Assembly: GCA_037379345.1 (NCBI GenBank)
Contig: CM074518.1
Location: 27,404,001 to 27,468,000 of the forward strand
From: Perna viridis
Lineage: Eukaryota
DNA: 64,000 nucleotides
Reading direction: 5' to 3'
The position numbers and the translations under genes are program-made. Of this stretch, positions 1 through 64,000 are shown piece after piece; position 1 is the first letter of the stretch; every line of letters begins with the position of its first letter. The notes below the pieces were generated by a model. That model had not been told where the DNA came from. It saw only the letters and a list, made by a program, of their open reading frames with translations, and ran no database searches.

Positions 1-1452
1 GAGGACATCTTGGTAGCGAGTATTGTTTTCAACATGATCGATGAAATCGACAAAGGTGTTTAGAATTAATCCATTCTGCCAAAATCCATCATAACCATTC
101 CACTCCTAAAATAAAAGACAGATGTTTGGTCATGCATTCATGGACGGTGCGTTTTTGTGTCGGTTTTATTCAATGCAATGCACTTACTGAAATGCACAGC
201 CGGTACGCTGTAACGTTCACTTTATCGAAAGGCGGAGGTGGAGGGACGGTTTGTTTTGAAAATGAAAGATTGAACGATGCTGCATACGACTTTCATACAA
301 GCCGAAGAAAGCCTTTTCTGTGTCATTTAAAGACATTAGTTGCCATTATGTATTTAAAGTATATAAATATGGACTATTTGAAAATGGTTCGTATGGATAC
401 AAGGAAAAAATTCTATAAAGAATAGTTCTATTTTGACATCTATCACCGGAAAGCTAAGTCGTAACTGGGTTCGACTAATTTGGTATTTAATATCCATTTG
501 TTATGTGTTTTATGGGCTCACATTCCTAGCTGTTGCCACACCCAAACTATACTTTATACAAACAATAGGGTCCCAAGAGACTGAATCGGTCACCTACTTA
601 ATTTGTTGTTTTTCAAGGGTAATAACTCTAACAAGGAGCTGTCCAAAGGTTTAGACTCAAAAGAAGACTTTGGTAGGACTTATCATAAGGATCATTTTAT
701 CAATTGAAAGTTTCATTCTATTTATTATAGTTTTTAAGATATTGGCTGAAAACTACTAAATGAAAAATTGTTAAGAGCAATAATCCTAACAAGGAATCGT
801 CTGACAACTTTGATCGCGTGGAGACTTTTGTAGGCCTTACACGTGTAATAAGGATCATTTCAACAATTGAAAGAATTAACGCTTTTGGAAATATATGCGA
901 ATACTACTGTCTAAGCAATATACCCCAAGAAGCTTTTAAGCCAAGTTTGGTTCCAATGGGACAAGTAGTGCAGAAAAAGAAGATTTTTGAAAGAAATACC
1001 ATTAAAAATAGCCAAAAATTTCGAAAAAGGACAATAACTCCTACATGGCTAAACAAATTCGAACGAAATTTGAACAAAGATAGATCTTATCATGTTGACC
1101 ACTTTTACCCATGTCAGAATTAGGTAATACCTAATGGTTTGTGAGATATATTTAGTAAACTACTGACTGACCCCCATATGTTCCATTTTTAGCTCACATG
1201 GCCTTCGGCAAATAAGATGCAAGGGGTTAAAACGTTTCGCGAATTAAGTCACCTTACCTGATACGTGAACAGTCCTGACAACGGTGAAGGGTACCAGTTT
1301 GCCTGGTGAGCAAACTGTATCTTACATGCCATGTAGGCATTGAAGTCACCACCAAACATTTCCATCGAGCACGTGCTGTTGGCGCTATCGCCATTGACAA
1401 TTAAAAAGCTTACAGCAGTTGTCAAGAAAGTGACACGGAACACAGAATTCAT
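1..1452 (-). CDS. GH76-family glycoside hydrolase paralog A (secreted), partial: exon 1 1452-1258, exon 2 from 105 running off the left edge
   Basis: Exon 1 (65 codons) is MNSVFRVTFLTTAVSFLIVNG (signal-peptide-like) then STCSMEMFGGDFNAYMACKIQFAHQANWYPSPLSGLFTYQ, followed by donor GTAAGG. After acceptor TTTTAG, exon 2 starts at 105 in phase 0 and reads EWNGYDGFWQNGLILNTFVDFIDHVENNTRYQDVL, closely matching paralogs B and C. The catalytic region lies outside the window. Confidence 0.88.
559..1222 (+). mobile_element. Helentron-type non-autonomous element (HINE-like), family 1, degraded copy in the intron of paralog A
   Basis: The 5' end AACAATAGGGTCCCAAGAGACTGAATCGGTCACCT and 3' end AGCTCACATGGCCTTCGGC match the copies at 3674 and 52974. 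Internal blocks are shared (GACTTTGGTAGGACTTATCATAAGGA, CCAAGTTTGGTTCCAAT). Confidence 0.7.
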
Positions 1453-1914
1453 ATTATTAATTTGAAAAAAGGAATGTGCTTGACATTTGATAAAATTATT
1501 ATACACATTTATCATCTACTTTTTATCATATGATAATAACCGCAACTATATAAACTTGTCAGATATATAGGTCGGATTTCATCATTTCACATACAAAACT
1601 TTTAACACATGTATATTTCAAGGATGATATCCTCAAAAATTGTTTTGATGACGTGAAATGTTCTCGTGATTTAACAAGTAAGCTGTAGCTAAGATACCAA
1701 AACGTAAATTTTATTGATTATTCTTTCATTAAATAACTTTATTCCAAATAATTCAATATACCTGTAACGTTTGTTTTTCGCTGTCTATAGATTAAAATTG
1801 CTCATGACCAAATACTTTTCTAAAAAATAAGTCAACTATTATATGATTTCGCAACGACATATAAACAGTTAAACAAAAACCCGTAAAAATCGTCAATGCG
1901 TATTCAAATTAGCA

Positions 1915-4900
1915 TCATGTACACACACCTTTTACACATTTCTGAGTATAATCACAACATGTGTAAGAGGACTGATAGCTACAACAGGGTTTTCCCTTCG
2001 GGCAGGGAAAGTCACTACATGTCAGATGTTGAGGCGTCGGGTTACTAGGGCTAAAATTACAATATGTGCCAGTGCAATTTGTCCCAGGCTTTATAGCGGA
2101 CACGAACAAGTCTAAGACGGCTGTTTGTTGCATCGGTGCTCCAACTGTGAAGGGACCGCTCCAATCGGGCGAAAATACTGGCCCAGACCTATTAAAAAAT
2201 GGAGGGCCATCTAGATATGTAATGTTACACTTGGTCATCGGTATCTTGTCACACATGTTATTTTCTATGTTTGCTAAGATATTGTGGTCAAGATAATCTT
2301 GATATTCTTGCCTTTGTTTTGGATCATCAAGAACGTCCATTAAATATCTTAAATTTCGTACAAAAATTCCTTTGAACATTTTCTGGTCATCGTTACAATC
2401 AGGTTCGCACCATTCTTGGAGGATTCCGGAAGTAGAATTAGTAGTATTTCTGATTTCTGCTTGGGCAATTTTATTGGCAAGATCAATGTATGATTTCTTC
2501 TTATGAATTTTGTAAAACTCCACCAGGCCCCCAATTGCGGTTCCACCTAAATAAGTCGGTCCAAAAAAGTCGTTTCCAGTACAGTTGTCGAGTGTACCGT
2601 CATGCACCAAATACGTTGTATTGTCTATTATTCCGTTTTTCGTGACCCAATTCCAAATTTGGTGCATCTGAGTCAGGTATTTTAATTTTTTTGTAAACCT
2701 ATAAAGCTTTCCAGCAGCTTGAATACACTCTAAATTAGTTATTGAGACTTTTTGGTCGAAATCATTGTCAAACCACAAGCCCCCGCCACATGTACCAGTT
2801 TTGTCCCATCCAGTTTTCCAAATCCAATCGAAAACTTCCTGACTGTGGTCCAAAAACTCCTTCCAACCGAAAACCTCGTATATTCTGGCGTAACTAAGGG
2901 CATACCAAGCCATATCGTCAAATGAAGGGTACGGCCCGTATGCCTCTTGAAGTTCGTACAATTCGCGACCAGAGCTTTTGATGACGTCAATATAACGCGT
3001 GTTGTTACCGACATATGCGATATAGTCGGTAAAGGTATTTAGAACTATTCCATTCTCCCAGAAACCATCATATCCATTCCATTCCTGTTAAAGAAAGTTG
3101 TATTTAATAAAGACATTTAAATTGCTGTATTATTTGTTTGGTCCTTTTCTCTAAGTAGGTCACTATAAAAAAAAACTATGTTTTATATGACAGACCGTGA
3201 CGAATTTGCTTTAAGAAACAATTTCAACTAATCATGAAAATGTGCTGTGGTCAATGTTCTTTGAGAACTGATTTTACGGGTGAGTGATAAATTTACACTG
3301 CACAATATCCATACAACGGTATCATCGCCACAATCCCAGAACATCGGGAAAANNNNNNNNNNNNNNNNNNNNNNNNNNNNNNNNNNNNNNNNNNNNNNNN
3401 NNNNNNNNNNNNNNNNNNNNNNNNNNNNNNNNNNNNNNNNNNNNNNNNNNNNNNNNNNNNNNNNNNNNNNNNNNNNNNNNNNNNNNNNNNNNNNNNNNNN
3501 NNNNNNNNNNNNNNNNTCAGTAAATCTGTGTATGTACTTCCCATTCTTTAACAATAAGCATATTACAAAAAGCAGTGTGTAGTACATAAAGTGTGACGAT
3601 GTGTTTCTTTTACACCTTTTTTATATTTTAATATGACGTGCTTCAAAGCCTTTTAGACCACAGCCGCAGTAGTAAAACAAGAGGCTCCCAGGAGCCTGAA
3701 TCCCTTACCCGGTAGAGTTTTTGCCTTTCAAAGGCAATAAATTTAACAAGTTTTCCAACAATTTTGACTCAAGACGACTTTGGTAGGACTTATCATAAGG
3801 ACCACTTCAGCAATTGAAAGTTTCTTTCTATCTATCATAGTTTTCAAGATATTGGCTGATAACTATTTAAAAAAAAAACTCATTTTTGCCTGTCCATGGC
3901 AATAACTCTTACAAGGAGTCGTCTGACAACTTTTATCCCTGAAGACTTTCGTATTCCTAATGATAAGGATCATTGCAGCTACTGAAATTATTTGGCTAAA
4001 CCCAATGGTAGATATACATGTATGTGGTAAACTACTGACTGACCCCTGTCCTATTTTAGTAATGGTGGCCATGTTTTTCGACGGATCAAAAATCCCCACA
4101 TTAGATCTATGCAGGATTACCCAAAAAACGTTCATACCAGGTTTGGTTCCAATTGGTCAAATAGTGTCAGAAGAGAAGATTTTCGAAGAAATAACACTTA
4201 AAGTAGCAAAAAACGTCAAAAAGGGCAATAACTCCAACATAGCTTAATGGATTAGAACAAAAATTTGACCATGGCTAGATCTCATCATGCTGAATAGTTT
4301 TATCCGGTCAGAATTTGGCTAAACCTAACGGTTTTGGAAATATATGCGAAAAACTACTATCATACACCTATGTTCTATTTTTAGTAACGGCGGCCATGTT
4401 TTTCGATGGATCAAGGATCTCCTCATCAATTCTATGCAGGATATCCCAAGGAATATTTATACCAAGTTTGGTTCCAATTGATCAAGTAATGTCAGAGGAG
4501 AATTTATAAAAAAAAAATGTTGACGACGACGGACGACGACGGACGCTTAGTGATGGCAATAGCTCACATGGCCTTCGGCCAGATGAGCTAAAAAGTGATA
4601 ACCACATGACCAACGTCATAGACTGTGTCTATTCAACAATATGAAGAATTAGAGTCGAAATAAAACGGCAACTCCATTTTACTATTGTTTCACCACGGGA
4701 TGGTCATTTATGTCGCATTGTTTTACCCCCAGCGCGATAGCGAGGAGTTAAATAACGACATGAATGGCCAGCCCGTGGTAAAAAGTAATAAAATGGAGAT
4801 TCCGTGATTTATTTCTTTAATTTACCATATCAGTTATGGTAGAAGACTATTTGACAATTTTGTTTTCAGACTTCGATGTATATATTCCTTCGTGTTAACA

Positions 4901-5160
4901 GCATGCATGTGATATACTTCAATTCAGCAGAAAATGTCTGCAGCAGACCGAAAATATTAAGACTGTTGGCTTACCTGGTAGCTAAACAGTCCAGAAATTG
5001 GCGAAGGATACCAGTTCGCCTGGTGAGAAAATTGTGTCTTACATGCCAAATAGGCATTGAAGTCACCACCAAACATTTCCAACGAGCATGTGCTGTTTGA
5101 AGTGTCGCCATTAGCAACCACAATTATATATGCGATGAATAAAACTACGTAATAAAACAT
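1915..5160 (-). CDS. GH76-family glycoside hydrolase paralog B (secreted, 451 aa) with C-terminal Cys-rich module; exons 5160-4975 and 3084-1915
   Basis: Signal peptide MFYYVVLFIAYIIVVANG; phase-0 intron CAG|GTAAGC ... TTTAACAG|GAA. GH76 motifs SFDDMAW (Asp-Asp pair), CGGGLWF, KVSITN, HDG, TY..G and GILQEWCEPDCNDDQKMFKGIFVRNL. Many N-x-S/T sequons. The C-terminal pattern is C-X4-C-X5-CC-X7-CC-X5-C-X4-C. The intron contains a 164-N gap. Confidence 0.92.
3353..3516. other. Assembly gap (164 N) in the intron of GH76 paralog B
   Basis: Run of N. Confidence 1.
3674..4594 (+). mobile_element. Helentron-type non-autonomous element, family 1, near-complete copy in the intron of paralog B
   Basis: 5' palindrome AGGCTCCCAGGAGCCT, an internally repeated unit, a (GAC/GGAC)n microsatellite, and a 3' hairpin AGCTCA-CA-TGGCC-TTC-GGCCA-GA-TGAGCT followed by an A-run. 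Confidence 0.78.
4646..4822. repeat. Long imperfect palindrome (fold-back element) in the intron of paralog B
   Basis: CTCCATTTTACTATT..CACCACGGGATGGTCATT..TGTCG pairs with CGACA..AATGGCCAGCCCGTGGT..AGTAATAAAATGGAG around a centre near 4735. Confidence 0.75.
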
Positions 5161-5689
5161 GATATTCTGTTTATTACCAATTTGAACTTTTAGTTTAATC
5201 AGGGTATAATCATATCAGTATCACTCATACATCTATCTAATAAAGTTAAAGTTCAACATCATGTAGACCTCAATCTAACATACATAAAACCAGCATTACA
5301 GTGATTGTTTTGATGGAGAGGGGCCTGGGAAAGTCCAAGGTAAGTTGAAGTTTATTACAACCATATTGTATTGCAAAATTATCAAATGGATCAAACTATA
5401 GTTATACAAACTTACGTTGTCTTCTCCATAATGAACATAACAAATTTAAGATACACACAATAATCATACATCAAAAATAAAGTAAACATATTAAGATATC
5501 TATACATCAATCAAAGAAGATATAATACTACAATATTTAAAACCTAAATTCATTGCATATGAATGAAAAACAAAAGTGTTTGAAATAGTATAGAAATGCA
5601 CCGTCAAATCTTGACTTAGTTGGCTTGATAAAGCTTTTTACGGTAATGAAGTTACATGAAGTAATAAGAGTGTTTTACCTACCTCATGC

Positions 5690-7120
5690 TCTTCGTACAT
5701 GTCTGCGCATAAAGCTGAGATCGACTGCCGCCAAGTCTGTTCCTTGCATTTCTTTTCATATAATTCCAAACTCTTTCAACTCTCTTTCTACCATTCTTGT
5801 CCGTGCTTCTTTAGGTCTTCCCCCTTTTTTTTCCCGTAAGGAATTTATTTGAACATTTGGACATACTTTGTTCATTCTCATCTCGTGTCCTATCCACCTC
5901 CGTCTCTAATCGAATGCTTTTCTGCGATGTTTTGCGCCATATGTCTCTATCAAAGATCTCATTTGGCCAATAGATATTGCACATTTTCCAAAGGTAGGTA
6001 AAATAATGACAGGTTCTTCATGTTACTCTGAACCAGTTCCCAGCATTCTGCTCAATAGAGTAATATGAATTTGACATTGCTACTATAAACCTTGTCTCAT
6101 TCATATGTGTACACTAAACCAATCAGATTTTATTGTAAATGATAAATACGTGCGGTATCTCCCATCTTATATTTTATGGTAATATTCTTCACAAAGCACG
6201 GAAAGCTCAATACTCACCCAGTTAGTTGACTAAACTGTTGAATAGTCTAATTTGTGAGGGATATAGTTATGATATTGTTGTCAAAATCGTTTGATAGCAA
6301 TTTTTGGTATAAACATTGATTCTTTCATTGGGTTTTTACAAAGAAACTAACACACACTATTTGAAAGCTTTTTTCGGCATGACGCGGATTGTGTCCTTAA
6401 TGTAACTATGCCTTATGATGGATCGTGATTCTCAACCCTGCATGGAAAGAATTGGAATCAATATTACATACCATGAAGGCATAACGTTTTGTAGATTTAA
6501 ACTGGTCTGGTGCTGGGAATGTCAGTTTACTGTTAGTTGTCCCTTGTTTGTGCAATTGTGTAACGTATGATCAGTTTCTTTATTTCTGTATTAACAAGGG
6601 ATTTTGACCTTTTTGAACTGATTTTTAGGTGTGTTTTGTTGTGTAATACTTTTTTTCCAGTATGGCCAGATTTAAAAATAGGAGTGTTGTGATCACGCCG
6701 AAGTACTTTAGTCCTGCTGTATTTTTGTGCCTGTCCAGAAATGTGTATGTGTTGTTTCGTTTTCACTTTCAGTTTAACTATTTCGCTGTACCTGTGTATA
6801 ATGTTGTTTTAGGGCGAGCTGCAGGCTGCACTCTGGATTTAGGGTTTCCTCGTCATTCATTGAAGACACATGGCTGACCATGCGGTTGTTATCTCTTTAG
6901 CATATTCATCATATCCATTCTTGTTATATCTAATTACTTTCATTTTTACTACACAAATCTTTAATGATTCTGTACAGCATACTAAGGTTTCCCCAAAGTG
7001 TTGCTGCCTCTTCCTCATTACTTAGGTCATCTATGTATTTACTCTTATCTAATCTAGTTTTTGCTTTTATTTCTTTGTCATTTGTGTTAGCATGATGAGG
7101 TCTATCTCTCATCAAATTTT
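5690..7120 (-). mobile_element. Degraded RTE-like LINE fragments with an internal deletion and later insertions
   Basis: The minus strand translates to DKEIKAKTRLDKSKYIDDLSNEEEAA..GNLSMLYRIIKDL (EN-RT linker-like) at 7085-6950. At 6000-5765 it gives YLWKMCNIYWPNEIFDRDIWRKT..RRRWIGH..GRPKEARTRMVERELK (RTE-type C-terminus). The fragments are frameshifted. Confidence 0.72.
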
Positions 7121-7296
7121 CTTGTTAATATGTTAAGCATGTTGAAGTTATTACCCATCTTTGACATCTTTTTGCTATTTTAATGTAATTACTTTTCAAA
7201 ACATTTTCTTCTAAGAAACTACTGGGCAGAATTCAATGAAAACTGATATATGAATGTTCTCTAGACATAAGAAGACAAAAAATAGGTATTAAGCCA

Positions 7297-7589
7297 ATAC
7301 TTGTCTTAATCTAAACCACTGTCTTTCAGCTAAGTGTATTCAACTCAATCAAAAAAATTGAATACAATGTATATACGTTCTAATAATGACCGTGGAAAAA
7401 AAAGTTTGACCTTAATTCTGGCCGAATGCCAACATTTAAAAAAATACTTGCCTTAATCTAAACCACTGTCTTTCAGCTAAGTGTATTCAACTCAATCAAA
7501 AAAAATGAATACAATGTATATACGTACTAATAATGACCGTGAAAAAAAATGTTGACCTTAATTCTGGCCGAATGCCAACATTTAAAAAA
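7297..7589. repeat. Direct tandem duplication, about 147 bp x2
   Basis: AATACTTG.CTTAATCTAAACCACTGTCTTTCAGC...GCCGAATGCCAACATTTAAAAAA is repeated with few differences. Confidence 0.92.
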
Positions 7590-8404
7590 TTTGTCATTTT
7601 TACCACATTTCAATGCCCTGTATTCCCTAAAATAACACTTTCAACAAGCTGATTTTTTATACCCAATAAGATGCACCATTAGCATACTTTCTTTGAATGA
7701 ATAAAGAACCTATTAGAACCTGAGATAGTGTTTATTGTTTTCTAAAGACCGTAAAATACAGCATTGTCACAATGGCGCCCAACATGATAATATGAACCTA
7801 CAAAAATCATAAGTAGTATCAAAATATAGTGAATGCCCTACAACTCTCAATCTGTCTGTGCGTCCATCTGCCTCTTTTAAATCATGTCAATACCTTTCTC
7901 TTTAACTTGTTTTTCTTTCAAGATAGACTTTTTGATATTTGGCATGTTGGTAGATGATGTGTTCAATACCAGGATTTGTGACAATTGACCTTCAACTTTG
8001 ACCTTTAGTAAAAAATTTGTGTGCAATGTGGCTGTTTCTAACATGTGTCCCGGCTATAAATATGATAATTCTTTTATCTTTCGACATATAAAAATGTACG
8101 TAGCCTTTTCATATTTGGCATGTGGGTACATAATCTAAAGAATATTGCTTCCCATAGTTGATGACCTTAAACACTTGCATGTTGTTGTTTTTTTATTGTA
8201 AAACATCTTAAAAAGCAGCAACAATTTCTTCTAAATACCAGATAGTCATTTTACTTCTTTACTACTTTTACTTCATTATATGTACATGCCCATATTAAAG
8301 TTTTAAAAATATCTTGAATAATTGTCCACGTGGTGCTTAACAAGGTCAAAATTTTGTGGTTACAATGTTATCCTTTATCATTTTCTGTAATGCTTGTAGT
8401 GCAT

Positions 8405-8560
8405 GAGTAATCAAGGGAACCAAGGTTATAGCGGTAATCAAAAGAATGTAATCCAGGGACAAAGACCAGACATGGAAAACAGGCATACACAACAAAGAAC
8501 ATAAAGTAACTAAAATCATACATACAAAGTAACAAAAGTAAATGAGCAACTCGGACTCCA
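8405..8560 (-). mobile_element. Interspersed repeat (retroposon-like 3' fragment); related copies at 47188-47375, 60037-60350 and 30480-30580
   Basis: Three copies share the same boundary GAGTAATCAAGGGAACCAAG and extend different distances, the pattern expected of 5' truncation. Confidence 0.75.
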
Positions 8561-8833
8561 CTCGGACATCACTCATGATCCATGGCAGGGTCTGTTTCAG
8601 TCTCTTGCTAATCATACAACAATGAATCACTCTGATAAATGTATTTAAGTTTCCTTACCTGAAACAGAATGGACAAGGGTTTTATATTTTTTGATATAAA
8701 ATAGATTTACATGAAATTTAAAACAAGGAGTATTATATTAAATCAAGTTATTTTCGAAGAGATAATTATGTAAATGTTTGAAAATGACTTTTTTCCATGA
8801 CCTTACCTACGCAATTCAACAGAGAAATAGGTC

Positions 8834-9237
8834 TATTCCCGACTTGCGGACCAACATTTTGTCAATATTTATCTCCCTTTGGAGCAGGTGTCTATTCGGA
8901 ACACGTAAGGTTTTCCATCCGATATCGACGATACTTTAGAAAATCTTGAAGGTCAAAAGGGAATTTCTCGTTCTACTGACCCTGCCATAAATTTTCTTTA
9001 TCCGGGATACAAATGAAAATCATCATTATGTAACCTACCAACAAAATGAAACACCCTGTAAATTTTAGAAACACCGTTGTGTTTGTCTGCTGGGGATTCC
9101 ATTTTCATTCGAGTTACCTCTTTTTTCTGCACCCGAATCCGAACATCGAATGGAGAGACTTCGAAATTACACCTGCTCTTACTCTGCAAAAACAGGATAA
9201 AATATGGCTGCATCCCGAGCTCCACAGGTAGGGAATA
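8834..9237. mobile_element. MITE (about 400 bp) with TTCCC(G/T)ACTTGCGGA TIRs flanked by TA
   Basis: TA-TTCCCGACTTGCGGA ... TCCACAGGTAGGGAA-TA, with a highly similar inverted copy at 47779-48186. Confidence 0.85.
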
Positions 9238-9576
9238 GTTTGATGGGTATGATTTATCACCGAATTTGAATAGAGGGACAAACATTGAGACAGCTACAAT
9301 GCAGATATCTATGATTTCTGAATTAATTGTTGAAAATTATGCATAATGGCTTACAGACTGTATTTGCAGAATTTTTAGCATATGTTGACTTTTATAATCA
9401 CAACATACAAATTCTTGATCGCAAAAAAAATGACCAATAATTACTTAGTTTAATTTTTTCAGGTGATAGAGAGTACCATTTACCTCAGATTAAGAAAAAG
9501 ATCATTTTAGGTGTCGCCCATGTTGGACGGAGCTCAATGCCGTATATTAGACAGAACAGTGCATCCACACTAGTGT

Positions 9577-10098
9577 TTGTTTGTTTGTTTGTTGGCGTTT
9601 AACGTCCCAGCAGCAATATTTCAGCTATATTCAGATGATGAACATGAAATTGATGATAAAATGAACATGAAATGATGATGAAATGAAAAAGGGATGGGAC
9701 ACAAGGAGAATGTGGGGTCGACAAATTTTGATTGCCACTAGAAATAGGGAGAGGTGGGTAGGGTCGGCCAATTTAGCCTCCAGTGGCGGAGCCCTATGGT
9801 TCCTACTCCGGGAGAATACCACAGTAGGGTTCTTTAACGTGCGAGGAACGTGGCATCTTTCCCAACACGGTGCACCGCTATGGTTTGCGGTCAGGTTTTC
9901 CGTATTATAGCCTGACAACCCCAGCATGTAACACGCCAGGGGTACCCCATTCCGCCACCTGGGGCACACATCCCAGTTGCTCTGTGGGCAGAGCGCCCTA
10001 GTCCCCGGCTAGAGTTCTGAGCACTATTTAGTCGCCTTTTACGACAAGCTTAGCGCTGCTGCAGGCCTATTCTTTTAACACCCGGACCTGCACGGGGG
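9577..10098 (-). mobile_element. Full-length SINE-like retroposon (about 520 bp) with structured non-tRNA head and (AAAC)n tail
   Basis: Perfect 13-bp TSD TCCACACTAGTGT (9564-9576 and 10099-10111). The tail is GCTGAAATATTGCTGCTGGGACGTTAAAC..(AAAC)n. A second copy lies at 44306-44816. Confidence 0.9.
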
Positions 10099-10963
10099 TC
10101 CACACTAGTGTAATCGTCTACTTCCGTGTCGACGAATTTCGTCACTTCCGTTAGTATTTTTAGCCATGCATATCCGCCACCGAGTGCAGCAAATAACACT
10201 TATATTTGACACTCACAAGCCCTGTAGTCAGACTTGTTGGACCGGACTTCTGTCATAGATTGTTAATCAAGAACTGCAAAAAAGTGAAGCCTCTAAACAC
10301 CGAGACATAATTCCTTATATTGCACACGGTAAAATTTCTTGGTGCTTGATACGACACGTGTTCTTGATCTTGGTCTTCAAGGAAATTGTTGTATTTTATG
10401 CTTCCCGGCAGACTAAACATTTGCTCATGTTTAGAATACGAGTGTACCGTAAAAAATCTATTAGATTTATTCCTATCTTACAGTCCGAAACTTACTTTGT
10501 CCGATATCTAGCGTATACACCAGTAATGCATCCAAAATGGAATATACCGACGTGAATGTAAGTCTACTGGTTTACGCTGAGTGCAAGCCACTTTGACATA
10601 ATCAAGGAACACGTTTTTTTTTTTCGAAAGTAAAATTGCCGTGTTGAATATCTAAACCGGTTCATATTAGGTATTCGTTTTCCCTTTTTTAGTACTGGTT
10701 TATATACTTTCTGATTTGATATGCCGTACCGTACAGCGTCGACTAAGTTCCCCAGAATAGACGCATTGCAAAATATAACGTTCAAAAACAATATGCGAAG
10801 AAACTAAGTAGGATATGTCTATTACACTATACAAAGTGTTTCAAGTTATCTCCGGGCACGATCTGTTTGGCTATTTAAGATTGTATAAGTAACTGTCGTT
10901 TTTTTCCATACCATTAGACGGCTAAAACATTAGGTTGTAGTAAGATACACACGTACATAAAAA

Positions 10964-11300
10964 AAATAGAAGATGTGGTATGATTGCCAATGGGACTGTC
11001 ATCCATCAAAAGCCAAGCAATGAACAATTAAACTTCCACAGGTCACCTCACGCACTTTGGTGACGGGCAAACCTTGTATCATAAAGCAAGCTGTGAGAGG
11101 TCCCAGAATAGATAAAGTGAAACTATTCATAAAAGACGAAAATCTATAGAAAAAACACGTAAAATGGATAACAATGAACATAAAGAGCAACGACAACCAC
11201 TGAATACAGATTCCTTGTTAGGGACAGGCAAAAAAAGTATGTGACGGTGGTTAAACATGTGTTGTGAGTGCGCAACCCTCTCCCAACCTGGGACAAACTA
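10964..11300 (+). repeat. Probable interspersed repeat (AGATGTGGTATGATTGCCAATG-type)
   Basis: Recognised from memory as a common mussel repeat motif. It has only one copy in the window, so it is not internally confirmed. Confidence 0.4.
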
Positions 11301-13019
11301 TAAAAATCTGTTGAAGTTGGATTAGACTCTTAAGATCGATACAGAATACAAATACTTTATCAAATGGGACAAAAGACATCAGGCTGTATCTACCCTGAAA
11401 GAGTATTCACTTTTTCTGTAAGCTAGTTCAAAATCGAAAATCAACTTGATAAACACACCTTGTCCGCTCAAACGCCCCACATGTTTTAGTAAAAAATATC
11501 TTAGAGGTCTTCGTCCCAATGCCAAGATAAAAAACAGATGTTCACATGGCACATTAACATAATAACGATCCGTGGGAACTATTAAACCCCACCGGCATGG
11601 AATAGAGTACCTTTGTGAAGATCAGTTTGTTAACTAACGGAATTTATCAAAAACATATTATAAAATGTCCAAGGATAAAACAAGGTCTTCATACACATGT
11701 CAAGATAAAAAGTAATGGTAGGAAAAAGGACGAGCTGTAATATAGTTATATTAAATGTTGACTTACTTTTTTCGTATAATAAGTTTAAGAAGCAATTAAT
11801 AAACAGAATAAAAAGTAATGGCCGGAAAAAGACGAAATGTAATAGAATCAAATTAAATTTGGATTTACTTTTTTTCGTATAAGAAGTTTAAGAAGCAATA
11901 AACAGAATGTTTTGTAGTCTAAAGTAGTCTAAAAACTGTCTATAAATATGAAAATGCTTCAGTTAACTTTCTGTCTTCAATATTTATCAATTATGGACTT
12001 AACGAAGTCAACACGTTATATATGGACCTATTCAGATTATATTGACGGAGAAGGTATTGACTGAGTGAAAGTCCTAAATACATATGCGGATCTAAATTCA
12101 GAAGTATAGCGTCAATATATTCAAAAATAGAAACAGGGCTTCAAGTACGTTGAATATCCTTTGAATCATGTGATCATGATAACCAATTGAAGAAGAATGT
12201 TACACCATGTGTAATGTTCGAAAATATGAGGCATAAGGATATCCGAAAATCATATTGGATTTGACGAGTGCGTATATCTTGCCCCAATGCTGTAAAATAT
12301 TTAACAATGCTGAGCGAGCTTTGAACATCCTGGAACAAAAGAAAGACATAAAAATGTATCTAATAATAAAAATAAAATGTAAGAAAATTATTTTTTCTAA
12401 TCGTAAAGGCGTTTATTTTCGTGAGACTTTTGAGTGGTTGTATACAAGTGCATGAACTGTGTAAAAAAATCCTGCCAAAGCATAAACCATAGTTCCTTAA
12501 TTGCCTTTGATGTGAATTAGTTCGTGTCTACTGTCATGATCACGGGAACATCATCGTTTTTCTTTACCTCTTTTTTATGTTTTTAGTGTCCGTTGTTGTG
12601 TATTTCATTATTTTCTTTCTATTTGGAGTGCGGTTGGTACTATGAATGACAAATTATTTTGTTTAGTTCTAAGACGTGTATAACGTTTTAGCTACAATCT
12701 GTACAAATTAATCGTGAACTGTCGGTGCCCTTGTTAAATGTAATCTATCCACAATAAAACATTTGTCGGATCAAGTATTACAAAAATGTACAAGTACACG
12801 CTGCAATCGGAAAGCCTGTGCTACAAATGTTGGTTCTAAAAGGTTGAATTTGATTATCTAGTTAACACCAGTCCATTGTATATTCTATGGCTTATAAAGT
12901 CGAATATCGCACAAGATGTAGCTAATAAATTAGAACTTTTATAAGCCGGTCTCTAAAAGTAGAGAGCCGGCAAGTGAATTTTTTACAATCATTATCTTTA
13001 TTTTTTTTCAAAGCGTTAG

Positions 13020-13660
13020 TTAAAAGAAATGATGCGGCGTTGACAACTCAAAAATACATATATTACTTTTGCTTAAAATATCAATTCTAATCGAATTTAG
13101 GAGAATGAAACACTTTTTAACAAGGTATGGGAAGCAATCATTTAGGTATGCTGCTCCAGTCCTCTTGAAATCTCTGTCGGAGGAACTCGAACAGTGCTCT
13201 AATTTTTATCAATTTAAATCCACGATTTCACGAAGGAAGGAGGAAAAGTGTTCCTGTCTGCTGAATCTGATTTAATTGTTAATCAATGGCTAGATCGGTG
13301 TGCCTAAAACCATATTACTTGTGTGCCTTTGAATTTTGTTGACGTATTTTTGTTTGTGTGTTTTGCTTCATTTGCTTATAGTCTCGCTGCTGTTTTTGTT
13401 TGATACTTTGATACTTGCCTGCTTAACATAATTATTTTGCTTACTAGATCTATTTCTGTATAACTGCTTTATGTGTTTTTATCATATGTATAACTGTCAG
13501 ACCACGTTTCATTTTATGCTGTCTATGTTTCATTTCATTTACTGTCCATTATTTTGTGTATGCTTTCTCTGTCACAGTATATATCTTTCACTTAATGTCG
13601 GTTGTAAAGGCTCATTAAGAGCTTATGTTGCTGAATCTAAATAAAGCTTATTTGATTTGT
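13020..13660 (+). mobile_element. 3' end of a CR1/L2-like LINE (ORF2 C-terminus, 3' UTR and tail)
   Basis: ORF 13069-13275 contains TRYGKQSFRYAAPVLLKSLSEELEQCSNFYQFKSTISRRKEEKCSC, matching the typical T.YG..SFRY..P.LWN.L.....FK.....C.C end. A T-rich UTR follows, then AATAAA and TTTGATTTG. Confidence 0.72.
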
Positions 13661-13888
13661 TTTAATATAAAACACCAACATATGAAGCAACATGTCGTTT
13701 GGGGTTTTGTTCTTTTCTCGACGATATACGGTTAAAACTTAATGATTCAATGCCCTCTACACCCCACTTGAAAATTTCTACAACCATCCCAGTGGAATGA
13801 TAATAAGTGGATTACATACCTGAAGATTTATTATGAAAAATGTACAAAACACCTCAGATTTAATTCAGTTTAACAAGGTATATTGTTA

Positions 13889-15955
13889 TCATATACAAAT
13901 ACCATGTTTGCTACAACTTTGATCACGTGAGCAGCAGGAGTATGAAATAAACGGAACCGAATTATATTCACAACATTCCTCCCCAAGAGGACACGGTTGG
14001 TCTACGCATGTGAGGGGATGTGGTGAAGGGAAATGCGGATCAAAGTTACAATTAACTCCAGAACACTTGGTCTTGGGTTTTATTGCGGCTACAAAAAGAT
14101 CAAACGCTGCAGTTTGTTGTTCTGGGGCACCGAACGTGAATGGGCCACTCCAGTCTGGTCCAAAAAGTGGACCTGAAGTATTATAATACGGAGGGCCGTC
14201 TCGAAATGTCATTTTGCATTCAATTATTGGCTGTTTATCGCATACAGTGTTCTTTTTCGTGGCATTTACATTGAAATCAAGCCAGACTTTGTATTGTTGG
14301 TACAACTCCGGATTTAGATATTCTAAGGAGTCCAACAAGTACCTGAGATTCCGTACAAATATTCCTTTAAAAACAATTTGGTCTCTATTACAATTAGGTT
14401 CGCAGTACTCGGTGAAGATACCCGTTTTTGACGTGCTGTAAGCAATTATGGCATCCGCAATTTTCACAGCTAAATCAAGCAGCGATCTCTTCCTCAACAC
14501 TTTATACATTTCTACTAGCCCTCCAATCATTGTGCCCGACAAATAGGATGGTCCGTAGTATTGATTCGGTCCACAGTTACTTGTAGCCCCGTCATTTATC
14601 AAATAAGTAGTCTCATTCACCAACTTATTCATCGAAATGTAATGATAAATTAAGTTCAATCTTTCAAGATAGTATGGGTCCTTCGTGAGTCGAAAAAGTC
14701 TACCCGCTAATTGAAAATATATTAAATTAGTGATAGTTTGTTTGCTCCTGAATTCGTTATCGAACCAAAACCCTCCACCACAGTGTCCTTCGTGGTCCCA
14801 TCCAGTCTTCCAAACCCAAATAAAAATATCTTTTGACGTGTCCAAGAACTTTCGTATACCTAAGACTTCATATATTCTACTGTAACTCAAGCCAAACCAG
14901 CCGATATCATCGAATGATGGATATGGACCATAAGCCTCTAGTAAAGACTTCAGTTGACGTTGAGATGACGTAACTACACTGATGTATCGCCTATGTTTTG
15001 CGTATGCGGCGAAGTTTACCATGGTCTCCAATATTAGCCCATTCTGCCAAAAGCCAACATAGCCATTCCAAACCTTTAAAAAGTATATCAAAATTAAGAG
15101 TAAATTATGATGGGTGATTTTACTGCATTTTTTGGGTGCACCTCTTTCATTTGAAGCATACTAGACATCGGAAACTATTTTATTACTCAATAATAAACGG
15201 TTTCGTGACTGTCATCACCGCATCTATCCCATAGAAAATGGAATTGAGGGTACTACATAAACAAAGAAATGTGCAATCCTATTCTATCTCGAAATACATG
15301 TAGACGATGGTTAGAGGCCCCGGGCACTTCCTATATTTAGAAGGGGAATGGGCGTGCCGCTGGAATAGGAACCATTTTTCGCTTAAAAATGTGAATAGGT
15401 GGGGAAAACAAACACAATTAAATGATAAGTCAATAAAGATTACATTACGAATTATATGGATAGTCAAAAACATCCTTGTCCTATCATGGGGGTGGACAGG
15501 GAGTGTCATAATTCCCACTACCCTCCTCTAGACCACCGCCTTCCACCCTCCTGACCACCGCTTCGCGACCCCTTTCATTTTACCCCCGAATTATTGTTCC
15601 AAACCATAATCCCCGAATCCCATATGTTTCACTTCGTGTTCGCCGCCCCTTCAACCACCGTTCTCCGTCCCCTCCATCACCGTTCCCCACCCCTTCAACT
15701 ATCGATTTCCACCCCCTAACCCCCGTATTCCCATCCTCCCAGTCCACACTCTCTATCAGATGTGAATAGGTAGGAAAAACGAACATGAAGATGTGGTAAG
15801 TCGATAAAGTTTACCTTACGAATTATATAGATAGTCAAAAATATCCTTGTTCTATCACCTGTTGTAATTATTTTCGTATTTGTAGAATAATTAAATGCAT
15901 GATGAATATTGTTATTGTATTTCCTAGTGCATCATATCAAGGGAACACCCCTTAA

Positions 15956-15986
<31 letters not shown>

Positions 15987-16052
15987 TGAGGTCTGAAAAA
16001 TTCCTTCTCGTAGGATTAATCTAGGGCGGTATGGTTGTACGGGACAGTTCAC

Positions 16053-16101
<49 letters not shown>

Positions 16102-16874
16102 CCCCAGGACAATAGGTATCGATGAAAGCTTGGGATTTATAAAGTAACTCTTTGTCAAACTGGATACTACATGTACAAGTAACTTTTGCTTTTATATGCT
16201 CCAATGAATAGATTATTTCATTATTTATTACTCATCTGTTATGGTCGAAATTATTGTCATTTCGTAGACTTGTCAACGCAGATGTACATGGATTGACGAT
16301 GGCTGAATTTCCTTTGAAGCGTAATTTTAACCTTCCTCTAATCAACACTAGTAAGCTTAATCCGAATTTCTTCGACCTTGCAACCCCATTATTTTATTTA
16401 GATTCCGATACCGGACTAAGGAAGTAGGCTTCACATTCTTCACGGTATTTTTTGTATGGTTAGCGTCCCTAGAGATCATTTGATATTTCTTGGGTTTACT
16501 GTTGTTTCACAATATCATTTTTTGTGGGGCTGAAGATTTAGTATTATTGTTTTAAATATAAATGGAAGTAAATGAAGATTCATAAACAGCGGTCGTGCGT
16601 GATCCGCAAGGATAGTCAAGACCGTAAAAAATCCCAATCATCATCATTCATAAAAAATTCGTATCAATTTCCCTTGAACCCCTTAACTTACCAGGTAACT
16701 GTAGAGACCAGCAATTGGTGAAGGGAACCAGTTTGACTGGAGCGCGAATTGTGCTCTACATGCCGTAAGAGCGGCATAGTCGTCTTCAAACATTTCATTT
16801 GTACATGTTTCATGTCCACTAGCAAGATGTTCCTTCCGGAATAAAACAAATAAACAAACACAAACGATTCTCAT
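13889..16874 (-). CDS. GH76-family glycoside hydrolase paralog C (455 aa) with C-terminal Cys-rich module; exons 16874-16692 and 15073-13889
   Basis: Exon 1 is MRIVCVCLFVLF...TCTNEMFEDDYAALTACRAQFALQSNWFPSPIAGLYSYL|GTAAGT, and the acceptor TTTTTAAAG|GTT is at the same position and phase as in A and B. Motifs SFDDIGW, CGGGFWF, KQTITN and CEPNCNRDQIVFKGIFVRNL are present, with the same 8-Cys tail as B. Confidence 0.92.
15389..15857. repeat. About 100-bp direct repeat (15389-15487, 15759-15857) bracketing a C-rich tract in the intron of paralog C
   Basis: ATGTGAATAGGT.GG.AAAAC...TTACGAATTATAT.GATAGTCAAAAA.ATCCTTGT.CTATCA occurs twice. Confidence 0.8.
15955..16101. repeat. Microsatellites (TA)n(GA)n and (GT)n(AT)n
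   Basis: Directly visible dinucleotide runs. Confidence 0.95.
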
Positions 16875-18240
16875 CTACGCTTCATGTAGCTAACTGCAGT
16901 CTCTTAATAGGGATAAATATAGAAACATTCCGAGTAAGTCGAGGCTCTATATGAGTTCTCGTCACATTTTGAAAGGCACCAAATTCGAGGATTTTTTTAC
17001 CTTTTGATCTAGACAATTCTATCAATAACTTATACTTATGCCACAATGTTTACATAATATACTGAATAACAGGAGAAATGCACCACTTCTTTCCAGTTAA
17101 AGTAAAATAAAAAATCTGAATAAAGTAACTTTCTAAATTATTTGTTACAAGAAATGATCAATAAACTGCAACATTTCTGCTTTTTTTAAGTAGAATTTAA
17201 ACAATACTTCATCATTTTTTTACTTACTAGACGGCATCATTTTTTTCTTTTTTGGGGAGAAAATGTCAAGTTCTATAAAATCAAAACTGCAAATTAGGAA
17301 AATCTTCATTTTCACATGCGTAGATTCTACTTGCAAAATGTATAATTTTCAGTTCATTTCATCTATTATTTTAAAAAAGGATATTTAGCTTAAATCTTTA
17401 CTCTGACAAAAGAAATAAATATAAGTGGTGTTTCCTTGCATTGCTGATTGGCTTTCTTTATTCAGTGGCTCCTGCTAGGTTCAATTAATCATTTCAAGTA
17501 ACATATTAACCAGTAATGCAGGCAAAATAATCATGCATTTTATTGTATATAGTTCTCCTTAATCTGGCTCTGAACAATAAGCTATGCATATTAATGTAGC
17601 ATGTACAAGGAATATGTATTTTCAAAGTGTGGGTTATAGGGCAACAACTTGGCAGCAGTAAACAGTTGTAGATTTCATAGGAAATAATGTACCAGTTGAA
17701 AGCCTTGAAAATGTGCTAAATAAAGCGATTTTAACTGAATTTAAAGTTTTAATATCTCCAGTGGGCAACTTTACTTTTATTTACTCTTATTTGCACTTAT
17801 ATTTCCTAATAGAATTTCTAAGGGGCCTGCAGAAGGATTTGCAATATTAATGTAAAAATCATCCAATATAGGCCTCTGTCTGGTTTTTAGGCAGAGCTGT
17901 ACTTAAATGATACACCTATCACCTTTTTAGGTGTTCATTCAAGTACTTTAACTCTAAAATTATTAATCTGATTGTATTTTTTTTAAAGAAAGACACCGCG
18001 AAGAATGTACTTTAACATAGCAATCTAATTAAAATTAGATCTATTTAATGTTTCATTCAGTCACTGTATGTAGGATCTAACAACACTTCATTCTACTTTC
18101 TGTTCAGATGACTTTTTCAGAATCCTTAGGTTTTCCCTTTGAATAATGCTTTCAAAATTATGAAAGACTAAATCTGATTTGCTGATGAGAAAGGTAACCA
18201 GATAAAAGAACAGCGTTCCAATGTTCCCCCACATAAAAAA

Positions 18241-18897
18241 AAGTGTGGAAAACTTTAAATTCACTGAAATTTTCTAAGTCTCAGGGCTGTAACTTATGTA
18301 AAAATCATTCAACCATAACTATGGTTGAATTTAATCTGTTACTTCTCATGGTAAAACTACATACAAAAGATAAAATCAGTTGGTAAAAGCATTACAAAAA
18401 TAAGTGTGGAAAACTGTAAATTCACTGAAATTTTCTAAGTCTAAGGGCTGTAACTTATGTAAAAATCATTCAACCATAACTATGGTTGAATTTAATCTGT
18501 TACTTCTCATGGTAAAACTACATACAAAAGATAAAATCAGTTGGTAAAAGCATTACAAAAATAAGTGTGGAAAACTGTAAATTCACTGAAATTTTCTAAG
18601 TCTAAGGGCTGTAACTTATGTAAAAATCATTCAACCATAACTATGGTTGAATTTAATCTGTTACTTCTCATGGTAAAACTACATACAAAAGATAAAATCA
18701 ATTGGTAAAAGCATTACAAAAATAAGTGTGGAAAACTGTAAATTCACTGAAATTTTCCAAGTCCAAGGGTGGTGACTTCCGTAAAAATCATTTAACCATA
18801 ACCAAAGTCAAACTTAATCTTTAACTCTTCATAATAAGGCTACATACCAAAAACAAACTTATTTTGTAGGAGTATTACAAAAAAAAGTGTGGAAAAC
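18241..18897. repeat. 161-bp satellite array (4 units plus a partial), probably the core of a Helentron-type element (about 18205-18957)
   Basis: AAGTGTGGAAAAC recurs at 18241, 18402, 18563, 18724 and 18885. The first three units are near-identical and the fourth is diverged. The region ends GGACGCC..ATGTCC..CGGGGGTAAAAA. Confidence 0.92.
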
Positions 18898-19458
18898 ACG
18901 AACAGAAGGACGCCCAGCATTTCCATGTCCACTCACAACACATCACGGGGGTAAAAAGAAAGAATGTAGTGTTAGATCCTACACGCAGTGACTGAATGGA
19001 ACGATTGATAGGTCTAATGTCAATAAGATTGTAAACATACCTAACCATACAGTCTCTTAACCAGTAAACAAACAGTAATTAACAAAATAAGATATTTATT
19101 TCTAATAAAATCTGTATAATATAAAAATTGAATTGTACACTTATATCCAATATGTTACATGTGAGTATTGCACGGTGAATAAGGCGTATGTTAGTACAAT
19201 TCTTTCCAACCAGGTAAACATTCAATGTTTCGGTAACATTGCAGTACTTTACAAGATATCTACTGGCAGTACTTACATTTTAATAAAATTTTATATAGTA
19301 GTAATCAAGGTTAAAACAAGGTTAAAGAAAAAATATTACATGAAAAAACTACATATATTTTAAATAGTTGGCATATCACTGTTAACATAGGCTTTTTTTT
19401 TATGAATGCATGTGATTTCTTAGATCTGTGCTGTAGCCAATAATTACAAATATGTTTG

Positions 19459-20081
19459 TTAGGGATGTTCTCTGCTCTGTCTAAAAATAACAATGATTCA
19501 AAGGATTGTGAAATATTTTAAGATCTTTCACGATAGAACAATATAAGATGAACAAAAATGATTGGTCAGTGTTCTAGTTCTTTAGATATAAGCATTTGAA
19601 ATTTGTGTGGGAAAAGGATTTCTCCAGATTTTCCATAGATTTTGTCTTCAAAAGTTAACTTCTAAAAACCCAGAAAAAATAAAAAAACTTCTTAAATAGC
19701 ATTTTAAGGTACAAGTGTTTACATTAGGCCAACATTTATGCCCTTTACTTTAATAGATACACAAGGCCATATAATATTATACCTCTGTTTCCTGTTACCC
19801 GACCGACACATTCTTTAGATATAAGCATTTGAAATTTGTGTGGGAAAAGGATTTCTCCAGCTTTTCCATAGATTTTGTCTTCAAAAGTTAACTTCTAAAA
19901 ACCCAGAAAAAATAAAAAAAACTTCTTATATAGCATTTTAAGGTAAGTTTGATGAAACCATGTAAAGAGAAGTGGGGGGGGGATCACTACACAAACAAAT
20001 TTAATGATATGAAATGGAAAAAGCAAGAGGAATCTGAAAATCTGTGAAAAATGGCTGAACATGAGCAGTGAACATCCTTAA
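19459..20081. mobile_element. TTAA-flanked non-autonomous DNA transposon (Kolobok/piggyBac-like), GGATGTTC termini
   Basis: TTAG-GGATGTTC ... GAACATCC-TTAA, with a related inverted copy at 52149-52531. Confidence 0.65.
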
Positions 20082-20510
20082 ATATCAAATTACATGTACT
20101 TGGGAACACAAAAAAAGAAAATTGAAAAAGAAATAAAACCATAAGGTTGCTTCCTTTCAACAAAAAATATTGAATCCATCAAAGTGATGATAGATCAGTA
20201 ATAAAAGAAAATACACTGGTATCTGATAATAAATGGGGTATAAAGAGCAAAGTTTTTTTTGAATTTCTAGACACTGTTAACAAATCAAATTCCAGCACAA
20301 TAAAAGTCTTAAAATAAGTTAGTACATGTTATTTTGCTATCAAATGACTAACAGATTAAAAACAAAATTGTTTTTCATTGATGGTCATAGAAAATGCAAA
20401 TATACAAGTATAACTCACTTCTATTATTGATGAATGTTAACAAATTAAAGAGACAATTACAAGTGTTTACATTAGGCCAACATTTATGCCCTTTACTTTA
20501 ATAGATACAC

Positions 20511-20806
20511 AAGGCCATATAATATTATATCTCTGTTTCCTGTTACCCGACCGACTCATGCCTTACCCCCCAAGTAACTTATTTCCTAGTTAAACAACAG
20601 CAAAAAGTACCACCAAACAACCTGATGTTTTACAAACTGTAGTCATTTTTCTGTTTCAGTCCGGGTGGTTAATAAGATGTTTTTGAAGTTGTTTTCTTTG
20701 AATTTTGGGAAAAAATAAGTCAATACATTAAAATAAAATTCTGACCTACTGACTCATTTATTTTCTAACATGTAACAGGAAATAGACGTATAATTTCATT
20801 TGGCTT
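20511..20806. mobile_element. MITE with AGGCCA..TTCCTGTTAC terminal inverted repeats; related copy at 62890-63105
   Basis: AAGGCCATATAATATTATATCTCTGTTTCCTGTTAC versus GTAACAGGAAATAGACGTATAATTTCATTTGGCTT. Confidence 0.55.
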
Positions 20807-21528
20807 GAAATGTGTCATCTAAAAGCTACATGATAAAACACACATGTAGCAGTCATTACTCCTACAACTACTGAAAGCAGCTGCTGATCCACATGTTAAG
20901 GTTAGATGATATTATTAAACATCTTATCTCATGTCATTACTTACAGTATAATCTTCCATTTACAACTTCATGTACACTGTACAATAATTTAAATAATAAA
21001 GCCATGTCTATTTCTATCTCTGTGCTCCAAGAAATTATTTCTAGAAAAGGATTATGCTGTTATTTACACAGTAAAGCTGATGATACATGCTTTTTAAAAA
21101 AGAACAGGTCCCTTGAAATGACAATAAAGTTAAAAACATATAACAAAACCCTAAAAATATGTATAGACCAATATTAATGATTAAATTCTGAAGTTAAAAA
21201 CAAATAATCATAACCAACATTGCCATACAATTGCTTCATGTTAGTGGTTACATATTTGTTGACATTTTGCAATGCTAATTACAAAATAATTTCTTAAAAT
21301 TTTGACCAACAATAATAATTGTGAAACACTGGTAACACTTGAATATATATGCATACACAATTCTAGCATTGTTTAAATTATAAATGCATGCAGTACTAGA
21401 TTCAAAATTGAAAAATTGTCTTTTTCAACCTTGAAAAAATGTTTCTGTGGAAGGCCTTCTTCCAACTCCCCTCCAGCTATATGTTATTCTCTATTCATCT
21501 CAATTGACATGCGACTAAAAGATGCAGA

Positions 21529-21793
21529 GAAACAGCTGGAGAAGAGACTGAAGAAGGCTTATGGGTGAAACAGCTGGAGAAGACTGAAGAAGGCTTATAG
21601 TGAAACAGCTGGAGAAGGGACTGAAGAAGATTATAGTGAAACAGCTGGAGAAGGGACTGAAGAAGCTTATGGGTGAAATAGCTGGAGAAGACACTGAAGA
21701 AGACTTATGGGTGAAACACCTAGAGAAGAGCCTGAAGAAGGCTTATAATGAAACAGCTGGAAAAGAGACTGAAGAGGGCTTTTGGGTGAAACA
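21529..21793. repeat. About 38-bp purine-rich minisatellite, about 7 copies
   Basis: Unit GAAACAGCTGGAGAAGAGACTGAAGAAGGCTTATGGGT with variants. Confidence 0.9.
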
Positions 21794-22585
21794 TTCTTTG
21801 TTGGTTAAAAAAGACATTACTAAAGAAACATTCCATAAGAAAATTAAAACACTGATAAAAATTACTGGTAATCTTAAGAAGTTTTCTTGAAAGATGATAT
21901 ATAACAAATAGTTATCTAAGGATCTACATATAAAATGTTCAGGTAACCAGCTATAAATAGCATTTTTTTTTTATTTTGGGGTCAAAAATAAACAAATGAT
22001 ACCCAGGAAATTCCTATTTTTACAATTTTCTGGCTTGGAAACCCTTCTCTGTAATGCCCTGGTGTACATGTATGTAAATCCTGAGAATTGTATAGAAAGG
22101 TTGTTCAATGAACATATAATAAATTAACAATCGCAATGCATTTCTATTAATTGATCTTTAAGGGGGTCCAGATTTTACACTTGAAAATGACACTATCAAG
22201 ATCAATCTTTTTTTTTCTTAATAAAAAAGTACATGTACTTTTATAAAAGTAAACATTTACTTAGAAACGACATTATAATGTATTCACACAGTATAAGCTG
22301 AATATAATATCACACTAAAACATAAGAGAACAACTTCAAAATTGCACTTCTTTTTATTTCTATTAAAGAACAAAAATCATGATATTTTGGAGTGATTAAT
22401 ACAATGTATTAACAATAAGCTGACCTTTAATACACAACATAATTTCTTATAACATTTTAACATCTTGAGTTTTCTCTAATTTGAATATCACAAGACAAAA
22501 AGGCCAAACACAACCTAACCATTGAAAGACAACCATGAACTTATAGCACTTGCATTTATGTTTATGTTAAAGTATTTTCAGTACT

Positions 22586-25500
22586 TTACTGTATAGAACA
22601 ATTCTGTTTGGTTTCATTAATTCTTGTTCCTACACTATGAACTGCACTTTGGCATCGCTTGGTAAAGTTTCTTCCCTGATTTAGTAATCTGTTAAAATAT
22701 AAATATATGAAAAATAACATGAACTTGAACACAAAGTTGTGATAAGTATACTGCCACTTAATTTGTATGGCAATCCTAAGAAACAAGAAGTTAATATCTG
22801 ACAACAACCATAAACACTTATAATGTATGCCTCATCTATTTAAAGCAACATTCCACAATTGAAATCAATCTGTCCAGTGGCAGCAGAGATCTGTGTGACA
22901 AATATTTTCTCAATCATTCCAATTAGTGAGAAATTTTCCTACTATTTTTAAAATGTGTTTCTAATACAATCCAGTATAAAATTGTCACTCTTTGCACAGT
23001 GTTTTGCACAACTAGTTGTCTCATAAGTGTTTTCTACGTTTTCTGACTGCATTTCAGCAATAAAAAAAATTAAAAAATTCTAAATCAGTTTGTTAGGTGT
23101 CATACCACCTGGTGGTGTTTATAAATGGACATATTATTGTAAAACTCCACTGCAGATTTCACATTCCTGTCCACAGTCATAAACATTAAGTCTTTGTGTT
23201 GTAATATTACTTTTTAGCTTTATTTTGATGAAATGTCATCTTTCTGTTACCATGGACTTTATTACATTTGTTGTTGGGGCCTGTCAGAAATTATTTAAAA
23301 GTATTCATACTTGATCTTTGAAAGTATTAAGTATGTTGTATTTAGATTATACACTGATTCGTGTTTTGCATTTCGTTCTATTTCCTATAGTAAAATACTT
23401 ACTTAGTAAAAGGTTGTCTTGAGCAAGTCTGAGATCTTTGCTTATTGTAACTATTTGTATAGTAAACACTAGTGTATTTTTCCTCTGAAGGTTTTTGTTC
23501 ACAGAATGAATTTTTGGAGAAGTCTGCCACATCTATGTCATCCATTGTAACTTGAAGGAAAGTGTTTTCAGTGAAATCAGCTGATTGGCTCTGTGTCACA
23601 TTCCAATCTCTCGAGTCTTCAAATACTTCAGAATTCTGGAGAGATATAAGTAACCAATTTTACTGCAGCAGAGCAAGACATTTTGATTATTTCGAAACTG
23701 GGTAATCTTGGTTGTATTTTATTATTTGTGTCTTTTGCCACTATTCAAATTTATACAAACATTTTTTTTTAGTTTAGTAAAATATTTGCAAAAAAGAAAC
23801 GCACAAAAAATCTTCTTGTACAAACGCCTATAATAAAATTAAGATCAACATCTTTTTTTTTAAATACATATCTACAGTCTAATTCAGGGGAAAAGTGGAT
23901 TGAATCTTCAATAAGCATCTAATAACCAAGATTTTTCCTTTACATATAGGTCAGTATGATTGATTTGTTACTTAGAGAAACTGTCAGAATTGAACTGATC
24001 ATATTTCACCATTCACAAAATCATGATTTATCTAAATTCTTCGTGCAGTACAGCCCTACTACACTTAACTAAATGCAGATTATAAATTAAACACCTGAAT
24101 GCCTGTGAACCCACAAAATTAACACCTGAATGTCAGAGACTCAAATAAATATACCTGAATGCCTGAGATCCAATAAAATTAAACACCTGAATGCCCAATA
24201 ACCAACAAAATAGGAAGCACCCATTTTGACAGAAAACTACCAAAATTTTCCTGATACCAAAAATATCCCAATTTATGATAAGGTTAATCTATTACATAAT
24301 GTATAATTAATACATATGTACATGTAGGTCAGTCATCACATTTTCAGCATGTTCAATACACACACATTATTTGCAATATCTAAAGTCTGACTATGTTAGT
24401 ACTGAGCAGTTTAGGTAAGTCTCTGTACGAATCAGGCAAAATGGGAAAAATCAGAAACATGCATGTCAAACCCCCACCAATCTGATAATTTACTATTTCA
24501 TCAAAGAATGATTTCTCTATTTAAAAATATCACTATTCAATCTCTGCATCACTGGATTTGTAAGAAATTGTTGAACAGAATGTTAGAAAAATGAGATTTT
24601 TGAGAGTTATCTGCCCTTGAAATGTTTTATTTTCAATGAGATTTCAACTCTTTCACCAAAATGATACGAACTTTTTTCCTTGATTCTGATGGTGCAAATA
24701 GTCAAATTATACTTTCTAAATGGTGTTTTTTTTTTAAACCATGTTTCACCCTCTGCCTGACTCTTACAGAGACTGACACTTAAAACATGAACATTAACCT
24801 TAATTTGTGTACCTTGAATAACAGAATTTACATTAAGCAGTGACATACTGTGATCTGGTCATTGACATGCAAGTACATGTACTGAAACCTTTTAACTTTA
24901 TTATAAAGAGAAAATATTTTTCAATATCTCATATTCATAAAGATAGTGAGAATCTAATAACACTCAGAGCTCAAACCCCTTAGGATAAGAATGTGGCTTC
25001 ATGTGTGAGATTAAGAAATCTCACATTGCTAAAAATGGGAATGCTTTTGTCCAATAAGCTAGAAATCATAGACATTCAATAATCTTTGGTTCTTTTATCT
25101 TTGTGTTGTACAAGTACACAGACTTCTATTACATCTTGCATTCAATTGTATTATCCGTCTACAAATACAGATTGCTTTACATGATCAATAACAAACCTGA
25201 CTGTATTCAGAAGACACAGATATTGGTCTCCTTGTCAACCGCTTTGGGACGGGTGAACTAGTATATGTCTCTATCATACTTTCAATACCCCTTTTCCTAG
25301 GTCCTGGAGAATTTTCATGGGTATCTGACACACTTGTCACACCCTTCTTCCTCTGTCTTGGGGGAGCATGAGGTGTACTATTAGGTTCATTTTCCAGTTT
25401 CCTCTTCCTGACAGGGGACAAACAGTTTGAGATATCAGGAAATGTCTTTTTAAAGGGAGATAATCCATCAGGCAGACAAGGGGACTCATCACATGTTGGA

Positions 25501-28500
25501 GTAGATATAGAATCCTCCTTCACTGGCTGTAGCTTAGCTTTGATCTGAAATATAACCAAAAACCATATCACTTACCAAGTTATTATATTAGTGTTTTGGT
25601 ATTGGTAGAAATAACACAGACACTGCACTATGTTCTTGGAAGATGAATTTCATTTTATATTATCATGTAAAAAGTATGCTCAACTAAGAAATATAGAATC
25701 TACATTAATAGCGAGTTGATTATGAAATTTATAGAGATGTGAATATCATAATTAACAAGCTAAATTTGTAGATTGTGTTTCTAAAAACAAAAAATTAGGT
25801 GTAACTTGGCATTTGTGTCATGGCCGAAATTGTCTATAATGCCCCAGTTAGTACAGGTGAACAACCAATTGCCCTTTGTACTTTAACCAATCAGCTTCTG
25901 AGAATTCCAATCTCTCTGGAGACCAGGAATATTTTCCCCTACACTGATCAGGAGGTATGAAAACTGATGAAAAATTAATAGAAAACAATATCATATGTTT
26001 TTCAGCTTGCACAACTACTTCCTGTGGAAATTTCTTTCAAGAGCTTTGTTATTCAAGTACTTTTATGCTTCCAAGATTAGAATTGACAAGTGATAGTATA
26101 ATTGTTAACATATAATTCAGCATTATTGTAAATATCTATATTTAGTTTGTACCAATAAAGAATTGAATATGATATTTAAACAATTGATTCATAAGGACAC
26201 TGAAAGGAGCCTATTATAAACAAATTCAAATAAGGCCAAAACAAAATATGTTTGTTTTCTTTTAACAGACTGAAAAACAAAATATGTTTGTTTTCTTTTA
26301 ACAGACTGAAAAACAAAATATGTTTGTTTTCTGTTAACAGACTGATAACCACTGACATGTGGAAATATTTGGATCGAAGTTCTAGAAAAAAAACATTGTG
26401 TCCAAAGAGGAAATTAATGTTTTAATCTGTTATTTCTTTTGTAAATGAAGTTTATTCTTTTTTATTGGTTATTGGTTGGTTGAGAGGTAATTCCACTAGT
26501 ATCTGTCACATTTACCAATACACTGAATCCAACTCTTCATGAGTACCTTTATAATTTTTTTCCCTACAATGCCTTATTGTATTTGCTCAATCCAATTAAA
26601 ATTTAAGACAATTAATTACAAACACAATATTGCAAACATCTTATTTTTTAGGTGTTCTAATTTTCTCTCTAAGATTTAGCATGATAATTTGTACCCAAGG
26701 AAATGACTTTTTATACTATAAAATATTTAACTAAAACTTTTACAATATCAGCAGATATGTTCATTATACAGAAGCCACAAAAACATAAATAAAAGAAACA
26801 TGTTTACAATATTTGTTTATGAGTAAACTGTGTACCTTTTTATCCTCCATTTTCTCTTGTTTTTTCTGTCTCCATAGTGATTTCCCTCTCATTGGTAACT
26901 TGTTACTGCTGGGTTTCCTTAAAGTTGATCTGTTGTTATTTAGTTTCCTATAAGAAAAAAATTAATGTAAGAAATATGAGAAAATATACATAAAATACAT
27001 GACATATATATGTTTAGAAGCTGCAATTCACATTAACTTGGTATAGGTAATTTACATCCAAGATTTTTGCAAAAGATTTCAAATACACTATTGTTATTCA
27101 ATAAAAAATGATGACAAATTTAGTAATAATACCAATAATTTCTCAACAGTATCTACCGCATATTAGAAACACATGAGTTGCAAGATGGAGTTTTCTTGGG
27201 ATTTCATCATAAGTGATAGATGATATGGTTATTGGTTGACCCACAAATAAAGAATGTTTTATTTATTATATTTAAGATTTCTTTACTACATTGTAATTTA
27301 CATGTACATGTAGATTTATCAACCTTAACTTGAATGCATTGCATTTATCAATCATTTATTCAGTAAAACAAAAAAGAAAAAAATTCCTGTACACAGCTGT
27401 CCTGTAATAATTTAAATATTCTCCAAAACAACAGATAAAGTACCCATTTACACCAAAAAATACAAATAATCTATTAAAAAATACTGACAATATAGCATAG
27501 AAAATGATCTCGACTTTGGTTCAAACCTGCCTCATTTTTTTTTTTAAATTTTGGTTAAAAAAGGAACGTCTCATTTGAAAAGGAAACCTTGCATTCCTAA
27601 TGTATTGGTGGAGGAAAGACCAAACTTACATGAAATCAAGTTGAATGAGCGATAATATCCATCTATATTAAAATAACAAGAATTAATATTTGAATACTAA
27701 GTTAGCATACTTGATGGCCATGTCTATGCTTTCAACCCACTGGTTAACATTCTGTGGGTCATGTGACATCAGCAATAGACTTTCATCTTTACATGCAATC
27801 TAAAAATACATGCATAAATTCACTGAAACTTTGCATCATCGTATTTTATGAACAGTCACTCTTTTTAATTATAATTTCCTAACTTTTGCAATATATATAT
27901 GCATTTAAGAACTGAATGCTAAAAGTTACAATTGAAGGTCTAAATGTTTATACATTCTGGTCAAAGAGTATGGTGAAAAAATGTACAATATAACTTTTTA
28001 TGTTATCAAGCAAAAGCAGTGATTATAATAGCACTCATCATTTTTTTATCATAAAATGAATATCAACAAAGTAATGATTTAAAGACTGGATAAAGTTTTT
28101 TTTTAGACAGCTCCATCACTTTAACTTAAAAAAAAGATGTAGAAAAGATAACCTTTGGCATTGGCATCAATGAATATGCATAAGATTATAAATGGTTTTT
28201 TTTTTCAATTAAAGGGTTACAAACCTGATGGCTCCAAGTAATCAAATTTAAGGTTTGGATGAATAAAATGTACTAAAGGAAAAAATAAGCAAGCCATATA
28301 CTGTAAACATATTTTAGAAAATTTTTTGGCAGATTCTCTCATGTGAACATATTGGTGGGAATCTATTTCCTGGGTTCGAAAAATTTTTTTTGGCATTATA
28401 TAGTGTTTGAAATTAAATTAACGGATAGTATTTTTTGGGCAGGGTTTTCTGTTCACAGCAAAAATAGTGAAAAATTAGTATGTTTTCAGTAGTTCAAAAC

Positions 28501-31500
28501 AGCAATGAAAATACTACATGCAATTATCAACATACAATATAACTGCTGCAGTACCAAAGGCTACAGTGAAACCAGTCTAAATTGAACCCAGATTCAACTG
28601 ATAGATCTGTTTAGTTGAGACAGATTCGAAATGTATTGATAATGATATGTAAATGTTGAGTAAAGACAGGTTCTCATTCCATTCAGGGTTGGGTTCAGAC
28701 AGGTTTCACAGTATGTCAGGGTTCTCAATAAGTTTTATAGTAGGTGGCACCATTGAGGGCCCTCAGACCCGAACCGAGCTCTGAATTGATTCTAAAACTT
28801 TCCACATACTGAATCCATGATACGGAATCAGTACTGAAAAAAAAAGGACCACGTCCATTACAAAAGCGCTGAATTAACCACGATTAAAGTTTGTTTATTC
28901 GTACTGCTGATCATGACAAAACAAAATTAAGTTATCATGGAAACTAATCTGCATTACCATAAACACCACGATCAAAGGTTTCTGATGCATTTTTTTTATG
29001 TAAAAAACATGAAATAACCTAACATTTTATTTTCAATTAAATTTTTTTTTGCAACAAAATAGCAGGCGCCAATGTCAAAGTAGACAGTGAAATTGCCGGT
29101 TGCCGGCACTTATTGAGAACCTTGTATGTAGTACTAACTTACAGAAAACATTCCTCCTGTATCAGTATGATTTCTTGTGTTTCCAAATACTTTCTCCACT
29201 TGGCAATGTTTCAGGGGTAACACACAACAACAGGAATATGAGTTACTGCCACTGTCTAAAAACTTTGGTTTCCCGTAAATCATCATGTCAGAAAACAAGA
29301 AGAACATCCGGTCATGTGACCTACCACCTCTACGAGATACCTTGATGAAAAATCATACACAGAATAAATTAGCTTGAACATGGTAAGTTTTGACCAAAGT
29401 AATCCACCCATTTGAAATGATAACTAAATAAAGGTTTGAAGGATTTAAATATTTCGTTAGGTAGAATGATCGTCTTGACTGAAGGAAGCTTACCTTTCTT
29501 CACTGTTCACTGTAACCAACAGGCAGTGATTTCTAGAAGTTTACCTCCCTTGTTTCAACAAACTTATTAGAAGAAATAGATTTCCCGTCAAACAAATTTA
29601 GTTTAACTATATGTATTTATTACATAGATAGCAGTATTATTATTGAATGTTCCCAATGTAATAAATTTCAATAATTCACACTGTGAAATATATTTGGTAA
29701 CTTCACTCTCGGACTCCCAAAACATCACTACACAAATATCAATTCGCTGTACATAAAATTTACAAATTATGTTGAAAATAGCAACAAATAATGGAGGAAA
29801 TCTATACAATAAATAGGATAATCAATTGGTTCTCGTGAATAACCAAAATATAATCACTCGTGCAAAGAACGCATTAAGATTTTACTCGTGCCTGAAACAA
29901 GTTCCATATACTTGTTAAATCTAGGCACTCTTCAGCACTCATGTTCATATATTGGTTATTCACTCTTTCCAATTCATTTTTCTAATATTCTCAACTCATT
30001 TATGATTAAAGTGGTATATTCAGTTAATATCAAATTGGGCTCTGAAAAGAAAGTTAGTCAAATCACTATGGATATAAAATAATTTTTGGTAAAATGTTTG
30101 CTTACTTTGCAAACAAAACGTTTTTTTACAATCATTTTTAACATGGAAACTGATGTGCAGAATGCACATGAAATGTGTAAATTAGATCAAATTGTTGAAC
30201 AACACTAAATTTGGTGACATATTTTGATATGTACCATGTACCACGTCTATCGTATCAAGTCAGTTTTTGACAAAATATTTAGTTTGACAGAAACATGTGA
30301 CCAATATTGATTTTTCAGATGGGCAAAAAAAACAAATAAGAAACCGACCACTTGTTCAAGAAATCATTGAAAATTGCAAAGAAATGGTAATTTTGACATA
30401 TCATAGACACAACAGCACGTCATTAATTTTTGAATGGGGTTAGTTCTAAAAAGTTTTAAAAGAAATTGAAGATAAGCTTTTCTAGAAACCCACTGAGTTG
30501 CTCATAAAAAGTCAAATCTGGGGTTGAAGAAAGAAGAACAAAAAGCAATGACACATTGAGCAAATTGATTCTCATGGTGCCCCAGAATACACATCAAGAA
30601 TTAATGATGATGACCATAAAACTCTTGTATTGATTACTTCAATCTTGTAGCAACATAAACCTGTTCCTGAAGCCTAATTGTGAGAAGTGTAGCACATAAA
30701 ATGTGAATATACTCCTTTAGAAATCAACATGCTCACTAAAACTTGCATGTTAATAAACTAAATTTAACCACCTTGAAAATATCCATTCCTACCATTAGGA
30801 TCATTTCTATTGAATCAAAGGTATTAATATTAAGATATACTTTTACTACTACCTAAATCTTTCCTGATCACTTACATTAATCTATTGTAAAAGTACTATT
30901 GTTTGTTGGGCACCAATTTTCATTGTTTTCATGGGTTCGGCAAACAGGAAATTTGGTTTCCAAAGAACAGGAAATTTCCCATTCTTTGTTTGATAGAGTT
31001 GTCAGAAGAATGAATTCAAGAATCCACTCACTGATATATTTTCCCGAAACCAAGAAAATTCGCACCCACTATTTAAAGTACCTTCTCAGTATTGCAAATA
31101 ACTGCCAACTTACGGAAAATATTCAAGACATTTTGATAGATGTCTGCTTATAATACAATACTGAGTCTTCTAAAAGCAGTACTAATACCTTTTTTAAAAC
31201 ACCTTCTCTAATGAATTCTCTACCAGGTGCCAATATTTTAGGTGCTGATCTATCGAAACTTTTCTGTATACTTAACATCTTCTGGAAGTTCTCATGTTGT
31301 TTCATGTGTTCATTTATATGACTGGCTATCTCTCCTGTCTGGAGTGCTGACTCTGCAAAAAAATACATTTATTCTTTCTATCTAGCACTTAACATGATAT
31401 ACCTATCTCCCTATTTTGTAATTGAAATATGTTTAAAAATTAACATTTTTTTAACACTTTTTTCTGAAGGAAACTAACTTTTTTTTATTTTGCACATCTA

Positions 31501-34500
31501 GGCATTGATTGTATTACCTACATGAGGTTCTAATTCAAATCTGATATATAAAGTAAGAGATGTAATGATATACTTTGTTTTAAAACTTGTTGTATCAGCA
31601 AGTGTGCAAGTTATCAACAAGTTACATGTATTTAGATACTGCATCATCATTTACTTTTGTGGGGATAAAATTTTGTGATTTTGTCTCTGAAACTTGATTT
31701 CGTGGATTCTCGATTAATATTTTTTAATGGGAATGTACTTCTGATTCAAGCTCTTGGATCTGTCGTGTTCTTCCTTATAAACTGGACAGTTCCCACTCCC
31801 TCTTGGCAAGGTATATAGGAGAATCTTTTGAATTAAGTATTGTTTGCTGATACCATGTTTTCGATAGCCATTTATCAATTAAAATAATACAATGTTTATT
31901 CATTTCATCTCAAATACCTAGGTTTCCTTCTGTTTCTGTAAATGTGCAAATCAAGAGTTTCACTAAACAATGACATCAGCACCGTCACAGTTAATGAAAA
32001 CAATATTTTGAATATGCCAAACTCATTTATTAAAGTTTTGACATCCATCTGTAAACAGTTAATCAAGTGGATTAAAGGATTAGTGAGAATTGTTTTCACC
32101 TTTGTAAATCATCTTTTATCATCTGCTAATTAAATGACAATGGGCTCGAGGACAGCTTGGCACTCCCATTATTGTGTATTGCATGCTCTACCGCACACAT
32201 AGGTGAAGAAAATTACAGCAGCATGTTTTGAGGGAATATTTAAGATTTTTTTATTTTATATACATGTAAGTGCATTTGAATTCAGAATAATCTTTTATTT
32301 AAAATTGAAATATATATTTGGAGATACATTTTCATGGGGACTTATTTTCATGGATTTTTTCTACCCACAAAATAAACGAAATTAAATCTCCAAAGAAAAT
32401 TTCTGCTTTTACAGTAACTATATAATACTATCACCTTAAAATGTGTCTTAATTATAAAATCCTTGAATTTAGAGAGTCATTTAGACCAGTACATTTGACT
32501 CTTTCAATTGAGGAAATGTCAGTTCAATTTACATTTTTAATAATTGTATTTACTGAGCATATCATTAAAATGCTACTCTCATTAGATAATTAACTTTATA
32601 AATGATATTTCATGAGTCGATAAACTTATCTAGCTATTTATGTACGCCACACCAACAATTAAAGCCTTTAAGGACTACTTTTTTTGATCCCTGTGTTTTG
32701 CCACAATTTTTTTGAATGTATAAAATTAAATAAGAATAAAATAAAAGTAACATATCAAATGTAATTATAAGAATTAAATGTTTCATTTATGATGTTTCAT
32801 TTTGGCATGTAATAGCACTGACTGGTTGCACATTGTGGACATGAAGCAATAGTGAGCTGTGCTACTGTTAACGCTTGTACATGCCGATGAACATTCAATT
32901 ATCAAATGTTATACTTTGATATGGAGGATCAGCTTTGTGGTGGATAAACAAAACAGAAAGCTTATGAACAAGAAAATATATAACACCCTTGGTAAGGAGA
33001 GGACACAGTGATGCTTTACATACCTTTTATTTGATAATAATCATGATGTTCTTCAGAGGTACACTCTAGTAGATCTTCTAGCAATAATTTGTACCTCAAG
33101 AAAAGAAAAACCAAAATAAAAATCTCTTCAAAGTTGCTCAATAAACATTTAGATGCCAATTTGTTCATTTAAGAGCAAGTCATGAAATTTCTTTTGTAGT
33201 CCAGCTGGGGCACAACTCCAGTTCTTAAACAGCTGGGGCACAACTCTCAAAATTGAATAAAACTTGCCTTCTAATGATTATATGGTATTAATGGGACATT
33301 GTGCTTAAATTTCATAAAGATCCATTCAATAAATTACAAGATTTGTATAAATGACAGCGACACCATTATAAATTATATATCTGCAATACATAGCTATTAA
33401 ACTTGATCTGTATTTCATGGCTTACAACATTCTGCTTAAGTTAGAAAAGAATTGAATGAAAAATTCTATAGTAGTCATGCACAAACCAAAAGCTTGACAG
33501 ATGAACTTGTGTTAGAATGAAAGAACATGAGAATCGCCTGACTTATTGAGTCAGGATAATTTTATATTAGAACAGCAGGTATTAAAGAAGAAACTAGCAA
33601 AATTGACATTAATATGCAATAAAAAACAAAAAAAATTAAATTTGTAAAATCTTGATTTGGAAAAGTGGATATCTGCTAAAGTAGTGGATGAAAACCATCC
33701 CTATTGAAAAAAAAAACAGTTCAATTTGATACCTAGGGATTCTCTGCACTGGTGTTATGAGTAAAGCATTCAATTTTAGACCCTGAACATCAGGCCGATC
33801 TTCTTGTCGCTGAATGAAATCTTTAAAATCTGTACTCTTTTGTGACCATTCCTATAGAAAGAAATAAAATACAAAAAAATTACCATGCGTGCATGATATG
33901 CCCATCCCCATGATGGAAGGAAATAGAATTTTTATATCACATAAGTTTACCCTTACAGTACAGGGATTTTTGTACCATGATAGACTTCTTATAATGAGAT
34001 GTTTTGAATAGAAATACAAGAATTTTTGTTCTCAAAGCTACAGTGCAATATGTGAAAAAATCCTATACAAAATATGAAAAAGTCCTATAACTCAGAAACT
34101 AAAAAAATATAATTTTCTCCAAAAAGTATACAGACCATTAGATCATGATCACAACAAATAATTGTGTCAAGTTAATAGTTGATTGAATGAGGGATTTTCA
34201 AGTATAAACAGCATAAAAAATCCCATGACAATATGAAAAAGTCAATTACTCAAGAATTTCATTTTTTTAATGTAGGTAAAATTCTATGAAGACACACTTT
34301 CATTATCTATGCACTATTTTTATTTCAACTTTTTATACCCTTAAATTCAAAGTCCTAACTCAAATTACTTTATGGGTAAGTAAGCCGTATGGACTATGTC
34401 AACGAATTTCCACCCCCCCCCCCCCCCGAAAAAAAAAAGAAGGCTCAGGTATAGGACTAATTTTTACTAAATGTGCTGTACAAAAAAAAATTACCTGAAG

Positions 34501-36491
34501 GGCTGTTAATGCATTTTCATGGTTGTTCGCATAGGTTGAGTAAAGCTTGAGAAATGGTCCTAGATAATGGAAGGCCTGGCCAACAGTAGTCTGTTCCATG
34601 TACTCCAGTAATGTCTTGTTTACCTCCCATATCTGTTCAATGTTACCAAATATCTTACTATGGACATTGTCCGGGATCAAGCAGTTAAATCTCAATGGAA
34701 AGTCAAAATGCTGGAATTAAAAATGAAAAAAGTTAATTAATTACAATATGCACCTGTTCCCAAATCTGAAGCAACTGCTTGCTCATCACATCAGTATGTT
34801 TTTTTTTAAAGGGTACCTTGTCTCTGTGGTAGGGATTGACAGTTTTTCTTCCCAATACTTTTTGCCTGACGAAGGCCATAAGGCCAAAAATTTGGGCTCA
34901 TATTTTTCAATATCTTTGTTTTATTCATATCTTTTTGTATTTAGTTCCTTTTTACCTTTTAAACATGTCTATTGTTCATTGATTCATTATTCTTTTATAC
35001 TATAATTCACCAGGTTCAAGACCAATGTGAAAAATATACTGATGTGATGAACAAGAAGTTGCTTCAGATTGTGGCATCAAATAACATCATCCAAAAAATC
35101 ATAAGGGATACACTTTTCAGCAAGTCAGTTGAAACATATCTCAATGAAACCAAAAGGTCTGATGTATCAATGCAGAGTTAGAAACTAATCAAAATAGTAT
35201 TAATATGAAAGCAGAAAGTTGATGGTTTTTAATTGGTATATGCTGTATTATAAGTAAGTCATTGTGATGGAGTATGAACTCAAATTTGCTTTTGACCATT
35301 ATGGCATTCTTGAATATAGATGGATATCAACAGCTCCAGTGAAATGGTTTTTGTCAGTTAGTCAGTTGGAAACCTAACATGCTTTCCATTAAATGGTTCA
35401 TTCCAATAGAACCACAGAATTGTGCCAAGTGGTTTGTCTTAGAAAATGAACCAAACGAACCAGAAGTAGAATTAGAGAAAGTTGTTTTGTACAGGTTAAT
35501 GGAAAACTAGTCTAATTGTGCATTTTTCCAATTAAAATGTCTGAAAATTTAGACAAACAAAAAAAGGACTTAATCTAACATGTCAGATAGTCAAAGTCCA
35601 GTGAATTCTGTCATGACTGGAATTCATGCAATAAGCACCTTATTAACTAATTCTAAATGATTCAGGTACGTTTTCTCTGTTTCAAATAATTCTTTTATCA
35701 CTTTCTTTCTTCTTTTTTCTCTCTTTTCTTCTGATACACTTTCATCTTCATTCTGTTGAGCTATTTCACTAAGAACTGAAAGTAAAATACATGTGAAATT
35801 CTATTCATATTACAGTTCATGTACACTTGTACATACAAGTAAAAGTATATACATGTACATTTTGTACATGTGTATAGCAATGGTTGTTACAATTTTGAGA
35901 ATGGGCATTGTTTAATCTTTATTAATGACATTTCCGTTCTAAGCTTAATCTGTATATCACAACAGGTACAAATGTATATGTATGTAAAAATTATGCAAAT
36001 AAAACAGAAAACAACAATATCATATTTGTTTAAATTAAAAAAAAATGTGTGTTTCCAATTTACCATACCAATCTACTTTTTCAGCTAAAAATGGTAAACC
36101 CTTTAGTGTTGTTTTTTTTTATCATTATTCAATAATCATTGTTCAAGTCAGAAATGTTTATCCCATAGGCATAGACTCATAGGTTACAAAAAAATAGTCA
36201 TTTAAAGATATCCTAACTTTCCTATGTGTAGGCCTTTTTTAAAAGGTGTAATATTATTTATTTGGCCTAATCACAAGACAAGATCCATTTCTAAATTGAT
36301 TCTAATATCCAATCACCAATTCATTGCCATACATGTTCCATTGACCAAAAACATTTGTTCAGACTAATTTTCAACATACGTGTACAATGTACATGTACCT
36401 ATATTACCCCATTTGATACCTGTATATATCAACATAATCAGCTTAATTATATAATATATGTACCTCTGAATCTACTTCTAGTGGTAAGCAT
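22586..36491 (-). CDS. ARHGEF39: Rho guanine nucleotide exchange factor (DH-PH), ARHGEF39-like, 605 aa; coding exons 36491-36464, 35775-35639, 34710-34495, 33851-33733, 33094-33024, 31352-31189, 29340-29143, 27799-27711, 26947-26836, 25544-25197, 23635-23403, 22688-22586
   Basis: All 11 introns are GT-AG with compatible phases, and the total of 1818 nt is open. DH motifs are RRKKVIKELFETEKTYLNHL, IFGNIEQI, FLKLYSTYANNH and LLITPVQRIPRYKLLLEDLL. PH motifs are PGREFIREGVLKKV, RMFFLFSDMMIY and QWVESIDMAI, followed by KLNNNRSTLRKPSS. The very short N-terminus and lack of a FYVE domain favour ARHGEF39 over FGD. The orthology and the last three exons are less certain than the DH-PH core. Confidence 0.87.
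24087..24210. repeat. About 30-bp degenerate tandem repeat x4
   Basis: AACACCTGAATGCC...AAAATT recurs four times. Confidence 0.8.
26238..26346. repeat. 36-bp tandem repeat x3
   Basis: Unit AAAACAAAATATGTTTGTTTTCTTTTAACAGACTGA. Confidence 0.92.
28562..28713. mobile_element. Short TA-flanked MITE
   Basis: TA-CAGTGAAACCAGTCTAAA ... TTCAGACAGGTTTCACAG-TA. Confidence 0.6.
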
Positions 36492-36943
36492 CTTGTTAAT
36501 TCCAAATCATTTTATGGAACTGAAAGAAAAGGCAAGCATGGCATTAATGGAACATTAAATGATATATATATATATACATGTATATATATATATATTGAAA
36601 TGACTTAGATGGAGTCAGCACATGCCATGCATTTACAGTTCTTTCCATCCCAAGATTTTATAATGTTTCTAAATTGATATATCTACAATATTTGAATATT
36701 TAAAATTATAATTTGAGTTATTACAAACAACAAGATCGTGTAAACTTCAACCATGGTGTAGGCAGTTTGATTAAGCAATGGTACCTTAGCTTGATCGTTC
36801 ATCATATGTACTCTCATGCATAACTCGCAAGGCTCCCTCATGTATTTTTTTTTTACAATTTAGAAATATTACTTTCAGTGCCAAAATGCTATGCCAAAAG
36901 GCAAAAGTTAAGTTCAAAAGAATAAAAGTTTGAAATATGGTAA

Positions 36944-37320
36944 TTTTAGCGAGCGCCGCAAAGCAGTGTTAACTCTACCATTATTACGAGTACTTTCTAA
37001 ATTTCCCGTAAGGTTCCCCAATATACTAACGAAAAAAAGTCATGTCCCGGAAGTAACAAAAAGTTACAGTCCTTACGGAGAAAATTCATCATTTCCTTCC
37101 ATCAAACAAATAAAAAATATATAGGTTAAGATTACATTTCAGTAAAAATAGATTCATGTTTTCTGATAGTTTTCAAGTCTTTTCCTAATTTGTTTTACTT
37201 ATTTAAAGAAGTGAATGTTATGTTTATGTTTATAAAAACTTTGGGAAACATGTGGATGTACGTACGTACATGTATTGTAGAGCTCATGGTGCTCGCCATT
37301 TTAGGCAATGCCTACCCCAT
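36944..37320 (+). mobile_element. Helentron-type non-autonomous element, family 2, internally deleted copy
   Basis: Matches 58376-58690 and then jumps to the 59289-59328 end. It has subterminal inverted repeats AGCGAGCGCC / GGTGCTCGC and a 3' palindrome TAGGCAATGCCTA. Confidence 0.75.
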
Positions 37321-37538
37321 ATTATTTAATTAGGAGAGGTAGCAGCCAATGTGCTTAAGCACACTGCATCAGTGACTTGAATGAGTGCGTTGCTGTGAGG
37401 CTTTACAACATATTTTTATTTGTTGATTGAAATTCAGTTGATAGTCTATATTGATCCCCAGTAATTTGACAACATCATCACAGGTTATTATAGCCGACTA
37501 AATTTTAAAAACAGGCTTTGTATTATGAGTTTCATTAC

Positions 37539-37743
37539 CTATAGCAATACTAGTGAAAGTGACAGTACTCAGAGTCAGACAGTAGTAACACGATTATTAT
37601 TGTGATTTTGGTGTGCGGGATTGAGTATTAGTTGTAGTGAGTGGTTAATTAAATCACAAATTATGAATATAATTCATGCAAAGGAAAAAAATACAGTCTT
37701 TACAGATGTGGATTTTGAATTTTCCGCCCCTTCAACCGGAAGT
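37539..37743 (-). promoter_or_regulatory. Putative promoter and non-coding first exon of the RhoGEF: CDE-CHR (37729-37714), ETS site (37736-37743), candidate donor after 37539
   Basis: The minus strand reads GGGCGG-AAAA-TTCAAA, a CDE, 4-nt spacer and TTYRAA CHR, with CCGGAAGT adjacent. A TAG|GTAATG donor lies downstream. The ATG exon begins with an acceptor (TTTTCTTTCAG, exon start 36519), so an upstream exon is expected. Confidence 0.5.
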
Positions 37744-40168
37744 TCTCGCTCATGTAATCTTGAAATACTTTCAGATTTTTAATTCGATAAATTCAACCAT
37801 TCAGATTATATATCAACATATTAGTAAATTCTTTGGCTTTAAGAATCAAATTGAAATTATATTAAAGATTAAATTTACTTGATTTTGATCAAATCTTGAA
37901 TTGAGATTAAGAAATACTAAATTTGTCGTGAATCGGAAGAGTTCAGAAAGAATTCCGGATGACCAACAATGGGTTGAAGTTTCCCCGGGAAAATCTTGTT
38001 ATGATAGCTGGAAATCAAACAATTTATAGTATGACATATTTCAGTGATACTACAAGATAAACAGTCGATTTATTTATTGTGCATTTGAAGTTTCTTTGAA
38101 TTTTGAAGTGTTCAACTCCTTTAAAATTTGATTTTTTGTCATCATTACATTAGTTACTCTGCCATGGTTCTTGAAAAAAAATTACAGACAAAACGTCTTG
38201 TTCACTTGGTAATAGTGATTACAACTAGACCTTCTGCAAAGATGCAGCTTTAGTGGGGAGTGCAAAGAAAACATGCATTTGCAAGTATTAAAATGGGGTG
38301 CAGAATGATTAAACATCCCTGGGTTTGTAATGATTGTTGTGTTGCATAGAGAATGCAATAGATGTACACCAATGTATTTTCCCATGGTTTTTGTACTGAA
38401 TTTTCTTTCAACTGAATGCAATAAAAATAGTGTCTCCAATGACTGTTTAAAATCTAACACTGTCATGAACATCTAAAATCAAACTCAAGTCATGAAAGAG
38501 CCTTTAATGTTTGATTTATAGCTATTATATACCATTATCAATTGTTGTCCCTTTTGTCTGAAACTCTGTTTCAGAGTAAAAACAGTATTGAAATGACTGA
38601 ATTTAAAATAGATGAAAATCCTAGGGGACATTGGCTGTGTATTTTGGTAGGGAAGTACATTGTACGTCAAGAGGTTTTATTACTCTAGTGATTCATATGC
38701 ATTGATGCATTATGAATTTTTGGGAAAAACACACCCTGTTCATTCATAGAGGTCAAGTTGCTTTTTAAAAATCTATCACATTCAAATACTTTACTGCATG
38801 TGAACTATATTAGAAACAATACTGCAATTTCCTCTTATATATTTAATGTATTATTCTCTGCTATTGATAATCACATCACAAGCCAAATTAAGTCAAGGGT
38901 CAGGAAACCATTCTATTTATCAGGTTCATAATCCAATTAAATATCCTAAAAATCCTTATATTTTGTGACCTTAAAAAGTAAACCCATTCTAGTCACATTT
39001 ACATATACATTGTATTCATCTAAACAAGGTGTTGCCATCTGTGATATAAAATTTTAAAGCAATAAAAGTATTTGTGGTTCAAAACAAATAAATGTATTCT
39101 TAAAATACACGTACACTTTCTAAAATTATATAATTTTTTGTAAACTTTTATTTCAAAGAAATATGAATACTAAATTATCTCTGCTGACGATGGCTAATGA
39201 ACCTACAACTATCTGTCACAGTAATCAAGTGATAATATGAGAATTTATTGGTTAACACGAGATTCTGTTTGTTTTCAGTCGATGTATACTCAATATAATG
39301 GACAATTTTAGTCTTTGTTTCACAGGTTAAGAAGTACAATATTGTATCATACTTTTTATTCCTACAACTTAATTCCACAAAAGTCATTGAAGTGTTATAA
39401 TTATCCTACTACAAATGTACATGCAACCTTTAAGTCAAGCTAGACATCCTTAATCATCCTCTACAGATATTTTATGCATTTCAGAATAAGTAACTGTTAG
39501 GTTTAACTTTGTGACCTAACGCTATTACATTTAGGTACAATAATACTATTGTCTATATTTATACCCCCTGCTAAGAAAGTTTGAGGGATATAGTTTTTAC
39601 CCTGCCTATCTGTCTGTCAGTCTGTCTGTCTGAAATTTTTTACTTAGGAGCTTGCAGCATTGTTTTGAAACTTCATGGGATGTAATACTACAACTGTTTG
39701 ACATTTTTCAACAAAACTTGGTCTCATATAGTGTCTGCTTCTCCCCCTTAACCACTTGCAGGATTGTTATGAAACTTAATGGGATGTTAAATGACCTCAT
39801 TGGAGATGTGATACTGTCAGGAATTTAACGTTTGAACACAAATTGTAGGAATGATGACCGTTGGAAATTAGGCTCTTTTAAGCAAAACTTGGTCTATTTC
39901 TAAGGCAAACCAGAAAAAAAATCACTTATGGTTTTAATGAAGAATTCAATTTCATACATATATTCAACTGTTTCTATATATAGTCTTATAAAATTTCCAA
40001 AGATAATATTCAGTACCAATATATATGTGTAGTGACTGTAGTCTTATAGAATTTCCATTGACAATTATTTTCATTTTTTCATAGATACAGGTTCATAATA
40101 GTAATGGGATGAAGTGATAAAACACCCTCTACACACCAACAGTGTAATGAGAGTATTGAAGAGTGAAT

Positions 40169-40666
40169 ATTATAGCTCACTGGAGTTCCTTGGCCTTGAT
40201 TGTAAGTACATGTACCTGTATTATAGCTCACTGTAGTTCCTTGGCCTTGATTGTAAGCATCTGTATTATACCTCACAGAAGTTCATTGACCTTGTATGTA
40301 AGTATACCTGTATTAAAGCTCACTGGAGTTCTTTTGCCTTGATTGTAAGTACCTGTAATATAGCTCACTGAAGTTCCTTGGCCTTGATTGTAAGTACCTG
40401 TAATATAGCTCACTGAAGTTCCTTGGCCTTGATTGTTAGTATCTGTATTATAGCTCACTGAAGTTCCTTGGCCTTGTTTGTAAGTACCTGTATTATAGTT
40501 CACTGAAGTTCCTTGGCCTTGTTTGTAAGTACCTGTATTATAGTTCACTGAAGTTCCTTGGCCTTGTTTGTAAGTACCTGTATTATAGTTCACTGAAGTT
40601 TTTTGGCCTTGTTTGTAAGTATGCCTGTATTATAGCTGACTGGAGTTCTTTGGCTTTGCTTGTAAG
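40169..40666. repeat. 45-bp minisatellite, about 11 copies
   Basis: Unit GTACCTGTATTATAG(C/T)TCACTGAAGTTCCTTGGCCTTG(A/T)TTGTAA. Confidence 0.93.
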
Positions 40667-43600
40667 AATATGTATTATATTGAATATAAACAGAGGATAT
40701 AATCATATAATTACAACACATACTCTTGAACCTTGATGTGTTGAACTCAAATGAACCAAAAACACAGTTTACACTGACAAACAGAGATATGTTGATTTCT
40801 GTAGATTTGTATATTTTTGTTGTGAGTATGATAATTCTTCAAGCCCTCATTGTCTTCTAATGGTTTCTAGTCAATTATGTTTGTAATATTTTTTGTGTCT
40901 GTACAACTTTGAAATGTGTGTCAGACTAGTACATGTACAAAGCAGATTTTTTTTAATTGGTCAATGTTCACATCCTGAAATGTGTGAAATTTTCCCCATA
41001 AGACCTTAAATCATAATCAGTCAATTAATCAAACTTGTTTCTGATGACAGTAAGATAATCACTGGGCCTTCAATCATACAACAGAACAATGTGCTGATGG
41101 CTGTCATGATCCTATTGTGAGTATGGCTTTAGTTTAGAAAACATACCAGTAATGCATACTGATAACATGATCTATTATCAGTTTGATTAAGCAGGCTTCA
41201 CCTTTTCACTCCTTGTTAGTATAAGGGTCCAATATGACATTGCCAGATTTATGCATGGAGGACACAAATAGGAGACTGACCTAAAAAAATGTAGTTCTTC
41301 ATAAAATAGGAAAATTCTTTGAATATCTTCTAAGCAGTATAGTTCTCAGATCTGATTTTTTTGTGCTTAAAAGAGGATTTTCACTTCTTTAAATCCTGAA
41401 CCAGTCAAATGCATAACAACACCTGTTTTTAAATCCTGTGTTATGAGAAAATTTACTGTTGTGATTCTTCTTTTTTAAGAATATTTGTTTGCAATTTTGC
41501 CAATTTACGCTTTGTTTGTTGACCTGGTAAAATCAGGTCTTGAGTTCTTCTTAAATTCTAATTTGATGAATAAAAGGGTCATTTGACTGTTGACATGTTT
41601 AAAAAGAATTTTATCAAATATCTTTTGACAGGGGTACCTAACGTTTTCTCTAAAATATATTTGGCTCTTTTAAATTTCTTGAAATTTTATTTTATGTTTA
41701 ACTTTGATAAAAGAATAAAATATATGAATTTCAAGAAATTTTAACAACATGTTTCATGGGAAATATTTATATGAATATAAATAAGCTGATCAACACAACT
41801 TTTGATCACTAAGATGCATTGAGTTGGATATCAGAATGTCACCAAAAAATGTTTTGCTGAGTTATTTCCCTTTGAGCACCCTTCAATTTCCTGTTACATA
41901 TTCAAATAAGCATTAAACTCTTTCAGAACATTATTTTAATCAGTAAGTTAGGATCCACCTAGTACTTTGAAGTGTCTTAAGTAAGAAATTTCAATTTGTT
42001 CTGGTGAATTTGTGAATTGAAATTGTAATTTCTACTAGAATTAATTAGACTTTCAGTTTGTACCGTTTATCCTGCTTTATTCTAATTTGTACTGTAATGT
42101 AGCCAGAGAGCACTATTTACCAAACTCTATCTTCCTCCAACACGGAGTCAACTGGCTCTTCTAATGTCACTGAATAGTTGGAGTTAATCCCCTTTGCATA
42201 TTGAAGTTGCTGAAATTCCTTGACTATCAATAAACTGCTTTATGCAGGTTTAGCAATATATGTAGATATGCATGAAGAAACATAATTGTTGTCAGATGAC
42301 TCCAAATTAAACTTTTAAAAGTTTCACACCATGTTGAAAACTTATCTGTGTTATTCCTTGTAAACTGCTCAATAGGTTTTAATGAAATTGTGTAGGATGT
42401 TTAGGCACAATATGTTGATGTGCGTGAAGGAATGAAATTATTTTCTTTAAGTTTGCTGTTTAAGAGTGATTATCCAACCTCAGGTTTAACATTAGAGTTA
42501 TTTGAAGCAATTTTTGCAATATTTTATAATAAAATTTTCCAGAAATATCTTGTTCATAGATTTCTGATCCCTCAATTACACTTTATTTATTTACATGCTG
42601 TAAGAAACATGTACACTCCTTAAGATGTTCAGGTTTCCTGCAAGCACATTACCTAAATGCACGCTAAATGCCCACCAAATGAACACTCTCAGCATGCATT
42701 TAAACGCACAATAAACAAATGCTCATTGCATGCGTTTAAACGCATGATAGACGATCGATGGAAATAATAATATTAAAAAATAATGAATAAAGAAAAAATA
42801 GTAAATTTCAATAATGAAAAAACATGAAATAATAATAGCTAAATATAAAAATAACAGTTTAATAAAGGAAGTAAGGAATGTAAAAAAATAAACAAACGCT
42901 ACTATGCCTGTATTGTACATTTAAACAAATACTCCTATCATGCATTTAAACGAATGCTCCCAGCATACCAACCCTTGTATTGTGTGTTTAAACCAACACT
43001 TGTATCGTGCATTTAAAGATACACTCCTAGCGTATGTTTATTTTGCCTTTAAACGAACACAAAATGATGTGTAAATGCACAATAAATGATGCACACATGT
43101 TAAAACGGGGAAAGTGAACGTTTCAAGGAGTGAAGCTGTTGAAAAAGATTTGCATGATATACTGTACAATCAGATATTTTCAAGAGATCTGGTTAATTAA
43201 ACCACCTTTTTCCCATTATATACCAGTAGTCATAATTTCCCCCCAAAAAGCATGCTTATTCAAGCAAATGTCAATAGAAATTAATCATGCCTTAATAATT
43301 TGAAATAGTCAATGCTGTTGAAATAGCCAGTGGCTATTCATTGTTTCTATCTATGACAGTAAAACTTGACAAAAACAAACTCTTTCAGAACTTATGATGT
43401 TTTTGGTTTAGGCAGGCATTGGAATTTGAATAGGTGTAAAACAGAAAAAAAAGTATTCTCTGAAGACTAAGCAGATGCATGATTTAGACAGGTTTCCAGT
43501 TTATTCAGGGTTGTCTATAGACAGATTTTGTTGCATTGTTTTCCCCCCATTTATTGAAGTAGTTAAAATGCAAAGTATTTCCCATTATTATTTAATTTGA

Positions 43601-44305
43601 ACCATATGCAGATGTGTTTGACCTTTTCTAATGAAACATATAAAAGTTTATATAATTGATACTGTTATGATTCATATCATTATACCCCCACTTGAAGTGG
43701 TTTTGTTTGCTATTCAGTAGTCTTTTTAAATGTATTTTTAATGAGAAGTTACTTTCCTTCAAATGTTCCTTATTAGTAGAATTTTGCTAGTTGTGTTTGG
43801 AATTTTTATCGTCCCCTTGCAAACAACTTTTAAGGTTACATTGACATTAACATGTCTGCCTTTTCATCATTTGTCACTTAATACTATATGATACAAGAGT
43901 GCAATTATTTGTAATGCATTTTGCCCAGGGTACCCACGTAGTTTGAAAATTAACTTAAAGAAAACCACACAAATTAGGAAAAAATGGGTTTTAGTTCCTG
44001 AAACTAGAAAAGCGTGGCTTTTATTTGCACAAAAAAAGGTATATGGTCATGCAGCAAAAAAATGATCTAAATTTAAGTTGTTATGGACACTTGAAAATTC
44101 AGCCCAAAATACACTGGGAAAAATATGAAGCACCTGGACTTCATTTATGAGAAATTATTTCAACACTATAACAATTTATTAATTATTACTAAAATTAACT
44201 CAATTATAAATGAGTAAGCTTTGAAATGAAAATAAATTTCAAGCCATATTCAACCAATCAGGTACAACCTTGAATTCAATACTCAGTACCATGCTGGGGT
44301 AAAAA

Positions 44306-44816
44306 TGTTTGTTTGTTTGTTAGGGTTTAATGTCCGAGCAGCAATATTTCAACTATATTCAGACAATGAACATGAAATGGATGATATAATGAACATGAAA
44401 TGATAAAAAAAAGGATGGGTCACAAGGACAACAGGGTCGACAAATTTTGATTGCCACTAGAAAAAGGGGGGATGGGTAAGGTTGGGTAATTTAGCCTCCT
44501 GTGGCGGAGCGCAAAGGTTCCTACTCCTATCGAATACCACAGCAGGGTTGTTTAACGTGCGAGGAACGTGGCATCTTTCCCAACACGGTGCACCACTATG
44601 GTTTGTGGTCAGGTTTTCCGTATTATAGCCTGACAACCCCAGCATGTAACATGCCAAGGGTACCCCATTCCACCACCTGGGGCACACATCCCAGTTGCTC
44701 TGTGGGCAGAGCGCCTAACTCCCGGCTAGGTTTCTGAGCACTATTTAGTCGCCTTATACGACAAGCTTAGCGCTGCTGCAGGCCTATTCTTTTAAACACC
44801 TGGACCTGCACGGGGA
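44306..44816 (-). mobile_element. Full-length SINE-like retroposon, second copy
   Basis: 12-bp TSD CTGGGGTAAAAA (44294-44305 and 44817-44828); colinear with 9577-10098 from end to end. Confidence 0.9.
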
Positions 44817-44819
44817 CTG

Positions 44820-44850
<31 letters not shown>

Positions 44851-44914
44851 GATCCTGGTAGAATGTAAACAAATAATTGTGCTATTATATCCAACATACA
44901 AGACCTTATCATAG

Positions 44915-45082
44915 GAGGTATTTAATGTGATAAATAATTCTATAAACGGTAAATCTCCCGGTATAGACGATATTCAAGTTGAACTGTACAAATACCCCAC
45001 TGCACTTGACGCTTTGACTCGTACATTCAATATATGTTATGATAGAAGTAAATGTCCAGTTATGTGGACAAAGGGGTTATAT
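44915..45082 (+). mobile_element. LINE reverse-transcriptase N-terminal fragment
   Basis: Translates to EVFNVINNSINGKSPGIDDIQVELYKYPTALDALTRTFNICYDRSKCPVMWTKG, the K.PG.D.I..E...FN.C......P..W..G motif that precedes non-LTR RT domains. Confidence 0.8.
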
Positions 45083-47187
45083 GAAACTTAATAGGAAAGT
45101 TTGTTGTAATGAAGATGTGCATGAAGGAATATCATACTGATCTGGAAGTCTTCACTGCTCAAAAGGGCTACTTCTTTTCAGCCACCTAATGGATTTTTAT
45201 GAAACTTAATAGGAAGGCTTGATATCATATGAAAATTACTATGGTTACCGTTACATATTATTAAAAAGGCCAAGTAAGGAAAAAGGTTTCTTGTAAATTT
45301 TGTAAGCCTGTTCACAGTACTTCTTGTCATAAAAATACAAACATTGATATAGCTAACGACCAATTCTGGAAAATAGCATTTCTCACCTGTATATACTTGT
45401 ACATGAATTCAACAAAAATAAAACAATCAGCCATTGCAGTAATAAAAATCTGGAGTGGTAATAATATTTGTAACAACAACAAGAAATTTAATTAAACCCA
45501 CCAAAAAGAGTTGACTTAGCTCTTGTAATGTTTGACTAAAGCACAGCTGATAATGGGTTAATAGAAAATTAGCTAATTCTTCCTCATCAAATTAAGCTGT
45601 ATAACCATCTTAGTAAACATTTAAATAGCAGTCTGAATAAAAATCTGGCAGGAGGTAATTCTTGTAGATAAAAAACTATCAAATTCACTGATTTTTTTCT
45701 CATTCAGAAACAGTTACAGAACCACATATCTGTTATAGTTGGTCATTCGACTATTGCACTTTTCAGATAAAAATTATATACACAGGTTGTACATTTGTGT
45801 ATGAAGTTGGTGCTCTGCAACAGTCTTGTTCTTAATTTGGTTGATTTATGTGGGAGATGAATGTATTGCTTTCTCAAAAATACAGATCTGAACACAGAAG
45901 CTATAAAGATATCATAAAAATATAGTATATGTAGACTGACAAAACGTTTGTTCGATGGGTATTTCTGCAACATGAAAAGCCTCTACTATAGGTAGTGTCT
46001 GACTCTTATATGGATTTGTACTTAACAAGGAGAACAATTACCAAGTAAATTGGAAGGCTTGTTTCTTAAATTGTTTAGTAGTTGGCTAATTATAACTATG
46101 ACTGTAAATGTGATTCCTTTTAGGATAGTTATAATTTCAGCAGAACTTAAAATTTCAATACTAGTAATATTTTTTGTATTTGCTTGAATGAAATTCACTT
46201 TGTGGGTTTTAAGTGTAATAGTAGAAAGGTTCATCTGTTTATGAAGTTGCTGGAGTTTCATGAAATTTGACAGTTTTGTTGATCACCATAAAATTCAGTT
46301 GGAGAGATGAATTGCTTTATGGCATTACTAATGATTTAAACATTTACAGCACCAATCCTCTTTAAGTTTTTTCCATCTGAAATGGATTTCCCAGATTTTT
46401 GTGTTTTTAGAATTGATAGAAAGAGACTTTGTAAAGATTAGTAATATTAAGTTCCAGACCATATGTAAAATGCAGACACTGCCTGTCGTAGGTTTATGGT
46501 ATAGAAAAATCCACCAAACATATGATGCTTTTTCAGTCTATACGTGCTATACTTTCACGTAACAATAGCCTTTCCTGTATTTCTGTATATGTATTTTTGA
46601 GAACACCATACATTCATCTCCCACTATAACCAAACAAATTAACCCAAATCAAGAACAATAACTCTTGAAAACTGCCAAATCCATACCATATCTATATAAT
46701 TTTTATATTGCAAATGCACCAATGCATGCACAAATCACTTCCTGTGTTGTTTTTTTTTTAATAAAGATTGCTACTTAAGGCTAGAGCCAAGCCAAGAACA
46801 GAGGCATGCTGTCTTTCAGGAAAACTCTCCTATAGTATTGAGAATTTAAACAAAAAGAAATGAATCATACCTGGTATACATAATGTAGCAATAAAACATT
46901 TAGCACTGCACTAAATAAGACATAAAATACTATTCCTAATATATTAATATTGAAATTTGAAATGTCATTTGACTGCTTACTACATTTACAGCAAATACAA
47001 TGATGCTGTTAAGAGGATCAGGCTGATCTTTGTTTGATTAAACGATAATCCCCTGATGAACTGGATTTGGTAGCAAACTAGCTTTCTATCGTACACAGAT
47101 TGAAATAGTATTGGAATGATAGAAAGTTGTAATCTCTGTCCAGTTAACCATCAAAGAAAGTTCATCAGTTGATTGTCATTCTATCAA

Positions 47188-47375
47188 GAGTAATCAAGGG
47201 AACCAAGATTCTGGCGGAAATCAAAAGAATGCAATTAAGGATAAAGAAAAGACAGGGAAAATACACACATACAACATGAAATAACCAACATAATATGCAA
47301 TAAAAACAAAAGCAAATGAGCAACGTGGGCTCCACTAAAAACTGGGAGCATGGACTAGGTGCACTGGTAGGGAAA
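47188..47375 (-). mobile_element. Interspersed repeat, same family as 8405 and 60037 (more diverged)
   Basis: GAGTAATCAAGGGAACCAAG...AAATGAGCAAC..CTCCACTAAAAACTGGGAGCATGGAC.AGGTGCAC. Confidence 0.72.
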
Positions 47376-47778
47376 GACCAACTCTATCCCCTGAACATCA
47401 TCACTGTATATGAACAATATCATGATAATAATAGGATAATTAATTGGAAGGAGTGAATAACCAAAATACTATCATGAGTGCCGAAGAATGCCTAGATTTA
47501 ACAAGTTTGCTGAATGTGTTCCGTGCACGAGTTAAATCCTTTAGCTTTCTTGGCATGAGTGATCATATTTTGGGTATTAACAATAACCAATTAATTATCC
47601 TAATATTATTTAGATTTTCTTCATAATTTATTGATATTTTCATGAATTTTAAATTCTGTGGTTAGTGGATTGATATCAAATTTGCAATGTTTTGGCGGGA
47701 GAAAATTACTTAATTTATTTCACAGTGTGAGTTATCAAAATTTATTACACTGGAAACATTCTGTAAAACACTGCTATC

Positions 47779-48186
47779 TATTCCCTACTTGCGGAGCTCG
47801 GGATGCAGCCATATTTTATCCTGTTTTTGCAGAGTTAACTCCGGTAAGAGCAAGTATAATTTGAAGTCTCTCTAATCGATGTTCGGATTTGGGTGCAGAA
47901 AAAAGAGGTAACATGAATGAAAATGGAATCCCCAGCAGACAAACGGTGTTTCTAAAATTTACAGGGTGTTTCATTTTGTTGGTAGGTTACATAAGGATGA
48001 TTTTCATTTGTATCCCGGGTAAAGAAAATTTATGGCAGGGTCAGTAGAATGAGAAATTCCCTTTTGACTTTCGAGATTTTCTAAAGTATCGTCGATATCG
48101 GATGGAAAACCTTACATGTTCTGAATAGACACCTGCTCCAAAGGGAGATAAATGTTGACAAAATGTTGGTCCGCAAGTCGGGAATA
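47779..48186. mobile_element. MITE, inverted copy of 8834-9237
   Basis: TA-TTCCCTACTTGCGGA ... TCCGCAAGTCGGGAA-TA; the body is the reverse complement of the 8834 copy. Confidence 0.85.
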
Positions 48187-50095
48187 TAATAAATATTTTA
48201 CATCACATTGATATCTTATATTTCATGTCTTCATTGCATATACATTTACATCAAATTTTACATTTACATATCACTTTTACATTATTCATTGATATTTTAC
48301 ATTGTACTTTGCACATTTTTATTTATTTGGAAACTTTCATTCATGGTTTGACAACCTACATGACCTATGAAACCTTGGAAATTAGAATTCACAAACAATA
48401 TATCTTTTATCAGCAAGGATAAAATAGGTATTATTTTTAGGTATCCCGCCTTCCTTGAAATTTTCTGAAAACACAGATTTCCTCAATTGATATATTTTTA
48501 ATGAGGAAATCAAAACTCAAGGAGATTGGAAATAAACTTCACACTAAAACCTTCCTTTTGTGCAACAAGAGGGAAGTATGCTTGGCATACAGCATGCTTT
48601 GGTATTGACAAGTGTTGCTTAGAGTTCAATATAAACTTAAGAATCTGGCCTGAGTGTCGGAACATTTTCAATGGTTTTAAAAATGTAGTACCAGATGAGT
48701 TCCTTTGGGTTGGTCACTTGTTCAAAATTAATTGAATCTTAACTTAGTTGTCGCTCAAAAGCTGAAGTATTAACCGTGATGAAGTGATGATTTATGTATG
48801 GGTCTCCAGACAGATATACTAAGACACTTTACTAAATAAGTCCTCGTAAATTTAAACGTGAGAGTTTTATACGGAAAATGAAGTAGATAAAGAACGAGCC
48901 CAATCTGTTGACCTAGCCAGGGTCAATTACCCAGTCGACTTTATTTTAATCCCACTTTATTTACGGTAGTTATGGATAATTTTCCTGTCTCTTGTATTAA
49001 GTATAGGTCCTTGTGAAGATTAGGCAAAATGATTACATTGTATTATTGATTTTAAGTTTTTATGATTGTGTATGAACTCAACCCCATAGATAGAAATTGT
49101 TTTAGGGGATTTTGAGTGAGGTTATGAGGTAAGGGACACAACTCTTACAAATCATTGGAACGTTTGTATTCACCGTTATCAATCTCATGTAAACATCAAA
49201 GTAATTTGATGCTTACATGAGATTGATGTAAAATGGTGAAAATGGACTGATTTCATTCTGTTTCAAAGAAAAGCTTGAACAGGTTTGGTGAAATCGAATG
49301 ATGCAAACATATCACTGATTTCAGTAGTTGTCCCTTACCCTAGGTCTACTTCTTTAAATTAAAAAAATGTAACAAAGGGACTTGTAAAAACCTTTTTCAT
49401 TAACTTATATTTATGATTGGTTGTTTTAGAGTTATCAGACTCTTAAACGCTAAAATAAAAGGAGAGGAATTTCTTAGGAGTTAAATCACTTTACGACATT
49501 TACAATTATTTCATGGTGTATTGCATTTTTTTTATAGTAACATTAAATGCAAGCCTTATTGTCAAAAATGAGATTAAACTTTGATGACATTATTTTAAAA
49601 ATACTTTTCATAATATTTTGAAACTGAGAAACTGAGAATATCTTACTGCTTATCAGTGATTTCATTCAATTATAATCTACAATGATGAAATTAAAGACAT
49701 GAAAAGATACATATAACTACATGCTAATATTATGGCTTGCCCAGGAAGTGCTAACCTGAATAGCACTGATTTACAATTTGAAGAACAAATACTCTGTAAC
49801 TAAATGTGAGAATAATTTTATAATTATAAAGTAGTAGGTTTTAGGAAGGGTGTTTTTTCTTGACACTTAGAAAAGTAGTTCCGTTACATAAAACAGTGAC
49901 AATATTAACTTATTATAATGCACCAAATGAATCTGTGCCTAATAATTAATCAGAGATGTATTGATCATAACATTCAATGATTTTACTACCCATTTTAAGT
50001 GGTCAAATATTCAAATCCCTTCATTTGTTCAGTACTAACAGCCATTATTTTTCCTACCATACCACTGTTAGTCACTGGAGAAACATTTTGAACTT

Positions 50096-50420
50096 ACTGG
50101 TGAGTCATAGTTCTAATTGAAGTTTAGGTATCTATACTAGTTGTTGTTATAAAATTCTAGGGTACTTACTTTACTGGTGAACCTGACCATTGATCACAGT
50201 TTTTATTAGAGTTTAGGTATATGTACCAGCTGTTGCTATAGAAATCTAGGGTACTTACCCTGCCAGCAAACCTGACCAGTGGTCACAGTTCGTGTTTTTT
50301 TTTTTTAATTCGGGTATCTATGTGAGTTGTTGCTATAGAAATAGGGTTTTTATCCTACCAGGGAACCTGATAAATGGTCACAGATTTTATTTGAGTTTGG
50401 GTATCTATGCCAGTTGTTGT
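50096..50420. repeat. About 80-95-bp degenerate tandem repeat x4
   Basis: TCACAGTT..TTTAGGTATCTAT..AGTTGTTGCTATAGAAAT.TAGGGTACTTAC recurs four times. Confidence 0.75.
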
Positions 50421-52148
50421 AAGAAAGCAAATGTTACAAGTTATTTGATTGGTCAGAATTTGAGTTGAGGAAAAACTGAAATAGATATTCTTTATGAAAC
50501 CGTACCCTGTACTAATCTTGATATACTCTGGTGAAATGTTTTTAATTTTTTCATTATTTCAAATTTATTGAACTGTGAGGGAATCTTTCTAGTATATTGT
50601 TTTTTTTTACTTGTATGCAAACAAATAAGACATCTATTTAGATTGAAAGATACAGACAATTTATTTATGAAACTGATAATTTATTCTTTGTCTAGATTAT
50701 GTGTTTGAATGAAAGTGAAATAAAAAATGAAGTCAAGGAATAAAATATCACAGTTAGCTTGGTTTGACATAATGGGCAAATACTGATGGGAACTACTCAG
50801 CTCTTTTTGTTACCCAAAATTGAAATTTGCTAAGTAAATTGGAGTGTGCAAAAATATTGGACAACTTGTCTGGCAGACAAGCCATCCTAAGTCTACAAAG
50901 ACAACACCCGACTTAGTATCATTACTTCATTCACAATTTTTTACCAGCTGTACATCACACACATTTTTATCTTAGAAGAATTCATCTTGCCTGCCTGTTA
51001 GTAAGGTTAGTGATAATCCTAGTACACAATAAATGACAGCCTGCCTATCTATTAGACAGATTTATACTAATCCTAATATACAATAGTTTTACAGCCTATT
51101 GTGTTGTCCCCACTGTACACATGTATGCAGTAGTGTACTGAAATGTTTCATAAACGGTTACAGTTTATAACTTTTCTGTTGTGTGTTCACATAGATGGGT
51201 TTTGGCTTAATATTTTAGTTAACCGGTAGACATTTTGCCTTAAATATTCAGAATGTCTGGTAAGTTACTTGTTATTTAGATGATCAATTTAGTTACAAAC
51301 TATATGGGGTTATTTCCATCATTGTTTTAGTTGCAATGAAAAAGAGGGGTATGTAAATCCCTTTTAAATACAAGTAAAATAGAGTTCTTTTTACTCTCCC
51401 TTTTACATAAGATGCAAGAAAAATAATATCTTCCCCTTTGATAAGGGGATGCTTTGTTTTAACCCAGTCTTTTGTCACACTTTTGTTAGTAAAACTCCTC
51501 AGAAACTTCAGCCCCAAGTTTCTTATAACTGTATAGGTAGGGGTTTTAGGACATGATTTGAAGATGCGCATATTACCAGAATTTTATGACTTTTGTGGGT
51601 GTTATGACTTTAGAAAGGGGGAGGCACATACATTTTTGTAAGCAAAACGAACTTGATGTAGCGTTTTTCTTACTGTGTCTTTCCTGTAGGTATGAGTGAG
51701 TGAGGGTTATTTCCACTATTGTTATAGTTATGTTATGAATGAAATGTAGATAAAAGCCTTTTATAATTGATGGCTGAGGTTTGTATATGGATTCTTATCA
51801 GGAAACTTTTTTTGGTGTTTTTCTAGGACAACTACTGGTAATTTTGCGCCCTGCAAGCTATGGTATGGGCTTAGACATTTATTGTGTCTGTATCTGTCTA
51901 TTGTGCCTTGAATTTAGGGTTGTGCTGGAGCTGTACATGTATTTTGGTACATGTATCCTTTAGGATTATAAGTCATAATTCATGTATGTTGGAATGCATT
52001 GAAAGGAGATAGACACCTCTATCTCCAGTACTTGACATGTATAATTAAAAGTGCAACTCCCAAACTACTTGATGTAATTTGATGGAGTTTAGTAGAAAGT
52101 TTATGAACTGTATGGTGATATGCATGAAGAAAGAGAACTATATTTGTC

Positions 52149-52531
52149 TTAAGGATGTTCGCTGCCCATGTTCAGTCATTTTTGCAAGATTTTCTGATTC
52201 CTCTGGTTTTATCCATTTCGTAGCATAAATATTATTGGCCCAGTGACCCCCACTTTTTTCATAATATCATTAAACACACCTTAAAATGATATTGAGAAGT
52301 TTTCATGAAACTATTGCTATTCTACAGGGTTTTTAATGGATAAAACCATCCAAGACAATACCTATAGAAAATTCCAAAAAATACTTTTCACGTCAAAATT
52401 TCAATTGCTTATTTCTCAAAGGAGCACATCATTTCTTTCTTTTCATATTGTTCTAGCATGGAAGATCTTAAAAGATTTCATAAACTTCCAAAATCCTGGT
52501 TATTTTTAAACAATGCATTGAACATCCCTAA
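52149..52531. mobile_element. TTAA-flanked non-autonomous DNA transposon, same family as 19459-20081
   Basis: TTAA-GGATGTTCGCTGCCCATGTTCAG ... GAACATCC-CTAA. The first 110 bp match the reverse complement of 19970-20081. Confidence 0.68.
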
Positions 52532-52973
52532 AGAATGTCATCTGCCCTTGAATTGAACTATTCACTTGTTGAAAATTGAAAAAAGACTTCAAAGTGGTCC
52601 CAGACAATTCAATTATTATGCATACCTATACAATATTAGGATATTGTTGACAATCATATATCTTATAAAGCATACTGTATTTGTAAATAAGATTTAGAGT
52701 GAAAGTGAAACAATTGGCAAACAATTTTAAAAAAGATCTATCTGTGTAAAGTTATACAATGTGAGTAAAAAGGTAAATATGGTCTTTAGAGCACAGGATG
52801 TCAAAATGACAGTTATGGCCCATGTGTATTTCCTGTTATATTTAGGAATCCCAGGTTTTACAGCAATCTTAGAAAATTATGGAGGTGGTTTAAAAGTATG
52901 AGGAAAATATACATGTACAGTGTTCTAGGATTTGCTTTAAAAAAATCATTTACCCTGAATTATTTTTCACCTG

Positions 52974-54247
52974 TTTAGCTCACCTGGTCTGATTGAAACC
53001 AAACTTTGTATGAATTTTCCTATGGGTATTCTGCATAGAATTGATGTGGGGATTTTTGATCCATTGAAAAACATTGCGGCCATTACTGAAAATAGAATAT
53101 AGGGGTCAGACATTAGTTTTTGGCATATATTTCTGAAACCGTCAGGTTTAGCCAAATACTTACATATATGGTTAAAGTGTTCAGCATGATGAGATCTACA
53201 GTCGAACTTCACTTGCTCGAACTCGGATGGCTCAAACACCCGGGATTTCTCGAACACTATTCAAAGTACCAAAATTTTCTCCTATATAATCAAGATAAAT
53301 AACCTTGGATGTCTCGAACACTCGAACTGACTAGTCGGTCCTTTGGGTAATAAATCTTAAGAGAATAACCCTCACTAACTGGAACTCGTCAGCAATTTTG
53401 TCAGCTTGGGTAATAAAAGGTGTGAAATACTGAAACCCTATCATTAATCAGTGTCATTTTAGTTAATTACAGGTAAAATTTAAGTCATCACTAATTCGGT
53501 AGTTTTGATCTTTAATATAACACTGATTGAAGTTCGAGAATGTTCCGAAGTCGGTATGATAAAAGCATGAAAGAATATCAGATGAAAACAAATTATTGAC
53601 CAAGGAACTCGAACTCCGAACGTTTTTAAAAGCATTTGTAATGTCCACAAATCAACATATATTCCGAAAGCAAACAAAAACTATCTACGAACTAACAAAA
53701 CTTTGTAGGAAGTAGACAATATTTAACGATAAAGTCGAACTCGGACCGGCACCAAAAAAAGTCAGGAAATATACGAACTTCAATTTCTCGAACTCCTGAT
53801 AACTTGAACACATTTCAATGGTCCCTTGGAGTTCGAGCTACTGAGGTTTGACTGTATGTGTAGTCAAATTTTCGTTTTAATCCTTTCAGCCATGTTGGAG
53901 TTATTGCCCTTTTTCAATGCTTTTTTGCTATTTTTAATGTTATTTCTTTCAAAAATCTTCTCCTCTGATACTACTTGACCAGCTAAAACAAAACTTGGTA
54001 TGAATGTTTCTTGGGGTATCCTGCATAGAACTGGTGTGGATTTTTAAACTGTCCAAAAACATGGCTGCCATTACTTAAAAATAGAAGATAGGGGTCAGAC
54101 AGTGTTTTTCACATATATATCTCCAAAATGGTAAGGTTAAGGTGAATTCTGATGTGGGTAAAAATGTTGAGCATGATGAGATCTATTTATGGTCATATTT
54201 TCGTATTAATCTGTTACTGATTATTTGAGTTATTGCCTTTTTTCCTC

Positions 54248-54283
<36 letters not shown>

Positions 54284-54629
54284 ATTTTAAATGTTATTTC
54301 TTTCAAAAATCTTTTCCTCTGACACTACTGGACCAATTAGAATCAAACTTGGTATGAATGTTCTTTGGGGTATTTTGCACAGACCTGATATGGGTATTTA
54401 TGATCTGTGGAAAAACCTGGCTAGAACATAGGGGTCAGATAGTAGTTTTTCGCATATTATATCTCCAAAACTGTTAGGTTAAGCCTATTTTTTTAATTGC
54501 TGTAATGATCCTTATTATAAGGCCTAAAAAGTCTCCAAGTTACCAGACATCTCCTTATAAGAGTTATTGCTCTTAAATGGTGAAAAAATGACCAGGAGAG
54601 TGATCCTGGCTCCTAGGAGCCTCTTGTTT
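52974..54629 (-). mobile_element. Helentron-type non-autonomous element, family 1, inverted copy carrying a nested MITE
   Basis: The reverse complement begins AAACAAGAGGCTCCTAGGAGCC and ends CAGGTGAGCTAAA. It carries about three internal repeats of the unit seen at 3950-4510. Confidence 0.78.
53199..53854. mobile_element. Tc1/mariner(pogo)-type MITE with TA target duplication
   Basis: TA|CAGTCGAACTTCACTTGCTCGAACTC ... GAGTTCGAGCTACTGAGGTTTGACTG|TA. Removing it restores the host unit GAGATCTA-T..GTCA.ATTTTCG seen uninterrupted near 54178. Confidence 0.85.
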
Positions 54630-57600
54630 CACTTCCCCATAATATAGATGAATGCTAAAACTATTCCAGTTTCATTTACCCTGGGTCAAATTTCACATAT
54701 CTCGGGTAATGGGTAATAGGTATCCTAGAACACTGCATGTACTAAAAAACTGCACAGCTTGTGTATCAGACAATGACTGCAGGAATAATTAACCCTTTTG
54801 TTTAGAAATTGTGAGAATCATAGACTGCTTCAAACAGAGAGGTAACTTTCATGCTTACTTACAGTATTTATAGTTTATACTGTAAAGAGTTGAGGGTATA
54901 AAGTTGATACCTTGTCTGTCTGTCTGTTTGTCTATTCATTTGATCTTCTTGAATATACTTAAAGTCAGAATGTCTTTTTTGTTCTATTTCCCATCCATTT
55001 TGTCATGAAAGTAACTAAGTGTAGTAGTTTTATCTTAGATGTTTCCATCAGCATTGTACTCAAAGCCTTATGAACAACTTTATTCCAATTATAGAATGGG
55101 TTTTGTGATTTTACATAGACACTTGACCAGGCTAAGCTACTAGCAATATACAGTACATTTTGTGTTGATTTTACGTTTTTCTCTCCCTGACAATGTAGAC
55201 ATTTACCCTTATATGATAATTACTTGATGTTAATGTATTAAGTTTTGTTGATACTGTTGTTTTTTGTATTGTGTCCCTAGTATTATCAGTATTAATTATT
55301 AATATTTTTTTTCCTTTTTGTAAAAGTTTCTGAATGTATTTATATGAAGAAATGATATTTTGCAGCTTCTGTGTTTTATGAAAATTTGTCTTCACCAAAA
55401 ACCATGAAATAAAGTACAATTAGACCTGTTTAAACCAAACCCTTTTGGACCAAGATGTTTTTTTTTTTGTTTTTTTTTCGGTTAAAGAGGTAGACCTGGG
55501 GTGAGAGGGATAACTGTTGAAATCAGTGATATGTTTGTATCATATTCGATTTCACCTAAGCCTTTCAAGCTTTCATTTGAAACAGAATGAAATCAATCCA
55601 AGTTACTTTGATGCTTACCTGAGATTGATATAAAGAGTCTTAATACAAATGTTCCAATGATTTTAAAAAGTTGTGTCCCGTATCCTAGGTCTATCTCATT
55701 TAGGCAGATGTTTGATTTACACAGGTTCAAAAAGTATTGAAATTGATATGAAGGCAATTCACACAATGGATGGTGTACATAGGTTACTGGTTTGATCAGG
55801 GCTTGGCTTTGACTTGTTTTACTGTTCAATGCAAAAAATGCTGTATTTCCAATCAGGAATGGATGTATTATCACAATTTGTTTGTCCAGCATATGTAATA
55901 TGTTTACCAGAACTGTTATAAGCATTTTCCCAACTTTGCCACCATAGCATGTGGAAAAAAGAAAAAAAAAACGTGCAGTTAAGTGACATGTATGTGGTCA
56001 GTAACATGTTTGTGTTTTTGTGGTAATTAACTTTACAAATTCATACGCCCTATATTTGCTTATATTATAATTTCCTGAAATAAATAAGGTTTTCCTGACT
56101 GTTACATGTTCATTTCATATGCCTAGTAGGACTGTCACCTTTTAGAAACATGAAGCCTATGGGGGTCTGATGTTTTAACATACACTTCAGGTCATAAGTG
56201 GAGAACATCTTCATTTATGATAAAATGCAATGTTAATTACATCAATACATCACTTCAGTCAATGTAAAACTTCCTTCCGACATTCCATGTCCAAAGTTTG
56301 TTACCGGATATAGATATTTCGTGTTTGACGTAATAGTCGGAAAATCATGCTAAAACTGCTAATTTTCTACCTTTTATTACTTTCAAAGTAATAATTGTCC
56401 TTTTACTGGATTATGATATATATTAAAGTTGAAGGTAGGACCTTCCATATTTAGGTGTTAGGAGCATATGTTAACGTCAATATGGTACTTCAGTGGTGAC
56501 TTATTTTCAAATGAACACTCTAAAAATATAACTTGTGAACTGCTTTACAATAAAATATGTAAGAGAGGTACTTGGTGATCATGAATAACAGCCACATATA
56601 TATACTGGCCTTTTAGGGTAACTAAATCAGAACTTTAAAATTTACTTTAAGATTCTAAGGTCCTTTCCAAATCAGTGGTCCACTTGAAGAAAACCAAAAG
56701 TCTTCAATAAAGTGTCAGTGAAAAAAAGTTTGAAGGTCCAGAACCTTGGAAAATGAAAATTTAATGTTTCTAGGTCTCAAAGTTAGGGTCCCTGACTTTG
56801 GACCCACACTACTTTGAACTTCTGTGACTTTCATTGTTCTGTTTTGATTTATTCCTCTTCCTTAACAAACCTTTGCAATTTGAAGTTGGACTTTTTCCCC
56901 AACCACAAATTTGATATATAAATAAAAAAATTACCAGTACTCAAAATGAAATGAATTTTGAAAAATGGAAAAAATAACATAAAATGATCCCAATTTAATC
57001 TAAATGAATTAAAAAAAAACCACCAGAACTTTTTTTTAAAATTCAAATCTGTATAAAGAGACCATTTAAAGCTAAGTATATACAAAGAACTTATATTCTA
57101 AAACCTTATGTCCTTGGGTAATATGAAAATGATCAATCTCGAATATATCCTAATGGAGAGAGATGGATATTTGTTCTCAGTTTATGATGTTAACTGAGCC
57201 ACCATTATAAAGCCGTAGCTGTTAAAGTTGATGTCGGGTGTGTCTAAAATGTTAAATACTGAGAATTATCAGTCCATCATATGTAAAAAACAGTTTTACT
57301 TAGTCAAAATGTTGGCCGTAGTTGGGCTTTCAAAGTTATTTAGTCAATTGAGAGCCAGTGTGTATGGTAAAGGAAGTACCCCCCCTCCCCCCAATGATTT
57401 TTGTTCATGAAATCATGGTTTTTCTATAGTCAAGTTGTTCAACAAAATTTTGGGCATCCATCTTCTATTTTTATTTCCCACACCCATTAGAGACATACTG
57501 TTACTAACTTGTAGATTAAAAAAATGTATTAAAAATGTTAAGTCAAAAAGTTTAACAGGAAAACTGTTATTGTAATCCAATACCTTTAAATAATGATAAT

Positions 57601-57782
57601 CTAACTCTGTCTCATTACATGATGTGCAGTATTCAAATGTAGAAATTAAATGCATGTATCCTCATTATAAAATAAAGTAGGCAAATTTAATGCATGAGTT
57701 GTAATGTTTATTTTTCTTGACATGTCCATCCATATCATCACTGTCATGAAACTATAATAACTTTATCATTTTGACCTTTCAG

Positions 57783-57900
57783 AGAATTATTTTTTTAAAG
57801 GGAGGTAACTATTAGGATTTATTATCTTTCTGTGTGAAACATAACACATGCTAAAATATGGAGGATCTTGATGATTTCCAATTCGATATGAATGAAAAGG
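57783..57900 (+). CDS. Candidate first coding exon of a plus-strand gene (ATG 57858, MEDLDDFQFDMNEK, phase 1)
   Basis: Acceptor TTTTGACCTTTCAG, a short acidic ORF and donor G|GTAAAT. No partner exon was found in the window and the product is unknown. Confidence 0.3.
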
Positions 57901-58375
57901 GTAAATTTTGAATTATTATTAATATTTTTAAATTTTATTTTTCTTCATGGTAAACCCATCACTTTTGTTTATTAAATTTAGAGTAATTTTCTAACTTCTG
58001 TTAGAGGTATCTGAATGAACTGTTGAAGCTGAATTAAATGTTGTAATGATTTGGTATTGTTCTTAAAAGTTTGGAAAATTTTAAAAGTTCCTTCTTATAT
58101 CAAAAGCTTTATTTAACGTCGATATTTTAAAACAATACAACATAAGCTCCTGGCAGCTTTTATACAGTACTGTAAATTAAGAGATCATTGCAGATTTTTC
58201 ATTGCTTTGAAAAATATGAATGAATCGAAATATATATCTGAAGCTCAGTTAATGAATTGTGAACCTTAAAGTTGGACTTTCATAAGACTGTCCATTAAGA
58301 AACCAGGCAGTTCCTATGATATGGATGGCACATGGTAAATGTTATCCCTCAGAAATTTTTGTTTAAATGTAATGT

Positions 58376-59328
58376 TTATAGCGAGCAACGCAAAGTGGTG
58401 TGAGCTCTACTGTTTTATATGGACTTTCTAAATTTCCCTTAAGGTTCTCCAATATATTAATGAAAAAAAGTCATGTCCCGGAAGTTACATAAAGTGACTG
58501 TCCTTATGGAGAAAATTCATCATTTCCTACAGTCAAACAAATAAAAAAAATTTGGTTATGATTACGTTTTGTTAAAAATTAATTCATCTTTTCTCCTAGT
58601 TTTCAAGTCTTTTTCTATTTTTTTTACTTACTTAAAAAAAGTGAATGTGACGTTTTTGAAAACATTGGGAAACACGCAGATGTACGTACGTGTATCTTCG
58701 CTGTTCCACTGTTGCTATTCTCAAGAAATTAACCCTCCCTAAAAAAATATATCTCAGATTGTATTATCCAAATCGAAGCATAGCTTTTCTGAAATAGGAA
58801 AAGCAGCCATTGTCTTATTTAGAATTTGCAGCTGTTGTCTGAATTTTGTTTACGTCACATGATATGTGTAAAATATTCCCACCATCTGTGCAGAACTGTA
58901 ATATTTCCGGTATCTGTACAAAATGATCTGACTGGTGCAAAAACTGAAATGGATGTTGCTAGAGATGCCCTTAAGGGATGAAAAATGTGAAGTATTGCGA
59001 AGTGCTATGAAGTTATCGACCATTTTGAGAGCAAGGTGAAAAGGGGGGTATGGGTTTGGAATTTTAGAGAGAATTTTTTTTCAAGTTATTCATCTATTGA
59101 AAAAAGACTCCCCCATCAATCAACAAGACAGATTTTCAAATAGAAATATTGATTTCGCTTGCTGCTTAAATATAAATAAAAATAATTGCACTTGCAAGGC
59201 AAACATTTTCATCCGTGTCTACCCCCCTCTTTGGAATATGCCCTTTATTATTTTTATGAGTCTTACACATACGGTTCATGTATGGTAAAGCTCACGGTGC
59301 TCGCTGATATAGGCATTGCCTACTCCAT
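58376..59328 (+). mobile_element. Helentron-type non-autonomous element, family 2, long copy
   Basis: TAGCGAGCAACG ... CGGTGCTCGCT..TAGGCATTGCCTA; shares AAAAAAGTCATGTCCCGGAAGT and other blocks with the 36944 copy. Confidence 0.75.
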
Positions 59329-60036
59329 AGTATCATATATTTGTCCAATAGTACAAAGATTAATGACAATGTATGGCTTAGAAAATGATTTTACAGTTCC
59401 CTAAGAAAGCAACTAAATTTGGTCAAAAATAAAAGATTTATCTCCCTTTTTTCAATGGACTTTAATGCTTTCTATTTAATTTATTTCTATTTAACCATTT
59501 CAGTTAATCAAAAACCAACATTCAATTTTAAGAAAGGATGCATTTGTAATATGAAATTGATGAATTTTTTTTAAAAACAAAATTTGTCATATGCCACCCA
59601 CTGCCTGGTTTTTGCATGGATACCCTATTAAAATTACTCTTTAACCTGAAATTTTTAAATTTCATTTATATATTTCTGTAATCTCAGGATTTGTAAATAC
59701 TGGATATTTTAATGGTACTGCCAAGATTGGCCCAAACAATTAGTTGAATCCTTGTCTGTCCTTGTCATATCATTCTTACTTTCTTGTCTCTTGCAAACAT
59801 TTAACTGGTTTTTGGTGTGTAAGTTAAAACTTTGATCAGTTGCAGATTGAGTTTGTATTTAGTAATGCTCTGCTAGTTTTTACTGAATTAGTGCCCTTGG
59901 ATGTAGAAAATTTCCAAAATTTTCACATCTTTCAAGACTTTTTTTTACCACTCTTTTATATATCGGCCTGTTTTTTTAGTGTGTTTGTAGCTGACCTTTT
60001 CAATATTTATTGAATTTTTACAATTAGGCTTGGGAA

Positions 60037-60350
60037 GAGTAATCAAGGGAACCAAGGTTATAGCGGTAATCCAAAGAATGCAATCCAGGGACAAAGACCA
60101 GACATGGAAAACAGACATACACAACAAAGAACATAAAGTAACTAAAATCATACATACAAAGTAACAAAAGCAAATGAGCAACTCAGACTCCATTAAAAAC
60201 TGGGAGCATGGACCAGGTGCACCAGTAGGGTAAACTTCCTCTGCTTTTCTAGAAACACCCGCCGAGTTGCTCATAAAAAGTCAAGTCCGGGGTATACAAA
60301 CGAGGAAAGGAAAACTATGACCTGTTGAATAAATCAGTTTTCATGGTGCA
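60037..60350 (-). mobile_element. Interspersed repeat, longest copy of the 8405/47188 family
   Basis: Near-identical to 8405-8560, then continues into CTAGAAACACCCGCCGAGTTGCTCATAAAAAGTCAA, which is also found near 30480. Confidence 0.78.
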
Positions 60351-61608
60351 GATGAAATTAGTAATTTTCTTATTTTGTAGACTTTTCTTCATTTGACTTT
60401 ATTGATGGGGCTTCTGTACTTTATATTAATACATTTAGTTGTTTTAGAATCAACTGCCTGTTGTTAGAGATTGCCTGTAGTTTTGAAAAAGTCTTGAGTA
60501 ACAGCAATGGAAGTACTAAGACATCTCTTCATATCAGGTTGAAGGCATATAGAATCTGTTAATACAGACTGTAAACTACACTGACTAAATCTTTCACAAA
60601 TGTTTTTGTTCAAACAGGTTTTATTGTATTTTCAATGATTCAGACATTTTTCCCATAATCTAAAAAATCATTGAAATATATACAGCTTAATAGAGATATC
60701 ATAAACTGCTAGTAGAATTTCCAGGTATAAATGATAACAAGATTTTGATAAAGGTAACCCCCAGGTAAAGACAAGGTGTGAGGTTACCTGGACTAAGGTA
60801 TTATAATCATAAACTAGTAGTTTACCTTCTGGGGAGGTAATAACACTTGACCAGCTGTAAAATGATAAGATTACATGCCATGATGTTCAAATTTGACAAA
60901 ATAATAAATTTTTGTTGGATTAAGTGGGTTATGTTTACTAATATTATTAATGACCTTGAATGATGCTATAAACAATATATGGACAAATGACATCTTTTGT
61001 TTAGGGGGGAGGGGTGGAGTTGGGTGATACTTTAAAACTTAAATGGGAATGACCTAACATGGAAAAAAATAAACCAAACTTTTTGAAGACTGAAAAAAAT
61101 AGAGGGAATGTGTTGGGTCAAGGAAAGTTTACTTGTACTGTAATGGCCTAATAACTTTGGAAAGAAACACATTACATGTATATCATTTTCTTTGGGTGGG
61201 AGAAAGAATTGGATGATGTTGACATACTGGTGTATGGTAATCTGAACAAATGTCTTTAAAACCCTAACAAAATTTTAATAATATTTTGGAATGAGGTATT
61301 TTTGAATTGATAATATGACCATGTTGATGAATATGTAGAAATGGTTGAATGTTGAATGAACTGTATCACTAGTAGCTGAAGTATATGTGTTGAGTAAACA
61401 CAGAAACTATTGAATCAAGGAAGTGCATACCTGCCAACTTACGCAATTTAAGCATCAATTTATGCGTGTATTACACAATTTTGACCTCTTATCCCATTAA
61501 CACATATTTTTAAGGTCAAATTTGACTCATAATCCTGATTTTTTTATTAAAAAAAGCATTTCAAGTAGTCATCACTTCAAGTATTCTACTGTTGTCACAA
61601 ATAATTAG

Positions 61609-61923
61609 TTAATTAGTGTCTCCAGAATGACTACTTTTGTTACAGTAATTAATTAGTATATCTGTCTCCAGAATGACTACTTTTGTTGCAGTAGTTAATT
61701 AGTGTATTTGTCTCCAGAATGACTACTTTTGTTACAGTAGTTAATTAGTGTATCTGTCTTCAGAATGACTACTTTTGTTGCAGTAGTTAATTAGTGTATT
61801 AGTCTCCAGAATGACTACTTTTGTTACAGTAGTTAATTAGTGTATCTGTCTCCAGAATGACTACTTTTGTTACAGTAGTTAATCAGTGAATCTGTCTCCA
61901 GAATGACTACTCATGTTATAGTA
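61609..61923. repeat. 46-bp minisatellite, about 7 copies
   Basis: Unit TTAATTAGTGTATCTGTCTCCAGAATGACTACTTTTGTTACAGTAG. Confidence 0.93.
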
Positions 61924-64000
61924 GGGTATGATGTTAACATTATATTAACCTTGTCCTATCAGGCAAGTGGATGAAAATTCTATTTGCCCAAATTGAAATA
62001 TAGGTTGTCCTTTAGTAAATTAATGTTGAAAAATTAATAAAGTATTGTTGTTCTCCAGGCATATGTAATTTATGGTTTACCTTTTCACTTGTCCTTGGCA
62101 ATAGGACAACCTTTAACGTCATACCCTGTATAGCTTTTTCTTCTTCCCCTTTATCAGACACGACCTTTGCCAGGCAGCATGGCAGATGTCTTGCAAGAAG
62201 CAGAAGTTTCTCACACTTTCAGAACACCCAAGTTCACCCCAGTTTTTTTTAATGGGTTCGTTTGGTTCATCTCTGTGTGTATTTTAATGTTTTATCTTTC
62301 TTCTTGGTTGTCCTTTACTGTTCTTTTGTTTGCCCTTGAATTTCTGTTTGATATCCTCCTATCTAATTTGAACTTTAATATTTTTGCATTTCAATGGATA
62401 CTTGTTTTGGATATTATATGAGACACTAAAGCAAATATTATGACTGGCTGTCAGAATTGTTTTCAGATCATGGAGCATAGAGTGTATATGAAATGTTATG
62501 ACAAAGATATCATTACTGAAATAATTCTGAAAGTGTACTTTGTGGCCATTAATCCTGATCCATCCCTTGTCTGAGTTTAAAATAACTTATGTGATCACAT
62601 GGTCTGGAAAAGCAATGCATATTTAACCTAAATGCAAACTTTTGTCTGACTAATAGAAAAAAAAAAGATTTAATTTTGGACCACTGCGAAGTATGTTATG
62701 AAAAGCTGTGATATCAAATTTAACTTATGCCAAGCAATGTATGTCTGGGTAGCTGATTTTCATTGATTTGTTTTTGTATCTTGTGCTCAATTGTTTTCAA
62801 GTACAAAAAATGACTACTGCACTGATTCTATTCATTATAATCCCTTGATTACTTCCCAACCTCTACAACCTATCCTCCCCTTCCTAATATTAGGCCAAAA
62901 AAATAATATATCTTTTCCTGCTACCCTACTACCCTAGTTTGTTGTGCCTATACATGTATATCTGAAATATTTTATAGCTATTTTGGCTCAAACACTGTTC
63001 AAACTGATTGTAATATGTTTTTGAAAAATGAAATAATTTCCCCACCTGTCTACCTTATTATTTTCTTGCTGGTAGCAGGACACAAGATTTATTATTTTTG
63101 GCCGTACTCGTTGACGTGGGTCAAGAGAACAAAACCTTTTAGTAGACTATATTTGATTTTAACCCTCTGCATGTTTGGGATTAGCAAACATATCTTCAAT
63201 AGAAATTCTGCCCCAAGTTAAAATTTTCATGAAAAAAAACTTGGAAGTTTCTTGTCATTTACTTTTTTAGATCATTCCACCCCTTGTCATCAAAACACCA
63301 TGTGATGGTATTATCTACTTCCTCGTGTATTATCCCTACCGATTTTAAGACACCAATATTTTACAAGATGACAGGAAATATTTAAGTTACTTAGACTTTT
63401 CATAGTCTTGGAGACAGTAGAAAATTGGTTGGAATTCAACATAAGTAGTTTGTGAATGTTGATGCATATCCTGTTAAAATCGCATGGCTTGAATACTAGA
63501 TAGGAAGTGTTAAATAACAAATCAACAGTCAAATGTAAATTTTGAGATCATTGTGCCTTTTGGATGTCGATTAATCCTATTAACTCCTTGTATTGCTCAA
63601 TAAGGCCTTTGTCATGGAAAGAAAAACACGGAAACTATAAGTTTCTATGGTTTCCCGTAACAGGATTGGAATCATCGTCAATGTTCCATTTAGTGAACAT
63701 TTATACAGAATTTGATGTCAGTTAGTCGTGGCCCTGGAGTGTAATCTGGCCAATATAACCCTGAAATGGCTGATTTAGTAGGAATGTTAAATTTGATTTC
63801 TTTTATTTAAAAGAGATTTCAAGTTGTAGAATTAGTCCTTAATCCTGTTTAACTATTCCTATATGGTGGTATTTATTGCTAATAGATGGCGCTAATTGAC
63901 TTATTGGGTTCTTGGTAGTAATTTCACTGAATCACTATTATCGTCTGTAGGACCTTTTTGTCGATATCATTGAAATTTTCCATTGATTAAAAATAAATCT

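Follow-up and report, generated by a model that had tools for sequence, protein, structure and literature searches.

The window analyzed here, a 64,000-nt stretch of a Perna viridis chromosome, very probably holds a conserved mussel locus at which three paralogs encode glycoside hydrolase family 76 (GH76) enzymes that are secreted and non-anchored, belong to an ancient animal type, and may act in the digestion of mannoglycans. An earlier note, made from the sequence of this DNA, had proposed the genes as candidates for horizontal acquisition. In place of that tempting story, the analysis points to a conserved GH76 family of long standing in animals, which a survey has already recorded in bivalves, which public databases mostly label "uncharacterized", and which is not a recent microbial import.

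Three intact GH76 genes form a tandem array beside a RhoGEF gene

The GH76 genes, designated A, B, and C, are co-oriented tandem neighbors on the minus strand, each with two exons and an intact reading frame. Gene A starts with exon 1 at 1258 to 1452 (ATG at 1450 to 1452), which encodes a Cys pair after a signal-peptide-like start and ends in ..TYQ; a second in-frame ATG is present upstream, at 1513 to 1515. Its intron (106 to 1257; 1,152 nt; GT..AG, phase 0) harbors a dispersed repeat at approximately 523 to 1044, as indicated by repeat depth. Exon 2 of gene A begins at 105 (1 to 105; acceptor TTTTAG/GAGTGGAATGG at 105), and its remainder lies to the left of the window (L002:1207-2385; open frame of 392 aa plus stop). 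In gene B, exon 1 (4975 to 5160; 62 aa) encodes a signal-peptide-like start and the conserved Cys pair and ends in ..SYQ, and exon 2 (1915 to 3084; 389 aa plus TGA) encodes the GH76 catalytic domain together with a Pro-rich linker and, at the C terminus, a Cys-rich module. The intervening intron (3085 to 4974; 1,890 nt as assembled; GT..AG, phase 0) contains an assembly gap at 3353 to 3516 and also carries dispersed repeats at approximately 3655 to 4698. Gene C consists of exon 1 (16692 to 16874; 61 aa, signal-peptide-like start), an intron of 1,618 nt (15074 to 16691; GT..AG, phase 0), and exon 2 (13889 to 15073; 394 aa plus TGA), which encodes the GH76 domain and a Cys-rich tail. All three introns fall at the same codon (..SYQ/EWNGY.. 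in A and B; ..SYL/VWNGY.. in C). These exon maps bear out the description in the earlier note of three co-oriented paralogs with signal-peptide-like N termini and an identically placed phase-0 intron. Its suggestion that the array might continue leftward is excluded by a six-frame GH76 search of the whole genome (723 Mb), which returned three loci in total, namely, A, B, and C; the array therefore ends leftward at gene A exon 2.

The same strand carries two RhoGEF DH-domain exons upstream of the array (33723 to 33860 and 34495 to 34698, minus strand; PF00621 matches). The Mytilus edulis locus L010 has the same arrangement: a RhoGEF/PH gene comes first, and three GH76 copies come after it in the same orientation. 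GH76 duplicated in tandem beside a RhoGEF gene is, then, a conserved mussel locus. Genes A and B differ with a pN of 0.14 and a pS of 0.85, at which synonymous sites are saturated, and the copies are old and under purifying selection. The earlier description of the family as "expanded" is not supported as worded: the expansion is modest and old, given the A/B divergence at synonymous sites and the presence in M. edulis of a comparable array of three copies next to that RhoGEF gene.

Gene B is spliced across an assembly gap on a genuine animal chromosome

The estimated-length gap in gene B could in principle signal contamination or misassembly, with microbial GH76 sequence wrongly joined to animal DNA or with gene B a chimera across 3353 to 3516. 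We assign this scenario a vanishingly small probability. The run of Ns sits within the gene B intron, so the coding frame of gene B nowhere crosses the gap. Transcript contigs from two runs of different studies (X1, 1,449 nt; X8, 1,376 nt) join position 3083 directly to 4974, and the joint reads CT..AC on the plus strand, equivalent to GT..AG in the orientation of the gene. These contigs, which cover 1745 to 3083 and 4974 to 5080, demonstrate that the gene B exons on either side of the gap belong to one spliced transcript. Spliced transcripts of the array were thus observed for gene B; among the transcript joints listed, none corresponded to the gene A intron. In raw RNA-seq runs X21 and X22, only trace depth was found on genes A and B, and the depth of raw RNA reads over gene A exon 1 was low. 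Further against contamination, the introns of the GH76 genes are spliceosomal, the GC content of the genes (0.33 to 0.40) matches that of the rest of the window, and the contig is a chromosome-scale piece (>27 Mb) of a 723-Mb, 46-contig assembly. The RhoGEF exons alongside, and the same neighborhood in the independent M. edulis assembly, agree with the argument of the earlier note that the genes reside in a genuine animal chromosome.

The three genes encode GH76 proteins with animal-type terminal modules

Exon 1 and exon 2 peptides were searched separately against Pfam, in which the gathering cutoff of PF03663 (Glyco_hydro_76) is 25.9 bits. The peptides of B (132.8 bits; E = 2.7e-38) and C (125.6 bits; E = 4.2e-36) matched PF03663, as did A, B, and C in the six-frame genome search (135, 142.5, and 126.2 bits, respectively), and the GH76 assignment in the earlier note is therefore upheld for all three genes far above the cutoff. 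Exon 1 peptides alone matched no Pfam family because they are too short. The motifs that the note had pointed out in B and C are likewise present: the catalytic Asp-Asp codons lie at 2914 to 2919 in B (SFDDMAW) and 14906 to 14911 in C (SFDDIGW), the CGGG codons at 2779 to 2790 and 14771 to 14782, and the FKGIF codons at 2362 to 2376 and 14357 to 14371. The Asp-Asp pair is also found in gene A, as SYDDMAW. Across an alignment of 47 animal, protist-like, and bacterial sequences, D56, D57, W60, C99, G102, C168, G181, E224, and D233 were invariant. An AF2 model of gene B exon 2 (the first barrel helix is encoded by exon 1) had a pLDDT of 91.4, a pTM of 0.90, and 11 long helices. When this model was searched with Foldseek, ranks 1 to 31 were all GH76 structures, with CtGH76 first (E = 5.5e-18; TM, 0.77). 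By profile, fold, and catalytic pair, A, B, and C are true GH76 proteins.

In proteins of the animal type, the (alpha/alpha)6 catalytic barrel contains the Asp-Asp pair and two conserved disulfides; at the N terminus there is a Cys pair, and at the C terminus a Pro-rich linker and a Cys-rich module. This module is strictly conserved across animal phyla, suggesting that it has a targeting or binding role. The tail signature of the type is PCP.G..CC...CC...C..G.C, and the window proteins end in ..QKC..G.C. The three Cys-rich tails matched no Pfam family at E values up to 10; with no Granulin match among them, a "short-granulin-like" label for the tail is unsupported by profile.

The N-terminal hydrophobic cores, followed by small residues, had mean Kyte-Doolittle values of 2.29 (A), 3.32 (B), and 3.53 (C), and the C-terminal 20 residues of the three proteins were not hydrophobic, a combination that indicates no GPI signal. 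The signal-peptide call is based on this hydropathy measure. By the same measure, the proteins display the trait of the secreted "Fungi/Bacteria-mixed" GH76 enzymes, a signal peptide without a transmembrane helix or GPI omega-site. The GPI anchor or C-terminal membrane attachment typical of Dfg5/Dcw1 is absent, with a soluble Cys-rich end in its place. The A, B, and C proteins therefore look secreted, soluble, and non-anchored.

The animal proteins are best treated as a sister subfamily to secreted fungal and bacterial GH76

The best solved match to the window genes was CtGH76 of Chaetomium thermophilum (PDB 9R4K), both by sequence (E = 3.5e-34; residues 2 to 329) and by fold. This protein belongs to the secreted "Fungi/Bacteria-mixed" GH76 subfamily (PMC12295086). 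The Asp-Asp pair of the query aligned with D163/D164, which carry the mutations in structures 9r4o and 9r4p, and the window genes also have cysteines at the positions that form the two CtGH76 disulfides (C204-C279 and C339-C345). Both have a signal peptide and no GPI anchor, fold as an (alpha/alpha)6 barrel, and contain the CGGG and CN.DQ.FKG.F motifs. In contrast, identity between CtGH76 and a window gene was 28 to 29%, below the >35% that most pairs within a GH76 subfamily reach by the network criterion (PMC12295086); identities of a window gene to bacterial and unnamed GH76 members in the 47-sequence alignment were 27 to 33%. The animal proteins also add the N-terminal Cys pair, Pro-rich linker, and C-terminal Cys-rich module and sit on a long separate stem. 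Given an identity below 35% and a stem of 0.6 to 0.7, they are best treated as a sister, animal-type subfamily. Of the aromatic residues lining the CtGH76 canyon, as read by eye from the sequence alignment, four are conserved or conservatively replaced (W110 to F, W111, Y289, and F352), whereas Y217 and W287 are not conserved, so specificity may differ from that of CtGH76.

More distant were the bacterial endo-alpha-1,6-mannanases (Bacillus circulans Aman6/BcGH76, Bacteroides BT3792 and BT2949, and Salegentibacter ShGH76), which share family, fold, and Asp-Asp pair (D124/D125 in BcGH76) with the window genes at 16 to 23% identity (Foldseek E = 1e-12 to 4e-10; phmmer E of ~4e-20). They differ in having proven mannanase activity, no introns, and no animal-type terminal Cys modules. 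The fungal Dfg5/Dcw1 proteins (CtDfg5, PDB 6RY0) also have the GH76 fold and DD motif, with CtDfg5 at rank 26 in Foldseek, and no Dfg5 match was returned at an E value of 0.001 in the PDB sequence search with gene B. Dfg5/Dcw1 are anchored, wall-building transglycosidases, unlike the window proteins, which look soluble and have no hydrophobic C terminus or omega-site-like tail. Closest of all are RefSeq and UniRef entries from Mytilus, Dreissena, and Owenia, which belong to the same gene family and are labeled "uncharacterized protein" or "mannan endo-1,6-alpha-mannosidase"; in Mytilus the locus itself is the same, the flanking RhoGEF being common to both.

Animal-type GH76 predates the protostome-deuterostome divergence

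Named homologs with 44 to 60% identity were found in Mollusca (many bivalves and a gastropod), Annelida, Brachiopoda (Lingula), Cephalochordata (amphioxus), and Tunicata, whereas bacterial matches in the same search reached about 29 to 31% identity at best. No vertebrate, arthropod, nematode, echinoderm, or cnidarian proteins were among the named homolog matches. In trees built with FastTree and a quick IQ-TREE LG+C20 run, which were unrooted and in which the neighbors were mostly unnamed, the animal-type clade was supported at 100 (FastTree) and at an SH-aLRT of 97 (IQ-TREE LG+C20). Within this clade the bivalve orders were recovered (bivalves, 100; heterodonts, 100; window genes plus Mytilus, 96). 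Gene C grouped with M. edulis P0007, and window genes also grouped with the Mytilus P0002 cluster. The intron of the array (alignment column 218, phase 0) occurs at the same position and phase in Branchiostoma lanceolatum and Lingula. Amphioxus and Lingula also have an intron in common at column 290 (phase 0); in Ciona the position is approximate, with boundaries taken from tblastn and with protein and assembly differing. The spread over phyla, the single clade, the shared introns, and the Mytilus synteny together indicate that the gene was resident before the protostome-deuterostome split. The GH76 subfamily was already an intron-bearing nuclear gene at that point, and any GH76 transfer predates the split, or none occurred.

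These data leave very little probability for a recent, lineage-specific transfer in which a mollusc received GH76 from a bacterium or fungus and the gene then expanded in tandem. Such an event would fit the dominance of fungal and bacterial members in GH76 (9,876 and 5,450, respectively, of 15,624 network sequences; PMC12295086) and the animal groups missing from the named matches. Nevertheless, homologs in at least five bilaterian phyla are far closer to the window genes than are the best bacterial matches (~30%), the animal sequences are monophyletic and recover the bivalve orders, and two intron positions are common to protostomes and deuterostomes. The synteny kept with M. edulis and the saturated synonymous sites of the paralogs likewise oppose a recent origin. 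The claim of horizontal acquisition in the earlier note thus fails for recent transfer on the note's own reasoning, which held that orthologs across animal phyla would speak against it. The shared introns and the RhoGEF-GH76 neighborhood offer a clean calibration case for screens of horizontal transfer that flag "microbial" CAZyme families in animals.

A very ancient transfer, from a fungus, protist, or bacterium to the bilaterian or animal stem, with introns gained later and losses in vertebrates, ecdysozoans, and others, is a different matter, and we regard it as possible but on balance rather unlikely. The patchy distribution among animals is consistent with it, as is the position of the animal-type clade, on its long stem, among the secreted "Fungi/Bacteria-mixed" GH76. 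The basal members of the clade, for the most part environmental sequences without names, include P0077, which lies on a compact, gene-dense eukaryotic contig and is without the Cys-rich tail. However, the animal GH76 form their own clade, which no donor clade encloses in the unrooted trees with their mostly unnamed neighbors. Named near relatives from cluster look-ups were an Elusimicrobiales MAG and the chytrid Boothiomyces, and the chytrid neighbor in the tree had a very long branch. When basal and neighboring sequences served as seeds of a profile search, soil-bacterial GH76 (Trebonia, Acidobacteriaceae, and Vicinamibacteraceae) dominated the matches, and the ESM Atlas led only to GH76 clusters from Ascomycota and bacteria. 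The alternative is vertical descent from an opisthokont ancestor shared with fungi; because both groups belong to the opisthokonts, differential loss would account for the pattern just as well.

A putative role in digestion of mannoglycans

Today the family is retained mainly in aquatic suspension- and deposit-feeding invertebrates, and particle feeding may be linked to its retention. The activity that characterizes GH76 is retaining cleavage of alpha-1,6-mannosidic or Man-alpha-1,4-GlcN bonds. In the role we propose, the GH76 proteins would be secreted, probably in the digestive gland, and would act as retaining endo-glycosidases, with the adjacent aspartates as predicted nucleophile and acid/base. 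Their targets would be glycans with an alpha-1,6-mannose core, and among the material in ingested particles, candidate substrates are mannan of the fungal or yeast type and other mannoglycans from microbes. This role is inferred, as are the functions suggested in the earlier note, namely, alpha-mannan digestion, antifungal defense, or remodeling of GPI-type glycans; we know of no animal GH76 with enzymology.

It is unlikely, though less so than a recent transfer, that the proteins are not digestive mannanases and instead act on GPI-core glycans or N-glycans, the animal's own or microbial, or are secreted recognition or antifungal proteins that bind through the Cys-rich tail, perhaps Dfg5-like transglycosidases. 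With Man3, Man4, or Man6 as substrate, no alpha-1,6-mannanase activity of CtGH76 was detected, and the protein bound GPI-core glycan fragments (PMC12295086), which, together with the strict conservation of the Cys-rich module across phyla, favors such a function. Tissue data point both ways: in a 2020 survey, GH76 was listed in five bivalves and was highly expressed in the hepatopancreas, the main tissue, but the oyster gene was also expressed in male gonad (PMC7560691, Table 1). The window proteins carry no Dfg5/Dcw1-like GPI-anchor signal or membrane segment, Dfg5 itself failed to meet the E 0.001 threshold by sequence and ranked 26th by fold, and the taxa that keep the gene are mostly particle feeders, a link that would favor digestion.

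The digestive reading extends to a broader proposal, to which we give somewhat less than even chances: animal-type GH76 may be a bilaterian-ancestral secreted class, the first endo-alpha-mannanases of animals, and may have a conserved Cys-rich targeting module of its own. Vertebrates and ecdysozoans would have lost it, whereas aquatic particle feeders among the invertebrates would have kept it for breaking down mannan from fungi or microbes. Should alpha-mannan indeed be cleaved by these enzymes, filter feeders would possess an endogenous means, independent of gut bacteria, of digesting cell walls of the fungal or yeast type, with a bearing on marine carbon turnover and bivalve nutrition.

In the literature on GH76 in oysters, mussels, amphioxus, and Ciona, only the bivalve survey (PMC7560691) was found, and no earlier text was found that discusses how the introns are conserved, the Cys-rich tail, or how old the animal family is. 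The statement in the earlier note that GH76 is not part of the standard animal CAZyme set needs qualifying, as that survey had already listed the bivalve genes with their hepatopancreas expression. It gave one GH76 copy for each bivalve, in contrast to the three intact copies in P. viridis and the three in M. edulis.

Gene structures and copy number

Gene structures were derived from the ORF listing and a three-frame reading of the minus strand, and splice sites were read directly in the DNA. Each gene has two exons on the minus strand: exon 1 at 1258-1452 and exon 2 starting at 105 and leaving the window's left edge in gene A (junction ..TAT CAG/GTAAGG ... TTTTAG/GAG TGG..), 4975-5160 and 1915-3084 in gene B (..TAC CAG/GTAAGC ... 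TAACAG/GAA TGG..), and 16692-16874 and 13889-15073 in gene C (..TAC CTG/GTAAGT ... TTAAAG/GTT TGG..). All three introns are in phase 0 at the identical codon, and the splice sites bear out the earlier note's description of three co-oriented genes with an identically placed intron. That note also suggested that the array may extend to the left of the window. However, a six-frame search of the whole genome with PF03663 recovered exactly three GH76 loci, A, B, and C, and the locus holding all of gene A (L002) contains an intact, stop-terminated exon 2 of 392 aa; because these are the only loci, the array does not extend leftwards. An in-frame upstream ATG in gene A (1513-1515) would add 21 residues ahead of the signal-peptide-like start; across this region (1453-1515), transcript contigs from two public runs span 1334-1496 (X8) and 1476-1786 (X1).

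Family membership and predicted fold

Exons 1 and 2 were searched separately. Pfam Glyco_hydro_76 matched gene B (E 2.7e-38), gene C (E 4.2e-36), and gene A (135 bits), in agreement with the family assignment first made from the sequence alone. The adjacent Asp pair and the CGGG.W motif, previously reported for B and C, are present in both and likewise in A (pair in SYDDMAW, SFDDMAW, and SFDDIGW for A, B, and C, respectively), and the C..C..DQ..FKGIFVRNLRYL motif is also kept in all three. Among solved structures, the top match was the secreted Chaetomium thermophilum enzyme CtGH76 (9r4k; E 3.5e-34, residues 2-329), followed by bacterial Aman6-type structures (~4e-20). The mussel pair aligns with CtGH76 D163/D164, the positions whose mutation gave the inactive variants 9r4o and 9r4p, and cysteines of the mussel query line up with those that form the two CtGH76 disulfides (C204-C279, C339-C345; PMC12295086). 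An AlphaFold2 model of gene B exon 2, built from a 47-sequence alignment (mean pLDDT 91.4, pTM 0.90), retrieved only GH76 structures at Foldseek ranks 1 to 31, with CtGH76 first (E 5.5e-18, TM 0.77) and the fungal enzyme Dfg5 at rank 26.

Splicing across the assembly gap

The sole gap in the window, an N run at 3353-3516, falls within the gene B intron (3085-4974), so no reading frame is crossed by it. Spliced gene B contigs from two different studies (1,449 nt in X1; 1,376 nt in X8) run from ~1745/1816 to 3083 and then directly to 4974-5080. The skipped 1,890 nt end in GT..AG on the gene strand, which is the predicted junction. Transcription and splicing of gene B are therefore established, and a single mRNA contains the exons on either side of the gap. 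Raw RNA-seq from runs X21 and X22 gave trace depth only, on the exons of A and on B, with first mates on the plus strand, the orientation that common stranded libraries give for minus-strand RNA.

Dispersed repeats occupy 523-1044 in the gene A intron and 3655-4698 in the gene B intron (74 to 75% identical to each other by blastn). RNA-run depth there was very high, reaching thousands as contig word depth; the majority of reads fit in part only, and many chimeric joints connect both intron copies. These repeats resemble transposon-derived elements that are transcribed at other genomic sites.

A conserved mussel locus with old paralogs

In the window, RhoGEF DH exons (33723-33860 and 34495-34698) are followed by C, B, and A on the minus strand. 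A Mytilus edulis chromosome has the same order, a RhoGEF/PH gene and then three GH76 copies on one strand, and the locus is conserved in mussels. There, the first copy is a C-type gene (P0007) with the same intron and the third is of the P0002 type, a cluster 77% identical to gene B that holds RefSeq and UniRef proteins of M. trossulus, M. galloprovincialis, M. edulis, and M. coruscus. The middle copy (L010:18021-20211, in OY782962.1) shares 92% identity with P0006, a protein of 459 aa that comes from a separate data set. It is missing from the called genes, between two called GH76 genes, and its tblastn pieces switch frame near 20085; it may be an overlooked gene, or this spot may hold a frameshift or an assembly mistake.

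A and B come out as sister genes in the tree, with the Mytilus P0002 type just outside; either the last duplication postdates the split from Mytilus, or A and B were homogenized. Between A and B, pN is 0.14 and pS 0.85 (synonymous sites saturated), and exon 2 DNA is only ~73% identical; pN between either gene and C is ~0.30. The paralogs are old and constrained.

An animal-type GH76 clade

A word-indexed search with gene B exon 2 returned 74 proteins. Identity was 50 to 60% in named bivalves (Mytilus, Mercenaria, Dreissena, Mya, Mactra, Argopecten, Sinanodonta, Saccostrea, and Pinctada) and 44 to 51% in Gigantopelta (gastropod), Owenia (annelid), Lingula (brachiopod), and chordates (amphioxus, with several paralogs, and the tunicates Ciona and Clavelina). 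The non-animal matches among the 74 were bacterial only (29 to 31%), and none of the named matches was a vertebrate, arthropod, nematode, echinoderm, or cnidarian protein. An exhaustive representative search showed the same cliff: ~20 representatives above 130 bits, then a broad GH76 plateau at 32 to 37% identity.

FastTree (174 sequences) placed every animal sequence and a few others in one clade (support 100, stem 0.59), with bivalves monophyletic (100). A quick IQ-TREE search under LG+C20 (60 sequences) recovered the same animal clade (SH-aLRT 97, stem 0.74), bivalves (100), heterodonts (100), Saccostrea plus Pinctada (99), the window genes plus Mytilus (96), and A plus B (98). The eukaryotic ENA contig ctg30953l (1.08 Mb) also carries three tandem GH76 genes (L005:739-7458), at least one of them intronless (485 aa), which cluster with the second Owenia paralog; tandem duplication is thus recurrent in the family.

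The earlier observation is confirmed and cleanly explained, and the occurrence of GH76 in bivalves had been catalogued before, with annotations in public databases. New here are the confirmation of splicing over the assembly gap, a count of GH76 copies for the whole genome, the intron positions held in common with distant animals, the synteny among mussels, and the definition of an animal-type GH76 subfamily with its own terminal modules.

Shared introns and the origin of the family

Introns were compared using exact exon maps, the Ciona position being approximate. Branchiostoma lanceolatum (GT..AG) and Lingula (GC..AG) carry the window-gene intron (alignment column 218, phase 0) at the identical position. 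At column 290, amphioxus, Lingula, and, approximately, Ciona have another phase-0 intron in common, which the window genes lack. Because two positions are common to lophotrochozoans and chordates, the pattern is most simply explained if the gene of their common ancestor already had introns; parallel insertion at a CAG/G site is possible, though its happening twice is unlikely. The donor of the conserved intron in Lingula anatina (L008:3306-3307) is GC (CAG/GCAAGT) rather than GT. One Owenia fusiformis copy (L009:3001-4449, 482 aa) is encoded in one unbroken exon, which points to intron loss or retroposition in an otherwise intron-bearing family.

The earlier note had proposed horizontal acquisition and named orthologs across animal phyla as evidence against a recent transfer. 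Such orthologs are what we found: the GH76 identification stands, and the recency of acquisition is refuted. Both trees are unrooted; outside the animal-type clade, the neighbors include many soil bacteria and one very long-branched chytrid. This leaves two candidate origins: an ancient transfer, before the bilaterian ancestor, which we consider less likely than not, or vertical descent from the opisthokont ancestor with many losses. The clade includes several basal sequences, among them one without the Cys-rich tail, P0077, on a 32-kb gene-dense eukaryotic JGI metagenome contig beside UGGT (UDP-glucose:glycoprotein glucosyltransferase), ANAPC_CDC26 (APC subunit), JmjC, PhyH, and FtsH-like genes. 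P0077 may be a protist relative and could help to root the animal clade.

Putative function

In A, B, and C, small residues follow a hydrophobic N-terminal core and the C-terminus is not hydrophobic, so the proteins look secreted and not GPI-anchored, unlike fungal Dfg5/Dcw1. They would act as digestive glycosidases on the alpha-1,6-mannose-containing glycans of microbes taken up as food; the intact catalytic pair, secretion signals, purifying selection, and reported high expression of bivalve GH76 in hepatopancreas (PMC7560691, Table 1) all fit this role. By our own reading of the homolog list, taxa retaining GH76 are mostly suspension or deposit feeders. Caution is warranted, however, because CtGH76, the nearest solved enzyme, did not hydrolyze alpha-1,6-mannotriose, -tetraose, or -hexaose (GPI-core glycans are the possible ligands that its authors propose; PMC12295086), and, by our reading of the alignment, two of its named canyon aromatics are not conserved in the mussel protein. 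All named animal homologs carry a C-terminal Cys-rich module (consensus C.G..C.YDP..P.P..LTC...PCP.G..CC.Y...YTCC...QKC..G.C) that matched no Pfam family and may target the enzyme to its substrate.
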